Below, one piece after another: positions 1-64,000 of a DNA stretch of 64,000 bases; position 1 is the stretch's first letter; each line of letters opens with the position of its first letter. Under the pieces are notes generated by a model that was not told the origin of the DNA, ran no database searches, and worked only from the letters and a program-made list of their open reading frames with translations. Where the stretch lies: positions 68,793-132,792 of the forward strand of contig CALESQ010000076.1 of assembly GCA_937907455.1 (NCBI GenBank), in the 5' to 3' direction. Source of the DNA: an uncultured Caldilineales bacterium (GTDB lineage Bacteria; Chloroflexota; Anaerolineae; JAAEKA01). The translations under genes and the position numbers were made by a program.

Positions 1-50
1 CGGGCGGGCAAGGTTCTGTCCAGGCAACTGTGTTGGTTCGGGCGGTAAGA
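1..50 (+). repeat. copy A of a ~50-nt repeated non-coding element (copy B at 58208..58259)
   Basis: Core is GGTTCTGTCCAGGCAACTG..TTGGTTCG.GCGG.AAGA. By direct comparison 35 of 39 positions are identical between 12..50 and 58221..58259. The element may continue left of the window. Confidence 0.6.
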
Positions 51-291
51 CAAGGACAATCTGCCTGCCCCCTGCGGCAACCAGCGTCTGTCTGATGTTT
101 TGAAACAGACTGCGTAACATGACTTACAAACTATTAAACCAGATTAAGCCGGTTACCTTGATATTCAAGTCGCGCGGGATTTGGAGCGCAACCTTAGTCG
201 TGGAAGACTTTTTGCCTCCACCGGAAGAGTTGGCCTTTAGCGAAGAAACAGCGGCCTCGCCCTGTTCCCACAGCGCCCCGCGGGTGCGTCC

Positions 292-1371
292 TCACGGCAC
301 CGGCAGGCCGGAAAGCGCCTGCGAGGGCACCGGCGGCAAGGCGCTTTCGTCGGTGAGTGCGCCCAGAAAAGCCACCAGATCAGCTTGCTCCTCGCCGCTA
401 AGCGTAAAGCCCTGCAACAGCGAATCCACCAACGGGAAGCCCTGAGCGCGTCCCGCGCCTGCCGCGTAGAACTGGATCACTGCCTCCAGCGTAGGGAAAG
501 CGCCGTTGTGCATGTAGGGCGCTGTGCGTGCCACATTGCGCAGGGTAGGGATTTTAAATGCCCCATGCAGGCCCGTGACGTTTACCGCGGCACGGCCAGG
601 GTCATCGCTGGGTACGCCGATGACGCGAAACGTCTCCTGCGTAAAGGCCGGGGCTACATGGCACTCAGCGCAGCGCGTGCGTTCGCTGAAAAACAGCACC
701 ATGCCGCGCTGCTCAGTCGCAGTGAGGGCCGCGGTATCACCGGCTACATAGCGATCAAACGCGCTGCTGCGGCTGAGCAGCGTGCGCTGAAACGCGGCCA
801 GTGCACGCGTTACATTGACAAACGTGATGGCGTCGGCGCTGTCGAAGGCCGCAGTAAACGCCTGTTGGTAGGCAGGAAGCGCACCCAGCCGCGCTTCAAT
901 CTCTGCCGGGTTTGAGGCCATCTCGTGCGGCAGCGTCAACGGATCAATCGCCTGCGCCTCCAGCGACTCTACATGCCCATCCCAGGTGAGTTGGCGGGTG
1001 AAGGCCACATTCCACAGCGAGGGCACATTGCGCGGCGGCGCGCCGGGGCGAGCCGTACTCACCGCAGCGCCGTTGGAAAACCCCATATCAGGCCGATGGC
1101 AGTGCGCACAGGACATCGCTCGCCCGCTGGAAAGAATGGGATCGTAAAACAATTGACGGCCCAGCTCGATTTTGGCCGCGTTTTGCGGATTATCAGCCGG
1201 TCGCGCTGCGGCAGGAAAATCGCTGCGCTGCGCGGCCAGCGGCAGCGGTATAGCCGTGGCCGCCGGTGCTGCCACGGGTACCGGCCCTGAGGCACAGGCC
1301 GCGCTGCTCAACAGCAGCAGCGTCAGCCCGACAACACCCAACCACGAAGTGAAAATATCGGTTCTTTGCAT
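292..1371 (-). CDS. di-haem cytochrome c peroxidase (CCP/MauG family), probable lipoprotein
   Basis: ORF 292..1512 trimmed to the ATG at 1371 (MQRTDIF...). Two CxxCH motifs (CAHCH, CAECH), a PTLRNV..APYMHNG motif, and a signal peptide ending LLSSAAC. Confidence 0.85.
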   Translation of the reverse strand: MQRTDIFTSWLGVVGLTLLLLSSAACASGPVPVAAPAATAIPLPLAAQRSDFPAAARPADNPQNAAKIELGRQLFYDPILSSGRAMSCAHCHRPDMGFSNGAAVSTARPGAPPRNVPSLWNVAFTRQLTWDGHVESLEAQAIDPLTLPHEMASNPAEIEARLGALPAYQQAFTAAFDSADAITFVNVTRALAAFQRTLLSRSSAFDRYVAGDTAALTATEQRGMVLFFSERTRCAECHVAPAFTQETFRVIGVPSDDPGRAAVNVTGLHGAFKIPTLRNVARTAPYMHNGAFPTLEAVIQFYAAGAGRAQGFPLVDSLLQGFTLSGEEQADLVAFLGALTDESALPPVPSQALSGLPVP

Positions 1372-1501
1372 AGCGATCACCACTTTAATCAACAAAGGCG
1401 GTTCGTCTTTGCCACACACTGCATTGCGTTGTTTGGCGGGGAAAACAGCCGGTGTGGTTGTCATCCATCCGGCGCGCAGCCAGCAATCCCAGGTTTGCTG
1501 T

Positions 1502-2794
1502 TTACCGTTCATGGTTTGCCTCTTCGGCCAGCATAGCGCTGGTGTAGCCGCGCAAGCGGGGATAGCGCCAGGCGATGACGCCGGTCATGAATACGGTGGC
1601 TATACCGCCGCTGACGATAGCAAAAGGCACGCCAAAAGCTGCGGCCACCGCGCTGGCTTCCAGTTCACCCAGATAGGGGCCGCCCATAAAAAAGATTTGG
1701 TTGATGCCTGTCATGCGGCCGCGCAGCCGGTCCGGTGTCATCACCTGGCGGATGGTCTGGCGGATAATGGTGGACACCGTGTCGCTGGCGCCAACCAGCG
1801 CAAAGCAGAGGTAGCTCCATACAAAGGTGGCAGACAGGCCGAACAACGCAGTAGCTACGCCATAGAGCGCCACGCTACCCAACAGCACGGCTCCCTGGCG
1901 ATAGATATCACGGCGCAGTGAGATCACACTGCCGGCCAGCAGCGAGCCGACAGCATCTGCCGAAGCCAGCAGGCCATAGCCATCGGCGCTCATCCCCAGA
2001 ATTTGGCCGGCCACCAGCGGCAACAGATTGCGCGCCGAGCTAAACAGCGTGGCGAAGAAATCCAGCAACATGCTGCCCCAGATGATGCGCGTGCCGCGCA
2101 CAAAACGCCAGCCTTCGGCAATAGCTTGTAAACCGGCCGTGGCGTGCGCCTCCGCCGGGCCGCTACGATAGCGAATCAACAGCAGGGCGGCCACAATAGC
2201 GGTGAAGGAAAGCGTATTGGCTACGTAGACCCATCCTACGTTGGTGGTGGCCATCAGCGCACCCGCCAGCGCCGGGCCGATAATGGTTGCTACTTGACGC
2301 ACCAATGAATTCAGGCTAATGGCATTTGTCAGGTCCTGGCGAGGTACCAGGTTGGGCACAATAGCCTGAAACGCCGGGCCTGAAAAGGCAGCCGTCGCCG
2401 TACCTGCCGCTGTGAGCAGATACACGATAGCCAGGGTATCACGCTGCATCAGGCTGAACAGCGCCAGCAGGGCTGCAAACAAGGCAGCCAGCATGTTGGT
2501 GATCACCAGCAAGCGGCGGCGGTTGGTAGTGTCTGCCAACAGACCGCCCGCCAGGGCAAAAAAGAGAATGGGGATGAAGCGCACCAGACCTACGCCGCCC
2601 AGCCCCAGAGCCTCAGCCTTCAAAGCAACCGAGTGGCCCAGCAGCGACAGGTGAAGCTGCTGGCCTTCCAGTAACTTGTAGACATGCCAGTTGACAGCTA
2701 TAAACTGCATCTGCGAGCCGGTTACCGAAACAAAATTACCCAGCCAGATCAGGCGGTAGTCGCGGTGATGTAGCGCAGCAAAGCGAGTGGGCAT
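1502..2794 (-). CDS. MFS transporter
   Basis: 430-aa ORF with about 12 hydrophobic segments. The N-terminus (RDYRLIWLGNFVSVTGSQMQ) is typical of the EntS/MFS_3-like family. Confidence 0.8.
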   Translation of the reverse strand: MPTRFAALHHRDYRLIWLGNFVSVTGSQMQFIAVNWHVYKLLEGQQLHLSLLGHSVALKAEALGLGGVGLVRFIPILFFALAGGLLADTTNRRRLLVITNMLAALFAALLALFSLMQRDTLAIVYLLTAAGTATAAFSGPAFQAIVPNLVPRQDLTNAISLNSLVRQVATIIGPALAGALMATTNVGWVYVANTLSFTAIVAALLLIRYRSGPAEAHATAGLQAIAEGWRFVRGTRIIWGSMLLDFFATLFSSARNLLPLVAGQILGMSADGYGLLASADAVGSLLAGSVISLRRDIYRQGAVLLGSVALYGVATALFGLSATFVWSYLCFALVGASDTVSTIIRQTIRQVMTPDRLRGRMTGINQIFFMGGPYLGELEASAVAAAFGVPFAIVSGGIATVFMTGVIAWRYPRLRGYTSAMLAEEANHER

Positions 2795-2825
2795 GAAGGG
2801 AACCGGTGATCAGCAATCAGTTTGA

Positions 2826-3605
2826 TTAAACATTGTCGTGTAGCGCGGCCAGCACCTGCGGCAGCAGCACCTGACTGGTAGCCAGTGCCTCGCCCGCATG
2901 GATTGTCTCGCGGCCGTGCCAATCACCAAAAAAGCCACCCGCCTCGCGCAAAATCACAGGAAAGGGGCCGCAATCCCACACGCTGGTGATGGGATCAAGC
3001 ATCAGCTCGGCGCGGCCGGTGGCTACCAGGCAATAGCCGTAGGCATCGCCCAGGCCGGGGCGGTGATAGGTGCGCTGCAGAATGCGCTGCCATTCAGCGG
3101 CGCGGCCATAGCGTGCAAAGCTGCCGGCATCGCTGCACGACACATAGGCGCGCGCCAGGCTGGTTTCGTCAGACACACGGGCGCGGCGCCCGTTCCACCA
3201 GCAGCCCAGACCAGAGGCCGCGCAAATCAGCTCATCCAGCGCGGGGAAGTAGACTGCACCCACCTCCACACGTCCGGCGATCTCTAATCCCAGCAATACC
3301 CCATAAAGCGGTGTGCCGCGGATAAAGGCTTTGGTGCCGTCAATCGGGTCAATAAACCAACGTTGCGTCGCTCCCTGTGTTTCCTGTACGCCAAATTCTT
3401 CGCCCACAATGGCGTGATCAGGATAGGCATGCTCGATGCGGCCGCGGATAAACTGCTCGGCGGCACGATCCGCAGCGGTGACAGGGGTATCGTCGCTTTT
3501 CATATCAGGGCGCACCCCAGCTTGGTAGTAGCCCAGCGTTAGCTTGCCCGCCAGGTGAACGGTCTCGACAGCAAATTCCAGCAAAGCAGAGAGGGTTTGG
3601 GACAT
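2826..3605 (-). CDS. inositol monophosphatase family protein, HisN-like histidinol-phosphatase
   Basis: WFIDPIDGTKAFIRGTPLYG motif and an IMPase fold signature. Start trimmed to MSQTLSALLEF and is uncertain (ORF extends to 3677). Confidence 0.75.
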   Translation of the reverse strand: MSQTLSALLEFAVETVHLAGKLTLGYYQAGVRPDMKSDDTPVTAADRAAEQFIRGRIEHAYPDHAIVGEEFGVQETQGATQRWFIDPIDGTKAFIRGTPLYGVLLGLEIAGRVEVGAVYFPALDELICAASGLGCWWNGRRARVSDETSLARAYVSCSDAGSFARYGRAAEWQRILQRTYHRPGLGDAYGYCLVATGRAELMLDPITSVWDCGPFPVILREAGGFFGDWHGRETIHAGEALATSQVLLPQVLAALHDNV

Positions 3606-3777
3606 AGGAGGGAGTAGGGATGGGCTGGGAGCGGCAAAGCTTGCTTTGCTGCTCTGATGTGCAAAGAAAAACGCCACGCAGCAGCGAGTGCCCTCCGTGG
3701 CGTTCGTTCAATTGATGTTCGCAGAGCTTTCAGCTCAACCGGCTTCTGTGTGGGGCGGGCCGGCGATTGCGCTGGTG

Positions 3778-4935
3778 CTAGCGGCTCATGTGCATGGGCA
3801 TCACCACGCAGGTGAATTCTTCCGGGCCTACGCCTACGGGGCGCACCACACCCGGCGCACTGGAGCGCGTCGTCTCTACCGCTATCTGCGGCTCGGTGAT
3901 GACATTGAGCACATCCAGCATGTAGCGGCCATTAAAAGCGATTTCCCCTTCGGGGCCTTCAATGAACGCGTCAAGGTTCGCCAGGTTATCGCCCGACTCG
4001 GCAGAGGTGGCGGTCATAGCCAGGGTACCGGGCACCCCATCGCTGCCGGGAGTCATCTGAAACCGCACGATATTCGAGCTGTCGCGCGCGAACAGGTTGG
4101 CTACGCGCAGGGCACGCAGGGCCGCTTGCGTATCAATTACGGTGCGCGTGCTGTAGCTCTTCGGGATGATCGCTTCGTAGTTGGGGAAATTGGCGTCAAT
4201 TAGCTGCGACACCATATCCACATCAGGCAGGTGGAAAAGGATTTGATTGCGCGCCGCGGCAATGGTGATATCCACCATCGGCGTATCACCCTCTGCTTTG
4301 GGCAGCAGGCCGATGATGCGGCTTAACTCGGACAAAGCGCGGGCGGGCACAATCACCTCGGTACGTTCCGGCACAGCTTCGCTCAGCTCGGTGCTGCGCA
4401 CTGCCAAGCGGAAGCCGTCAGTGGCGGCCAGCGTCAGGCGCTTGCCATTGAAACGTACATTGATGCCGGTGAGGGTGGGGCGGCTTTCATCGGTTGCTGC
4501 GGCAAAAGCCACTTGGTTGATCATGGTGCGCAGCGTTTCCGCCTCGATGCGGATCACATCTAACCCTTCGTTGGAGGGAATGATCGGGAACTCTGCCGCA
4601 TCAATGCCTTTGATATTGGTGTCGTAGCGCGCGCATTTCAAATTGAGCATCAGAGTGCGCACACTCAGGTCCATGTCAATGCGCTCGGCGGGCAATTGGT
4701 TGACAAACTCGCCCAGCAGGCGCGCCGGTACAGTGACAGCACCTTCATCCTCGACCATGGCGCCAATCCAGCAGCTAATGCCGATTTCCAGGTTGGTGGC
4801 GGCCAGCTTCAAGCGGCCTTCATCGGTCGCCAGCAGGATGTTGCCCAGCACCGGTAGCGTGCTGCGCGGTGAAACAGCACGGCCAACAATGTTAAGTCCA
4901 CGGGACAGGTTGTCTTGTAAACAGGATAAGCGCAC
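3778..4935 (-). CDS. dnaN: DNA polymerase III beta sliding clamp
   Basis: VRLSCLQDNLSRGLNIVGRAV..LPVLGNILL is typical of a DnaN N-terminus. GTG start at 4935 with GGAGG 8-12 nt upstream. Confidence 0.9.
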   Translation of the reverse strand: MRLSCLQDNLSRGLNIVGRAVSPRSTLPVLGNILLATDEGRLKLAATNLEIGISCWIGAMVEDEGAVTVPARLLGEFVNQLPAERIDMDLSVRTLMLNLKCARYDTNIKGIDAAEFPIIPSNEGLDVIRIEAETLRTMINQVAFAAATDESRPTLTGINVRFNGKRLTLAATDGFRLAVRSTELSEAVPERTEVIVPARALSELSRIIGLLPKAEGDTPMVDITIAAARNQILFHLPDVDMVSQLIDANFPNYEAIIPKSYSTRTVIDTQAALRALRVANLFARDSSNIVRFQMTPGSDGVPGTLAMTATSAESGDNLANLDAFIEGPEGEIAFNGRYMLDVLNVITEPQIAVETTRSSAPGVVRPVGVGPEEFTCVVMPMHMSR

Positions 4936-5178
4936 GGAACAACCTCCGACTGTTCGCAAAAGAAGCCAAAATTAACGTTCCGCAAAGTATACCATAAAAC
5001 TGCCAGTTTGCCAGATTATGTCTGGGGCAATCACGGGGCGGTAAAAGCGGGTACAGCGCCCGTTTTGAGCCGATTGGCGGCCGCGGCGGTGGGTTCATGA
5101 CGCTGCCGGCAGCGCGCGAATTGCAAACCTCCTCAGTCCTTGCCGATTCGTGAACCTGCGGGTACAATCGGGCATGAT

Positions 5179-6267
5179 ATGAAAACAGCCCTGGTGCATG
5201 ACTGGCTTAATCAAATCGGCGGTGCTGAGAATGTGCTGGAAACACTGGTTGATTTGTTTCCCGCTGCGCCGGTATACACCAGCATGTACGCGCCGGAATT
5301 GATGCCGCCTGCCTATCAGGGCTGGGACATTCGCACCAGCTTTATGCAGCGTCTGCCGGGCGTAGCTACACATCATCAAAGCTATCTGCCGGCCTATCCT
5401 CTGGCCTTTGAACAGTTTGATTTCAGCGACTATGACCTGGTGCTGAGCAACAAATCGGCTTTTTGCCACGGTGTGCTTACTCCGCCGGAAACGCTGCACA
5501 TCTGCTATTGTCTGACCCCTACGCGTTTTCTGTGGATGTACGATACCTATCGCCAGCGCGAGGGGCTGGGCCGGGCGGCCCACATCGCCTTGCAGCCGTT
5601 GTTGAGCGGTTTGCGGCAATGGGATAGGCTGGCAGCAGACCGTGTGGATCATTTTATTGCTATCAGCCGTGTGGTGCAGGCACGCATTGAGAAATACTAT
5701 CGCCGCCCCAGCACGGTGATCTATCCGCCGGTGGATGTGGAGCGCTTCACGCCGTCGGGCCGCGCCCCGGGTGATTACTACCTGGCTGGCGGTCGGTTGA
5801 TTCCGTACAAGCGTGTGGATTTGGCCGTGGAGGCCTTCAATCGGCTGGGCCTGCCGCTGCTGGTTTATGGCGATGGCCGCGACCGTGCCGAGCTGCAAAG
5901 CAAGGCTGCTGCTAATATCACCTTCCTGGGACGCGTGTCCTGGGAGGATCTGGTGGCGCTGTTTCAGGACTGCCGCGGCTTCGTTTTTCCCGGCCTGGAG
6001 GATTTCGGCATTGCTCCGGTAGAGGCGCAGGCTGCTGGCCGTCCGGTGATTGCCTACGCCGGTGGTGGCGCGCTGGATACGGTGTTGGAAGGCACTACCG
6101 GCGTGTTGTTCCGCCAGCAAACGGTGGAGGCGCTGATGCAGGCCGTGCGCACCGCCGAGACCCTTTCTTTCAGTCCGGCTGCCTGCCGTCTCAACGCCGA
6201 ACGCTTCGCCGTGCCTCGCTTTCGCCAGGAACTGATGGCGTTTGTGGAGCAGAAGGTGGGCAAGTAA
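5179..6267 (+). CDS. glycosyltransferase family 4
   Basis: MKTALVHDWLNQIGGAENVLE N-terminus and a C-terminal EDFGIAPVEAQAAGRPVIA (EX7E-type) motif. Confidence 0.85.
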   Translation: MKTALVHDWLNQIGGAENVLETLVDLFPAAPVYTSMYAPELMPPAYQGWDIRTSFMQRLPGVATHHQSYLPAYPLAFEQFDFSDYDLVLSNKSAFCHGVLTPPETLHICYCLTPTRFLWMYDTYRQREGLGRAAHIALQPLLSGLRQWDRLAADRVDHFIAISRVVQARIEKYYRRPSTVIYPPVDVERFTPSGRAPGDYYLAGGRLIPYKRVDLAVEAFNRLGLPLLVYGDGRDRAELQSKAAANITFLGRVSWEDLVALFQDCRGFVFPGLEDFGIAPVEAQAAGRPVIAYAGGGALDTVLEGTTGVLFRQQTVEALMQAVRTAETLSFSPAACRLNAERFAVPRFRQELMAFVEQKVGK

Positions 6268-6342
6268 GCAGGTAGACAGGTAAACAAGTAGACAGGTAGA
6301 CATGTAGACAGGTACGCCGGAGGCGGGTAGACTGGTAACGGT
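6264..6342 (+). repeat. 8-bp-period short tandem repeat (GTAGACAR)n with an embedded CGCC-GGA-GGCG hairpin
   Basis: Reads GTAAGCAG GTAGACAG GTAAACAA GTAGACAG GTAGACAT GTAGACAG GTACGCCGGAGGCGG GTAGACTG GTAACGGT. The first unit contains the TAA stop of the GT4 gene. Confidence 0.85.
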
Positions 6343-6390
6343 CACCCTGCCACCTTGTCACTCTGCCACGCATTCACCCCATCCGCACTT

Positions 6391-7077
6391 ATGGAACTAC
6401 GCACTTATTGGACTATCCTGCGCCGCTGGGCGTGGATTCCTCTGCTGACGCTGCTGCTGGCGGCCGCGCTCTCTTTGTTGATGCTGCGCCCGTGGCAACG
6501 ACCCGCGCCCGCTTATAGCACTACACTTAGCTTCAGCGTGGGCGTACAGTCGCCACAGGCTGAAATCACCGGCGAAGAGAGCTACTATACCGCGCTGGCT
6601 AGCGAATATTTGATTGACGACCTGGCCGAGGTGGTGCGCGGCAGCGAGTTTGCCGCTGCGGTGAGCGCGCGGCTGGCCGACCAGGGGCTTACTGTGCCCG
6701 CGGGCGCGCTGCAAGGCTCAACTCAGGCCGGCAAACTGCACCGCATTCTGGCGGTCACTATCATTTGGCCCAATGCCGATGAGCTGAATGCCATCAGCGA
6801 CGCGGTGGCGCTGACCTTGCAACAAGATGCGGCGCGCTTTATGCCACGCCTTTTTGCGCAAAATGCCGCAGCCTATCTGATCAACCGCGGCGGTGTAGGC
6901 GAAATTGGCCCGGGGCTGCGCCAAAAACTGGAACTGCCACTGCGCTTGCTGATCGCCCTGGCCGCAGGTATTGGGCTGGCTTTTGTGGCGCATTACCTGG
7001 ACGACCGCGTGCGCGGCCGTGAAGATGTCGAACCGCTGGGCCTGCCGGTGATTGGCGAAATCCCGCGCCCGCGCTGA
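6391..7077 (+). CDS. Wzz/CpsC-like polysaccharide chain-length determinant protein (paralog 1)
   Basis: MELRTYWTILRRWAWIPLL followed by a TM segment, a periplasmic-type domain and a C-terminal TM segment. Sits next to a second paralog and a CpsD-like ATPase. Confidence 0.6.
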   Translation: MELRTYWTILRRWAWIPLLTLLLAAALSLLMLRPWQRPAPAYSTTLSFSVGVQSPQAEITGEESYYTALASEYLIDDLAEVVRGSEFAAAVSARLADQGLTVPAGALQGSTQAGKLHRILAVTIIWPNADELNAISDAVALTLQQDAARFMPRLFAQNAAAYLINRGGVGEIGPGLRQKLELPLRLLIALAAGIGLAFVAHYLDDRVRGREDVEPLGLPVIGEIPRPR

Positions 7078-7094
7078 CGGAGTAAAACGAACCG

Positions 7095-7757
7095 ATGGAA
7101 ATACGCGACTACCTGCAAATCCTGCGCAAGCGGGGATGGATTATCGTGGTGCTGGCGCTGCTGGCTGCACTGGCAGCGTTCGGCATCAGCAAGGTGCAAA
7201 CGCCGATCTACAAGGCCAAAGCCACAGTTAGCGTGGTGCCGGCCCGGCCTGATCTGGGCTTGGGCATGACTGCCAAGGACCTGCTGCGTAACTTCGCCGT
7301 CAACATCAAGACGCACAAAACCGCGCGCCAGGTGATTGATGCCGCCCAACTGGATATGTCTACCTACGACCTGCTGAGCAAGGTAGAGGTCAATTCGGTA
7401 GGCGATTCGTTTATGATCGAGATTTCGGCAGAAGATGAAGAGCCGGCAGTGGCTACCCGCATCGCCATGGCCTTTGCCAACCAGTTCATTGCCGAACGTA
7501 ACGCCTATTACCAGCAGCTTGACAAAAACGAGCGTATCGAGGTCAAACTGGTTGACGACATCATTGATGCACCCTTGTTCAAGCCCAAGCCGCTGCTGAA
7601 CGCTGTGGCGGGGCTGGTGCTGGGGGCATTGCTGGGCCTGCTCATCCTCTTTTTGCTGGAGTGGCTGGAGGCCGATATTCTGCGCACCCCCGCCGCCGTG
7701 GAACGCACCCTGGGCGTCGGAGTTCTCGCCACTATTCCAGCCGAGCGCAGGCAGTAA
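7095..7757 (+). CDS. Wzz/CpsC-like polysaccharide chain-length determinant protein (paralog 2)
   Basis: MEIRDYLQILRKRGWIIVVLALLAA..YKAKATVSV is a typical Wzz N-terminus. C-terminal TM segment present. Confidence 0.7.
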   Translation: MEIRDYLQILRKRGWIIVVLALLAALAAFGISKVQTPIYKAKATVSVVPARPDLGLGMTAKDLLRNFAVNIKTHKTARQVIDAAQLDMSTYDLLSKVEVNSVGDSFMIEISAEDEEPAVATRIAMAFANQFIAERNAYYQQLDKNERIEVKLVDDIIDAPLFKPKPLLNAVAGLVLGALLGLLILFLLEWLEADILRTPAAVERTLGVGVLATIPAERRQ

Positions 7758-7809
7758 AGCGTAAACAGCAAGGAGCCAGTAGCCATTCGGAAGCAACGTG
7801 GGTTGGCTT

Positions 7810-7850
7810 GGTCAGGAGATTGGGAACTATCCCACAGACAGGACCAAAGC
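7810..7850 (+). repeat. dispersed structured element, diverged copy
   Basis: GGTCAGGAGATTGGGAACTATCCCACAGACAGGACCAAAGC matches the GGTCWGGAGATTGGGAACCATCCCGCAGGGACCGGCC family also seen at 15019, 32221, 32428 and 43197. Confidence 0.7.
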
Positions 7851-7918
7851 GCCAGCCTTCTTCTGCACAGCTACTTACCCTTTACCCATACCCTTTGAAC
7901 TCACCCCTTAAAACTTCT

Positions 7919-8545
7919 ATGACCCCACCCCTGATCACCCTAACTGACCCGCGTTCTGCTGCGGCAGAAGCCTATCGTTCGTTGTATATCAACCTCAGCT
8001 TCTCCAGCCAGGAAAAGCCGCTACGTCGCTTGCTGATCAGCGCGGCCGGGCCAGAGGGCAGCAACTCGCTGGTGCTGGCGAATCTGGCCGTGGTAGCTGC
8101 ACAGATGGGCCAGCGTGTGCTGGTGGTGGATGCTGACCTGCGCCAACCGCAGCAGCATGAGCTGTTCGGTTTGCGCAACGAGCGCGGCTTGACGACGCTG
8201 GTTGCCGGCAAAGAGGCTGCGGCTGCGGCTTTGCAAGCTGCGGCTGGCATAGAGGGCCTGGGTGTGCTCACCAGTGGCCCGCTGCCCACCAGTCCTTCGC
8301 AGGTGCTGGCTAATCGCCGCTTCGATGAGTTGCTGGCCGAGCTGGCCGAGCAGGTGGACTTGATCCTGCTGGATGCTCCTCCCATCACCGCAGTGGCCGA
8401 TGCTTCAGTGCTGGCCGCTAAAGCAGATGGCGTGCTGCTGGTGCTGAATGCTGGTCAAAGCAAGCGCGACGAGGCCCGTCAGGCTAAAGAAACGCTGGAA
8501 AAAATCAACGCGCATGTGGTGGGAGTGGTGCTGAATAACACGTAA
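7919..8545 (+). CDS. CpsD/PtkA-like BY-kinase ATPase domain protein with a degenerate Walker A motif
   Basis: ITLTDPRSAAAEAYRSLYINL, Walker A' VLVVDADLRQP and Walker B DLILLDAPP. Walker A reads GPEGSNS where PGEGKST is expected. Start trimmed to the ATG at 7919. Confidence 0.75.
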   Translation: MTPPLITLTDPRSAAAEAYRSLYINLSFSSQEKPLRRLLISAAGPEGSNSLVLANLAVVAAQMGQRVLVVDADLRQPQQHELFGLRNERGLTTLVAGKEAAAAALQAAAGIEGLGVLTSGPLPTSPSQVLANRRFDELLAELAEQVDLILLDAPPITAVADASVLAAKADGVLLVLNAGQSKRDEARQAKETLEKINAHVVGVVLNNT

Positions 8546-8604
8546 TGCGTACCCTTCCCGAAATCGGCGCTTTTGCAGCCGCCGATGGTAAATCAGGGTT
8601 ATAA

Positions 8605-8625
8605 GTACGAGTTACGAGTTACGAA
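8605..8625 (+). repeat. small heptamer tandem repeat (GTTACGA)x3
   Basis: GTACGA GTTACGA GTTACGA, in the intergenic region upstream of rmlA. Confidence 0.5.
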
Positions 8626-8662
8626 TCTCGCCCCTTAAAACTTAAAATTTCCGAGGCAACCC

Positions 8663-9736
8663 ATGAAAGGTCTTATCTTAAGCGGCGGCAAAGGCTCGCG
8701 GCTGTATCCGTTGACCTATACCAGCGCCAAGCAACTGGTGCCGGTGGCCAACAAACCCGTACTCTTTCGCGTGATCGAAGCGATCCGCGATGCAGGTATT
8801 CGCGACATCGGCATTGTGGTGGGTATAGACGACAACGCTCGCCAGATCCGCGAGGCGGTGGGCGAAGGCGAACGCTGGGACGTGCGTGTTACCTACATCC
8901 CGCAGGACGCGCCGCTGGGCCTGGCCCATGCGGTCAAGATCAGCCAGGATTTTCTGGGCGATGAGCGCTTTGTGATGTTTCTAGGCGACAACGTGATTGA
9001 AGGCGGCATCAGCCCGTTGATTCGTGAGTTTGAGCATAGCGCCTGGAACAGCCAGATTGTGCTGACCCGCGTGGAAAAGCCGGAACAGTACGGCGTGGCT
9101 GAAATCGCCGCCAACGGCTCGATAGTACGCCTGATTGAAAAGCCGAAACAGCCTCCCAGTGACCTGGCTTTGGTGGGGATCTACATGTTCGACCACCATA
9201 TTTTCCGAGCTGTACACGCCATCCAGCCTTCGTGGCGCGGTGAGTTGGAGATTACCGACGCCATCCAGTGGCTGGTGGATAACGGCTATGCAGTGCATCC
9301 CTACATCCATCAGGGCTGGTGGATTGACACCGGTGCGCCGATTGACATGCTGGCGGCCAACGACAAGGTGCTGCAGGAGCTGGTGCACGAGATCAAAGGT
9401 GCGGTAGATAAAGACTCGCGCATTGGTGATCATGTCACCATCGAAGCCGGTGCAGAGATCATCAACAGTGTGGTGCGCGGCCCTGCGGTGATCGGCGAAG
9501 GCACGCGTATTGTCAATTCCTATGTCGGTCCGTTTACTTCTATCTACCATCACTGCCTGGTGCAGGACAGCGAGATCGAGCATTGCATCGTGTTGGAGTA
9601 TTCGCAGGTTGTGGATATTCCTGTGCGCATTGCCGACAGCCTGATCGGGCGGCAGGTCAGCCTTACCCGCTCGCCACACAAACCCAAGGCCTACAAGCTC
9701 ACTCTGGGTGATCACAGCAAGGTTGGGATTGTGTAG
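8663..9736 (+). CDS. rmlA: glucose-1-phosphate thymidylyltransferase, long form with a C-terminal left-handed beta-helix
   Basis: MKGLILSGGKGSRLYPLTYTSAKQLVPVANKP nucleotidyltransferase signature. The 357-aa length fits the long-form RmlA, and rmlB is adjacent. Confidence 0.85.
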   Translation: MKGLILSGGKGSRLYPLTYTSAKQLVPVANKPVLFRVIEAIRDAGIRDIGIVVGIDDNARQIREAVGEGERWDVRVTYIPQDAPLGLAHAVKISQDFLGDERFVMFLGDNVIEGGISPLIREFEHSAWNSQIVLTRVEKPEQYGVAEIAANGSIVRLIEKPKQPPSDLALVGIYMFDHHIFRAVHAIQPSWRGELEITDAIQWLVDNGYAVHPYIHQGWWIDTGAPIDMLAANDKVLQELVHEIKGAVDKDSRIGDHVTIEAGAEIINSVVRGPAVIGEGTRIVNSYVGPFTSIYHHCLVQDSEIEHCIVLEYSQVVDIPVRIADSLIGRQVSLTRSPHKPKAYKLTLGDHSKVGIV

Positions 9737-9881
9737 AGGATTCACGCTCTGTCATACCGAGCCGTTTGCGGCAAGGTATCTCTGATGAAGAACACCTCAT
9801 CGGCCTGCCGTGGTTTAACCAGCCTGGTGTGCCCTGCCCGGCATTACCCAGGGCTTGAGGCTTCTCATCCAAAGGACTTTT

Positions 9882-10913
9882 ATGCAAAACTTCATGATTA
9901 CCGGCGGCGCCGGCTTCATCGGCTCTAACTTTGTGCGCTATCTGCTCGACAAGTATCCTGATTACCGCGTAGTGGTTTACGACAAGCTGACCTACGCGGG
10001 CAACCTGGATAACCTGCTGGATGTGCGCAATGATCCCCGTTATAGCTTTGTGCAAGGCGATATCTGCGATGCAGTGGCGGTAGATACGGCCATCCGTACT
10101 CATCACATTGACACCATCGTTAACTTCGCTGCGGCGACCCATGTAGACCGCTCGCTGATGGAGCCGGACGAATTCCTGAAAACCGATGTTACCGGAACCT
10201 ACGTGTTGTTGGAGGCTGCGCGCAGCCACGGCCTGGAGCGCTATCACCAGATCAGCACCGATGAGGTCTACGGACAGGTACTCATAGGCCGCTCCGGCGA
10301 GCAAGATCCGCTGCACACGCGCAGTCCTTACTCAGCCAGCAAGGCCAGCGGTGATCTGATGTGTCATGCTTATGCCATTAGCTTTGGCGTGCCGGTGACA
10401 ATCACCCGTGGCTCCAACAACGTGGGGCCTTATCAATACCCCGAAAAGGTAGTGCCGCTCTTTGCCACCAATGCCATAGATGATCGCCCGCTGCCGATCT
10501 ACGGTGACGGGCGACAGATGCGCGACTATCAGTATGTGTTGGATCACTGCGAAGGCATTGATGCGGTGCTGCATCACGGCCAGTTAGGCGAGGTGTACAA
10601 CGTGGGCACCGGCAGCGAGATGTACAACATAGACATGGCGCATCTGGTTTTGGACACACTGGGCAAGCCGCACAGCCTGCTTCAGCCGATTACCGACCGC
10701 CCCGGCCATGACCGGCGCTATGCGCTTGATGTCAGCAAGCTGGAGGCATTGGGCTGGCACAGCCGTCATTCCTGCGAAGACGCCATTCGCGCCACAGTGC
10801 GTTGGTATGCCGCCAACGAGTGGTGGTGGCGCAAGATCAAAAGTGGTGAGCATTACCAGGCGTATTACCACCGCCAGTACGCCGGGCGCGAGGTTGGCGG
10901 CAGCCCGCTGTAA
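9882..10913 (+). CDS. rmlB: dTDP-glucose 4,6-dehydratase
   Basis: MITGGAGFIGSNF Rossmann motif, YSASKASGD catalytic motif and RPGHDRRYALD motif. ATG at 9882 chosen over the upstream TTG. Confidence 0.9.
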   Translation: MQNFMITGGAGFIGSNFVRYLLDKYPDYRVVVYDKLTYAGNLDNLLDVRNDPRYSFVQGDICDAVAVDTAIRTHHIDTIVNFAAATHVDRSLMEPDEFLKTDVTGTYVLLEAARSHGLERYHQISTDEVYGQVLIGRSGEQDPLHTRSPYSASKASGDLMCHAYAISFGVPVTITRGSNNVGPYQYPEKVVPLFATNAIDDRPLPIYGDGRQMRDYQYVLDHCEGIDAVLHHGQLGEVYNVGTGSEMYNIDMAHLVLDTLGKPHSLLQPITDRPGHDRRYALDVSKLEALGWHSRHSCEDAIRATVRWYAANEWWWRKIKSGEHYQAYYHRQYAGREVGGSPL

Positions 10914-10930
10914 AGGGTGCAGCGCACGCA

Positions 10931-11134
10931 ATGAGCGAATCGAAGCCCCGATCTATAGATCACGCGTTGGCAGCAAAGCGCGAAAATCGTCTGCTACTGG
11001 GAGTAGCTGCCGGTTTCGGCTGTTTGCTGCTGGTGTGTGCTGTTGGTGCGGCGCTGGTTTTCTTCCTGGCGTTGTATTGGACCCTGCAAGGCCAGCTTGG
11101 TCCCGCAGGTAGCTTGCTGCCGCCGCTGCTCTAA
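10931..11134 (+). CDS. hypothetical small membrane protein
   Basis: 67-aa ORF with one clear TM segment (LLLGVAAGFGCLLLVCAVGAALVFFLALY). No homology recognised. Confidence 0.35.
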   Translation: MSESKPRSIDHALAAKRENRLLLGVAAGFGCLLLVCAVGAALVFFLALYWTLQGQLGPAGSLLPPLL

Positions 11135-11159
11135 TTGCAAGACAAATGGAGTCATTGTC

Positions 11160-11627
11160 ATGTCAACCCCTCTGCAAGTGGGCGATCTGGCCCCTGATTT
11201 TACCCTGACCAGCGACAGCGGCGAGCAGGTGGCGCTCTCGGCGCTGCGCGGCCGCCGCGTTGTCCTCTATTTCTATCCCAAAGACGACACACCGGGCTGC
11301 ACGGCTCAGGCCTGCGGCTTTCGTGATGCCTATCCACAGATTGAAGAACGCAATGCCGTGGTGCTGGGTATCAGCCCTGACAGTGCCAGGTCGCATCAAA
11401 AGTTCAGAAGCAAATTTAATTTGCCTTTTACTTTGTTGGTAGATGAAGATCACGCCGTGGCGGAAGCCTATGGCGTGTGGGGCGAGAAGTCCATGTACGG
11501 CAAAAAATACATGGGCATTACCCGCAGCTCGTTTGTTGTGGATGAAGCCGGCCGGTTGGCCGATGTGCAGATCAAGGTGAGCCCGGCGGACAGCGTCGCC
11601 ACGGCGCTGTCCGCGTTGGGCCTGTAA
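11160..11627 (+). CDS. bcp: thioredoxin-dependent peroxiredoxin Bcp
   Basis: APDFTL..VVLYFYPKDDTPGCTAQACGFRD is the peroxiredoxin active-site motif. ATG at 11160. Confidence 0.9.
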   Translation: MSTPLQVGDLAPDFTLTSDSGEQVALSALRGRRVVLYFYPKDDTPGCTAQACGFRDAYPQIEERNAVVLGISPDSARSHQKFRSKFNLPFTLLVDEDHAVAEAYGVWGEKSMYGKKYMGITRSSFVVDEAGRLADVQIKVSPADSVATALSALGL

Positions 11628-11631
11628 GTAG

Positions 11632-11662
11632 CACTGAGCCGACTCACTGAGTCGGCTCAGTG
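11632..11662. terminator. perfect hairpin between convergent genes
   Basis: CACTGAGCCGACTCA/CTGAGTCGGCTCAGTG inverted repeat lies right after the bcp stop and right before the stop of the minus-strand hydrolase gene. Confidence 0.7.
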
Positions 11663-11666
11663 GATT

Positions 11667-14654
11667 CTAGGGGGTAGGTGGGGCTGAGGCCAGCATTTGA
11701 ATTTCAGCGGCTGACAGGGCGCGGGCATAGATGCGCAAATCATCAATCCGTCCGGGGAACAATTCCTGCGGCGTACCGGTGGAGTTGCTGTTCTGATTGC
11801 CGCCAATGTACACCGGCCGGGTTGTGTCTTTGGCAATTGCGCCTGTCAGCGAGCGCGATCCCGCTTGCACACCGTTGACGTACAGACGCATGAATGAACC
11901 ATCGTAGACACCCGCCACATGCAGCCATTGGCCGGTGGGCGCTGCGCCACCGTAAACAATCCCTGTGCCTGCGGTGGCAGAGTTGACGATCCAACCGTAC
12001 TGGTTGTTGTAAAAGCCTAAGCCCCACTGATCAAGGTACGACGTGCTGTATTGGCGTGAGACGACCAGTGACCAGTTACTGACATTGCTGTTGCGATACA
12101 CCCAGCCTACTACGCTGATGGCGCTGCTGATGCTGTTCAGACTGGTTGAAGCTGGTGAGCGGCCATAGTCGTTTACTCCATCCAGTTGGATCGCACCGCT
12201 GCCAGGGCCATTGGTCCAGACGGGACCGTTGTACCACGTGATCGTGTTGGCATTACCAGAGCTATCCAGCGCAGTTGTTCCACTTCCTTGTTCCATACGC
12301 CACCAGGCGATCAAGTTAGCGGTTGTGGTTGTGGGTGTGGGTGTGGCGGTGGGGGCAACCGCTGTGGCCGTGGGTGTGGCGGTGGGGGCAACCGCTGTGG
12401 CGGTGTGCGTGGGCGTGGCGGTGGGGGCAACCGCTGTGGCGGTGTGCGTGGGCGTGGCGGTGGGGGCAACCGCTGTGGCGGTGTGCGTGGGCGTGGCGGT
12501 GGGGGCAACCGCTGTGGCGGTGTGCGTGGGCGTGGCGGTGGGGGCAATCGCTGTGGCCGTGTGCGTGGGCGTGGCGGTGGGGGCAACCGCTGTGGCCGTG
12601 TGCGTGGGCGTGGCAGTAGGTGACGTGTTGGGTACTAACAGCCGCACATTGTCAATATAAAAAGTGGGCTTGCTGCTGCCAGTGTTCTCCTGCCAGGTGA
12701 GTCGAGCTATCTGGGTGGGATTGCCCAGTTGCGACCAGGGCACCACGAACTGGGTCCATTGTCCTGCCGTTGGTGTGAAGATGATTTTGGGGCTGGCCAC
12801 ACCGCTATCAGTTTGCTGGATGTGGAAATTCATGGAGCCACTGCCGGATACGCCGTATACCCAGAAGCTGATGCCAGTGTAAAGGGATGGGTTGACCAGG
12901 CTTTGCGAGCGCAGCGACAACCCTGCCCAACCTGTTGTATAGGTCAATGCGATGGATTGGGTGCCGCTTTGCACGGGCGTGATGTTAGCGAAGTTAATGG
13001 TGGTACCCCAGGACCAGCTTTGCCACCCTGCGGCCAATGCATCGCCGTAAACGATCACATCGGGGCTTGGCACGGGCGTAGGCGTAGCGGTGAAAGTCGG
13101 TCCCCCCGGGGTGTTGGTGGGCATTGCCGTGGGGGTAACAGTCGCCTCAGGTGTTGATGTGGGCGTGCTTGTGGCAACAGGCGTTGCAGTGGGCGTTGAG
13201 CCGGTTTGACCCGGCGGCAGATAGCCCTTGCTGCTGTCATCGAGGATCAGCACCCAGTCATTGCCTAGACCGCTGCTGGGCGGTGTAAACAAGCGTGTGC
13301 CCGAATTGCTGTAGGTGCCCAGGTTTTGCACGCCGCCATCGCGCGGGTTGTACCAGTAGCCGGTGACAGTGCTGCCGCTGATGCGTCCCATATTCACCGA
13401 GAAGGGTTGCCCGGTGGCGCTGTAAACAAACAGATAGTCCGTGCCGCGCGTGGCCTGAATGCGGTTATCCCCGCTCAAGGCATTGGTGATGATCCCTTGA
13501 TCGGGAATACGCACCAACTGCGGGCGAGAGATCATCAGCGCTTTAAGATATTGCATCTGCAGGGCGCCAGGCGCAGTAAGATCACCGAAATCGCCTACTC
13601 CGCTACCAGCCCACACATCATAATGCCCATAGGTGTGGCCGAAAGCGCCCGCGAAAACGTCCCAGTAGGCAATGGTGCGAATATCGGTAGCGGTGGCATA
13701 GCCGTTACCTGCGTTGAAGCAGATGGGAATATTCTCATACATCGGCTCCGAATCCATCACCGGCTTGACAGGGGTGAGATTGTAGCTGCTGCTGATCAGA
13801 TTCCACACATTGCTGCCTTTGCAGTGTCCAGTCTGCCAGGTGTTATAGTCAAGCCAGGCCGCGTTGTGAAACCAGGTAGCCGAAGTAGCATAGCCGCTGG
13901 GGTGATAGGTAAGCAGCACATCGTCAGGGTTGCCACCCGCGCCGTCAATAATGCCTTGCGCCATGGCCGCCCAGCCGTCAATCTGCGCCTGGTTGTCGGG
14001 ATCATAGTCACCGCCGAGCATCCAGATAACAGGCTTGTTGCCATAGCGCTGACCCAGGAAGTAGCCGTAGGTATAGCCTTTGCCACCTGAAAAAATGCCA
14101 TTCGCCATCCAGCTACCCCAGGCTGGCAGCATCACGGTGTACATGCCGAGTTGATAGGCGCGATCTACAATGTAGTCTACGTGGTCCCAATAGTCATACT
14201 GATAGGCATCGTTTGGGTCCGATCCGGGCGTTATGTTGGGCTGCGTCGGGTCTGAGTTGATAAACATCACATCGCCGTGGCCGTTGGGGGTGGTAATGCT
14301 CCACCACATCAGCACAGCCTGGGTTGCGGTAAACCCTTGCGCCGCCCGGGTGCTAAGGTAGTAATCAGCCTGGCTGCGGTTTGCGCCGTAGAACAGAGTC
14401 CACGCCTCATCACCCAGGTAAAAAAACGGGTCGCCATTACTGGCTTTGACAAGATAGCGACCATTGGTAGACACTTGCAGGGTATAAGGTCCTGCAAACG
14501 CTGCAGAGCGCTCGTTGCTCACGGCTGGAAGAGAACCCTCTACCGGCCTTCCGGCCTGCGGCAATAAAACTGTCAGGAGCAGCAGCAGGCTAACCAGACG
14601 AACCCATAAGGAACGATAGGGCGATTGTAAACCCTGAGCATATTGAAAATACAT
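11667..14654 (-). CDS. secreted multidomain glycoside hydrolase (DUF4038/GH140-like) with CBM-like and LamG/concanavalin-A-like domains
   Basis: Signal peptide; NGDPFFYLGDEAWTLF motif of DUF4038-type hydrolases; PT-rich linkers; a beta-sandwich CBM-like segment; and a C-terminal LamG_3-like segment (LDGVNDYG...FPGRIDDLRIYARALS). Confidence 0.75.
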   Translation of the reverse strand: MYFQYAQGLQSPYRSLWVRLVSLLLLLTVLLPQAGRPVEGSLPAVSNERSAAFAGPYTLQVSTNGRYLVKASNGDPFFYLGDEAWTLFYGANRSQADYYLSTRAAQGFTATQAVLMWWSITTPNGHGDVMFINSDPTQPNITPGSDPNDAYQYDYWDHVDYIVDRAYQLGMYTVMLPAWGSWMANGIFSGGKGYTYGYFLGQRYGNKPVIWMLGGDYDPDNQAQIDGWAAMAQGIIDGAGGNPDDVLLTYHPSGYATSATWFHNAAWLDYNTWQTGHCKGSNVWNLISSSYNLTPVKPVMDSEPMYENIPICFNAGNGYATATDIRTIAYWDVFAGAFGHTYGHYDVWAGSGVGDFGDLTAPGALQMQYLKALMISRPQLVRIPDQGIITNALSGDNRIQATRGTDYLFVYSATGQPFSVNMGRISGSTVTGYWYNPRDGGVQNLGTYSNSGTRLFTPPSSGLGNDWVLILDDSSKGYLPPGQTGSTPTATPVATSTPTSTPEATVTPTAMPTNTPGGPTFTATPTPVPSPDVIVYGDALAAGWQSWSWGTTINFANITPVQSGTQSIALTYTTGWAGLSLRSQSLVNPSLYTGISFWVYGVSGSGSMNFHIQQTDSGVASPKIIFTPTAGQWTQFVVPWSQLGNPTQIARLTWQENTGSSKPTFYIDNVRLLVPNTSPTATPTHTATAVAPTATPTHTATAIAPTATPTHTATAVAPTATPTHTATAVAPTATPTHTATAVAPTATPTHTATAVAPTATPTATAVAPTATPTPTTTTANLIAWWRMEQGSGTTALDSSGNANTITWYNGPVWTNGPGSGAIQLDGVNDYGRSPASTSLNSISSAISVVGWVYRNSNVSNWSLVVSRQYSTSYLDQWGLGFYNNQYGWIVNSATAGTGIVYGGAAPTGQWLHVAGVYDGSFMRLYVNGVQAGSRSLTGAIAKDTTRPVYIGGNQNSNSTGTPQELFPGRIDDLRIYARALSAAEIQMLASAPPTP
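12341..12614 (-). repeat. in-frame 39-bp tandem repeat (about 7 units) encoding PTATPTHTATAVA linker units
   Basis: Near-identical units GGCGGTGGGGGCAACCGCTGTGGCGGTGTGCGTGGGCGT on the plus strand. The protein shows APTATPTHTATAV repeated. Confidence 0.9.
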
Positions 14655-15018
14655 GGGGAAGCTCCTTTCTGCATCAATGGCGATAAACAGATGTGTTTTT
14701 TTGCCTTGTTAAACGAACACTATTGATGCATAAAGTATATAGATGTTTCGATAATACACCAATCTGCGCAAATGCTACGATATGTATTATCAGTCTTGTA
14801 GAATATAAATATCTGAAAACCATACAAATTGTATAATAATATTATGTTTATAACGCATTGGTTTTGATACTCAAATCAAGTATTTTTAACGCAAGTGTGT
14901 GAAAATCATTGCGAGTTTATTTGATCTGATTTGAAAATCCATCGGGTCGGTCCCTCCAGGGTGGTTCTCAATTTCCCGACTCTGCCCGTTCGTTTCATCT
15001 ACGGTTGTGCCCCATCGC

Positions 15019-15079
15019 CGGACTCGGTCAGGAGATTGGAAACCATCCCGCAGGGACCGGCCGGAGCGGAGCAGCATGG
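15019..15079 (+). repeat. dispersed structured element, full-length copy
   Basis: CGGACTCGGTCAGGAGATTGGAAACCATCCCGCAGGGACCGGCCGGAGCGGAGCAGCATGG. Shares both flanks with the long units of the 32.2-kb array. Confidence 0.8.
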
Positions 15080-15150
15080 TTCTCCATGAGAAATAAAGAC
15101 ACGCCGTCGGAATCAACCGGCGGCGTGTCTTTGCGGAATGAGGATGCGGC

Positions 15151-16101
15151 TTACAGGTCGTCGTTTTGGAATCGTTCCCAAAGCGCCTGTGTGTGAGCCG
15201 CAGCATTCAGCTTTACCCCGTAGGGCGCGAAGTATTGGGTCAACCGTTCGATGTCGCGCTGCAATAGCCTCAGCGCGTGGGGGTTTCTCAGCGCTATCAC
15301 CGCCTGGGGAAAGTCAATCACCACCGCGCGCCCCTGCCAGTACAGCACATTGTACGCGGACAGGTCACCATGCACGCGGTTTTGGCGAAGCATTAACTCG
15401 ACATGCCATAGCAGCCGCTCGAACAGGGGCTGCGCTTCGTTTGACTCCAGCCGCGCACTACTCAGCGTCGGCGCGGGCTGGTTTACCTCGCCGAAGTATT
15501 CCATCAGGATCGTATTGCCCAGATGTCCGATGGGACGCGGCACATCCGCTCCCGCGGCGTGCAGCGCGCGTAACATCGCATATTCATGCTCGATCCAGGA
15601 AAAGGTTGCGGCTTCGCGGCCAAAGTCGGTCTTCTGCGCGATAGCACGCTTCAGGCGGGTGTTGCGTACCACGCCTTTGCCCTCTTCATCCAGCAGCAAG
15701 CGCCCTTCTTTGTAGATGGCGTCGTTGCGCAAGGTGCGATGCGCCTGCGGGCGGTAGATTTTAGCTGCAATCAGCTCCATGCCGGTGCTGGGATGCGCCC
15801 GGCAGCAGTAGACATTCGCTTCTTTGCCGCCCTTCACACGCGCCAGCACGTCACTGATCACATTGTCGCGATAGAAATCGGTCAGTGCCGCTTGCAGCAG
15901 GCGTTGTTCACTCTCGCCCACCACCAGCGTCGTGGTCAGATCATCGTCGCCATCCAGTTGTTCGATGATTTCATGGGGCAGAGTTGGCTTGGGTCGTGTC
16001 GCTGCTGGTCGTCGCGCGGTTCGGGCCTGCCGATGCGTCCTGCGATCCTGCGGCAGATAATGACCGAAATCGTCATGGTCATCGTATGCTGACAAATTCA
16101 T
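15151..16101 (-). CDS. RIO1-family atypical serine protein kinase/ATPase
   Basis: GKEANVYCC, AAKIYR and HGDLSAYNVLYWQGRAVVIDFPQAV motifs are characteristic of RIO kinases. Confidence 0.8.
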   Translation of the reverse strand: MNLSAYDDHDDFGHYLPQDRRTHRQARTARRPAATRPKPTLPHEIIEQLDGDDDLTTTLVVGESEQRLLQAALTDFYRDNVISDVLARVKGGKEANVYCCRAHPSTGMELIAAKIYRPQAHRTLRNDAIYKEGRLLLDEEGKGVVRNTRLKRAIAQKTDFGREAATFSWIEHEYAMLRALHAAGADVPRPIGHLGNTILMEYFGEVNQPAPTLSSARLESNEAQPLFERLLWHVELMLRQNRVHGDLSAYNVLYWQGRAVVIDFPQAVIALRNPHALRLLQRDIERLTQYFAPYGVKLNAAAHTQALWERFQNDDL

Positions 16102-16328
16102 GGGTAAGGGAAACTCCTCAAATCGTCCATTTTCAGAATCAAAACGGCCACGGAGAACGCGTCGTGCGCTGCCGTGGCCGCCGAAAACGGAGGATGCGAG
16201 GAATTAACCTCGTGGGGAACACCAGGCGCACGCGCAAAAAACAGCCCATTGAGCAAAGCTATTCACTTGAGACATGTTGCACGTGCCTCCTTTACAAGAG
16301 ATTTAAGATAAGACAGAACAACTATAAC

Positions 16329-16363
16329 GCATAGCCTCTGATTCGTCAAATCAGAGGCTATGC
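16329..16363. other. strong 15-bp stem hairpin in a low-GC intergenic island
   Basis: GCATAGCCTCTGATT-CGTCA-AATCAGAGGCTATGC. A T-rich tract follows on the minus strand (GTTATAGTTGTTCTGTCTTATCTT). Confidence 0.6.
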
Positions 16364-16583
16364 TGCCTGTGTAAGCAGTGGTATCAGTACTTTTGGATGA
16401 TTTGCACCTTGAGTGTCGGCGGTATGGTGAGTAGGTGGTTTTGGTAGCAACATTCAGCACGCTGAGTGAGCCACGCAGTGCGTTTCTCATCTGCAGCGCC
16501 AAAGTCGAATGTCCTGCTCAACCAGTCGCACGGTTGTGAGCAGGCGCGAACCTGTGCCGTTGCTGCAAACAGTGATATGAGGC

Positions 16584-16611
16584 TTGACAAGCCTTCCAAA
16601 CTTCATATAAT
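16584..16611 (+). promoter_or_regulatory. sigma70-type promoter for the S1-domain gene
   Basis: TTGACA (16584..16589), a 16-nt spacer, then TATAAT (16606..16611). The -35 lies inside the 13-bp palindrome GGCTTGACAAGCC. Confidence 0.6.
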
Positions 16612-16661
16612 TGTGCAAAATATCTCGACCGTTAAGATTTGTTGGAGAGGAAGGGCGTCGT

Positions 16662-17723
16662 ATGATGCACGATTTTGATGATACAGGAAACCATGACCGA
16701 AAAACAGCCCAATCCGGTTATGGAGCCGCAGTACAGGATGACTATTGGCAGGCCCTGCTTGATCAGGGCGAAGTAACTGGCTTGAACGAGCCGCCTCCGT
16801 GGGTTGGCAACGGCCATACCCATGCAATGGCCGAAGAAGACGACTACAACGAGGATAAGAACGATTGGCAGCGTGCTGAAGCCTTATTTGATCAGCGCGA
16901 ATGCTGCTTCCTGAATATAGTCGGCTACAATCGTGGCGGCCTGCTGGTGAAGTTTGGCAACATCACCGGCTTTATCCCCAGCTCGCATTTGGTAGATTTC
17001 CCCGGCATTGTTGACCCCTACGAACGGGAAGATGCGCTGAAACAGCGCGTTGACACCGAGCTGAAGTTGCAAATCATTGAAATTGATCGCCACCAGACCC
17101 GGCTGATCCTGTCTGAGCGCATTGCGCGCGAGGCAGAGCGCGGCGAAAGCCTGTTTGGGCGCATCAACGCTGGCGACATCCTTAGCGGGCGCGTCAGCAA
17201 CCTACGCCGTTTCGGCGCGTTTGTAGACCTCGGCGGCTACGAGGGCCTGATCCACATCTCCGAGTTGTCATGGGGCCGCGTCAACCACCCCGGTGATGTA
17301 GTGCGCCCCGGCGACGAAGTGCAGGTCTATGTGCTTGACGTGGATCCTCAAGAGCGTAAAATTCAACTCAGCCTGAAATATCTGCAATCAGACCCCTGGC
17401 AAAACGTGTTGGAGCGTTTCCATGCCGGTGATGTGGTAGAAGGTCAGGTTACCAACGTGGTCAGCTTCGGCGCATTTATCCGTTTAGACGAAGGCATTGA
17501 GGGCCTGATCCACATTTCCGAGCTGGCTGAAGGCACCTTCCTTCACCCCCGCAACGTGTTGCGCGAAGGCCAGCGCGTGGAGGTGAAAGTGCTGGGCGTG
17601 GAGTTAGAAAACCGGCGCATCGGTCTCAGCCTGCGCCAGGCCCATCCACCGCAGCGTATTGTCTGGCCGTCTCCGGCGCAATCTCCGGTGTTTTTCGCGG
17701 CCAGCCCCGACCCCGGGTTTTAG
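16662..17723 (+). CDS. S1 RNA-binding domain protein (ribosomal protein S1-like, about 4 S1 domains)
   Basis: Repeated S1 signatures (G.V..V..FGAFV.L....GLIHISEL). ATG at 16662 is preceded by GGAGAGGAAGG. Acidic N-terminal extension of about 70 aa. Confidence 0.8.
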   Translation: MMHDFDDTGNHDRKTAQSGYGAAVQDDYWQALLDQGEVTGLNEPPPWVGNGHTHAMAEEDDYNEDKNDWQRAEALFDQRECCFLNIVGYNRGGLLVKFGNITGFIPSSHLVDFPGIVDPYEREDALKQRVDTELKLQIIEIDRHQTRLILSERIAREAERGESLFGRINAGDILSGRVSNLRRFGAFVDLGGYEGLIHISELSWGRVNHPGDVVRPGDEVQVYVLDVDPQERKIQLSLKYLQSDPWQNVLERFHAGDVVEGQVTNVVSFGAFIRLDEGIEGLIHISELAEGTFLHPRNVLREGQRVEVKVLGVELENRRIGLSLRQAHPPQRIVWPSPAQSPVFFAASPDPGF

Positions 17724-17801
17724 TCGCTTTTCTACGGCTTTTATCTTCGCCATTTCAGCCCAGCGGCGCACTTTGCCCGCTGGGCTGTTTTTCCTGCCAC
17801 C

Positions 17802-20099
17802 ATGACCAACCAAGCTCCTCGGCAGCCCAGAAAGCAACCTACCGCTCCCGGCAAAGCGCGTTCTGCCGCGCCGCCGCGGCGCGCCTGGCAGCGCGGCCTG
17901 GAGGCGAATCTGGAAATCATAGCCCTTATCGGCTTGATCGCTTTTGGCTTGCTGTTGGCAGGACATCTGCGCGCTGCGCCTCCGCACCCCGGTGTGGTGG
18001 CCCAGGGTTTTGGTTGGGCGGCGTTGCCTATGCTGCTTCTGGGCCTGGTGCTCATGCTGGGCCTGCTGATGCGGCAGACCGTGCAGCGCTTGAACGTGGC
18101 TTGGCGCATTCCCTGGCAACCACTTGGTGAAGGGTTGTTTGGTGTAGTGCTGTTGCTGGCTGCCGCGCTGGGCCTGAGTGCAGTACGCAGCCAAGACAAT
18201 CCTTTGCAACGCGCCCTGGCTGGGCAAGATGGCGGGCTGACCGGTTGGCTGTTGGGCGCATTGCCCGCGCAGGTGCTGGGCGATTTGCCTGCGGCATTGC
18301 TGCTGCTGTTGCTGGGCGCGCTGGGCTTGTGGATCGTTGGCCGCTCTGCCCATTTCCCCGCCGTGGAATGGGGCGCACTGCCCGGCTTGTTGCGCCACTG
18401 GGCCGGCAAGCTGTTGCCCGCAGCCGACGATGAGCCGCAACCCTCTCCAGATCAGGCCCCGCCGCCCGCCGTGCAGCCGTCACGCGCCCGCCCGCGCCCC
18501 GCTGCCTTTGACCCCGACGACAGGCCCTCGATTGCTGGCAAGCCGCGTGAGACGAGCGTGCCCAAGCCGCGGCGTCCGGCAGCGCGGCCCAAGGCGCAGC
18601 CTTTGACTGCCCAGCCGCGGCCTGAATTTTTGCCGCCACTCAGTCTGCTCAACGAAGCTGCGGCCAAACCGGGGCAAGCTGCCGATCTGGCCTACAAGCA
18701 GCAGGTGATCGAGCAGACCCTCGCCAGCTTCAACGTGCCTGCCAAGGTGGTGGATATTCAGGTTGGCCCCACAGTGACACAATTCGGTGTGCAGCCCGGA
18801 ACGCTGGCGCGGCGCGATGCCGATGGCGACCTGGTGCAACGCCGCGTGCGCGTCAGCCGCATTCGCTCGCTGGCCAACGACCTGGCGTTGGCGCTGGAGG
18901 CCCCTTCGCTGCGCATCGAAGCGCCTGTGCCCGGCAAGAGCTATGTTGGCATCGAGGTTCCCAACAGCCGTTCTGACCTGGTGCCGTTGCGCGCGGTGCT
19001 GGAAGCGCCGGAGTTTGCCGCCGTCAAGTCGCCGCTGGCGGTGGCGCTGGGGCGCAACGTTGCCGGTCAGCCGGTAGCTGCCGATTTGGCGACCATGCCG
19101 CATCTGCTGATTGCTGGCGCCACTGGCTCCGGCAAGTCGGTGTGTATTCACAGCCTGATTTGCAGCCTGCTTTTCAGCAACGGGCCTGATCAACTGCGCT
19201 TGCTGCTGGTTGATCCCAAACGTGTGGAATTGCCGGTGTACAACGATGTAGCGCACTTGATTGCGCCGGTGGTCACCGACATAGACCAGGTGCTGGGCGC
19301 GCTTACCTGGCTGACCTTGCAAATGGATGAGCGCTACCGCGCCTTTTCGCAGGTGGGGGCGCGCAACCTCAAGGATTATAATCGCAAGGTGGCACGCAAA
19401 AACAAGCCTGCCGAGTGGCGTGAATTCGAGCCTTTCCCCGCCATTGTGCTGGTTGTAGATGAGCTGGCCGACTTGATGCTGGCCGCGCCCGACAAAGTGG
19501 AATATGCCATTACCCGCTTGGCGCAAATGGCGCGCGCCACAGGTATTCATCTGGTGTTAGCCACGCAGCGCCCCAGTGTCAACGTGGTCACCGGCCTGAT
19601 CAAGGCCAATTTTCCGGCCCGGCTGGCTTTCGCAGTCACCAGTCAGATGGATAGCCGCGTGGTGCTGGACACCCCAGGTGCAGAAAAGCTGCTGGGGCGC
19701 GGTGACATGCTGTTCATGCGCTCCGACAGCAGCAAGCTGGATCGTATTCAGGGCTGCTTTGTTACCGACAAGGAGATTGGCGCGCTGGTGAGCTTTTGGC
19801 GCAACACCATGCCGCGGCCGGATCTGCCCGCCAACCAACCACGCTTTCCTTGGACCGGGCTGATGGCGCAACTGGAAAACCAGGACGACCAGTACGAGCG
19901 CGCTTTGGATCTGGTGCAGGGCCAGCGGCGCGTTAGCACTTCGTGGTTGCAACGCCGCCTGCGCGTTAGCTTTCATCGCGCGGCCGAGCTGATGAGCCGT
20001 ATGGAAGAAGATGGCTATGTAAGCACCGATGAGGGGGGCGGCCGCGGGCGTGAGGTGTTGCTGGCGGGCAGTCGCGGCGATCAGGATGACTGGGGCTAA
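17802..20099 (+). CDS. ftsK: DNA translocase FtsK
   Basis: N-terminal TM segments, a Pro-rich linker, Walker A GATGSGKSV, LVVDELADLM, ATQRPSV, and a C-terminal gamma wHTH (VSTSWLQRRLRVSFHRAAELM). Confidence 0.9.
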   Translation: MTNQAPRQPRKQPTAPGKARSAAPPRRAWQRGLEANLEIIALIGLIAFGLLLAGHLRAAPPHPGVVAQGFGWAALPMLLLGLVLMLGLLMRQTVQRLNVAWRIPWQPLGEGLFGVVLLLAAALGLSAVRSQDNPLQRALAGQDGGLTGWLLGALPAQVLGDLPAALLLLLLGALGLWIVGRSAHFPAVEWGALPGLLRHWAGKLLPAADDEPQPSPDQAPPPAVQPSRARPRPAAFDPDDRPSIAGKPRETSVPKPRRPAARPKAQPLTAQPRPEFLPPLSLLNEAAAKPGQAADLAYKQQVIEQTLASFNVPAKVVDIQVGPTVTQFGVQPGTLARRDADGDLVQRRVRVSRIRSLANDLALALEAPSLRIEAPVPGKSYVGIEVPNSRSDLVPLRAVLEAPEFAAVKSPLAVALGRNVAGQPVAADLATMPHLLIAGATGSGKSVCIHSLICSLLFSNGPDQLRLLLVDPKRVELPVYNDVAHLIAPVVTDIDQVLGALTWLTLQMDERYRAFSQVGARNLKDYNRKVARKNKPAEWREFEPFPAIVLVVDELADLMLAAPDKVEYAITRLAQMARATGIHLVLATQRPSVNVVTGLIKANFPARLAFAVTSQMDSRVVLDTPGAEKLLGRGDMLFMRSDSSKLDRIQGCFVTDKEIGALVSFWRNTMPRPDLPANQPRFPWTGLMAQLENQDDQYERALDLVQGQRRVSTSWLQRRLRVSFHRAAELMSRMEEDGYVSTDEGGGRGREVLLAGSRGDQDDWG

Positions 20100-20114
20100 A
20101 ATTTCGTGCTTTAA

Positions 20115-20132
20115 CCTGACGTCAGGTATAAT
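20115..20132 (+). promoter_or_regulatory. TATAAT -10 box directly preceded by the 12-bp perfect palindrome CCTGACGTCAGG
   Basis: Palindrome at 20115..20126, TATAAT at 20127..20132, about 50 nt upstream of the ATG at 20181. The -35 is weak. Confidence 0.45.
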
Positions 20133-20180
20133 GACGTTCTATCAAGTTGTTTATCAATCAACGTACGAGGTTTCTTCTGC

Positions 20181-20732
20181 ATGGACATCGGTCAAATTTC
20201 CAACGCAATCGGCTCAGTGTTGCAGGTAGTAGTAGCCGTGTGCGGTGCTTTTGTGCTGGCCTTCTGGCTGGCGATCATTATCTGGACGTGGCGCGACGTG
20301 CGCGCCCGCTCGCGCGATATCTTCACGGCTGTTCTGGCGCTGGTGCTGGTAGCCATCTTCCCGATTGTGGGCCTGTTGCTGTACCTGTTGCTGCGCCCCA
20401 AAGAAACCCTGGCCGAGGCCTATGACCGGGCGTTGGAAGAAGAAGCCTTGCTGCGCGGCATCGAAGAGCAACTGGTGTGCCCCAACTGCAATCGTGTGGT
20501 GGAAAAGGATTGGCATTTCTGCGCCTACTGCTTCACCCAGGTGAAAAAGGATTGCCCCCGCTGTCACAAGCTGCTGGAACTGAGTTGGAGCATTTGCCCC
20601 TATTGCGGTAACTCGGCTAATGTACCCACGGTGCGCTCGTCTGGCGAGTTGCCTGCACCCGGCCCACTGAACGCAACGGTTCGCCCAGCCCGCGACTCGT
20701 TGGCAGTTACCGATTTGCCGATCGTTGAATAA
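20181..20732 (+). CDS. membrane protein with a PLD-N-like TM domain and a double zinc-ribbon
   Basis: Two TM segments with W.WRD..AR... resemble the cardiolipin synthase N-terminal domain. CPNC..CAYC and CPRC..CPYC zinc-ribbon pairs. Confidence 0.6.
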   Translation: MDIGQISNAIGSVLQVVVAVCGAFVLAFWLAIIIWTWRDVRARSRDIFTAVLALVLVAIFPIVGLLLYLLLRPKETLAEAYDRALEEEALLRGIEEQLVCPNCNRVVEKDWHFCAYCFTQVKKDCPRCHKLLELSWSICPYCGNSANVPTVRSSGELPAPGPLNATVRPARDSLAVTDLPIVE

Positions 20733-20755
20733 CCGCTGGCGCTTGCCCTTCCCTG

Positions 20756-20788
20756 AAACAGACCTCATGCAGGTCTGTTTTTTTGTTT
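20756..20788 (+). terminator. rho-independent terminator
   Basis: AAACAGACC-TCATGCA-GGTCTGTTT followed by a T7 run, about 25 nt after the stop codon. Confidence 0.85.
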
Positions 20789-20882
20789 CAGAACCGAGCC
20801 AGCGAAAGCCCCTGTTGCCTTTGCTGTGAAAAGGGAGAGCGCTTTGCTGCATGACCCGACTGAAGGCGTGTTTAGCGTTCGG

Positions 20883-22157
20883 TTAGTGTTTTTGGCGCGG
20901 TTTGCGTGCCTGCCAGGCTGAGCGTCCGGCATCAATGCTGGCACGCAGTCGCCCGCGCCGTGTGGGCGCTTCTGCAGGCCCCATCAATGCAGCATAAAGA
21001 CGCCGAGCGCCGCGTCGCCAGACCGAACGCGCCGAGGCTAGTTGGTAGCCTGCCTCGCGCTGGGCATCTCGCCACCAGGGGATGGCCGGGCGCTGCACCG
21101 GTGCTCCCCAGCGCAGCGCCGCAGCAGCCCAGGTGAGACCCGCACCGAAACCCGCCAACACCAGATTGTCGCCCGGTCGGATGCGTCCCGCAGCAAGGGC
21201 CTCGCACAGGGCAATGGGAATGGAGGCCGCCGAAGTGTTGCCGTAGTTCTGCAGGTTGATGAATACCTTGTCTTCGGCGATTTTAAGCTGTTTTATCACC
21301 GACGATTGGATGATGCGCGTGTTGGCCTGATGAGGAATCACCAGGTCTACCCCAGATAGCTCCCAGCCGGCGCGGGCCGCCGCCTGGCGCACGCCATCGG
21401 CCATGGCCTGCACGGCAAAGCGAAACACGGCCTGCCCATCCATGCGCACCGTGTGCATACGTTTGCTGACTGTTTCCAGGCTGGGTGGGTGAGCACTGCC
21501 GCCCGCAGGCACAATCAGCGCCTCGCCGCCAGAGCCATCGGAACCGAGCACACAGCTTAGAATACCGCCCGGCTCATCGCTGGCTGCTACCAGCACCGCA
21601 CCGGCGCCATCACCAAACAGAATGCAGGTGCTGCGGTCGCTCCAATCCACGAAGCGCGTGAGCGTTTCGGCTCCTATCACCAGCACATAGTCGGCATCAC
21701 CGGCCAAAATCAGCGCGCGGGCCATCGAAAGGCCGTAGACAAAGCCAGAACAGGCCGCACTCAGATCGTATGCCCCGGCCTTGCTTGCACCCAGCGCATC
21801 TTGCAACAGGCAGGCGGTGGCAGGGATCACATATTCCGGCGTGGATGTGGCGCAGATCACCACATCCAGCAGGCTGGGTGCAACATCGGCCACGCGCATT
21901 GCCTCGCGCGCGGCCTGCAACGCCAGGGTAAAAGTGGTTTCACGCGGAGCTGTGGCTACGCGGCGTTGACAAATGCCTGTGCGCGAGCGAATCCACTCGT
22001 CAGAGGTATCTACCAGGCGCGCCAATTCCTCGTTGGTGAGGATGCGTTCCGGCAGCGCCATGCCCCAGCCGACAATCTGCGCGCTGCGTGCCTGCCGTGC
22101 CGGTGCAGGGACGAGCGGTAGCGGCGCGGGCAAGGAGGAGGTGGCAAACCGCTTCAT
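20883..22157 (-). CDS. fabH: 3-oxoacyl-ACP synthase III with a basic C-terminal extension of about 75 aa
   Basis: GWGMALPERILTNEEL, SAACSGFVYGL (active-site Cys), HQANTRI and GNTSAASIP motifs. Its ATG overlaps the fabF stop (ATGA at 22154..22157). Confidence 0.85.
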   Translation of the reverse strand: MKRFATSSLPAPLPLVPAPARQARSAQIVGWGMALPERILTNEELARLVDTSDEWIRSRTGICQRRVATAPRETTFTLALQAAREAMRVADVAPSLLDVVICATSTPEYVIPATACLLQDALGASKAGAYDLSAACSGFVYGLSMARALILAGDADYVLVIGAETLTRFVDWSDRSTCILFGDGAGAVLVAASDEPGGILSCVLGSDGSGGEALIVPAGGSAHPPSLETVSKRMHTVRMDGQAVFRFAVQAMADGVRQAAARAGWELSGVDLVIPHQANTRIIQSSVIKQLKIAEDKVFINLQNYGNTSAASIPIALCEALAAGRIRPGDNLVLAGFGAGLTWAAAALRWGAPVQRPAIPWWRDAQREAGYQLASARSVWRRGARRLYAALMGPAEAPTRRGRLRASIDAGRSAWQARKPRQKH

Positions 22158-23425
22158 GCTCCGCCTCCTGTCCCGTCGCGATCCAACCGGCCAAAGGCCA
22201 ACGTGGCGTTGTGGCCGCCGAAGCCGAATGAATTTGAGATCGCCACCTGCACTGCGGCACGACGGGCCTGGTTGGGCACATAGTCCAAATCGCATTCAGG
22301 GTCGGGGTTTTCGAGGTTGATGGTAGGTGGAATAACACCTTCGGTCAGCACTTTGCAGCAAAGAATGGCTTCAATGGCACCGGCTGCACCCAGCAGGTGA
22401 CCGGTCATGGATTTGGTGGCGCTGATCGCCAGCCGATAGGCGTGGGGGCCAAACACGCGCTTGATGGCGCGCGTTTCGGCAATGTCGCCCAGCACGGTGC
22501 TGGTGGCGTGTGCATTGATGTAGTCTATGTTCTCGGCAGCCAGCCCGGCATCGTTTAGCGCCTCTTCCATCGCTTCTGCGGCTCCCAGCCCTTCCGCGTG
22601 GGGCGCGGTGGCATGATAAGCATCGGCAGTGAGGCCATAGCCCAGCACCTCGCAGTAGATGGTGGCTCCGCGCGCCTGCGCGTGGTGCAGGCTTTCCAGC
22701 ACCACCATGCCTGCGCCTTCGCCCATGACAAAGCCATCGCGCCCGGCATCAAAGGGACGGCAGGCGGCTGCGGGGTTATCGTTGCGCGTGGACAGTGCGC
22801 TCATCACGTCGAACCCGGCAAAGGCCAGGCGGCAGAAAGCTGCTTCCGAGCCACCGGCCAGCATCACATCGGCCCGCCCGCGGCGGATTTGCTCGAAGGC
22901 TTCGCCGATAGCGGCGTTACCGGTGGCGCAGGCCAGCACCGGGGCCAGATTTGGCCCGCGCGCACCCAGTTGCAGCGCTACCTGTGCCGAGGCCGAATTA
23001 GCTAACATGCTGGGCACGGTGAACGCGCTCACTCGTCGCGGCCCGCGCGCCAGCAGCGCATCATATTGTTCAAACATGGTAAGAATGCCGCCAATGCCAG
23101 AGCCAACCATCACCCCCACACGTCGCGGTGACTCGGCTGCCATGTCCAGCCGCGCATCGGCCACGGCCTGCTGGGTCGCGGCTAACGCAAATTGGGTGTA
23201 GCGATCCAAACGACGTGCTTCCTTACGCTCTATCACTGTGGATGGGTCGAATTCTTTGACTTCGGCTCCAATGGTTGTTTTTAACTGGCTGGTATCCAGC
23301 GAGGTCAATTGACCCACGCCGCTGCGTCCGGCAAGAACTGCCGCCCATAGGGCAGACACATCATTGCCAAGCGGAGAAATGCTACCGAGTCCTGTAATCA
23401 CTACACGCGTTGGATATAACGCCAT
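22154..23425 (-). CDS. fabF: 3-oxoacyl-ACP synthase II
   Basis: RVVITGLGSISPLGN, ACATGN (active-site Cys), NAHATST and SFGFGGHNA motifs. ATG at 23425 with GGAGGT upstream. Confidence 0.9.
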   Translation of the reverse strand: MALYPTRVVITGLGSISPLGNDVSALWAAVLAGRSGVGQLTSLDTSQLKTTIGAEVKEFDPSTVIERKEARRLDRYTQFALAATQQAVADARLDMAAESPRRVGVMVGSGIGGILTMFEQYDALLARGPRRVSAFTVPSMLANSASAQVALQLGARGPNLAPVLACATGNAAIGEAFEQIRRGRADVMLAGGSEAAFCRLAFAGFDVMSALSTRNDNPAAACRPFDAGRDGFVMGEGAGMVVLESLHHAQARGATIYCEVLGYGLTADAYHATAPHAEGLGAAEAMEEALNDAGLAAENIDYINAHATSTVLGDIAETRAIKRVFGPHAYRLAISATKSMTGHLLGAAGAIEAILCCKVLTEGVIPPTINLENPDPECDLDYVPNQARRAAVQVAISNSFGFGGHNATLAFGRLDRDGTGGGA

Positions 23426-23659
23426 AGATAACCTCCGAAAAAAAAGATGCGCCGGCTGGCTGGATCGCCCACGCTGGCGCAGTAACTCTATAGTCCATAA
23501 CACAAATAAGGTACAAAAGGTGCGCAGGAACCGGAAATCGGCAGAAAAGTCCTTTTGTGCGGGATGTTCACATCGGTTACAATAGACACTGCTTGTAATC
23601 AGCAAGCGGTTGGTATGTCACAACCGCAGCATTCGGCGCTGCGGCAGAAGGATCTATCC

Positions 23660-24634
23660 ATGAGAGCTATTCAAATCAATCAGTTTGGCGGCCCAGATGT
23701 ATTGGTCGTCCGTGATATTCCTTTGCCTGAGCCGGGGCCGGGCCAGGTGCGGATCAAGGTAGCTGTAGCCGGTTTGAACTATATTGATACCTATCAGCGC
23801 AGTGGTGTATATGCTGTGCCGCTGCCGTTTATTCCCGGCATGGAGGCGGCAGGTGTGGTGGAAGCCCTGGGTCAGCAGGTGGCTGGCTTGAAGGTGGGCG
23901 ACCGTGTGGCTTGGTGCATGGTTCCGGGCACGTATGCCGAATACGCGTTGGCTCCTGCCGACAAAGTGGTGCCCCTGCCTGATGGCATCAGCCTGGATCT
24001 GGCTGCGGCTGTGCTGTTGCAGGGGATGACTGCCCACTATCTGGCGATCAGTACCTATCCTTTGCGGCCCGGTGACGTGGCTTTGGTACATGCCGCGGCC
24101 GGTGCTACCGGCTCGCTGTTGGTGCAGCTTGCCAAACGGGCCGGCGCGCAGGTGATTGCCACTGTGGGCAGCGCGGCCAAGGCTGAACTGGCGCGCGGCG
24201 ACGGAGCTGACGCGGTGATCAACTACCGCGAGCAGGACTTTGAGGCTGAGGTGAAACGCTTGACCGATAATCGCGGGGTAGATGTGGTGTACGACTCGGT
24301 GGGGCAGGCCACCTTCAACAAGAGCCTGAATAGCCTGCGCCCGCGCGGGCTGCTGGCCTTGTTTGGTCAGGCCAGCGGGGCGGTGCCCCCCTTCGAGCTG
24401 CAAACGCTCAACCAGCGTGGTTCGCTGTTCATCACACGGCCCAGCCTTGGACACTATATTGCCACGCGTTCCGAGTTGTTTAGCCGCGCCGGTGACCTGT
24501 TCCTGTGGCTGGCTGATGGCTCGCTGCGCGTGCGTATTGATCGCACTCTGCCGCTGGCCGAGGCTGCCGAAGCCCATCGCTTGCTGGAAAGTCGCCAAAC
24601 CGCGGGCAAGGTGTTGCTGGAGGTGGGGAGGTAG
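23660..24634 (+). CDS. qor: NADPH:quinone oxidoreductase (zeta-crystallin family MDR)
   Basis: [27 protein letters not shown] and [15 protein letters not shown] motifs. Confidence 0.85.
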
Positions 24635-24752
24635 ACAGGTAAGGAAGTAGACAAGTAGACAAATACGCCGAAGGCGGGTAGACAAGTACGCCGAAGGCGG
24701 GTAGGCAAGTAGACAGGTAAATAAGCAGACAAGTTGATAAGGAAGCAAGGAA
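24631..24752 (+). repeat. 8-bp-period short tandem repeat (GTAGACAR)n with two CGCC-GAA-GGCG hairpin inserts
   Basis: Reads GTAGACAG GTAAGGAA GTAGACAA GTAGACAA ATACGCCGAAGGCGG GTAGACAA GTACGCCGAAGGCGG GTAGGCAA GTAGACAG GTAAATAA GCAGACAA... The first unit contains the qor TAG stop. Confidence 0.85.
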
Positions 24753-24910
24753 ACGAGGGCGTTGTCGGCGCTAGAGTGATGTGTCAAGATCAGGTAGATG
24801 GGTAGATTGCAAGAGAGCCTGGTTAATCAGTTTGCTGGCTTGGCAAGCTGATGACAGGCAGGCACTTACTGCTACCGTTCGCCGTTCACTGTTCGCCGTC
24901 CACCGAAATC

Positions 24911-27223
24911 ATGGATATTTTAGCTGGTCTTAATGCTCAACAAATCGCCGCGGTGACTGCACCTGATGGCCCGGTGCTGGTGCTGGCCGGCCCCGGCTCC
25001 GGCAAAACGCGCGTGCTCACCCAACGCATTGCTTACCTGGTGCAGCAGCGCGGCGTGCCGCCGTACCGGCTGATGGCGGTTACTTTTACCAATAAGGCGG
25101 CGCGCGAGATGCGCACGCGCACCGAACGCATCCTCGGCCTGGAGCCGGAGACAATGGGCGGCTCTGCAAGTCGTACCGGTTTGCGCGGGCTTACCATCGG
25201 CACTTTTCATTCGATCTGTGCGTTGCTGTTACGTCGTGAACATCAGGCAACCGCGTTTGGTGGCAATTTTGTCATCTACGACAGCGATGATCAGCAGCGT
25301 GTGGTCAAGGCGGTGATCAAGCAACTCGATCTCAACGACAAGCTGTATCGCCCGCCCGCTTTGCATGCCTATATCAGCCGCTGCAAAAATGAGCTGGTGA
25401 CGCCTGACAGGATTGAAACTAAAACCTATTGGGAAGAAGTCGCCGGTCGCGTGTACGCCGGGTATCAGGCATTGCTGCGGCAAAACAATGCCTTGGATTT
25501 TGACGATTTGCTGATGGAAACGGCGCTGTTGCTGCGCGACAATGCCGAAGTACGCACGCGCTATCAGGAACGCTATCAACACCTGCTGGTAGATGAGTTC
25601 CAGGATACCAATGTGGCGCAGTACGAGCTGATCAAGCTGCTGGTTGGCTCGCTTCGTAATCTTTTCTGCGTGGCCGACGAGGACCAATCTATCTACGCCT
25701 GGCGCGGGGCTGATCCGCGCAATATCAAACGCCTGCGCGACGATTTTACCGACATCACTCAGGTGCTGTTGGAGCGCAACTATCGTTCCACTCAGGTGAT
25801 TCTCGACGCGGCCAACGAAGTGATCAAGCATAACTGGGCGCGCACTCCCAAAAAGCTCTTCACCGAACGCAGCGGCGGCGCGCTGGTGACGGTGTATCAG
25901 GCTTATGACGAGATCGAGGAAGCCAGCTTTGTGGTGGAAGAGATTGCGCGGCTCACGACAGGCAAAGGCGTGGAGCCGGGCGATTGCGCCATTTTGTACC
26001 GCACCAATGCCCAGTCGCGCGCGCTGGAAGATGCTTTTGTGCGCCGTAGCTTGCCCTATCGCCTGATAGGCGCCACTCGCTTCTACGAACGCAAGGAGAT
26101 CCGCGACGCCATTGCCTACCTGCGGTTGGTGCATAACCCCGATGACAGCATCAGCCTGGGGCGCATTATCAACGAGCCGCCGCGGCGTATCGGCAAAACG
26201 AGCGAAGCGGCATTAGCGCAGTGGGCCTATCAGCTTGGCTTGTCATCCACCGAGGCACTGCGCGTCCTGAATGGCGAACGCGGCGAGCTGGCGCGCAAGA
26301 CTATCGCGCCTCAGGCTCTGGATGAGGCTCCCTTCAGCAGTACAGCCAAAACTGCCTTGCTGGCTTTCTGGCGATTGCTGGCCGGCTGGGTGGCGGCAAA
26401 AGCCGCTTTGACAGTAGGCCAGTTGCTGGATCGAATTTTGGAAGAATCGGGCTATGCCGTGTCGCTGCGTGACGGCACGGAAGAAGGCGAAGGCCGCTGG
26501 GAAAACTTGCAGGAGTTGCGCACTGTCACCGCGGGCTACGCCGAGCTGCCGCCGGGTGAGGGTCTCCCTGCGTTTTTGGAAGAAGTGGCGCTGGTGAGCG
26601 ATAGCGACGAGCTGCCAGAAAACCAATCGGTGCCCACACTGATGACGCTGCATACGGCCAAGGGGCTGGAATTTCCGGTGGTGTTCATGGTGGGCCTGGA
26701 GCAGGGAATTTTTCCGCACAGCCGCAGCAAGGACGATCCCGACCAGATGCAGGAGGAGCGCCGCCTGGCCTATGTGGGTATCACCCGGGCTAAACAGCGG
26801 CTTTACCTGGTGCACGCTTTCCGGCGCACTTTGTACGGCTCTGCCGAAATGTATCCGCCCAGCGAGTTTTTGCAGGATATCCCCTCTCACCTGGTGAGTA
26901 GCCAGGGTATGCGGGCGCGACGTGAGCCGTCTCGCAGTGGCAGTCGTGGCGAGGCAGATGCCCGCGCCACGGTGTGGAGTCCTCCTACAGGGCGCGACCG
27001 GCTGGGGACGGCCAATGCCGGGCCGCTGAAATCGGCGCCTTCGCCCGCGCCGCAGCAGGGCCAATTCAAACCGGGGCAGCGCGTTAGCCACGGTTTGTTC
27101 GGTGAAGGAGTCGTGATTAAAAGCGAGCTGGCTGATGACGATGAGTATGTCAGCGTGGCCTTCCCTGGCAAGGGCATCAAAAAGCTGATGGCTAGCATGG
27201 CGAAGCTGAAAACGGTGGGGTGA
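24911..27223 (+). CDS. pcrA: ATP-dependent DNA helicase PcrA/UvrD
   Basis: LNAQQIAAV, AGPGSGKT, VDEFQDTN, LERNYRST, TLHTAKGLEFPVVF and YVGITRAK superfamily 1 helicase motifs. Confidence 0.9.
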   Translation: MDILAGLNAQQIAAVTAPDGPVLVLAGPGSGKTRVLTQRIAYLVQQRGVPPYRLMAVTFTNKAAREMRTRTERILGLEPETMGGSASRTGLRGLTIGTFHSICALLLRREHQATAFGGNFVIYDSDDQQRVVKAVIKQLDLNDKLYRPPALHAYISRCKNELVTPDRIETKTYWEEVAGRVYAGYQALLRQNNALDFDDLLMETALLLRDNAEVRTRYQERYQHLLVDEFQDTNVAQYELIKLLVGSLRNLFCVADEDQSIYAWRGADPRNIKRLRDDFTDITQVLLERNYRSTQVILDAANEVIKHNWARTPKKLFTERSGGALVTVYQAYDEIEEASFVVEEIARLTTGKGVEPGDCAILYRTNAQSRALEDAFVRRSLPYRLIGATRFYERKEIRDAIAYLRLVHNPDDSISLGRIINEPPRRIGKTSEAALAQWAYQLGLSSTEALRVLNGERGELARKTIAPQALDEAPFSSTAKTALLAFWRLLAGWVAAKAALTVGQLLDRILEESGYAVSLRDGTEEGEGRWENLQELRTVTAGYAELPPGEGLPAFLEEVALVSDSDELPENQSVPTLMTLHTAKGLEFPVVFMVGLEQGIFPHSRSKDDPDQMQEERRLAYVGITRAKQRLYLVHAFRRTLYGSAEMYPPSEFLQDIPSHLVSSQGMRARREPSRSGSRGEADARATVWSPPTGRDRLGTANAGPLKSAPSPAPQQGQFKPGQRVSHGLFGEGVVIKSELADDDEYVSVAFPGKGIKKLMASMAKLKTVG

Positions 27224-27337
27224 GCGATGGCGTATTGTTCAGCGTGCGCCTGCGGTTAAAACCGCACCCTCTTACAGTTAAACCGGTTTCAGCCAGTTCA
27301 CACACATAGATAAACCTCCCTCTCCCTCTCCTGCTCC

Positions 27338-27377
27338 CTGTCTACCTGTGTACCTGTGTACCTGTGTACTTGTCTCC
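27338..27377 (-). repeat. 8-bp-period short tandem repeat, reverse orientation, variant unit
   Basis: CTGTCTAC CTGTGTAC CTGTGTAC CTGTGTAC TTGTCTCC, the reverse complement of GTAGACAG/GTACACAG units. Confidence 0.75.
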
Positions 27378-27414
27378 CTCTCTTCTTACCTCCCTCTCAA
27401 AGGACGCATATTGT

Positions 27415-28923
27415 ATGAACAAAGTATTGGTTGTGTTGATTGTGATGATAAGCTTGTGTCCGCAGTCAGCCCATAGCGCGGCAAGTCGCCCGGACAAGGT
27501 GGCGGCGGCGCTATGGCAGGCTACCGAAGAGAACCAGAGCGCTGAATTTCTGGTGATTTTGCAGCAACAAACTGATTTGAGCGCGGTTGCGCGGGTGGGT
27601 GCGCCCGGCACGCAGGTGCAGGCTGTGTACGACGCGCTGCGCACCACCGCCCAGCGCAGTCAGAAGCCCTTGCAAGCCTGGCTGCAACGCCGCGGCTTTT
27701 CTTATCAGAGTTTCTATCTGGTGAATATGCTGCGGGTGACGGGCGACCGGGCGCTGTTGTTGGCGCTGGCACAACGGGCTGATGTGGCACGGCTGATAGC
27801 CAATCCGGCTGTGGTGGGCGTTGCGCCTTTGCCCGTGGAGTCAGCGCTCGATACCATGCCGCACGCTGCCGCGGGTATTGAATGGGGTGTGAGTTTTGTG
27901 AACGCGCCGCAGGTTTGGCAGCGTGGCATCACCGGCACAGGGGTGGTGATCGGCGTGCAGGATACCGGCGTGCTGTGGCAGCATCCTGCGTTGCGCGGGC
28001 ATTACCGCGGCTGGGATGGGGGCACAGCACACCATGACTTCAACTGGCATAGTGCCGTGGGTATCACCGTGGCCTGCGCCGACCCGGCACAGCCCTGCGA
28101 TCCGGTAGGGCATGGCACGCATGTCACCGGTACCGCCGTAGGTGATGATGGCGCGGGCAACCAAATCGGCGTGGCCCCAGGCGCGCAATGGATTGCCTGT
28201 CGCAATATGGACGATCAGGGACGCGGCTCGCCGGCCAGCTACATCGAATGCTTTGAGTTTTTGCTGGCTCCCTATCCCTTTGGCGGCGACCCACAAACCG
28301 CTGGCCGCCCCGACCTCGGTGCGCAGATCATCAACAATTCGTGGCATTGCCCGCCCAGCGAGGGATGCGACCATTTTACGCTGCAACAGGCGCTGGAGGC
28401 CGTGCGCGCGGCCGGGATCATGCTGGTGGTTTCGGCGGGCAACAATGGTTCGGCCTGCGGCAGTGTGCTCTATCCGCCTGGCACCTACGATGCAGCCTAC
28501 AGCATCGGTGCATTCGACAGTGCCGGAGTGATTGCGCCGTTCAGCAGCCGTGGGCCGGTTACGTTCAACGGCAGCGGCCTCAGCAAGCCCGATCTCAGCG
28601 CACCGGGTGTAGCGGTGCGTTCAGCCAGCCCGGGTAACGACTATCGCCTGCTGTCCGGCACTTCCATGGCCGCGCCGCATGTCAGCGGGGTCGTGGCACT
28701 GATCTGGTCAGCCAATCCTGCACTGATCGGCCAGATAGATGCCACCGAGGCGTTGCTCAACCGCACGGCGCGGCCTGTGGCTGACCAAACCTGCGGGCCA
28801 TCCAACATCCCCGGCTACAACCATACGTATGGCTGGGGAGCGGTGGATGCCCTGGCTGCGTTGCGCGCCTCGCAACACGAGTTGTATCTGCCGATGATGT
28901 GGCGGCACGCGGCACGCCGGTAA
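27415..28923 (+). CDS. secreted subtilisin-like serine protease (peptidase S8)
   Basis: Signal peptide; catalytic triad motifs VIGVQDTGV (Asp), GHGTHVTG (His), SGTSMAAPHVSG (Ser); inhibitor-I9-like propeptide. Confidence 0.85.
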   Translation: MNKVLVVLIVMISLCPQSAHSAASRPDKVAAALWQATEENQSAEFLVILQQQTDLSAVARVGAPGTQVQAVYDALRTTAQRSQKPLQAWLQRRGFSYQSFYLVNMLRVTGDRALLLALAQRADVARLIANPAVVGVAPLPVESALDTMPHAAAGIEWGVSFVNAPQVWQRGITGTGVVIGVQDTGVLWQHPALRGHYRGWDGGTAHHDFNWHSAVGITVACADPAQPCDPVGHGTHVTGTAVGDDGAGNQIGVAPGAQWIACRNMDDQGRGSPASYIECFEFLLAPYPFGGDPQTAGRPDLGAQIINNSWHCPPSEGCDHFTLQQALEAVRAAGIMLVVSAGNNGSACGSVLYPPGTYDAAYSIGAFDSAGVIAPFSSRGPVTFNGSGLSKPDLSAPGVAVRSASPGNDYRLLSGTSMAAPHVSGVVALIWSANPALIGQIDATEALLNRTARPVADQTCGPSNIPGYNHTYGWGAVDALAALRASQHELYLPMMWRHAARR

Positions 28924-29109
28924 TGCAGTTGCTTCATGCACTGATCTGCCGATGGTTTTCTGACTTGGATGGTGTTTATAGTCAATATTTGATAGCTGCA
29001 TGATAGCTTTCTGATATTCTCATAGAGTTGTTTACAGCTATAATTGTTTGTCTCAATATTATTTTTTGTTGTCTGATTGATGTTTTGACTGTCGTCGGCT
29101 GATTGCCCT

Positions 29110-29700
29110 ATGCCTTCCTTGCCGCCCTATTTGTTTTCGTTGTTGACTTTGCCTCTGTTGGCGAGCATGAACATCTTTGTGGTCATGCGGCGTCCGCGCG
29201 AGCCGCTTTCGTGGGGATTTACCGGCACACTGATTAGTTTATTCGTCTTCTTCCTGGGCGATGTCATGCAGTATCAGTATGGCATCTCGGTGGAAAGCAG
29301 CTTGATGTGGCAGTATATTGAAAGCCTTGGGGCCAATGGCACAGTGCTGTCGGGGTTGGCATTGATCCTGATATTGCGCAACCGTCGCTTGCTGCGGTGG
29401 GAATGGATTTTGTTTGTGTTTATCGCTGTGCGGGTGGTTTTTGATATGGTGTGGCTGGGCACTTTCGTTCGCCCTGAGGTGATCCAGACATGCACTAACA
29501 CCCTGGGCATGCCACGGCTCACCTGCCCGCCCGCCGATCGCTGGTCACAGTTTTTCTTTGCCCTGACCGGATTGGCGGTGATTGCGCTGTTTGTCAGCAC
29601 CGCCTTCAAGGTTACCGGCCCGCGCCGTCCCATTGTGCGGCGCTATCTGGTGTGGGCTGCTGTGATTGTGGCCCTGAACAGTGTTATTTGGCAGGGGTAG
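29110..29700 (+). CDS. hypothetical polytopic membrane protein
   Basis: 196 aa with about 6 hydrophobic segments. Its TAG stop overlaps the GTG start of the next gene by 1 nt. Confidence 0.5.
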   Translation: MPSLPPYLFSLLTLPLLASMNIFVVMRRPREPLSWGFTGTLISLFVFFLGDVMQYQYGISVESSLMWQYIESLGANGTVLSGLALILILRNRRLLRWEWILFVFIAVRVVFDMVWLGTFVRPEVIQTCTNTLGMPRLTCPPADRWSQFFFALTGLAVIALFVSTAFKVTGPRRPIVRRYLVWAAVIVALNSVIWQG

Positions 29701-30833
29701 TGGTCATTACCCAGCGCAACAACTCGTTGTTGTGGACCGGCGTAGCTGTTTTAATGGCGCTGGCGGTGCTGATGCGTATGTTTTTGGCGCTGGAGGAGAT
29801 GGAAACGGGCGTGCGTTTTCCCACTTTGGGCTGGCAGGCGTTGATGTGGCTGTTTGGCCTGCTGTTAGCTGTTTTTGCCGATCTGGTTTGGAAAAGCATG
29901 GAAGCGCCTGTGCTGACCATGATTGCCCTGGCGGTTGGCATGGCCGGCGGTGGCACGGCGTTGGTCAATTCGTTGTTGCATCACCCGGCCAAAGCCGATG
30001 CCTTAGCCTTTGCCCCGACAGGTGATCTCTCGCTTCAGCGCGCCGCTGTGGCGATGCCTTTCACGTCGTCACAGCCATTGGAAGCAGTGACATCCGATCC
30101 CTATGTCTTGCGCGTTTTCTTGTTTGGCCCCATGCGTGTGGTGCGTCAGGGAGAAAGTTTGGCCAACACGGCCGAAGTATGGCGGTCGGGCAAAACACGT
30201 TCGTTACTGGTGTTGCTGGCTCTGCGCCGCCATAACGGAGTGACGGCCTTTGACATTGCCGAAGCGTTGTGGCCGACCGGCGCGGAGATGGATGGCGATG
30301 CTGATCGCAAAAGTCAATCAGCTATGCGCAGCTATCTTTCTACCTTGCGTCGCGTGCTGGACCCCGAACCGCGCAGCGATCAGCCGCGCATTGTGCGTGA
30401 TGGTGAACGCTATTTCCTGCGCAGCGAAGGACTTTGGCTGGATTTGTGGGAGTTCGAGACGCTGGTAGAGCAGGCCGAGAAGCTGACTGCCAGTGCCGCT
30501 TTCGCCGAGGCGCTGGCCTGCTGGCAACAAGCTGTGGCGCTCTACTCGCCTGAAGGACTGCTGCCCGATGAGATGAATCTGCCTGCCGAGATCATCGAGC
30601 TTATGCGACAACGTACCCAACGCTGTTATTTGAAGGGACTGCGCATCCTGGCGCACGCCGAAGCCATAGATGAACGGGCTGTGACACTGTGGGAGGCACT
30701 CAATCAGGCGGACCCGTTCGACAACGAAGCCTTGCGCTGGCTAGTGAGTCATTATCAGAACACCAGCGACCGGCGCAAACTGCTTGAGCTGCTGCAACAC
30801 CATCCGGATGCGCAACGGCTGCTTAAAAGATAG
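29700..30833 (+). CDS. membrane-anchored SARP-like regulator (TM segments + OmpR-type wHTH + BTAD domain)
   Basis: About 4 N-terminal TM segments, then VFLFGPMRVVRQGE..KTRSLLVLLAL..IAEALWP (wHTH), then LDLWEFE..AL.CWQQAVALY (BTAD). Start may be GTG 29700 or 29652. Confidence 0.65.
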   Translation: MVITQRNNSLLWTGVAVLMALAVLMRMFLALEEMETGVRFPTLGWQALMWLFGLLLAVFADLVWKSMEAPVLTMIALAVGMAGGGTALVNSLLHHPAKADALAFAPTGDLSLQRAAVAMPFTSSQPLEAVTSDPYVLRVFLFGPMRVVRQGESLANTAEVWRSGKTRSLLVLLALRRHNGVTAFDIAEALWPTGAEMDGDADRKSQSAMRSYLSTLRRVLDPEPRSDQPRIVRDGERYFLRSEGLWLDLWEFETLVEQAEKLTASAAFAEALACWQQAVALYSPEGLLPDEMNLPAEIIELMRQRTQRCYLKGLRILAHAEAIDERAVTLWEALNQADPFDNEALRWLVSHYQNTSDRRKLLELLQHHPDAQRLLKR

Positions 30834-30941
30834 CGCATTGCTGCGGCCGGTCTCTTCAGCGGTTCGTACTCCCTGAAACACGCTACTTTGCGCTGCTTTT
30901 ATCCCTGATTTTACCGCTGTGACCGTCTCAGGTAGCGAAAA

Positions 30942-30988
30942 CCTCACTGACAGCATGGATAGCTTGCTGCCAGTGAGGTTTTGTTTTT
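30942..30988 (+). terminator. rho-independent terminator
   Basis: CCTCACTGACAGC...GCTGCCAGTGAGG stem with one mismatch, followed by TTTTGTTTTT. Confidence 0.7.
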
Positions 30989-31181
30989 CGTGATTGTTGA
31001 AATTGCTCTTCCAGGTAGCAATTTCGTAACAACATGGCGTTATAATAGCGTTATTGATAGGGGCTAACTCTTGCTGGATTTGGTGCAATTTTAGGCTGAG
31101 GGGGAACTAAAAGAAGTGGCTTTGATCAATGGTCTGGTTAAAGCAACTGCATCGCAACCACAGAGCCATCCTTATCACCGA

Positions 31182-31210
31182 GGCCAGCACAAGCTGGCCT
31201 TTTGGTTTGC
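31182..31210 (+). terminator. orphan rho-independent terminator with no annotated upstream gene
   Basis: GGCCAGC-ACAA-GCTGGCC followed by TTTTGGTTTG. Lies about 190 nt beyond the previous terminator. Confidence 0.5.
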
Positions 31211-31257
31211 GGGGATCGAGTTTTTCTACGTACTTCAAATGGGCTTATCCATTTTGC

Positions 31258-32091
31258 CTAAGGCCAAATTTCTACCCCAGCCGCAGCAAACAGCGGCTGG
31301 GCAGCGGCCTGATCCTGCGCGGGGCTGGCAGGCAACGGAACCAGCACGGCATCGTGCCCCGCGGCACTCAGCCGTTGATTGGCCGCTGCGCAGGCTGCGG
31401 CGTCCCAGCCCAGCCTGCCAATTAGCCGTGTTTGCGCAGTAACGCGGCGCACGTTGAAATCTTCCAGCAGGGCACGCAGGCTAAACTGGCCCGGTGCTGT
31501 GCCGGCTCCTTCATCCGGTGCGGCAAAACTTAACAAGGCGTTGGGTTGAGCAAAGGCTAAAATGCGGCTTGCTGCACCCGGCGCACCCATCGCCAGGGCA
31601 ATGGTTGGGCGCCGCGCTGCGGCCAGCACCTGCACCGCACGCGCGCAGTCGGTGAGTGAGTGCGCCATACCCACCACCTTCACCACATCGGCTCCGGCGG
31701 CCCATAGTGCAGCAGCCTGCGCAGCCAGATCGTTCGGCATGGCGGCGAAGTTGTGTTGTGACAAAATTATGCGGGTGCGGCTGCGGTCAAACTGCGGCAG
31801 CACGGCAGCGGCATCCCCTTCCAGGTCTACATAATCTGCACCAAGCTGCGCAGCCTGACGCAACAGCTTGAGTCTGGCGGCTTCACTGCCGGGCCATCGG
31901 CCTCCTTCGCGCGGGGGACGGCAGGTGATAATCACCGGTAGGGGGCGGTCGGCCAGCAGTGCAGGCAGATCAAATTCCTGCATTAAATCCAGGCGCAGTT
32001 CTGCCAGATCGGCGCGACCAACGGCTTGCTGCATGGCCCGACGGGCCGCTGTGGTGGTGGGTTCAGCCAAAGCCAAAGCAATTAGAGTCAT
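31258..32091 (-). CDS. aroD: 3-dehydroquinate dehydratase type I with a vestigial shikimate-dehydrogenase N-domain tail
   Basis: DLAELRLDL, ITCRP..EGG and VKVVGMA (Schiff-base Lys region) are typical of type I DHQase. The last ~60 aa resemble the AroE N-terminus (TRLIGRLG...DAVLVPLP). Confidence 0.7.
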   Translation of the reverse strand: MTLIALALAEPTTTAARRAMQQAVGRADLAELRLDLMQEFDLPALLADRPLPVIITCRPPREGGRWPGSEAARLKLLRQAAQLGADYVDLEGDAAAVLPQFDRSRTRIILSQHNFAAMPNDLAAQAAALWAAGADVVKVVGMAHSLTDCARAVQVLAAARRPTIALAMGAPGAASRILAFAQPNALLSFAAPDEGAGTAPGQFSLRALLEDFNVRRVTAQTRLIGRLGWDAAACAAANQRLSAAGHDAVLVPLPASPAQDQAAAQPLFAAAGVEIWP

Positions 32092-32220
32092 GGGATGATT
32101 GTAGCTTGGGCTGCGACAACACGCAAGCGGATAGTTTAGCGATGGGTGCGCTGGTCTTGCGCACCTGGACTTGACAACATGCCGCTTTCGCATTCATAAT
32201 TTGAGTTGGCGCTCTATCCG

Positions 32221-32750
32221 GCTCTGGCCGGTCCCTGCGGGATGGTTCCCAATCTCCAGACCGTGCCAGTGTGCTTGCGGACTCGGTCTGGAGACCGGCC
32301 GCAGCATGGACGTGTGCTTGCGGACTCGGTCTGGAGACCGGCCGCAGCATAGGAAGCATCCCGCGGAGACCGGCCGCAGCATAGGAATTACCCCGCGGAG
32401 ACCGGCCGCAGCATGCAGGACTTATTCGCTCTGGCCGGTCCCTGCGGGATGGTTCCCAATCTCCAGACCGTGCCAGTGTGCTTGCGGACTCGGTCTGGAG
32501 ACCGGCCGCAGCATGGGAAGCATCCCGCGGAGACCGGCCGCAGCAAAGGAATTACCCCGCGGAGACCGGCCGCAGCATGGACGTGTGCTTGCGGACTCGG
32601 TCTGGAGACCGGCCGCAGCATAGGAATTACTCCGCGGAGACCGGCCGCAGCATAGGAATTACTCCGCGGAGACCGGCCGCAGCATAGGAATTACTCCGCG
32701 GAGACCGGCCGCAGCATAGGAATCATCCCGCGGAGACCGGCCGCAGCATA
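32221..32750. repeat. complex tandem array: 12 copies of core GGAGACCGGCCGCAGCA plus two inverted full dispersed elements
   Basis: Core starts at 32290, 32333, 32365, 32397, 32497, 32529, 32561, 32604, 32636, 32668, 32700 and 32732, giving spacings of 43, 32, 32, 100, 32, 32, 43, 32, 32, 32, 32. Full elements lie at 32221..32262 and 32428..32469. Confidence 0.9.
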
Positions 32751-32770
32751 CATTTGATACTTTTTTTGAT

Positions 32771-33457
32771 ATGGATACTCAGCAATTACCCGAAGCGATG
32801 AGCGAAAGCGTTGAAATGTACCTGCTGCGCGTTGCCCTCCTGCAAGAGGATGACCGCCCGGTGCCTATCTCCGCGCTGGCCGAGGAAATGACGGTATCGC
32901 CAGTGTCGGCTAACCAGATGTGTCGCAAGCTGGAAGAACGTGGGCTGGTACATTACGAGCCTTACAAAGGGGTGACGCTTACCCTGAACGGCGAGGCGCT
33001 GGCTATGCGTGTGCTGCGCAAGCGCCGTTTGTGGGAGGTGCTGCTGGCCGATAAACTAGGCTTAGGCCCCGCTCAGGCCGAGGATATTGCTTGCCGCTTC
33101 GAGCATGTCACCCCAGACTGGCTGGGCGAACGTCTGGCCGATTTTCTTGGCAATCCGACCTATAGCCCGCAGCAAGAGCCGATCCCCCCGAGTATTGGGG
33201 TAGCCGTGCGCCGGCCGCGTTTGATGCTGGCCGCGTTGGGGCTTAATCAGCCGGCGCAGGTGGGGCGGGTGCTGGCCGAGGATGCTACGCGCGAGTTTCT
33301 ACGCAGTCATGGCTTGCAGCCCGGTGCGTCTGTGCGTGTGTTGGCATTGGCTGATGCCGGTGCTTTGCTGGTGGAAAGCAACGGGGATCGGCTGATGATT
33401 GGCGCCGAGCTGGCGCAGCAGATTGAGGTGATCACGGCGCGGGCGGTGAAGCCCTGA
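32771..33457 (+). CDS. DtxR/MntR-family metal-dependent transcriptional regulator with a C-terminal FeoA/SH3-like domain
   Basis: SESVEMYLLRV..ISALAEEMTVSPVSANQMCRKLEERGLV wHTH, a dimerisation helix region, and a C-terminal FeoA-like segment. Start may be 32771 or the ATG at 32798. Confidence 0.85.
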   Translation: MDTQQLPEAMSESVEMYLLRVALLQEDDRPVPISALAEEMTVSPVSANQMCRKLEERGLVHYEPYKGVTLTLNGEALAMRVLRKRRLWEVLLADKLGLGPAQAEDIACRFEHVTPDWLGERLADFLGNPTYSPQQEPIPPSIGVAVRRPRLMLAALGLNQPAQVGRVLAEDATREFLRSHGLQPGASVRVLALADAGALLVESNGDRLMIGAELAQQIEVITARAVKP

Positions 33458-33474
33458 ACCGCTGGAAGCAAACC

Positions 33475-33520
33475 ATAAAAAAGCGTGGCCGGTGTATCTA
33501 CCGCGCCACGCTTTTTTTAT
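33475..33520. terminator. bidirectional rho-independent terminator
   Basis: A-run, then AAGCGTGGCCGG...CCGCGCCACGCTT, then a T7 run, between the convergent DtxR-like gene and dnaK. Confidence 0.8.
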
Positions 33521-33539
33521 GGTTGATTGCCGCTATGGC

Positions 33540-35423
33540 CTAAACCGTGCGGAACTCGCCCTCAACCACATCATCTTCTGGGGTGGCAGAGGTGGGGCCA
33601 TGTTGGCCGTTGCCGTTGGGCTGGTTGTAAGCCTGCTCGCTCAGACGATAGCTGGCCTGTTGCACGCGTTGCATAGCCTCACGAATGGCGTTGGCATCCT
33701 CACCGCGTAGCGCAGTGCGCAGATCGCTCACCAGGGTTTCGATGCCCTGGCGGTCACTTTCACTGATTTTGCCGCCCTCGGCAAGGTCATGCAAACTGTT
33801 GTCCACGCTGTAGGCCAGGGCGTCGCCTTCATTGCGCGCTTCAATCAGCTTGCGGCGACGCTCGTCGCTGCTTTTGTTGATCTCAGCTTCGCGCACCATA
33901 CGCTCTACTTCAGCCTTTTGCAGGTTAGTGGAGGCGGTGATGGTGACGCTTTGCTGCTTGCCGGTGGCCTTGTCCTGCGCGCTGACGTGCAGAATGCCGT
34001 TGGCGTCAATATCGAACACAACTTCGATTTGTGGCAGGCCGCGCGGAGCCGCGGGAATGCCTTCCAGGTTGAACTGCCCCAGGCTGACATTGTCGGCAGC
34101 CAGCGGACGCTCTCCTTGCAGCACGTGTACCGTTACCGCGGTCTGGTTGTCATCGGCGGTGCTGAACACCTGGCTGCGTCGGGCGGGAATGGTGGTGTTG
34201 CGCTCGATGATCGGCGTCAGCACGCCACCCAGTGTTTCCAGGCCCAAAGTCAGCGGGGTTACATCCAGCAGCAGTACGTCCTTGACATCGCCTGTCAGCA
34301 CGCCACCCTGCAAGGCCGCACCAATGGCTACCACTTCATCAGGGTTGACGCCTTTGTGTGGCTCTTTGCCACCGGTCAGTGAGCGTACCAGTTCCTGCAC
34401 CATCGGCATACGTGTAGCGCCGCCCACCAGCACCACCTCATCAATCTGCTGCGCCGAGAGTTTGGCATCACGCAGTGCTGCCTCGAAAGGCGCTTTCAGC
34501 CGTGCCGTAAGCTGCCCGCTGAGCTGCTCAAACTTGCTGCGGCTGATGGAAAGCTGCAAGTGCTTCGGCCCGTTGGCATCGGCGGTGATGAAGGGCAGGT
34601 TCACCTCGGTCTCCAGCACGCTTGATAGCTCGATCTTGGCCTTTTCTGCAGCCTCCTTCAGGCGCTGCAAGGCCTGGCGGTCGCTGCGCAGGTCAATTCC
34701 TTCCTGCTGTCGGAACTGCTCGGCAATGTAGTCTACCAACACCTGATCGTAGTCATCGCCGCCGAGATGAGTATCACCCGCGGTGGCTTTCACTTCCACC
34801 ACACCATCACCTACTTCCAGCACCGAGACATCGAAGGTGCCGCCACCCAGGTCAAACACCAGGATAGTTTCGTTAGCCTTTTTGTCTAGGCCATAGGCCA
34901 GCGCGGCTGCGGTCGGCTCGTTGATAATGCGCAGCACCTCAAGACCGGCGATTTTGCCCGCGTCTTTAGTGGCCTGTCGTTGACTATCGTTGAAATAGGC
35001 CGGTACAGTGATAACCGCTTGCGTCACCGGTTCGCCCAGGTAAGCTTCGGCATCCGCCTTCAGCTTGCCCAGGATCATGGCGCTAAGCTCCTGCGGTGAA
35101 AAGGTTTTGTTCTTCAGCGGAATGCGCACGCGCACATCGTCGGCAGGCCCTTCCACCAGTTCATAAGATACATGTTCGCCGCGGGCTTCATCATAGCGGC
35201 GGCCCATAAAGCGTTTGATGCTGGCTACGGTGTTTTCCGGGTTAATCACAGCCTGGCGGCGGGCGGTTTGGCCCACCAGACGCTCGCCGCTTTTCACAAA
35301 TGCAGCTACCGACGGTGTGGTGCGGCTGCCTTCAGCGTTGGGGATCACTACCGCATCGCCGTTTTCTACAACTGCTACCACTGAATTCGTAGTTCCGAGG
35401 TCAATTCCTACAATCTTGTTCAT
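33540..35423 (-). CDS. dnaK: molecular chaperone DnaK (Hsp70)
   Basis: [28 protein letters not shown] and [10 protein letters not shown] signatures. ATG at 35423 with GGAGA upstream. Confidence 0.95.
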
Positions 35424-35543
35424 GAGAATTTCTCCGTTTGTTAGGTTGGCAGGGTGAAGAGTTAAGAGTTGAGAATTGATAAACAACTGGTAAATGATTA
35501 ACGACCGAAGACCGGATGACAAAGTACACATATTTACTTTTTC

Positions 35544-35613
35544 TTTGTCTACTTGTCTACTTCTTCCTTGTCTACTTTTCCCTTGTCTACCTGTCTACTT
35601 CTTCCTTACCTGT
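35544..35613 (-). repeat. 8-bp-period short tandem repeat, reverse orientation, in the dnaK-lexA divergent region
   Basis: Repeated TTGTCTAC units (TTGTCTAC TTGTCTAC TTCTTCC TTGTCTAC TTTTCCC TTGTCTAC CTGTCTAC TTCTTCC TTACCTGT). Confidence 0.8.
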
Positions 35614-35730
35614 TTCTTTCTTTTCTCTTACTATAACACTGCTGTATTAGAGCAGTATCGGCGAAGTGTTGGAAATGTATTAGCGTCATGGGTTGGGATA
35701 TGGGCTTGCGATACATTTGGGAATTTGACT

Positions 35731-35744
35731 AGAACAATAGTTCG
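35731..35744 (+). promoter_or_regulatory. LexA (SOS/Cheo-type) box 1
   Basis: AGAACAATAGTTCG fits CGAAC-N4-GTTCG, 82 nt upstream of the lexA ATG. Confidence 0.75.
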
Positions 35745-35755
35745 TGGTATCATTG

Positions 35756-35769
35756 CGAACAGATATTCT
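35756..35769 (+). promoter_or_regulatory. LexA box 2 (imperfect)
   Basis: CGAACAGATATTCT: a perfect left half-site and a right half ATTC instead of GTTC, 11 nt after box 1. Confidence 0.5.
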
Positions 35770-35825
35770 AAACCGTCTTCGCCGCCTACTATAGGCCGCC
35801 CACTTCCAGATTGTCGAGGTGTCCG

Positions 35826-36431
35826 ATGAATCTCTCAGAGCGCCAGCAGCGCATGTATGATTTTATCCGTACATTTACCGAGGAAAACCAGTATCCGCCC
35901 ACCATTCGCGAGATCGGCGAGGCGGTAAAAATCAGCTCTACCTCTGTGGTGAACTACAACCTTAACAAGCTGGTAGCTGCCAAGCTGATCGAGCGTAACA
36001 AGGAAGTCTCGCGCGGCATTCGCGTGCAGGATGGCCGCGGTATTCCGTTGCTGGGTCACATTGCCGCCGGTCGTCCCATTACCGTCTTTCCGGAAAGTCG
36101 CGACAGTGCTGACACGCTGGACCTGGCTGTGGATATTGTAGGCCGCCGCGAAGATGTCTATGCGCTGCGTGTGCAGGGCGATTCGATGATTGATGCCCTG
36201 GTAGACAGCGGCGATCTGGTGATTTTGAAAGCGCAGAACGTCGCCAACAATGGTGACATGGTGGCGGCTTGGTTGCCGGAACGTGAGGAAACCACCCTGA
36301 AGTATTTCTTCCACGAAGGTGGAAAAGTTCGGCTTCAGCCGGCCAACCCCAACTATGAGCCGCTGATCCTGCCCGCTGATCAGGTGGAAATTCACGGCAA
36401 GGTTATCGCCATTGTGCGGCGCGTGGAATAG
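35826..36431 (+). CDS. lexA: LexA repressor
   Basis: LSERQQRMYDFIRTF..YPPTIREIGEAV wHTH, AAG cleavage site (HIAAGRP), and GDSM..K S24 peptidase motifs. Confidence 0.9.
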   Translation: MNLSERQQRMYDFIRTFTEENQYPPTIREIGEAVKISSTSVVNYNLNKLVAAKLIERNKEVSRGIRVQDGRGIPLLGHIAAGRPITVFPESRDSADTLDLAVDIVGRREDVYALRVQGDSMIDALVDSGDLVILKAQNVANNGDMVAAWLPEREETTLKYFFHEGGKVRLQPANPNYEPLILPADQVEIHGKVIAIVRRVE

Positions 36432-36548
36432 CCCGGCAGGTTGCTGCCCCATCCCACACTGCACCGGCCCTAACTTCCGCAGTCGTTGGGTCTGTGGTAC
36501 ACTGCCGCACACTGATTGCAAATTTTGTGCTGAAGGGATTGCCCGGCA

Positions 36549-37472
36549 GTGACTATTTCCCCTGGTTATGTTGTAGCAGGCCGCGCCCACTTGCTGGGGC
36601 GCAGCAAAGTGTTGTTCGATCTGCTGTTGCTGGCCGGTTTGGTGGCTACTGCGGCCCCGCGCCAGTTCTGGCCCATCCCCGTACTCGATCTGCTGCTGGT
36701 GCTGGTGTACCTGCGCTATGTTGGGCAAAAGCCCGCATTGCTCACCACATTGGCGCTGTTAAGCTGGGCATTGCTGCTGGCCATGGCTCCTGTGGCCCTG
36801 CGTAGCTACGGCGTAGGCGTGTGGGCGCTCTTCCCTCTGATTCCTGCATGGGCGGCTTTTGTGCTGACGCGACGCCTGCTGCTGCGCCAGATCGCCCTGG
36901 CCACTGTGGTGGTGATGGCAATTGGCCTGACGTTTTGGGCACGTACTGCGTTGGTGATTTCCTTTACCCCGCTTTCTGTGCTGGTAGCAGGCCTGATCAC
37001 CGCTGCCGGCATCGCCCTGCTCACCTGGCTGCTGCTACGCCTGCTGCGCTCCGATTCAGGCGCGCGTGATCTGTTGGCGCCTCCTGTGGCTGTGGTACGC
37101 GGCATTCTCATCGCACCGTTGAACTGGGTGGTGGGCGGCGTGCAAGCCGATTCACTGCGCCGCGAGCTGCAAGAGCTTCAGCAGCAGCACAATGCTCGTT
37201 GGATCGTCCTCGACCTTGCCCCCGGCGGCAGCATGAGCCGACACGATCTGCTGGCTATTGAGCAGGCCGCTGGTGAATTCAGCAACGGCCAATGCACTGT
37301 GGTTATCGCCCGCCCACCGGTGGATGCGATTGGTCACCTCGACGTGGCACAGCCTGTCGTGGGGCGCACCGAGCGCTTTGCCACCGTGGCTCAGGCCAGC
37401 GAGGCCGGGTTGCGTCGTTTAGGCTGGACTCAGGGAGGCGATCAGGCCCGCCGTCTGGTCACAACCTATTAG
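36549..37472 (+). CDS. hypothetical membrane protein with a C-terminal STAS-like domain
   Basis: About 6 TM segments, then a soluble region of about 110 aa (ARWIVLDLAPGGSMSRHDLLAIEQ) that resembles anti-sigma antagonist/STAS folds. The assignment is weak. Confidence 0.45.
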   Translation: MTISPGYVVAGRAHLLGRSKVLFDLLLLAGLVATAAPRQFWPIPVLDLLLVLVYLRYVGQKPALLTTLALLSWALLLAMAPVALRSYGVGVWALFPLIPAWAAFVLTRRLLLRQIALATVVVMAIGLTFWARTALVISFTPLSVLVAGLITAAGIALLTWLLLRLLRSDSGARDLLAPPVAVVRGILIAPLNWVVGGVQADSLRRELQELQQQHNARWIVLDLAPGGSMSRHDLLAIEQAAGEFSNGQCTVVIARPPVDAIGHLDVAQPVVGRTERFATVAQASEAGLRRLGWTQGGDQARRLVTTY

Positions 37473-38193
37473 CGCGGTCTGCGTGGCGACTAAGTACCAT
37501 GCCGCAGGTCACCATCACTGCCCAGGCAACAAGCTGAGCCACGCGCCAGCCCTCTATCACCGGCCCGTTTTCTGCCCGCAATCCGGTCAAAAACACCTGC
37601 ACTGCCGCATAACCAAAAAGCGTTACCCAGGCCAATTCGCCTGGGTATTTTTTTTGCCGTTCGTAGCGCAGCACCGTCGCTGCCAGCAGCAGCAGTAACG
37701 CCGCGTTCAGCAGCGCCACCGGGTGACGGCGCACACCGAACAGGCTCATTCCCCACGGCCAGGTGGTAGCCAACCCCAGATCGCGCCCGGCCAGCCACGC
37801 CGTCACGTTTACCACAGCCAACCCTATCAACATTGCTGGTGCTACAATATCCAGCAGCACGGGCAGACTCAAACGTTGTCGGCGCGTGTACCATGCTGCC
37901 ACCACCAACGCAGCCACTACGCCACCTGCGGGCAACAGCGCGCCCGGACTGAGCGACAGCAGTTGCAGCGGATCGTGGCGATACACGCTGAAATAGGCTA
38001 CACCATGCGCCAGACGTGCCCCAACCAGGCCTGCCAACAGTCCGTTGAAGCTCAAATTGTAAAGATGATCGGCTTGCACCCCGCGGCGCGGGGCGCGGCG
38101 CGCTGCCAGCCAGGTGGTGAAAAAAAAGGCCAGCAGCAGGCCAAGACCGTAGGTTTGCAGGCGCAAGGGGCCAACAGGAAGAGCTGGGTACAT
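37459..38193 (-). CDS. lgt: prolipoprotein diacylglyceryl transferase-like protein
   Basis: Polytopic membrane protein. GARLAHGVAYF, TWPWGM and RHPVALLNA align with Lgt motifs (GGRLGYVLFY, PWG, RHPSQLYE). The GN of the GRxGNF motif is not conserved. Confidence 0.6.
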   Translation of the reverse strand: MYPALPVGPLRLQTYGLGLLLAFFFTTWLAARRAPRRGVQADHLYNLSFNGLLAGLVGARLAHGVAYFSVYRHDPLQLLSLSPGALLPAGGVVAALVVAAWYTRRQRLSLPVLLDIVAPAMLIGLAVVNVTAWLAGRDLGLATTWPWGMSLFGVRRHPVALLNAALLLLLAATVLRYERQKKYPGELAWVTLFGYAAVQVFLTGLRAENGPVIEGWRVAQLVAWAVMVTCGMVLSRHADRANRL

Positions 38194-38200
38194 GGTCGGT

Positions 38201-38731
38201 TCAGGGATAGATGCTGCGCAGGGTTTGCGTCAGCACGGCATCGGTCATTGGGCCGATGAAAACGTTGCGCACAATTCCGTCGCGGTCAATGAAAAAGGTG
38301 GTAGGTAGCGAGTTGACCAGATAAAGCTGGCTGACTCCGGTGCGCTCGTCCAGCGCCACGGGGAAATCAAGCCCCAAAGTCTGGAAGTAAGTTGCTGCGG
38401 TGCTGGCGCTTTCGCCCTGGTTTACCCCAACCACCGCCACCCCTGAGGCCGCCAGACGTTCGTGCAGGCGTTGCAGCTCCGGCATTTCGGCACGGCAAGG
38501 GCCGCACCAGCTCGCCCAGAAGTTCAGCACCACCGGTTGGCCGCGCAAATCGGCCAATGTCAGCGCGTCGCTTTGCAGCATGGGCAAGGTGAAGTCGGGC
38601 GCGGGATGACCAACCGCCGGAGCGGGCGGCAACGCCGAAGCAGGCGCATCTACGGGCACACGCCCCCATGATAGCGCCAGCAAGCCTGATAAAGCCAGCA
38701 GCAGCGTCAGGGGTTTCCAGGGATTTTTCAT
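38201..38731 (-). CDS. TlpA/ResA-like thiol-disulfide oxidoreductase
   Basis: Signal/anchor peptide, APDFTL, and [19 protein letters not shown] (CxxC thioredoxin fold). Confidence 0.85.
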
Positions 38732-38799
38732 GCACGTTTACCAATCAACTGGGAGAGCTTCTACAGACTTTTACTGAAAGCTGTGGCACTCTATACGCT

Positions 38800-40035
38800 A
38801 TGGCACGCAATTCCGCAAATCGCTTTGGAGCAATGCCGCCGCTGTCCGCTGTACAGCGGTTATTACGCGTGTCGGTGTTGCTGCCGTTTGTCAGCCTGGG
38901 ACTTTGGGCCTGGACACAGCCCCAACGGTTGATGGGGCAAGGCGCAGTGCCGGTGTTGCTTCTGATAGCATTAGCGGCAGCACCCGCCTTGCTGGTCTAC
39001 ATGTCGCGCACCGCCGGTAAACGAGATGATTGGGCCGTGCTGCTGTTTTTGCTGTGCCAAAGCGCTTTTAACAGCCTGCTGTACTTTCTGGGAGATCCGC
39101 TGCTGCACCCCATGCAGGCTGGCCCGTTTCGTCTGGTCGAACCAGGGATGTTGCTGCTGTTGGCGGCGGTTTTTGTGTCCTGGCAATATGGCTGGATCGG
39201 AGGTCTGGCTGCTGCCAGCAGCGCCATCGTGATTCATCTGGTTACTGCTACGCTGACACTGCGTTTCTGGCCCGATCTCGGTACCATTGATCTGCCCTTG
39301 CTGCGTCCTGATTTGATGTACGGCCTGTGTCTGATGATGGCCTATGTGGGGCAGGCATGGCGGCGGCAGCAGCACAGGCAGGTTCAGCAACACAGCCAAT
39401 GGCGGGTGATGGCAGCTACCGCCGAGGTGCTGGCTGTGGAGCGCGAGCGCCAGCGCGTGGCCGAAACGCTGCAACATGACCTGCTGCACACGCTCAATGC
39501 TTTGCAGACGCAGTTGGATGGCTTGAGCGACAGCGCGCAGGCGAGCGCGTCAGACGCACCTGACCAAGTGCGCGCTTTGCAGCAGCATTATCGCCGTGCT
39601 TTGTGGACAACCGATGCTTTGGTGGCCCGGCTACAGGCTGCGCCACTGCGTGAAATGGCCCTGCCCGACGCGCTGCATGTTTTGATGGACATGACTGCCG
39701 AGCGCCTGGGCCTGGCAGTGGACATGCAGGTACAGGCATTGCCTGCTGATTTGCCGGAGCAGAATGCCCTGGTTCTTTACCACGTTGCCGATCAGGCATT
39801 GGCGCACATAGCCGGTCACCGGCATCTGAGCCGCATCAACCTGCATCTGCTGGGCGTCGAGCGGGGCATCACGCTGACCCTGCACGATGATGGAGCCTGC
39901 CCCGATCGGCGTTGCAGCGGCGACAGCGATCTCGAAGGAGCCGAAGCCTGCCTGGCCTTGCTGGGCGGGCGCTTGTGCGCTCACACCGACGAGCGAGGCA
40001 ACACCCTGGCGGTGTGGTTGCCGGCTGCCTTGTAA
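38800..40035 (+). CDS. membrane sensor histidine kinase (HisKA_3 type), orphan, with a degenerate ATP-binding domain
   Basis: About 6 TM segments and an H-box ERERQRVAETLQHDLLHTL. The C-terminal region aligns only loosely with HATPase_c (QALAHIAGH, LHDDG). No response regulator gene is adjacent. Confidence 0.6.
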   Translation: MARNSANRFGAMPPLSAVQRLLRVSVLLPFVSLGLWAWTQPQRLMGQGAVPVLLLIALAAAPALLVYMSRTAGKRDDWAVLLFLLCQSAFNSLLYFLGDPLLHPMQAGPFRLVEPGMLLLLAAVFVSWQYGWIGGLAAASSAIVIHLVTATLTLRFWPDLGTIDLPLLRPDLMYGLCLMMAYVGQAWRRQQHRQVQQHSQWRVMAATAEVLAVERERQRVAETLQHDLLHTLNALQTQLDGLSDSAQASASDAPDQVRALQQHYRRALWTTDALVARLQAAPLREMALPDALHVLMDMTAERLGLAVDMQVQALPADLPEQNALVLYHVADQALAHIAGHRHLSRINLHLLGVERGITLTLHDDGACPDRRCSGDSDLEGAEACLALLGGRLCAHTDERGNTLAVWLPAAL

Positions 40036-40087
40036 TCAGCTTGCCGCGCGCCACCGCTGGTTGAAGCGCGGCGACAAGCGGACGCTG

Positions 40088-42211
40088 CTAGGGGCGATTG
40101 CGGCGAAACACCAGCTCAAACGCCTGTGTGCCGATCACACCACGCAGACGCAGTTCATCGTTGCTGATTTCGTAGCTGCTGGCTACCTGCAAGCGGGCCA
40201 AATACTGGTTTTCCTGTTCCATGATAGCCGTTTCACAGGTCAGGGTGGAGATACTGAGCGGGCCAAAGGTGATGCCCTGCCCGGTGGTGCTAAACGAACC
40301 GTCGTAGGTGTTGCAGCCACCATTGCCGCTGATGACGCCATTCTGGAAGTTGGCGGTGGCCGTTGAACCGGCCAGCGTGTTTTGCAGCACCCACGATGTG
40401 CCTTGCAGCGCCGGTGGCGGCGTGGTTGTGGCGGTTGCTGCGCTTACTTGCACCGTGCGACTGGTGTCGGCGCTTTGCCCGGCGACGCTGATCACGGTAA
40501 GGCGCACGCTATAGCTGCCTGGCTGAGCAAAGACATGGTTCACTGTAGGCCCGGTGGCGCTGTCGCCATCACCAAAGCTCCAGCGATATTCGTTCAGCCC
40601 GCCGCTGGGGGTTGAACTGCTGCCGTCGAAAGTGACAGCCACCCCAGCCGTAGCCTGTTCTGGCCCGGTGATAACCGCATTGGGAGGAGCCACCGCCGTG
40701 GGTGTGGCTGTGGGTACAGCAATGATGATTTGTTGGCTGGCTACACCGCTTAGACCGGCATCATCCGTTACCACCAGGGTGATGTCAAAGGTGCCGGCCA
40801 CGGCATAGGTTTTGTCAGCCTGCGCCTGGTCGCTGTTGCTGCCATCCCCAAAGCGCCAGGCATAGCTGACAATACGCCGCCCCGCGGCTGCGGTGGAGCC
40901 AGTCGCATCGAAGCGCAGCGGGCTGCCCGTCATCCCCTGAGCAGGGCCAGTGATCACCGCGGTGGGTGGCTGAGCCGCTTGCTGTTGCCAGCTCAACGCT
41001 ACCTGCGCACCGCCCTCCAGGCTGAGATATTCCACCACAACGCTGTGTTCTCCGCGCGTCAGCACACCGGTATCGGCAGTCAGCACGCGTCCGGGGCCGT
41101 TCTGCCAGTCATCCAGCAGCGGGCGGCCATCTACCCAGATGCGCAATCCGCCTTGCACGGTGGCTTGCAGGCGATAGTTGGCCTCTTCAAAGGCGACGCG
41201 ACGTGACCAGCGCACCGAGAAGTTATCTGTGGGCAGGCCCGCTGCCGCCGCGCCTTGTCCCCAGTTGAAGTTGATCTCGCCATCATCTTGCACCAGCGCC
41301 GGGGGGGCTTGCAGGTTAGGGTTATCGAAATACTCCCCTTTCCAGCCGCGGAAGGTGACGAGTGGCGTTGGCGTGGTTGTGGGCACAGGCGGCGGCGTTA
41401 GCACCGGTACGGCCGCGGCATTGCTGGCCTGGATGCGCTCCGCTGCGGCCCAGCCTTGTCCGCCCTGAATATTGTCGCCCTGCAGCAGCCACCACAGACC
41501 ATCGGCGCTTTTGCCGGTGATGGCGGCACTGCCGCCCGCGGGCAGCAGGCCAATCACCGGATAGACCTCGCCGGGGCCGGAGCGCACCGAAACATTCCCC
41601 AGAGCCGTGGCGGTTGCACCCTGATCTACAGCGATCACCGTGGTGGTGAGCGCCGTGCTGCTGGGCTGAGCCAGGGCGGTGGGGGTGGAAGTGTTGCCCG
41701 GTTGAGCAAACAGCCGGTTGAGCAGCCATAGCACCAGCAGCGCAAGCACCGCCAGGGCAATCACTGCGGCAATCAAGCCGCCGCGGTTGCCGGTCGGTTT
41801 GGCTGTGCTGCCGGCTTGCGCGGATGCAGTCGCGGTGGCTGGGCGCGCGGTTGGCCGGGCCGCCGGGGGCGTGCCCGCCGGGCGCGTGGGTGGCATAGGC
41901 CGGGCCGGGCGCGGTGTGGCCGCTTGCGTCGTGTCGGCGGGGCCGCTCCACGTCGGCGGTGCAGTGGGCGATATCAGGCCCACCCGGGCCAGCTCGGCGC
42001 GGTCGCCATCATCCAGTGGCAGCACGCCGAGACTCAGCCGCTCCAACGCAGCCTGCAAGTCGGATTGCGCCATGAAATCGAGGCGTGCGCCGGTGGCCTG
42101 CTCCAGGCGCGGCACATCCTGCTGGTTGAGCTTGTATACGGCCGCGGGCGTGCCGCGGTAGATCACCAACGTGCTGAACGCCTGACGGATGACGTGGATA
42201 TCGTTGGTCAT
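40088..42211 (-). CDS. membrane-anchored surface protein with SH3b, PA14, 2x PKD and META domains
   Basis: TM segment at about aa 150. FRGWKGEYFDNPNL..FNW..NFSVRW (PA14), two YAWRFGDG/YRWSFGDG PKD modules, and a C-terminal META/HslJ-like segment (GNGGCNTYDGSF). Confidence 0.8.
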   Translation of the reverse strand: MTNDIHVIRQAFSTLVIYRGTPAAVYKLNQQDVPRLEQATGARLDFMAQSDLQAALERLSLGVLPLDDGDRAELARVGLISPTAPPTWSGPADTTQAATPRPARPMPPTRPAGTPPAARPTARPATATASAQAGSTAKPTGNRGGLIAAVIALAVLALLVLWLLNRLFAQPGNTSTPTALAQPSSTALTTTVIAVDQGATATALGNVSVRSGPGEVYPVIGLLPAGGSAAITGKSADGLWWLLQGDNIQGGQGWAAAERIQASNAAAVPVLTPPPVPTTTPTPLVTFRGWKGEYFDNPNLQAPPALVQDDGEINFNWGQGAAAAGLPTDNFSVRWSRRVAFEEANYRLQATVQGGLRIWVDGRPLLDDWQNGPGRVLTADTGVLTRGEHSVVVEYLSLEGGAQVALSWQQQAAQPPTAVITGPAQGMTGSPLRFDATGSTAAAGRRIVSYAWRFGDGSNSDQAQADKTYAVAGTFDITLVVTDDAGLSGVASQQIIIAVPTATPTAVAPPNAVITGPEQATAGVAVTFDGSSSTPSGGLNEYRWSFGDGDSATGPTVNHVFAQPGSYSVRLTVISVAGQSADTSRTVQVSAATATTTPPPALQGTSWVLQNTLAGSTATANFQNGVISGNGGCNTYDGSFSTTGQGITFGPLSISTLTCETAIMEQENQYLARLQVASSYEISNDELRLRGVIGTQAFELVFRRNRP

Positions 42212-42395
42212 TTGCTTATCTCCTCAAGCGGACAGGGAAGTTTGCAGCTCTGGTGCGTTGTCCCACGGAATGCGAAACAAAGGCACGGCTGGAATGAACA
42301 GGAACCATAGCATACCTGACGACGATTGACAAATGAAGCCAGGCAGGTGGCATTAACACGCTGCAAAGGCGGCGACTGTTCAGCAGTGATGGGTG

Positions 42396-42404
42396 TGCTA
42401 TAAT
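42396..42404 (+). promoter_or_regulatory. extended -10 promoter element (TGcTATAAT) upstream of the SRAP gene
   Basis: TGCTATAAT lies 82-90 nt upstream of the ATG at 42486. Confidence 0.5.
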
Positions 42405-42485
42405 AGCAGCCAGTGTGGCATCACCCTGAGGTTGCGCTGGCCGCATGATGACCCGTTTGCCTGTTTCACTGTATGAGGTGCAGCT

Positions 42486-43151
42486 ATGTGTGGACGTTAT
42501 ACGATTTTCACCGACCCTGGCCATCTGGCGGAGCGCTTTCAGGCTGAATTACCTGCGGATGGCTTGCAGGCGCGCTATAACGCCGCGCCCACGCAGTCGT
42601 TGCCGGTGATCCTAAACACCGACGACCCGCGGCGCATCGAACGGTTGCGGTGGGGGCTGGTGCCCTCTTGGTCCCAAGATCCTGCCATCGGCAGCCGCAT
42701 GATCAACGCCCGCGGTGAAACTGTGGCCGAAAAGCCTGCTTTTCGTGCTGCCTTGCGCAAGCGGCGTTGCCTGGTGCTGGCAGATGGCTTTTATGAATGG
42801 CGCAAGAATCCCATCGGCCCCAAAACACCGCTGCGCTTCACCCTGGCTGATGGAGCGCCTTTTGCCTTTGCCGGTCTGTGGGAAATGTGGAATGCGCCGG
42901 ACGGCAGTGTGTTGCGCACCTTTACGATCATCACCGGTCAGCCTAACGAGCTGGTAGCGCCGGTACATGACCGTATGCCGGCTATCCTGCTGCCTGAGCA
43001 TGAGGCGATCTGGCTGGATAATGCTGCCGAGCCGGCGATTTGGCAGGACATCTTGCGCCCCTACCCGTCCGAGCGTATGGCGGTCACGTCAGCTTCGCGT
43101 CGCGTCAACGCGGTCAGCAACGACGATGTGGCGGTGTTGACCGATGCTTAA
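42486..43151 (+). CDS. yedK: SOS response-associated peptidase (SRAP/YedK family, abasic-site DNA-protein crosslink)
   Basis: The N-terminal MCGRY catalytic Cys2 motif, YNAAPTQ, RWGLVP, NARGET and FYEW motifs are typical of SRAP proteins. Confidence 0.9.
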   Translation: MCGRYTIFTDPGHLAERFQAELPADGLQARYNAAPTQSLPVILNTDDPRRIERLRWGLVPSWSQDPAIGSRMINARGETVAEKPAFRAALRKRRCLVLADGFYEWRKNPIGPKTPLRFTLADGAPFAFAGLWEMWNAPDGSVLRTFTIITGQPNELVAPVHDRMPAILLPEHEAIWLDNAAEPAIWQDILRPYPSERMAVTSASRRVNAVSNDDVAVLTDA

Positions 43152-43196
43152 GCCAGCGACAAGCCGCCACAACCGTGGCGGCAAACGGACGGGCAT

Positions 43197-43240
43197 GGTC
43201 AGGAGATTGGGAACCGTCCCGGAGGGGGGCCGGTCCGAAC
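43197..43240 (+). repeat. dispersed structured element, diverged copy
   Basis: GGTCAGGAGATTGGGAACCGTCCCGGAGGGGGGCCGGTCCGAAC, 46 nt after the SRAP stop. Confidence 0.7.
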
Positions 43241-43484
43241 GGGAGTCTTAAGCCGAAGGGGCCGAGCAATCTCCAGGACACTCATCTCCTCACCCCATCA
43301 CCTTGCCACTTCGGTAGTGTGTGACTTTCGGTTGAATGACAAGAGTCGGGCAATGAATGGTTTCGGCTCAGAGAGCGAAGCGCTCTCAAGCGCTCTCCGA
43401 AAGCCCCGGCAGGGGCTTGGTGGCCTGAGCCACCGAATTCAATTCGGTGGCGATACTCTGTACACACCCTGCCACTTCCTTAAC

Positions 43485-43512
43485 TTGTGCGAATACGGGC
43501 AATGTATACAAT
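43485..43512 (+). promoter_or_regulatory. candidate promoter of the C11 peptidase gene
   Basis: TTGTGC (43485..43490), a 16-nt spacer, then TACAAT (43507..43512). Confidence 0.4.
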
Positions 43513-43554
43513 GAAATTGCCTGAAACAGGCTTGCCTCGACAGCAAGCAATGCA

Positions 43555-43594
43555 GCCTGCCGACCTGAGACAGGTTTTCTGGCAGGCAGTTTTC
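43555..43594 (+). terminator. terminator-like hairpin with a T-run inside the putative 5' UTR (possible attenuator)
   Basis: GCCTGCC...GGCAGGC stem enclosing an ACCT/AGGT inner stem, followed by AGTTTTCTG. Ends 18 nt before the ATG at 43612. Confidence 0.4.
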
Positions 43595-43611
43595 TGTGAG
43601 GAGATAAAGAG

Positions 43612-46314
43612 ATGAAGAATCCCCTTTTGTTTGGTCGCCGGGCTGAGTTGGTGCCGGCCTGGGTTAGTGAAAACAATGCAGTTGCCGCTGGCCCCGCGCT
43701 GCCACTGCATAAAACCAGCAGCGGTTCGAACCGCACGGTGCGCGCCGGCCGTCGTCGTCCCACTGGCTCATCGGATGGCCCGCGCGATCGCGCAGAGGCC
43801 CCGCGCCGTGAACGCCCCCCGGCTTCATCCGGCGGCGGCAGCTTTGGTGGCTCTTCGGGCGGCTTCACCAGCGGCTCATCTGGCAGTTCTTCCAGCGGTT
43901 CTGCGGGCGGTGGCGGTCTGGGCAGTTTGCTGGGCGGTTCCGGCGGCTCCTCTGGCGGCTCTTCCGGCGGCGGCCTGGGGATGCCTGGCGGTGGCCGTGG
44001 CGGAATGCGCTTGCCGTTGCCGCTGCTGTTGCTGATCGGTCTGTGCCTGTGTTTGGTGCTGGGCATGGCGGTGGCTGGCGGTGGTCTGGGCAGCCTGCTG
44101 GGGGGCAGCTCTGGCAACAGCGGTAGTTCCAGCGGTGATGCTTTTAGCGGCTTCGATCAGGGCCAAAGTGACCAGTCAGGGTTCGATCAGTCTGCCAGCG
44201 GCAGCGATCAAGGCGGAGCTGTGGCTCCTGCTGCGCCATTGCCCACTGCGCGCCCTGATCTGGCTGCGGGATCGGGCAGTACCCCCGGCCAGAAATGGAC
44301 CATCATGCTGTACCAGGATGCTGATGACAAAATCCTGGAACAGGACATCTACATTGATCTGAATGAAGCTGAGCTGATCGGTTCCACCGACCGCGTGAAC
44401 GTGGTCGCACAAATGGATCGTTATCGCGGTGGTTTCAGCGGCGACGGCGACTGGACCGAAGCGCGGCGTTACTATATCACCCGTGACAACAACCTGAGTC
44501 GCCTGGGTTCGCAACTGGTAGAGAGTCTGGGCGAAGTCAACATGTCGCATCCGCAAACCCTGGTGGATTTTGTCACCTGGGCTATGAAAAACTACCCCGC
44601 GGACAAGTACGTGTTGATCATGTCGGATCACGGCATGGGGTGGCCGGGCGGTTTCAGCGATCCGGCTACCGGTAACGATTCGCAAAGTGTTACCCGTGCC
44701 CCGTTGGGCAATGCGCTGGGCAACCACATGTACCTGAACTTCATCCAGGCGGCATTGGGTGAAATTCAAAAGCAAACCGGCCTGGACAAGTTTGAAATCG
44801 TCGGCATGGATGCCTGTTTGATGGGCCACATCGAGGTGTTGAGTGCTTTGCAGCCCTACGCTCGTTACAGCATCGTGTCGCAGGAGACCGAACCTGCGCT
44901 GGGCTGGGCCTATGCCAGCTTCCTCAATGACTTGGTGCGCAACCCGGATATGAATGGCGCACAGTTGGGGCAGGCAGTGGTACGCAGCTACATTGACGAG
45001 GACCAACGTATTCTCAATGACCAGGCGCGCTCAGAATGGGTGCGCAGTCCGGTATCGGCTCGTCAGTTGACTAGCCAGCTCTCTCAGAACATCACCCTGA
45101 CTGCGGCGGATCTGGCAGCCGTGCCCGCCTTGAACGACAGCCTGAACAATTTACTGTATCAGATGCAGCAGGAAGACCAGCGCAATGTGGCCAAGGCCCG
45201 CACCTATGCCCAGTCGTTCACCAGCATCTTTGGCAACAGCGTGCCCCCATCCTACATTGACCTGGCAAACTTTGTGGGGCTGATCAAGCAAGCCAGCAAC
45301 AGCCAGGCCATTGACCAGGCGGCTGATGGCGTGTTGGCCGCGCTGAGCCGGGTGATTGTGGCCGAAAAGAACGGCGCAGGCAAGCCGGGCGCTAATGGCG
45401 TATCCATTTACTTCCCGAACTCGCAGCTTTTCCAGAACCCGGCCACCGGCTTGCAGTCTTACACGGTGGTAGCCGATGCGTTCGCCACAAAATCGTTGTG
45501 GGACGATTATCTGGCTTTCCATTACACCGGTCGTACCTTTCAGGCTGCTGCGGCGCAGGCCGTTGTGCCTGATGCCACGGCTGCGCTGCGCACTCCGGGT
45601 GCGGGCATCAACATTGCCATCGGCCCCATCGAGCAGTCCAGCGACACCGCGGCCCCCGGCTCGCCGGTACTCTTCACCACCGAGGTGAGCGGCGACAACA
45701 TCGGCTACATCACCTTCTTCGTGGGCTACTACGATCAGGCTAACAACGCCATCTTTGTGGCCGATCAGGATTACCTGGAAAGCTCTGGCACGCAGCAGAT
45801 CAATGGCGTCTATTACCCCGATTGGGGTGCGACACCGTTTACCCTGGAATTTGAATGGGAACCGCTGATGTTTGCCATCAGCGACGGTAAAACCGATGCC
45901 CTGGCCGCGTTGATGCCGGAAAGCTATGGCCGCCGCGGTGAAGATGCCATCTATACAGTGGACGGCGTGTACACGTTCAGCGACGGCGAGCGGCGTGATG
46001 CCCGTATGTACTTCCAAAACGGTGTGATGACCCAGGTGTTCGGCTTTACGCCGAATATCAGCAGCGGCGCACCCGCGCAGATCAGCCCGCAAGCCGGTGA
46101 CACCTTCACCGTGCAGCAGAAATGGTTGGACCTGGACGCGCAGGGCAAGGTCACTGCTACCAGCACGCAACTGGCCGAAACGCTGACCTTTAGTAATCAG
46201 CCCTTCACCTGGAAGGAACTCGACGCCGCTGCCGGTAACTATATCTTTGGCTTCACGGTTGAGGATATGGACGGCAATGAAACCTCAGCGTTTGCTCAGG
46301 TAGCGGTGGAGTAA
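43612..46314 (+). CDS. clostripain-like cysteine peptidase (family C11) with a Gly/Ser-rich N-terminal region and a TM anchor
   Basis: WTIMLYQDADD, LIMSDHGMGWPG (catalytic His) and VGMDACLMG (catalytic Cys). The first ~190 aa are low-complexity G/S/R sequence plus one TM segment. Confidence 0.7.
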   Translation: MKNPLLFGRRAELVPAWVSENNAVAAGPALPLHKTSSGSNRTVRAGRRRPTGSSDGPRDRAEAPRRERPPASSGGGSFGGSSGGFTSGSSGSSSSGSAGGGGLGSLLGGSGGSSGGSSGGGLGMPGGGRGGMRLPLPLLLLIGLCLCLVLGMAVAGGGLGSLLGGSSGNSGSSSGDAFSGFDQGQSDQSGFDQSASGSDQGGAVAPAAPLPTARPDLAAGSGSTPGQKWTIMLYQDADDKILEQDIYIDLNEAELIGSTDRVNVVAQMDRYRGGFSGDGDWTEARRYYITRDNNLSRLGSQLVESLGEVNMSHPQTLVDFVTWAMKNYPADKYVLIMSDHGMGWPGGFSDPATGNDSQSVTRAPLGNALGNHMYLNFIQAALGEIQKQTGLDKFEIVGMDACLMGHIEVLSALQPYARYSIVSQETEPALGWAYASFLNDLVRNPDMNGAQLGQAVVRSYIDEDQRILNDQARSEWVRSPVSARQLTSQLSQNITLTAADLAAVPALNDSLNNLLYQMQQEDQRNVAKARTYAQSFTSIFGNSVPPSYIDLANFVGLIKQASNSQAIDQAADGVLAALSRVIVAEKNGAGKPGANGVSIYFPNSQLFQNPATGLQSYTVVADAFATKSLWDDYLAFHYTGRTFQAAAAQAVVPDATAALRTPGAGINIAIGPIEQSSDTAAPGSPVLFTTEVSGDNIGYITFFVGYYDQANNAIFVADQDYLESSGTQQINGVYYPDWGATPFTLEFEWEPLMFAISDGKTDALAALMPESYGRRGEDAIYTVDGVYTFSDGERRDARMYFQNGVMTQVFGFTPNISSGAPAQISPQAGDTFTVQQKWLDLDAQGKVTATSTQLAETLTFSNQPFTWKELDAAAGNYIFGFTVEDMDGNETSAFAQVAVE

Positions 46315-46317
46315 GAA

Positions 46318-46403
46318 CAGCAAAGCGAGCTTTGCAATTCCAAAGCGGAGTTGCAAAGCTCGCTTTGCGATTCCAAGTGGGAGGTGCGAAGCTCGCTTTG
46401 TCG
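46318..46403. repeat. perfect 18-bp stem hairpin plus a ~31-bp direct repeat between convergent genes
   Basis: GCAAAGCGAGCTTTGCAA (46320..46337) pairs with TTGCAAAGCTCGCTTTGC (46351..46368). The right arm and its 5' flank are repeated directly as GATTCCAAGTGGGAGGTGCGAAGCTCGCTTTG. Confidence 0.75.
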
Positions 46404-48773
46404 TTACATTCCCTGTAACAGCATGGTTAAAATCAGGCGGGCAGCGGCCTTGTCTAGCGGCTGGTTGTTGTTGCCGCATTTAGGACTTTGAATACAGCTT
46501 GGGCAGCCATCCTCGCACGGACAGGTGGCGATCACATCGTGAGCCGCGCGCCACAGCGCGGGCAACTCGGCAAAGCCGCGTTCGGCAATACCAACACCGC
46601 CGGGGAATCCATCGTAGATGAAGATCTGGGCCAGATCGGTGTCAGCGTGGCGTGGGGTACTCAGCCCGCCGATATCCCAACGGTCGCACATGGCAAAAAG
46701 CGGCAGCAATCCAATGCAGGCATGCTCGGCTGCATGGATGCCCCCCAGGAAATCCAGCCCGCGCCGCGCGCAGGCCGCGGCGATTTCGGGAGCCACGTCC
46801 CACCACAAGGCAGCGGTCTCGAAAGTGCTTTGCGGCAGTTGCAGCATCTCCTCGCCTAACACCTCATCTGAGTAGTGACGCAGGCGACGGTAGCCGACTA
46901 CTTGCGAGGTAGTGCGCACCGCCCCGAAATAGGCATAGCCACCGGGGATGGGACGATGACGCAACGAACGGATGATGCGCACATCGCTCCACTCGCGCGC
47001 CGTGGTATAGTAGTCGGTTTCCACCGGACGCAACTGAGCAAAGCCGATGTCGTCGTCGTAATGTGTCACCAGATAGCTTTCGCCCTGGTGCAGGTAGATG
47101 GCCCCCGGATGCACGCGCTGCGGCGCACTGCTGCTTTCAATTTCTTCCAACACGCGGTTGGCGCGGGCTTCATCCAACAGGGCAAAGCGTCGGCCACCTG
47201 CCGAACGCAGGCTTACCTGCTCGGCGGGGTGCTGCGACGGCCCCTGATAGACCCAACGATCGCCGCGAAATTCCAACACATTTTGCTGCTCCAGTTGCAA
47301 CATAGCGGGCACGAAGCCGGGGCCAAACAGGGCTTCGTCGTCGAAGTGGCCCGGCGTGGCCGCGGTGCTGAGAGGTACCTCAACCGCGGCGCAAGGCAGG
47401 TGACGCGCCAACACGTAGAGATTGTCGGGGGCAATCAGGGCATGTTCGTGGGGGCGGCCAAACAGGTCAGCAGGGTGACGCATGAAGTATTGGTCCAGGG
47501 GATTGTCCTGGGCCACCAGCACGGCCAGTGAAGGTTCACTGCTGCGCCCGGCGCGCCCGGCCTGCTGCCAGAGGCTGGCAATGGTGCCGGGATAGCCCAC
47601 CAGCACCGCGGCATCCAGCCCGCCCACATCAATGCCCAGTTCCAGGGCGTTGGTGGCGGTAACGCCGATCAGCTTGCCGCTGAACAGGTCAGCCTCGATT
47701 TGGCGGCGCTGCTCCGGTGTGTAGCCGGCACGGTAGGCGGCCACGCGGTCGCTTAGGGTCTGACTTTGTGGCGAGGCTGGGGCAGCACGGCCGCGGGGAG
47801 TTTTGCTCAGCTCGGCGCGGGCATAGCGCAGTATCAACTCGGCCACCTTGCGGGCACGTGTGAAGACAATGGTGCGCGTTTGGTTTTCTATCAGCGTGGT
47901 GAAGAGCGTGGTGGCCTCGCTGTTGGCGCTGCGCCGTGCTGTTTTTGCCTTGTCGAGAAAGGGCGGGTTCCACAGCGCGAAGGTGCGTGGCCCTGCCGGG
48001 CTGCCATCCTCATCTATTACCTGAGCATCCAGCCCGGTGAGCGCGGCAAAATGCTGGCCGGGGTTGGCAATGGTGGCGCTGGCGGCAATGAAGATCGGTT
48101 CGCTGCCATAGAGCGCAGCTACACGCCGCAGCCGACGCAACACACAGGCCACTTGAGACCCAAACACGCCGCGATAGGTATGCGCCTCATCTACCACTAT
48201 GTAGCGCAGGTTGTGAAAGAAACTGGCCCACAGCGTGTGGTTGGGCAAAATACCCACATGCAGCATGTCGGGGTTGGTGAGGATGATTTGCCCCTGCTGA
48301 CGCAGCTTGCTGCGGCGGCTTTGTGGTGTATCGCCGTCATACGAGCCGGCTGTCACCGGCAGCGCGGCAGGTTTGCGATTGCGGGCATCAGCCACGGTGC
48401 AGCCCAGCTCACCCAGACTGCGCAGTTGATCTTGAGCCAGCGCCTTGGTGGGGAACAGGTACAGGGCGCGGGCGGTGGGCTGTTGCAGGATGGCTTGCAA
48501 AACCGGCAGGTTGTAGGCCAGTGTTTTGCCGCTGGCGGTGCTGGTGACCAACACGACATGCCGTCCGGCCAGTGCCGCCTTGATTGCCTCGGCCTGATGC
48601 GCGTAGAGTCGTTCGATTCCCTGCGCGTGAAGCTGATCGCGCAGGGGGCGCGGCAAGGCGCGGCCCAACGCGGCGTAGCGCGCGCTGCGCCGCGGCATCT
48701 GCTCCAGGTGAATAAGCTGCCCCTGGTAAAAGGGCTGGCGTTTAAGGCGTTGCAGAAAGGCTTGAACATCCAT
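46404..48773 (-). CDS. DEAD/DEAH-box helicase with a C-terminal DUF1998 zinc domain (MrfA/YprA-like)
   Basis: TSTASGKT Walker A, VVDEAH, the helicase C domain, and a C-terminal CPCEDGCPSCIQSPKCGNNN Cys4 motif. Start trimmed to MDVQAFLQRL at 48773. Confidence 0.85.
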   Translation of the reverse strand: MDVQAFLQRLKRQPFYQGQLIHLEQMPRRSARYAALGRALPRPLRDQLHAQGIERLYAHQAEAIKAALAGRHVVLVTSTASGKTLAYNLPVLQAILQQPTARALYLFPTKALAQDQLRSLGELGCTVADARNRKPAALPVTAGSYDGDTPQSRRSKLRQQGQIILTNPDMLHVGILPNHTLWASFFHNLRYIVVDEAHTYRGVFGSQVACVLRRLRRVAALYGSEPIFIAASATIANPGQHFAALTGLDAQVIDEDGSPAGPRTFALWNPPFLDKAKTARRSANSEATTLFTTLIENQTRTIVFTRARKVAELILRYARAELSKTPRGRAAPASPQSQTLSDRVAAYRAGYTPEQRRQIEADLFSGKLIGVTATNALELGIDVGGLDAAVLVGYPGTIASLWQQAGRAGRSSEPSLAVLVAQDNPLDQYFMRHPADLFGRPHEHALIAPDNLYVLARHLPCAAVEVPLSTAATPGHFDDEALFGPGFVPAMLQLEQQNVLEFRGDRWVYQGPSQHPAEQVSLRSAGGRRFALLDEARANRVLEEIESSSAPQRVHPGAIYLHQGESYLVTHYDDDIGFAQLRPVETDYYTTAREWSDVRIIRSLRHRPIPGGYAYFGAVRTTSQVVGYRRLRHYSDEVLGEEMLQLPQSTFETAALWWDVAPEIAAACARRGLDFLGGIHAAEHACIGLLPLFAMCDRWDIGGLSTPRHADTDLAQIFIYDGFPGGVGIAERGFAELPALWRAAHDVIATCPCEDGCPSCIQSPKCGNNNQPLDKAAARLILTMLLQGM

Positions 48774-48949
48774 GAGGTGTGGTCGCTGCCGGGTGATGGT
48801 GCTGCGCTGAATTGTACGGGCAGACGTGGCGGGTGTCAAGCAAGTGGACTTGTGTGGCTGGATCGGATATAATGCGGCTGTGGAGATTTTTAGCCGGGCA
48901 GGGCCGAGGGTTTGTCTTGCTCCACTCAGGAAAGGGCGAAGGAACTGAT

Positions 48950-49678
48950 ATGGAAACCAATGACTTGTATCCCCTGCCGCAGGGGGAGGATCTGCCAGCG
49001 GAGGTGGTGCCGACGGTGCTGCCTGAGAGCGGGGAGAGCCTCGCTGCGCTGCCCCCTGGGCACGCTTGGCCACCTAAACCCTGGCTAACGATCTGGACGG
49101 CACCGCGCAGTACCATACGGGCCATCCTTAACGCGGATCCAAAACGCTATGTGCTGGCGCTGGCGGCCCTTAGCGGCATCCTCAATTCGCTGAATCAGGC
49201 ATCCTCGCGCAGTGTGGGTGATAGCCTGCCGCTTTGGGCGATCTTTTTGCTGGCGCTGATCCTCGGTCCCCTTGTCGGCATAATCAACCTGTATATCAGC
49301 GGTTTTATTTTGGACCTGTCCGCGCGTGCCTTTAAAGGCAGTGGTGATAGTGAACGGACGCGCACAGCCCTGGCGTGGGCCTCTATCCCGGCAATAGCCT
49401 CCCTGGTGTTGTGGCTGTTTGAACTGCTGCTTTACGGTGGAGATATGTTTACCACTATCGCACCGCGCCTTGAGAATAACCCGTTGCTGCTGCTTTTTCC
49501 TATAGTCGAATTTGTGTTAGCTGTGTGGGCCTTTTTCCTGCTGGTAAAGACGTTTGCCGAGGTGCAGCGTTTTTCTGCCTGGCGCAGTCTGGCGGCAATT
49601 TTACTCCCTGCCTTGATTGTGTTTGTGTTGTTGTTTGCCTGCCTGGTGGTCGTTATCGGCCTGAGAATTTCCCCCTGA
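48950..49678 (+). CDS. Yip1-domain-like membrane protein
   Basis: Soluble N-terminus, then 5 TM segments (IWTAPRSTIRAILNADPKRYVLALAALSGI...). ATG at 48950 with AAGGGCGAAGGA upstream. Confidence 0.5.
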   Translation: METNDLYPLPQGEDLPAEVVPTVLPESGESLAALPPGHAWPPKPWLTIWTAPRSTIRAILNADPKRYVLALAALSGILNSLNQASSRSVGDSLPLWAIFLLALILGPLVGIINLYISGFILDLSARAFKGSGDSERTRTALAWASIPAIASLVLWLFELLLYGGDMFTTIAPRLENNPLLLLFPIVEFVLAVWAFFLLVKTFAEVQRFSAWRSLAAILLPALIVFVLLFACLVVVIGLRISP

Positions 49679-49696
49679 GCTGTGTTGCTGCACAGT

Positions 49697-49736
49697 ACAG
49701 ACCGGTTGAACTTGCTTCAGCCGGTCTGTTTTTTTG
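49697..49736 (+). terminator. rho-independent terminator
   Basis: ACAGACCGG...CCGGTCTGT followed by a T7 run. The 3' tail resembles the terminator at 20756. Confidence 0.85.
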
Positions 49737-49833
49737 TTTTCAGACCCCCGTTAAAAACTTTATACTGTAACTTGACAATAACCCCTTGCAAAAAGAGGGG
49801 AAACTCAGTACAATAGACCAATGCCCTGAAATG

Positions 49834-49852
49834 CAAGAGCCGATAGCTCTTG
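49834..49852 (-). terminator. hairpin downstream of rpmB
   Basis: CAAGAGC-CGATA-GCTCTTG lies 15 nt after the rpmB stop. The U-tract is weak. Confidence 0.4.
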
Positions 49853-49866
49853 GCTACCGGCTCCGC

Positions 49867-50049
49867 TTATTGGGCCTTGTTGAGGGTCTTGAGGCACTTG
49901 GTGCACACTGCCACGCTCTGCTGCTTGCCATCCACCATCAGGCGTGCTCGCTGAATGTTGATGTTCCAGCGGCGGTTGGTGTGGCGCATTGAGTGGCTGA
50001 CATTGTGCCCGAACTGAGGGCCACGACCACAAACTTTGCACTTGGACAT
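49867..50049 (-). CDS. rpmB: 50S ribosomal protein L28 (Cys4 zinc-ribbon form)
   Basis: MSKCKVCGRGPQFGHNVSHSMRHTNRRWNINIQ is a canonical L28 sequence. Confidence 0.9.
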   Translation of the reverse strand: MSKCKVCGRGPQFGHNVSHSMRHTNRRWNINIQRARLMVDGKQQSVAVCTKCLKTLNKAQ

Positions 50050-50174
50050 TGAAATACCTCGTTAGCAAATGAAAACCCCGGAGCTTGACGCCTCGGGGTA
50101 TGATCCCGGCATGAACAAGGGCTATCTTAACACAGCCCGTCTTAATCTGCAAACTCTGGTGTGGACATCACACA

Positions 50175-50546
50175 ATGACTCTACGCGCAAATCAATTCGG
50201 ACGTATTCAGGTTTCCCAGGCTGCCATCACGGCGCTGGCAGCGGACGCTGTTAAGCAAAGCTACGGCGTGGTGGGCATGAGCAGCCGCAACCGGTTGGAT
50301 GAGTTGACCGGCCCGCTGCAACGCGCCCATCAGCGCGGGGTGGAAATCCGTGAAGAGGCTGATGGCCTGGTGGTGGACTTGTATATTATTGTAGAATACG
50401 GCATCCGCATCAGCGAAGTAGCTTCCGGCGTGATGCGCCGCGTTTACTACACGCTGAAGGAAAGCGCGGGTTTGCCGGTTCAGGCTGTCAACGTTCACGT
50501 TCAAGGCTTACGCGTTAACGATTCCGGTTCAGCAAAGCCTCATTGA
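50175..50546 (+). CDS. Asp23/Gls24-family envelope stress protein
   Basis: I.VS..AI..LA..AV...YGVVGM motif. Conserved position upstream of yloV, as in Firmicutes. Confidence 0.85.
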   Translation: MTLRANQFGRIQVSQAAITALAADAVKQSYGVVGMSSRNRLDELTGPLQRAHQRGVEIREEADGLVVDLYIIVEYGIRISEVASGVMRRVYYTLKESAGLPVQAVNVHVQGLRVNDSGSAKPH

Positions 50547-52372
50547 GACCCTTTGGGTTTCTTTCTATTCCAGCATCACGAGAAAAAGCATTGAGCAGCA
50601 AAGCACCATTCCGCCTCGACAAGCGCAGCAGCGGCAAACGCGCCCGTAAAACTGTCCTCCCTACCACCGGCTTGCCTGTCTCCGAGGCAAAAAGCCCTAA
50701 ACAGGCTATCAACGGCCATCAGCTCAAGACGATGTTTAGCGCAGGGTATGCCTGGCTGGAAAACCATAAAGAAACTGTCAACGCGCTGAATGTGTTTCCG
50801 GTTCCCGATGGCGACACCGGCACCAACATGTTCCTTACCATGCGCGCCGCGTTTCGCGAAATTGACCACAGCGATGACAGCGATGCCGGTCACATTGCTC
50901 AGGCCATCGCTCAAGGCGCGCTGATGGGCGCCCGTGGCAATTCCGGCGTGATCCTGTCGCAGATTCTGCGCGGCATTGCCCATGCCTTCCGCCAAAAGGC
51001 GCTTGTCAGTGCCTACGACCTGGCGCAGGGGCTGCGCCAGGGTGCAGAAACCGCCTACAAAGGCGTGGTCAAACCGGTGGAGGGCACTATCCTCACCGTG
51101 ATCCGTCAGGCCGCGGATGCTGCCTTGCGTGCCGCCGATGTAGATGACAGCCTGGAATTTGTGCTGGGTCACACCGTGCAGGCCGCAGGTGAGGCCGTGG
51201 AGCAAACCCCGCGCCTGCTGCCGGTGCTGGCCAAGGCTGGCGTGGTAGATTCCGGCGGCAAGGGGCTGTACTATATTCTGGAAGGCATGTATCGCAGTTT
51301 GCGCGGGGAAAGCACCGCTCTATCCGCAGACAAGGCTGCCAGCCCAGCGCCCGCCGCCGATGCCGTGGCGCTCGACCCTCACAACCTGCCGCCTATTCGC
51401 TATGGCTTTGACGTGCAGTTTCTGGTGTGGGGCAACAATCTGGATGTGGCGGCAATTCGCCAGTGGATGATTGATCACGGTGATTTTGCTTTGGTGGAAG
51501 GCAGCAAAACGCTGGTGAAGGTGCATGTGCACGTCTTTGATCCCAGCAAGCCGCTGGCTTATGGCGTGCAGCAGGGCTTTCTCACCGATGTAGTGGTAGA
51601 GAACATGGATGCTATGGCCGCGGCTGGCATGATCCCTGAGGATGTTAAGGATGAGCTAAGCACCGCGCCCACCGCACCGGAACCGGCGGAGCAGGCGGAG
51701 CAGGTGGAGCCGCTGGGAGTGGTAGCGGTGTCGCCTGGCCCTGGTCTTAGCGAGGTGTTTGCCAGCCTGGGCGCTGGCCGGATTATTGCCGGCGGCCAAA
51801 CCATGAATCCCAGCATTCAGGAGATTCTGGAAGCGATTCGCGCCTTGCCCGCCGAGCAGGTACTGGTGCTGCCCAACAATGGCAACGTGGTGATGGCCGC
51901 GCAGGCTGCCGCGGCCGAGGCTGCCCGCACCGGCAAACCCACCCAGGTGATCCCCAGCCGCACCGCGCCGCAAGGCATCAGCGCACTGCTGGCCTTCAAC
52001 CCACAGGCCGACGTGCAGCAGAATGTGGCAGCGATGAATCGCGCGCTGGGGCAGATCCGCACGGGCGAGGTGACCTATGCTGTGCGCGCTGCCGAAATGG
52101 ATGGCGTGGCTGTGCAGGCAGGTGATGTGATTGGTCTGCTGGATGATGTGCTCACCACACGCTCGGACACGCCGCAACAGGTCGTGTTCAACCTGCTGCA
52201 ACAGATGAACGCTGCCACTGCCGAGATCATCACTGTGTACTTCGGCGAGCAAACCAGCGAAGCCGCGGCCGACGAGCTGGGCGCTGCCCTGCGCGCTGCT
52301 TATCCTGATCAGGAAGTTGAAGTGGTGCCGGGTGGGCAGCCACATTACCATTATATTGTATCGGCGGAATAA
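50543..52372 (+). CDS. yloV: DAK2 (DhaL-like) domain fusion protein YloV
   Basis: LNVFPVPDGDTGTNM and GARGNSGVILSQ motifs plus a C-terminal YloV-specific domain. The TTG start overlapping the asp23 stop is uncertain; the true start may be further downstream. Confidence 0.8.
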   Translation: MRPFGFLSIPASREKALSSKAPFRLDKRSSGKRARKTVLPTTGLPVSEAKSPKQAINGHQLKTMFSAGYAWLENHKETVNALNVFPVPDGDTGTNMFLTMRAAFREIDHSDDSDAGHIAQAIAQGALMGARGNSGVILSQILRGIAHAFRQKALVSAYDLAQGLRQGAETAYKGVVKPVEGTILTVIRQAADAALRAADVDDSLEFVLGHTVQAAGEAVEQTPRLLPVLAKAGVVDSGGKGLYYILEGMYRSLRGESTALSADKAASPAPAADAVALDPHNLPPIRYGFDVQFLVWGNNLDVAAIRQWMIDHGDFALVEGSKTLVKVHVHVFDPSKPLAYGVQQGFLTDVVVENMDAMAAAGMIPEDVKDELSTAPTAPEPAEQAEQVEPLGVVAVSPGPGLSEVFASLGAGRIIAGGQTMNPSIQEILEAIRALPAEQVLVLPNNGNVVMAAQAAAAEAARTGKPTQVIPSRTAPQGISALLAFNPQADVQQNVAAMNRALGQIRTGEVTYAVRAAEMDGVAVQAGDVIGLLDDVLTTRSDTPQQVVFNLLQQMNAATAEIITVYFGEQTSEAAADELGAALRAAYPDQEVEVVPGGQPHYHYIVSAE

Positions 52373-52390
52373 TACCGCCAGGAGTATCGT

Positions 52391-53254
52391 GTGACGCGCG
52401 TCGCTGTAGTAACCGATAGCAATGCTTATTTATCTCCGCGCCTGGCGCAACGGCTGAATGTGCATGTATTGCCGCACACCATCCACCTGCCTCAGGGCAC
52501 GTTCCGCGAAGGGGTTGATCTGCTGCCGTCCGACTATTATCGGCTGCTGCAACAGGCCCCCCCTCGCGTCCTGCCGCGGGCATCTGGCCCTTCGGTGGAA
52601 AGCTTTGTCGAGCTGTATGGTCGCCTGCTGAAGCAAACCGATCAAATTGTATCGCTGCATGTTTCCAGCCATCTGAGCAACACCGTGCAAAATGCCCAGG
52701 CTGCGCGCCGCTACTATCTGGGGCGCTGCACCATCGAGGTGATTGACAGCCTGTCGGCCACCGTGGGATTGAGCTACCTGGTGCAAGCTGCTGCCGTTGC
52801 GGCCAATGCGGGGCACAACTTGGAAGAGTGCATTCGCCTGGTGCGTGGCCTGATGCCGCATATCTATTTGTTTTTCCTGGTGAAGCACCTGCCTTATCTG
52901 GAGCGCGAGAACCGCATCAGTCCGGCACAGTCTTTTTTGGGCAGCATGTTGTCTATCATGCCGCTGGTGCAAATTGAAGACGGCGAAATTATCCCGCTGG
53001 AAAAGGTGCGCAACGCACAACAGGGCGTGGACAAGCTGTTTGATTATGTATCGGAGTTCGGTACCCTGAAAAAGGCGGCCCTGCTGCAAAATGGCTTTGC
53101 CAAAGAAGAACAAGTTCTGCTGGAGCGGCTGCAGGTAGCCTATCCCGGGCAAAACTTCAATCTGTTAACCTGCAATCCTTCGCTGGCCGTGCATCTTGGC
53201 CCTGATGCCATGGGTGTGGTGGTGCTGGAAGAGATCAATCAGGGGGCCGTGTGA
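52391..53254 (+). CDS. DegV-family fatty-acid-binding protein
   Basis: VAVVTDSNAYLSP N-terminus, SSHLSNTVQNA, and the length fit the DegV family. Confidence 0.85.
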   Translation: MTRVAVVTDSNAYLSPRLAQRLNVHVLPHTIHLPQGTFREGVDLLPSDYYRLLQQAPPRVLPRASGPSVESFVELYGRLLKQTDQIVSLHVSSHLSNTVQNAQAARRYYLGRCTIEVIDSLSATVGLSYLVQAAAVAANAGHNLEECIRLVRGLMPHIYLFFLVKHLPYLERENRISPAQSFLGSMLSIMPLVQIEDGEIIPLEKVRNAQQGVDKLFDYVSEFGTLKKAALLQNGFAKEEQVLLERLQVAYPGQNFNLLTCNPSLAVHLGPDAMGVVVLEEINQGAV

Positions 53255-55962
53255 ATAAAGCCATCGAACGTTTAAAAAAAGTTTTTGAATACGAGCAGAA
53301 CCAGGGCTATCGCAACAAAGCGGTGATCGGTGGCCTGGGACGCTTGGCCGAACGCTGGCAACTGGATGCCCAGCGCGAAGCCACGTTGCCCGGTCAGACA
53401 GCCCTGCTGAGCCATATCATAGACGGCCTGAATCGCTACAGCCAACTGAGCGTAGCCGAACGTAAGGAAGCGCTGGATGTAATGCGTCGTCTGGCCGAGC
53501 AGTGGGATGCCCCACCCGCTGGCCTGACGATGTTGACGCCGCCCCAGCCCGCGGCACCTGCTGCCGCGCCGCGGCCTCAGCCGGCGGTGGCAGCTTCGCC
53601 CAAACCGGCGGCGCCTCAGCCTAAACCAGTCGCAGCGCAGCCTCAACCTGGGGTGACTCAGCCTAAAGCCGCCGCGCCTTCCTCTCAGCCCAAACCGGCT
53701 CCGGCGTTGCCTAAACCGGCGCGTCAACCAGCCCCGTCCAAGCCGACGCACGGCAAGCCGGCGGCGGCCCCGCGCACACCGGGCGGCTCATTGCAGCCGC
53801 TGGGATCAGCCTATGCCGGTACGCGGCCCACGCCGGTGGGCACGGCCAGCCTGAATGCTTCGGTGAGTCGTATCCCTGGCATTGGCACGCGCTATTCCGA
53901 GCGGCTGGCAAAGCTTAACCTGCACACCGTGGGCGATATGCTATGGTTTGTGCCGCGACGCTACGATGACTACCGCAGCATGAAGCCCATCTGCCAACTG
54001 CGCGATGGTGAGCAGGTGACAGTGCTGGCTAACGTGTGGGAGGTGCGTACCAAGCGCCTGGCTGGCCGCGGGGCAGCCATCACCACGGCTGTGCTGGCCG
54101 ATTCCACGGCTACCATTGAGGTGAGCTGGTTTAACCCGCACATAGCCAAGCGTCTGCATCAGGGGCAGGCCTATGTCTTCAGCGGCAAGGTGCAGAGTTA
54201 CCTGGGGCGCTTGCAGATGCGCAGCCCTGAATTTCAGTCACCTGATGACACGCTGTTGCATGCCGGGCGTTTGTCGCCGGTTTATCCGCTTACCGAGGGG
54301 ATCAGCGCGCATTGGATGCGTGAAACACAAAAACGCGTAGTGAACGAATGGGGCCATCGTGTGTTCGATCACCTGCCAGAGGAGCTTCGCCGCCGCGCTG
54401 ATCTGGTTAGCTTGCCAGAAGCGTTGGATCAGGTACATTTCCCCAACAGCCTGGAAAGCCTGGCCGAGGCAAGACGCAGGCTGGCCTTCGATGAGCTATT
54501 CTTCATTCAATTAGGCGTGTTGCAGGCGCGCGTGCAGTTTCGCGCTTTGCCAGCACCGCGCTTTGCTATCAGCGAGGCTGATCAGGCGGCCTTCCTCGCC
54601 GCCCTGCCCTTCAGCTTTACGGCAGCGCAGGCGCGTGCCACGCAGGCTATTCTCGATGATCTGGCCGATGAGCGCCCGATGAGCCGCCTGCTGCAGGGCG
54701 ATGTTGGTTCTGGCAAAACCGCCGTGGCCGCCAACGCCATGTGGGCGGTGGTGAGCAACCGCGGTCAGGCCGCGATGATGGCTCCCACAGAGATTCTGGC
54801 AGAGCAGCACTACCGCAGCCTGAGCCGCCTGTTTGCCGGTCTCACGGTGGGCGACCGTCCCGTGCGGGTGGCCTTGCTGACGGGCAATGTGCGCGGGGCC
54901 GACCGCGCGGCAACGCTGGCCGGGCTGGCCTCCGGCGCGATAGATATTGCCGTGGGGACGCAGGCTCTGATTCAGGAAGGGGTGACGTTTGCTTCGCTGG
55001 GGCTGGCGGTGATTGATGAGCAGCATCGTTTTGGGGTGCGCCAGCGCGCCACCCTGCGCGGGGCCGCGGAGCCAGGTGAGGAAACCGCCGACTCAGCCCA
55101 ACCCGCTGCGACAGAGGTGCAGGCTCCTGCCCCTCACCTGTTGGTGATGACTGCCACCCCGATCCCGCGCACGCTGTCGTTGACGATCTTCGGCGACCTG
55201 GATGCCTCGGTGATTGACGAAATGCCACCGGGGCGCCAGCCAATCAAAACCCGCTGGTTTACTGTGCGCGAGCGTGAACGCGCCTACAACCTGGTGCGCC
55301 GCCAGGTAGACGAGGGTCGTCAGGCTTTCATTATCTATCCGCTGGTAGAGGAATCGGAAAGCCTTGCTGCCAAAGCTGCACTGCCACAGTTTGATTTGCT
55401 GAGCAAAGAGGTGTTTTCCACGTTGCGTTTGGGCCTGCTGCATGGGCGCATGAAAAGCGCAGAAAAAGAAGCGGTGATGCTGGCGATGCAGCGCGGCGAA
55501 ATTGATATTCTGGTGGCTACCTCGGTGGTTGAGGTCGGTATTGATATTCCCAATGCCACTATCATTATGATCGAAGACGCCGAACGTTTTGGCCTGGCGC
55601 AGTTGCATCAGTTTCGCGGGCGTGTGGGCCGCGGTCCCCATGCTTCGTACTGCATTCTGGTGTCCGACTCGGCTACTCCCAATGCCGAAGAGCGCCTGCG
55701 CGCTTTGGAGCAGTCGCAGGACGGCTTTGTACTGGCCGAAAAAGATCTGCAACTGCGCGGCCCAGGCGATTTCTTCGGCACACGGCAAAGCGGCCTGCCT
55801 GATCTGAAAATGGCTCAACTGGGCGATTTGCGCACGCTGGAACAGGCGCGCAGCGCCGCCGAGCAAGTATTGGAGCAGGACCCTGAGCTGAGTCGGCCCG
55901 AACATCTGGCATTGGCGCGCAAGGTACGCCGCTTCTGGCGCAACGAAGGAGATGTAAGCTGA
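53251..55962 (+). CDS. recG: ATP-dependent DNA helicase RecG with an N-terminal extension of about 200 aa
   Basis: GDVGSGKT, VIDEQHRFGV, MTATPIPRT, TSVVEVGIDIPNA and QLHQFRGRVGRG motifs. The GTG start overlaps the degV stop (GTGA). Confidence 0.9.
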   Translation: MNKAIERLKKVFEYEQNQGYRNKAVIGGLGRLAERWQLDAQREATLPGQTALLSHIIDGLNRYSQLSVAERKEALDVMRRLAEQWDAPPAGLTMLTPPQPAAPAAAPRPQPAVAASPKPAAPQPKPVAAQPQPGVTQPKAAAPSSQPKPAPALPKPARQPAPSKPTHGKPAAAPRTPGGSLQPLGSAYAGTRPTPVGTASLNASVSRIPGIGTRYSERLAKLNLHTVGDMLWFVPRRYDDYRSMKPICQLRDGEQVTVLANVWEVRTKRLAGRGAAITTAVLADSTATIEVSWFNPHIAKRLHQGQAYVFSGKVQSYLGRLQMRSPEFQSPDDTLLHAGRLSPVYPLTEGISAHWMRETQKRVVNEWGHRVFDHLPEELRRRADLVSLPEALDQVHFPNSLESLAEARRRLAFDELFFIQLGVLQARVQFRALPAPRFAISEADQAAFLAALPFSFTAAQARATQAILDDLADERPMSRLLQGDVGSGKTAVAANAMWAVVSNRGQAAMMAPTEILAEQHYRSLSRLFAGLTVGDRPVRVALLTGNVRGADRAATLAGLASGAIDIAVGTQALIQEGVTFASLGLAVIDEQHRFGVRQRATLRGAAEPGEETADSAQPAATEVQAPAPHLLVMTATPIPRTLSLTIFGDLDASVIDEMPPGRQPIKTRWFTVRERERAYNLVRRQVDEGRQAFIIYPLVEESESLAAKAALPQFDLLSKEVFSTLRLGLLHGRMKSAEKEAVMLAMQRGEIDILVATSVVEVGIDIPNATIIMIEDAERFGLAQLHQFRGRVGRGPHASYCILVSDSATPNAEERLRALEQSQDGFVLAEKDLQLRGPGDFFGTRQSGLPDLKMAQLGDLRTLEQARSAAEQVLEQDPELSRPEHLALARKVRRFWRNEGDVS

Positions 55963-56438
55963 TGACCGTGGCCTTGTACCCTGGCTCTTTCGATCCCATC
56001 CACAACGGCCACATTGATGTAGCCACGCGCGCCGCACACCTTTTCCAGCGGCTGGTGGTGGCTATCTACGATAATCCCGCCAGCAAGCGGTTGCTGTTCA
56101 GCACCGAACAGCGGGTAGAGCTGGCCCGCGGCGCGCTGGCCCATCTCAGTAACGTCGAGGTGATCCCTTACCGCGGGCTGACGGCGGCGCTGGCGCAGCA
56201 GATCGGCGCCGCCGCGCTGGTGCGCGGCCTGCGCGCCAGCGCCGATTATGAATACGAAGCGCAGTTGGCCCACGCCAACAAAGCGTTGGCCGCCGAGGTA
56301 GAAACGGTGATGCTGCTTACCAGCCTGCAATACGCCTATCTCAGTGCTACCATTTTGAAAGAGGTAGCCGCGCTGGGGGGCGACATCACCCAGTGGGCTC
56401 CGCAAGCGGTGCAGGACGCGCTGCACCGGGCGCGTTAG
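55962..56438 (+). CDS. coaD: phosphopantetheine adenylyltransferase
   Basis: ALYPGSFDPIHNGHIDV (HxGH) and a RGLR..DYEYE motif. The ATG overlaps the recG stop by 1 nt. Confidence 0.9.
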   Translation: MTVALYPGSFDPIHNGHIDVATRAAHLFQRLVVAIYDNPASKRLLFSTEQRVELARGALAHLSNVEVIPYRGLTAALAQQIGAAALVRGLRASADYEYEAQLAHANKALAAEVETVMLLTSLQYAYLSATILKEVAALGGDITQWAPQAVQDALHRAR

Positions 56439-56457
56439 GCGCGCCGCGAGGTATGGC

Positions 56458-56898
56458 ATGGAACTTCAACAGCTAATCAATCAACTGGAGACGGTGATCA
56501 GCCAGAGCAAGCGGGTTCCGCTCTCGCAGAACATCATGGTAGATGAAGAAGCAGTACGGCGCATCATTGATCAGATGCGCGTCTCGGTGCCGGACATCAT
56601 CCGCCAGGCCGAGCGTACCCTGGGCGAACGTGACCGCATCATTGCGCAGGCCAACGAAGAGGCAACGCGCATTGTGCAGTTGGGCCGCGAACAGGCCACC
56701 GACATGGTAGAGCATCACGAATTGGCCGAGGAAGCGCGGCGGCGCGCTCATGACATGTTGCTGAGCGCCGAGCGTGAGGCAGCAGGCATGCGTGCCGATG
56801 CCGACCGCTATGCACTGCATACTCTCAGCACACTGGCCGAACAGGTAGGCAAGATCGAGCGCGAGGTGCAAAACGGCATCGCCGCGCTGGGCAAGTAA
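56458..56898 (+). CDS. hypothetical coiled-coil protein
   Basis: 146 aa, highly charged with a heptad-like composition. No family assigned with confidence. Confidence 0.45.
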   Translation: MELQQLINQLETVISQSKRVPLSQNIMVDEEAVRRIIDQMRVSVPDIIRQAERTLGERDRIIAQANEEATRIVQLGREQATDMVEHHELAEEARRRAHDMLLSAEREAAGMRADADRYALHTLSTLAEQVGKIEREVQNGIAALGK

Positions 56899-56906
56899 GC
56901 TACTCA

Positions 56907-58034
56907 ATGAAGCAACTATCACGGGATATACAGCAGGAAACCTGGCTGGTAACCGCGGCCCGACCCTCCGAGCCGGGCGAGCCGCTGAATGTTCCCTTGA
57001 CGCCGGCCTCGAATTTCATCATCGGCAGCGGGAGAGATTACGCGCGCGGTGACGGCACCCCTACCTGTGAAGCGCTGGAGCAGCTGATAGGCGGGCTGGA
57101 GCATGGCCGCGCCGTGGCCTTTGCCTCTGGGATGGCGGCGGCTGCCGCGCTCTTTGATCAACTGCCAGCAGGTGCAGTGGTGGTGCTACCCGATGATTGC
57201 TATCAGGGTGTGGCCGGGCTGGCCGCGGCCGGTGTCGCGCGCCAGCGCTGGACGGTGCAGCGCATAGCCCAGGAGGATACTGTAGGCTGGCAGCGCGCTT
57301 GCGGCTATGCTGATCTGCTCTGGCTTGAGTCGCCCTCCAACCCATTGTTGACTGTAGCTGATCTGGCGGCTATTTGCCAGGCTCCGCGCAAGGCCGGGGC
57401 CATTGTTGCAGTGGATAACACCTTTGCCACACCACTGAACCAGCAGCCGCTGGACTTCGGCGCTACGGTCTCGGTGCAGTCGGCCACCAAATTCATCGGC
57501 GGTCATTCTGACCTGTTGGCCGGGGTGGTGACCACGCGTGATGAGCGTTTGTGGCAAGGGCTGCGCGCTTCGCTGGCCCTTACCGGCGCGATCCCCGGTG
57601 CGCTGGAAGCGTTTTTGGCTGTGCGCGGCGCCAGAACTTTGGCCTTGCGCCTGCGTCAGGCTCAGCAAAGTGCCCTGTGGCTGGCACAACGGCTGGAAGA
57701 GCATCCGTTGGTGACGCGGGTGCGCTACCCGGGATTAGCTTCACATCCCACGCATGAAATGGCCAAGCGCATGTTGCAGGGCTTCGGCACGATCATTTCT
57801 TTTGACCTGCGCGGCGGTGCGGCTTTTGCCGACGATGTGTGTCGCACCGTGCAGGTGATTCGTCATGCCACCAGCCTGGGTGCGGTGGAGTCGACCATGG
57901 AGCGCCGCGCGGCGGTACAGGGTCAGGAACATTTGCCGCCCTCGCTGCTGCGTCTCAGTGTGGGCATCGAAAACGCCGGTGACCTGTGGACCGATCTTGA
58001 CCAGGCCCTGAGCGCGGCGGCTCACGCTGGCTGA
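56907..58034 (+). CDS. PLP-dependent cystathionine gamma-synthase/beta-lyase family enzyme
   Basis: SATKFIGGHSDLLAGVV (PLP-Lys motif) and a C-terminal LRLSVGIE motif of the Cys/Met metabolism PLP family. Confidence 0.85.
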   Translation: MKQLSRDIQQETWLVTAARPSEPGEPLNVPLTPASNFIIGSGRDYARGDGTPTCEALEQLIGGLEHGRAVAFASGMAAAAALFDQLPAGAVVVLPDDCYQGVAGLAAAGVARQRWTVQRIAQEDTVGWQRACGYADLLWLESPSNPLLTVADLAAICQAPRKAGAIVAVDNTFATPLNQQPLDFGATVSVQSATKFIGGHSDLLAGVVTTRDERLWQGLRASLALTGAIPGALEAFLAVRGARTLALRLRQAQQSALWLAQRLEEHPLVTRVRYPGLASHPTHEMAKRMLQGFGTIISFDLRGGAAFADDVCRTVQVIRHATSLGAVESTMERRAAVQGQEHLPPSLLRLSVGIENAGDLWTDLDQALSAAAHAG

Positions 58035-58207
58035 TTGTCGGCGCCTCATTGGTTGCTGCGATATTAGCTAGTCATGGTACTCAGGGAGCCGTCGGGTCCA
58101 GTAGATGGTGGCGGCGCTAGCCACCAGCTGCTTCTCCGAGACAGAGGTGAGTTTACACCCGATCACCCCCACAACCGTACCGAGACCCTTCCCGTCGGGT
58201 TTCGATA

Positions 58208-58259
58208 CGGGGCAGGCAGGGGTTCTGTCCAGGCAACTGGTTTGGTTCGAGCGGCAAGA
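58208..58259 (+). repeat. copy B of the ~50-nt repeated element, inside the proS leader
   Basis: See 1..50. Contains the CCAG-GCAA-CTGG hairpin and is preceded by a CCCGT...ACGGG hairpin. Confidence 0.6.
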
Positions 58260-58317
58260 TAGCGTTTAGCTTGCTGAACTTTACGCAACAACTTTGTTTA
58301 TGATGTGAGGGTGTGTA

Positions 58318-60072
58318 ATGCGTCTTTCCCGTGCTTTTTTCCAGACTCTTCGCGAAGTTCCGTCTGATGCAGAGGTGGCTAGCCATCAACTGCTGCTGCG
58401 TGCTGGCTTTATCCAGCCGCTGGGCGCGGGTATCTATTCCTATCTGCCGTTGGCGCGGCGCAGCATGGACAAGATCGAGGCGATTATCCGCGCTGAAATG
58501 AACGCTATTGGCGGCCAGGAAGTCACCATGCCGGTGGTGCATCCCGCAGATCTGTGGCAGCAGACAGGGCGCTGGGATACGGCTTACCCCGAGCTGGTGC
58601 ATTGGCGTGACCGCGGCGGGCGCGACATGACTCTGGCGATGACGCACGAAGAAGTAGTGGCCGACCTGACGCGGCGTGAGATCACTTCGTATCGTCAGTT
58701 GCCGCAGCTTATCTATCACCTGCAAACTAAGTTTCGCGACGAGCCACGGCCGCGCAGCGGGTTGATCCGTGTGCGCGAGTTCACTATGAAGGATTCGTAT
58801 TCGCTGGATGCAGACGAGGCCGGGCTGGACCGGCAATACCGCGCTCATTGGCAGGCTTATTTCAACATCTTTCGTCGCTGTGGGCTGGCGGTGATTGCCG
58901 TGCGCGCCGATGTAGGCATGATGGGCGGCAGCCTGTCGCACGAGTATATGGCACTCACTGCAGTGGGTGAGGACACGTTGCTGCTGTGTGATCACTGCGG
59001 CTATGCGGCCAATCGCCAGGTGGCGCGCTTCCGTCGGTCTGAGCCTGCTGCTGAAACGCTGTTGCCGGTGCAGCGCGTAGCCACGCCCGACTGCAAAAGC
59101 ATTGCCGATCTGGCCTCCTTCCTGCAAATTTCTGCCAGCCGCACGGCAAAGGCTGTTTTTCTGCGTGATACAGGCAGCGGCCGGCTGGTGTTCGCGGTGG
59201 TGCGCGGCGACCGTGAGGTGAACGAAACCAAGCTGGCTAATGCTGTGGGCGCTGCCGCTTTGCAACCTGCCACCGAAGCAGAAATTCGCAGCATGGGTGC
59301 TGAACCAGGCTACGGCTCGCCGGTTGGGGTACATGATTGTTTGGTGGTGGTGGATGAGCTGGCTGCGGCCTCGCCCAATCTGGTGGCCGGAGCTAACGAA
59401 GCTGGCTATCACCTGCTCAATGTCACCTGTGGCCGCGACTATCATCCCGACCTGGTGACTGACATCACTGCCGCAGAAGAAGGGGATGGCTGCGAGAATT
59501 GTGGCGGTGCGCTGCGCAGTGTGCGCGGGGTTGAGGTAGGCAACATCTTCAAGCTGGGAACGCGCTACAGCGATGCCATTGGTGCATTCTACGACGACGC
59601 CCAGGGCAGCAAGCGCCCGGTGGTGATGGGATCTTATGGCATCGGTGTGGGGCGGCTGCTGGCTACCGTGGCAGAAACGCACCACGATGAGTTTGGTTTG
59701 ATCTGGCCGGTGAGCATTGCGCCTTTTCAGGTGCATTTGGTGCTGCTGCCTCGAAAAGCACCGGAGGCCGTGAGTGTGGCTGATACGTTGTACGCCGCAC
59801 TCACCGAGGCAGGGATTGAAGTACTCTACGACGACCGCGAAGAACTTAGTCCGGGTGTGAAGTTTAACGATGCTGATCTGATCGGCTTGCCGTTGCGCCT
59901 TACCGTGGGGGCAAAGTCGTTGCAGGAGGGCGGTGTGGAAATAAAGCGGCGCACGGCTGAGCAGAGAACCTTGGTGGCCCTGGATTCTGCGGTGAAGGCG
60001 GTGCAAGATGAATTGGCTGCGCTGCGTTCTGAGTTGGTTGCAACAGTGATTGAAACCCCTTTTGCCGGTTAG
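58318..60072 (+). CDS. proS: prolyl-tRNA synthetase (bacterial type with INS editing domain)
   Basis: MRLSRAFFQTLREVPSDAEVASHQLLLRAGFI, class II motifs (FRDE.RPR.GL.R.REF, GMMGGS..HE), 584 aa. Confidence 0.95.
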   Translation: MRLSRAFFQTLREVPSDAEVASHQLLLRAGFIQPLGAGIYSYLPLARRSMDKIEAIIRAEMNAIGGQEVTMPVVHPADLWQQTGRWDTAYPELVHWRDRGGRDMTLAMTHEEVVADLTRREITSYRQLPQLIYHLQTKFRDEPRPRSGLIRVREFTMKDSYSLDADEAGLDRQYRAHWQAYFNIFRRCGLAVIAVRADVGMMGGSLSHEYMALTAVGEDTLLLCDHCGYAANRQVARFRRSEPAAETLLPVQRVATPDCKSIADLASFLQISASRTAKAVFLRDTGSGRLVFAVVRGDREVNETKLANAVGAAALQPATEAEIRSMGAEPGYGSPVGVHDCLVVVDELAAASPNLVAGANEAGYHLLNVTCGRDYHPDLVTDITAAEEGDGCENCGGALRSVRGVEVGNIFKLGTRYSDAIGAFYDDAQGSKRPVVMGSYGIGVGRLLATVAETHHDEFGLIWPVSIAPFQVHLVLLPRKAPEAVSVADTLYAALTEAGIEVLYDDREELSPGVKFNDADLIGLPLRLTVGAKSLQEGGVEIKRRTAEQRTLVALDSAVKAVQDELAALRSELVATVIETPFAG

Positions 60073-60535
60073 CTTTCTGGATTCATGGGGCTATTACAAT
60101 TAAATCTTATTTGTCATGGTATTGTAATATTGAGTGTTGCGTTTTTATATATTTTTCTTTCTTGAAAGATTTCTTTTGAGATGTAAGTTTTTTATCGTTT
60201 TACAGGGATTTTATTCCGGTTGGTGTAGGTTATGATGGGGAGAAATGAGAAAAAGCGCGCAGATGATTTCCGCGGGGCGGGCAGCATTAAAAGGGCGCGT
60301 ATTGGAGGGTGAGGTTTAGCAACTTTCGTTGTATCCAATGCAGCTTCCTGAGAAGGTTTGGGGAACAGCCGCTGAATTATTCAGCAATCAAATCAGAAAC
60401 CATAGTATGATAATATAGTTGGGAAGATGATTTATCGTCTAACTTCACTATATTTCGTTGCCTGCTTATTTTCATTATTTGAACAAGGTTGAGCAGGACG
60501 ATTAATTAGCTGTAGGTTTCTATGAGGAGAGAACT

Positions 60536-63500
60536 GTGAATCACAAGTTTTTGTCAAAGACGAGGTGGGGTAAGTCCCTGCTGAACAGCCTTTTGGCTGC
60601 TATTATGGTGTTTGGCCTGATTTGGGCGGTATTGCCGGGTTTGCCGGTGGCGGCTGCCAATCTGGCGCAGGACCAGGTGACCGGCAATGACACGGAACAG
60701 ATCGCTGCCCCTGATGCGCCGGATGCCATCTCGGTGACCGTATTTCGCGACTATGATGCCGACGGTGTTAAAGACACGTTGGAACCAGGTGTCAGCGGGG
60801 TTACGGTTACAGCCTATCGGCCCAGTGCTTCTGGCTATGCTTCGCCAGTGGTGGCTACGGGTGGCACTAATGGTGTTTACTCACTGGCTACCGGTTCTGG
60901 CACCTATCGCATTGAGGTGACTGGCCTGCCGGCCTATCTTTTCAGCGGTGCGCAGGGGGCTACCACCACGGCATTCATCGCCAACGGCGCCAGCGTTGCA
61001 ATCGGTCTGGCTAACCCCGGCCAGTATGCTCCCAGCACCACGCTGGAGGTAGCCATTGCCCGCCACCAGGCGGCCTATCGTTCTGATGTGGATAGCCAAT
61101 GGGCGATCTCCCGCTTTGTAGAGAACGCCGGTTCCACCAGCACCGTGCGCGAGTCGTATGACCTTCCGGAAGACACAGAAGGCGCGCTGCAAGGCGAAAT
61201 CGGCACAACCTGGGGTGTGGCCCACGACAGCATCAACGACCGTTTGCTGGCAGGTTCGATGGTGAAGCGGTTTGGGCGGTTGAAGGGCAATCCTACCACC
61301 ATTTATAGTGTGCCGCTCAGTGGCGCTGCAGCTCCTACTGCCTGGGTGACGCTGGATGCAGCGCGTACCAATCCCCACGGCGCTTCACCGAACTGGTATC
61401 AGGATCATGCGGTGATCCCGTTTGTCGGTAAAGAGGGCCTGGGTGATGTGGACATTGCCGAAGATGGCAGCATGGTTTACACCATTGACCTGGGCACGCG
61501 CGAGTTTGTGCGCATTCCGGTAAATGCTAACGGCAGCGCCGGCACGCCGGTGAAGGTGGCGCTGTTGCCCGCTTTGGGTACGCCCAGCGGTTGTTCTGCC
61601 AATGGCGATTTGCGCCCCTTTGGTTTGGGCGTCAACGATGGCAAGGTGTATCTTGGCGTGGTTTGTAGCGCCGAGTCTACGGTGACAGCGGGTTCTTTGC
61701 CTACTTCGCTCATAACGTATCCCAAGCCCGGCGACCGTACCAAGCTCTATGCCTATATTTATGAGTGGAATGGCGCTTCCGGTTTCACGCAGCGTTTGAA
61801 CTTTCCTCTGAACTACGAGCGCGGTTGTGTGGCTGCCGCTGATACGTTGACCACGAACTGCACCACCTGGGGCAATGCCGGCTGGCTGGCCTGGGCACCG
61901 GTTTATCCGATTTCGCAACTGGGAGGCTGGCAAGGGCACCATTATCCGCAGCCGCTTATTTCAGATATCGAATTTGTCAACGGTGACATGATTCTGGGTA
62001 TGGCTGACCGCTTCTCCTTCATGGATGGTTTTAATGCCGTTGAACCAACCGGATTCACCAGCGTTGTAGTCAACTCTGCGGGTGATACCCTGCGTGCATG
62101 CAGCACCGGCCCCGATACCTGGGTGATGGAAAAGCTCATCTCTGGCAACACGGCCTGCGATACGGCTGGCCTGGGCTACGGTGTGGGTAACACCGAAACC
62201 ATTGATGAATACTTCCATGACGATGATTTTGCCCATGACACCAGCAATACCCTGAATCCTAAGATCTTCAGCGAAGTTAGCCTGGGCGGTGTGCTGGCTA
62301 TTCCTGGTCGCGACTATGTGGCGACCAGCGCGTTTAATGCGTCGCGCCCTGTATCCCTTGCCTGGTACGAAGAGGGTGTGCATTTCTATAACCTTGCTTC
62401 GGGTAACTGGATTCGCGGCTATCGGCTCTGGAACAGCACCTCCCCCCAAACCCTGGGCAAAGGTTCTGGCTTGGGTGATATGGAAGCCCTTGTGGATCCG
62501 GCTCCGCTGGAGATCGGCAACCGATTGTGGTGTGATACTGGCAACGTCAATGGCGTGGGTGCCTACAATGGCGTACAGGATCCGGGTGAAGCGGTTATTG
62601 CCAACGCCACGGTGACGCTGCAATGCGATACTAACGGCAGCCCTGCTTCCTTCGAGGCAACCGCTAACGCCACCACCGACGCTAACGGGTTGTATTTGTT
62701 CAAAGATAATACAGGCAACATTACCGGCGCTAATGGCTGGCCGGCAGCCACCTGGGACAGTGCGGTACGCATTATCCCGCGCACTGCCGCTTGTCGTCTT
62801 GTCGTCAACAGCACGCAAGCGGCTATTCTCAGCAGTTGCGGCGGTAGCGCTCTCGCCTTAAGCAATAACGGCGGTACTGATGCCGGAGCCGATCTGCGCG
62901 ACAGCGATGGCATAGCTGGTGTGGGCGGTGCAGGCTACAGCGGTGTGACCTTCACCACCGGCAAAAGCGGCGAGAATGATCATAGCCTTGATTTTGGTTT
63001 CACCAACAAGGTTGGTTCCATCGGCAACTACGTGTGGGTGGACGAGAACTCGGATGGCTATCAGGATGCGGGTGAGCCGGGTCTGCCCAACGTGCGCGTC
63101 AATCTGTACAACAGCGCAGGCACGGTGGTGGCTACCACGGTCACCGATGCGCATGGCGGCTATCTGTTCACTAATCTGTCGCCAGGGGCGTACTTCGTGC
63201 GGGTGGACAGCACCACGCTGCCCGCGGGTATGACGCAGACCACAATCTACACCAATGCCAATGCGGATTTTGGCAACCAGAACCAGAGCAGCGGTTTCGG
63301 CTATGCAGCAACCATCGGCGGCAGTTCGCCGTGGGAGAACCTGACCGCTGACTTCGGCTACAACTACAATCCGACCCCCGACGTCAACAGCAACACCAAC
63401 ACCGCCACCATCGGTGACCGCGTGTGGGTGGATACAGACTCGGATGGCAAGCAGGATCCCAACGAAGTAGGCATTGCCGGTGTGGTGCTCACGCTGAAGA

Positions 63501-64000
63501 CTGCCGGTGCAGATGGCCTGTTTGGCACTGCGGATGATGTGACGGTAGCTACTGACACCACCGACGCCAACGGCAACTATCTGTTCGACGGTTTGGCGCC
63601 GAATGCCTATCAGGTGATCGTTACCACGCCGCCAGCGGGTTACACGCAGACCGGCGACCCGGATCACTATGCGGTGACCAACACCACGGCGGCGATGAAC
63701 GACAACAAGACCACCATCCCGGTGGTGCTTGGCCCCGGCGATGTGTTCCTGCTGGTGGACTTCGGCTACGTGGCCCCGGCAGCGCAGAACAACAGCGTGG
63801 GCAACAAGGTATGGTTTGATGCTGATGCCGACGGCGTAGGGCCGAGCGGTGCACCGGGTGGCGGCGACACCACGGAATGGGGCATCCCCGGCGTCACCGT
63901 GGCGCTGATCCGTGACACCAACGGCAATGGCACCTGGGATGCAGGTGAGCCGATTGTGGCCACCGACACCACCGATGCCAACGGCGTGTATGGCTTCAGC
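60536..64000 (+). CDS. large secreted SdrD-B-like (Cna-B fold) repeat adhesin, 3'-truncated by the window edge
   Basis: This ORF is open to the window end and so is absent from the supplied track. GTG at 60536 has GAGGAGA 6 nt upstream. Signal peptide, then repeated GN.VW.D.N.DG.QD..E.G...V.V.L modules (for example [30 protein letters not shown]). I read the frame by hand from 61382 to 63960 and saw no stop. Confidence 0.75.
   Translation, partial: [1155 protein letters not shown]

Follow-up and report, generated by a model that had tools for sequence, protein, structure and literature searches.

A head-to-tail array of REP-like hairpins between aroD and a DtxR-like regulator gene in an uncultured Caldilineales bacterium

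The repeat array between aroD and the DtxR-like gene

The locus analyzed here lies in a 64-kb stretch of DNA (the window) and comprises aroD, which encodes a type I 3-dehydroquinase, a gene for a metal-dependent regulator of the DtxR/MntR family that has a FeoA domain at its C terminus, and an array of short repeats between the two (Table 1). The regulator contains the Pfam domains Fe_dep_repress, Fe_dep_repr_C, and FeoA, and its first ATG is the conserved start in an alignment of six homologues. With the 277-aa aroD call of public gene callers, the gap between the genes measures 679 bp (32092-32770), and the array (32221-32748, 528 bp) occupies 78% of it. An initial annotation of this DNA had described the whole gap as 580 bp long and filled by repeats, except for 20 nt before the ATG. 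Both figures had to be revised, since 22 nt separate the array from the ATG and a further 129 bp of non-repeat DNA, including a promoter-like site, was found on the aroD side. As that annotation had observed, the AT/T-rich 22 nt contain no Shine-Dalgarno sequence.

Table 1. Features of the locus and dispersed copies of the element in the window (position 1 is the first nucleotide of the window)
Feature	Position	Strand	Evidence or remark
Dispersed long-form copy, partly degenerate	7803..7837	+	overlaps unverified 294-aa GTG ORF (7661-8545)
Inverted pair of long-form elements, REPIN-like doublet, intergenic	14935..15075		nhmmer E=1e-13 per arm
Arm 1 of this pair	14935-14995	-	
Arm 2 of this pair	15014-15073	+	
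Dispersed copy directly after stop codon of BTAD-domain gene (29652-30833)	30834..30891	-	
aroD (type I 3-dehydroquinase), left flanking gene	31258..32091	-	277 aa; Pfam DHquinase_I E=1.8e-38
Putative sigma-70-type promoter, TTGACA-18-CATAAT (11/12)	32171..32200	+	consensus match only
REPIN-like doublet 1	32221..32309	+	exact duplicate of 32428-32516
Doublet 1, part 1: inverted REP-like element, CCAG type, 21-nt loop insertion	32221-32269		
Doublet 1, part 2: 8-nt spacer, then complete direct REP-like hairpin	32278-32306 (with flanks 32273-32309)		
Complete REP-like hairpin (43-nt unit, core 32333)	32316..32352	+	covariance model 35.2 bits; TRF period 43
Two 32-nt half-REP-like units (cores 32365, 32397)	32353..32413	+	
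Non-repeat spacer, 14 nt, separating two superblocks	32414..32427	+	sequence reading
REPIN-like doublet 2, identical to doublet 1	32428..32516	+	duplication; covariance model
Two 32-nt half-REP-like units (cores 32529, 32561)	32517..32577	+	3 mismatches here in independent assembly
Complete REP-like hairpin (43-nt unit, core 32604)	32587..32623	+	covariance model 35.2 bits
Four 32-nt half-REP-like units (cores 32636, 32668, 32700, 32732)	32624..32748	+	unit number uncertain
AT/T-rich stretch, 22 nt before ATG, without Shine-Dalgarno sequence	32749..32770	+	
DtxR/MntR-family metal-dependent regulator, C-terminal FeoA domain	32771..33457	+	228 aa
Dispersed long-form copy, 31 nt past stop codon of ORF 42486-43151	43182..43239	+	

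The array is built around a 17-nt core, GGAGACCGGCCGCAGCA, which occurs in 12 exact copies in the window, all on the plus strand, against a chance expectation of 0.02. An exact search placed these copies where they had been reported (starts at 32290, 32333, 32365, 32397, 32497, 32529, 32561, 32604, 32636, 32668, 32700, and 32732), and a copy with one mismatch was found on the minus strand at 30839. The core-to-core spacings described earlier (eight of 32 nt, two of 43 nt, and one of 100 nt) were also reproduced, and Tandem Repeats Finder returned periods of 32 nt and 43 nt. At three of the 32-nt junctions (32630, 32662, and 32694), the perfect palindrome CTCCGCGGAG is present, and the remaining five carry one-base variants of it, in agreement with the initial annotation. 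The inverted elements that it had placed at 32221 and 32428 are likewise there; both are of the long form discussed below, and each opens one copy of an exact 89-nt duplication (32221-32309 = 32428-32516). Altogether, 12 of the 14 array units are direct and two are inverted.

Two thirds of the array units are half rather than complete hairpins. The half units, eight of 32 nt in all, consist of the loop, right arm, and AGC tail of a hairpin, preceded by the 3' part of a 21-nt loop insertion. Their resemblance to the 3' half of the long element, which had been noticed before, amounts to 26 identical positions out of 32. A lone half unit has no fold of its own (-3.6 kcal/mol, z=-0.2); as had been proposed, half units can pair with their neighbors via the junction palindromes. 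A CRISPR-like reading of the array was rejected, as its units adjoin without unique spacers, and a coding reading of the ORF at 32171-32623 was dismissed as a repeat artifact (a spurious repeat-peptide ORF).

The exact regulator and AroD proteins were recovered from JGI samples 3300014348 and 3300014349, from ENA ERZ795037 and ERZ28615159, from Logan SRR5576004, and from the NCBI MAG GCA_040275545.1 (labelled Caldilineales bacterium), and the array was seen in six sample assemblies. It is highly improbable that the array, or most of its length, is an artifact of short-read mis-assembly or gap filling. Gaps and breaks do occur at this place: in the public record of the same 80.8-kb contig (JGI Ga0181821_1000650), 83 N replace 74 nt (32627-32700), an ENA scaffold (L120) has 100 N spanning the array, and all other contigs, six in number, terminate inside it. 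However, an independent ENA contig reproduces 32092-32615 and a partner contig 32605-32748, so that both array edges and 524 bp of the interior are found again, with just three mismatches, in independent assemblies of six samples, and comparable arrays are present in many other assemblies. The array is therefore real, and doubt is confined to the number of identical 32-nt units. Because every short-read assembly breaks or has Ns within the array, the number of such units counted towards its 3' end represents a minimum-path estimate and is uncertain.

The hairpin unit and its distribution in Chloroflexota

The complete unit is a hairpin of the form GCGGC-N-CGGTC-(N)GGA-GACCGGCCGC-AGC, with a 10-bp stem containing one bulged base, an (N)GGA loop, and a 3' AGC tail; the core GGAGACCGGCCGCAGCA corresponds to its right arm, loop, and tail. 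It is thus a short imperfect palindrome within the 20-40 nt range that characterizes REPs, and the copy in the window has a fold of -10.9 kcal/mol (z=-3.1). With a covariance model derived from this structure, only four strong complete hairpins were detected in the 64 kb, all in the array and all at about 35 bits (32273-32309, 32316-32352, 32480-32516, and 32587-32623), and the two inverted long elements of the array scored about 17 bits. Doublet 1 scored 35.0 bits on the plus strand and 17.1 bits on the minus strand, and its DNA fold reached -23.9 kcal/mol (z=-3.5).

When the model was run on 722 kb of fetched loci, it gave 167 hits, a number that reflects the fact that these loci had been picked for having a hit. 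In an alignment of the best 150 of the 167 hits, 97.6% of the cells are paired and compensatory changes occur in five of the 10 stem pairs, for example GCGG/CCGC, GTGG/CCAC, GGGG/CCCC, CTGG/CCAG, and GGTC/GACC versus GGCG/CGCC. Double changes were observed in 93 cells, compared to 20.5 in shuffled alignments, and none of 500 shuffles reached 93, although all these figures lean towards the structure because the alignment was fitted to the model. The covariation that the initial annotation had suggested looking for is present. The loop GGA and the tail AGC are essentially invariant even among the 63 rows without a match to the search pattern given below. The left flank lies outside that pattern and has the conserved form G[C/T]GGC-N, which completes the 10-bp stem. 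No GTAG or CGTC tag was found at the hairpin end, which has the AGC tail (GCTG on the opposite strand) instead. A scan of the whole window at Rfam gathering thresholds returned no match, the matches from a permissive Rfam scan of the array were all below threshold and chiefly to plant and animal miRNA precursors, and scans for tRNA and tmRNA found none.

Besides the array, seven dispersed elements occur at five sites in the 64-kb window, and all sit between large ORFs, except the copy at 7803-7837. An inverted partner with a CCAG or CCAC stem is very often located 5-10 nt upstream of a hairpin, giving heterodimeric doublets like those of REPINs. In the window, this inverted arrangement was found at 14935-15075, 32221-32309, and 32428-32516. 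The 89-nt module at 32221-32309 aligns with canonical doublets of seven other Chloroflexota genomes, except that the loop of its inverted partner contains 21 additional nt, CCTGCGGGATGGTTCCCAATC. Since the doublets of these seven genomes are free of the insertion, what had been called the full element is the insertion-bearing variant, that is, the canonical hairpin plus a lineage-specific 21-nt loop insertion, and not the ancestor. The initial annotation had regarded the array as an internally deleted derivative of a dispersed element. Its origin from a dispersed element is upheld; the internal deletion is not, as the hairpin in the 43-nt unit is the canonical one of the family as a whole and the long form has gained sequence. 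Among the fetched loci, the long form was seen in loci of the source organism only, which is a weak test as it was the short form that had served to select the loci.

To follow the family in other genomes, the exact pattern CGGTC(N)RGAGACCGGCCGCAGC was scanned with one genome per species. At least 97 stretches matched, mostly in Anaerolineae, Caldilineales, Ardenticatenaceae, Promineifilaceae, and Ca. Leptofilum, with some in MAGs of Planctomycetota, Nitrospirota, and Armatimonadota among the matches listed. Matches in Streptomyces, Nocardia, Nonomuraea, and similar genera were set aside as probable chance hits without the conserved left flank; at least the four hits in Streptomyces and actinomycetes fall inside one conserved gene. 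A scan of metagenomes for two cores 12-40 nt apart revealed arrays of GGAGACCGGCCGCAGCA at unrelated loci in 14 other contigs (58-72% G+C), and the periods of arrays elsewhere are 21, 33, 39, 40, 46, 50, and 87-90 nt. Copies of the hairpin are spread over Chloroflexota genomes, frequently as inverted doublets or head-to-tail arrays, the latter arrangement being common in this family. Head-to-tail arrays with periods of 21 to 50 nt recur in independent lineages, and in some of them the units start at the GGA loop and finish at the AGC tail.

Association with RAYT genes and comparison with known systems

REPs are selfish hairpin elements that are thought to be spread by RAYT transposases. Starting from the repeats, we clustered all ORFs within 400 nt of the elements in 111 repeat-selected loci, and one recurrent non-repeat family was obtained. 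It consists of proteins of about 180 aa (L016, L026, L087, and L111, with fragments in L015, L017, and L060), which contain an HUH motif (PTHVHLIV) and a YLHDNP motif; such an HUH/Tyr protein adjoins the hairpin in 7 of the 111 loci. The two proteins that were scanned, those of L026 and L111, scored 81 and 84.7 bits against NCBIfam NF047646, the model of REP-associated tyrosine transposase (RAYT), which is only just above its cutoff of 80. A Pfam search with the RAYT-like proteins gave no hit, including to Y1_Tnp, and the best PDB match was TnpArep of E. coli (4er8, E=0.049), with the HUH and YxxxNP motifs aligned. At E<=1e-20, 849 homologues were retrieved; some are named RayT or REP-associated tyrosine transposase by their sources, and among the matches listed the organism labels are all of Chloroflexota. 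Many of the RAYT contigs measure no more than about 1 kb.

The complete RAYT genes in L026, L087, and L111 have hairpins of inverted orientation on both sides, and in L016 an array is present on the 5' side of the gene only. Large arrays directly adjoin the RAYT gene in L015-L017. In the opposite direction, four RAYT genes (L127, L129, L131, and L132) were picked by protein similarity alone, and in all four the upstream hairpin copy closest to the gene lies on the minus strand and those immediately downstream lie on the plus strand, with one additional minus-strand copy downstream of the gene in L131. The upstream hairpins of L132 alternate in orientation, as in BIMEs, and the same gene on a contig from another sample (L134) has nine such hairpins compared to seven in L132. 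Among the seven repeat-selected and the four protein-selected loci, hairpin copies on both sides were seen in eight. The association comes from relatives, as there is no RAYT gene within the 64-kb window. A protein considered as the RAYT of the source organism (P0147), which had been picked for matching source types, was dropped as coming from other samples.

A RAYT gene flanked by inverted REPs has been termed a REPtron (PMC2817692, PMC3733652), and this arrangement was found in relatives (L026, L087, L111, L127, L129, L131, and L132). The family resembles the E. coli REP/BIME system with TnpA_REP (4er8) in several respects: short GC-rich imperfect palindromes that are arrayed and apparently extragenic and multicopy, an HUH/Tyr transposase gene flanked by inverted REPs, and conserved unpaired loop and tail nucleotides. 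The Chloroflexota RAYT is nevertheless distant from that of E. coli, as judged by the PDB and Pfam searches above, and the GTAG tag of E. coli is replaced by the AGC tail. E. coli BIMEs alternate in orientation, whereas the array in the window is mostly head-to-tail with a majority of half hairpins; regular alternation was absent from the window and present beside the RAYT genes of L132 and L134. The REPINs of P. fluorescens SBW25 (PMC3116915, PMC3337134) are comparable in that the mobile unit is apparently an inverted REP doublet with a short spacer, that singlets, doublets, and higher-order clusters coexist, and that two stem variants combine in heterodimeric doublets. They belong to another phylum and sequence family, one partner in the window has the 21-nt loop insertion, and tandem half units are not a described feature of REPINs. 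The GTAG-23 REPs of Thermomicrobium roseum (Chloroflexi; PMC3733652), compared by description and not by sequence, come from the same phylum and a GC-rich genome and are largely clustered, but they are GTAG-tagged, unlike the family in the window.

Overall, the element in the window shows most of the features that define REP/REPIN-RAYT systems, except the tag. Since the hairpin covaries, is widespread in Chloroflexota, and flanks RAYT genes, the array is very probably a cluster of REP elements, a known element type, from a Chloroflexota family with a cognate RAYT. Several observations run contrary to this assignment, among them the lack of a RAYT gene in the window, the missing Pfam Y1_Tnp hit, and the NCBIfam scores just above the cutoff. 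The REP tag is described as a GTAG or CGTC tetranucleotide that stays unpaired at one end of the element (PMC3733652), and the family has a GCTG/AGC tail in its place; in addition, the array in the window is mostly in one orientation, and head-to-tail REP dimers are rare in proteobacterial families (PMC3733652). REP clusters both beside and away from RAYT genes have already been described (PMC3733652, PMC2817692), contrary to the earlier statement that no element with this architecture was known. For the core GGAGACCGGCCGCAGCA and its sequence family, no description was found in the literature searched; the associated protein has already been named RayT in databases.

Proposed origin of the array and its place in the predicted leader of the regulator gene

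The initial annotation had located the array where the promoter and operator of the regulator gene should be. A near-consensus sigma-70-type site, TTGACA-18-CATAAT, was instead found 20 nt upstream of the array and is the only site of this type in 31900-33000. The distance from the end of its -10 element to the ATG is 570 nt as the window stands and 42 nt without the array. Similar sites precede the regulator gene in relatives, with corresponding distances of 37 nt in L126 (TTGACA-17-TAAGAT) and 29 nt in L124 (TTGACA-17-TACCAT). Because the sites of the relatives lie 29-37 nt before the ATG, the array probably separates the start codon of the DtxR-like gene from its likely promoter. No array or hairpin was found upstream of the regulator gene in the relatives L122, L124, and L126, whose regulators are 85%, 70%, and 72% identical and whose intergenic regions measure 16, 54, and 248 nt. 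A T-run without a Shine-Dalgarno sequence directly precedes the ATG in L122 and L126, and GGAG is present in L124. Since the relatives have no array and short leaders, the array would be a recent lineage-specific insertion that subsequently expanded. Similar arrays scattered over other loci and their absence from relatives are part of what the initial annotation had associated with a neutral REP-like expansion, and both fit such an expansion.

According to the proposed mechanism, a REPIN-like doublet may have been inserted by a RAYT into the short leader (about 35 nt) of the DtxR-like gene. The locus would then have grown by slipped-strand mispairing or by unequal recombination between identical cores, giving the 43-nt complete units, the 32-nt half units, and a superblock duplication of roughly 207 nt. 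The array would be transcribed from the putative promoter at 32171-32200 as a hairpin-rich leader of about 565 nt, and the final 22 AU-rich nt before the ATG would remain free, so that translation could still start. Any effects on expression, such as pausing, RNase processing, or altered mRNA stability, would be a by-product and not the work of a designed metal-responsive operator.

Other explanations of the array have been weighed against this origin. The initial annotation had left three of them side by side, namely iteron-like protein binding, a structured leader RNA, and a REP/BIME-like cluster, and it is the last that the data favor. We consider it unlikely that the transcribed REP array now serves as a co-opted cis-regulatory 5' UTR which tunes the DtxR-like gene by attenuation, RNase processing, or mRNA stabilization. 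Its position between a near-consensus promoter and the ATG, the AU-rich 22 nt left outside the repeats, and the highly structured leader that is predicted (-296 kcal/mol and z=-9.3 for a 600-nt RNA) would suit such a role, and effects of REPs on mRNA stability and on termination are known (PMC3733652). However, any cluster of palindromic repeats would be expected to fold strongly, the relatives at 70-85% identity have no array, the Rfam matches were sub-threshold junk, and arrays of the same kind stand at unrelated loci. It is very improbable that the phased 17-nt cores form an iteron or operator array bound by the DtxR-like regulator or another DNA-binding protein, even though eight spacings are exactly 32 bp, or about three helical turns, and the array adjoins a regulator gene. 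The likeness to plasmid iterons extends to direct repeats of 17-22-bp cores with regular spacing, but here the core makes up half of a dispersed hairpin that is common to dozens of genomes at unrelated loci and occupies chromosomal sites in the hundreds. In other arrays the period varies between 21 and 90 nt, and the phasing is therefore not conserved. Moreover, no DtxR/IdeR-type box was found within 3 mismatches anywhere in the window, the called genes around the array do not include a replication initiator, and the relatives without an array speak against this reading too.

A further idea, to which we give little credence, is that Chloroflexota REPs are processed unlike proteobacterial ones, that the arrays are footprints of RAYT cleavage and strand transfer, and that the array in the leader is a contingency locus. 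If so, the arrays would have been made by cleavage at the loop or tail and not by replication slippage, and the leader array would be a live RAYT substrate whose changes in length switch the expression of the DtxR-like gene.

With the array read as a REP cluster, an apparently new regulatory architecture is replaced by a testable and ordinary explanation, and a REP family with its RAYT clade is defined for Anaerolineae, Caldilineales, and Ardenticatenaceae. Such hairpin arrays break short-read assemblies of Chloroflexota MAGs and create spurious repeat-peptide ORFs. The GGA loop, the AGC tail, and the head-to-tail arrays of this family offer a second, non-GTAG system for studying how RAYTs recognize REPs.

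Array sequence and the start of the DtxR-like gene

Across 32627-32700, inside the 12-core REP array, the window carries 74 nt made up of identical units of 32 nt. At the corresponding place (2848-2930), this contig's public JGI record (L001) shows 83 N, and the window therefore derives from a gap-filled or different assembly version. Downstream of the array, a T-run without a Shine-Dalgarno (SD) sequence abuts the ATG of the gene for the DtxR-like metal-dependent regulator. Of three relatives compared, L122 and L126 share this arrangement, and L124 has GGAG before the ATG instead. The T-run may reflect a lineage habit of SD-independent initiation.

Other repeats in the window

A second repeat family is composed of tandem octamers of the GTAG-containing type (C/A)A(G/A)GTAGA, with small hairpins, GTACGCCG(A/G)AGGCGGGTAGAC, scattered among them, and it may represent a GTAG-tagged REP-like family. 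Its stretches are mainly intergenic relative to large ORFs. One copy lies immediately upstream of the ATG of the 663-aa dnaK ORF, within which public gene callers place the dnaK start 108 nt further inside. The 39-nt tandem repeat falls within a 995-aa ORF, 11667-14654 (-), and is probably a coding 13-residue repeat. Each copy of the 33-nt repeat contains the palindrome GCAAAGCTCGCTTTGC; the repeat region sits between ORFs 43612-46314 (+) and 46404-49073 (-), with a one-base overlap with the former.

Repeats and T-runs located in the window and in related loci
Feature	Window	Relatives	Copies
T-run before ATG of DtxR-like gene	32749-32773	L122 336-350; L126 3990-4003	
Second repeat family	6261-6340, 24627-24730, 27337-27379, 35535-35607		four stretches
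39-nt tandem repeat, GTGGGCGTGGCGGTGGGGGCAACCGCTGTGGCGGTGTGC	12337-12614		7.3 (95% identity)
33-nt repeat	46320-46400		2.5

The REP hairpin in other genomes

The 21-22-nt REP hairpin was also detected in MAGs of Planctomycetota and Nitrospirota (L024, L061, L065, L096, L107, and L117), where its partner is a different neighbouring hairpin, CGACCGAAGGTCTCC...GGAGACCTTCGGTCG. Its presence there could be due to horizontal spread of the REP/RAYT (REP-associated tyrosine transposase) system or to binning error. The REP 21-mer was further found within a conserved coding gene of ~494 aa in Streptomyces and actinomycete genomes (L042, L059, L066, and L072). These matches lack conservation of the left flank typical of the REP and are therefore probably chance occurrences in high-GC coding sequence, not REPs.

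In Caldilineales ABC2.10 and Caldilineae HK-STAS-CHLO-19, the REP hairpin sits inside a larger repeat unit of ~100 nt with the layout GCATCTGAGACGACCATGCGCTACTCGCACAACCATGGATGAAAATCGAGGCGGCA-REP-AGCGTCTATTTTCAAGTCAGG (loci L025, L055, L057, L058, L094, L100, and L105). Thus, the REP serves as a building block in composite repeats that are lineage-specific.
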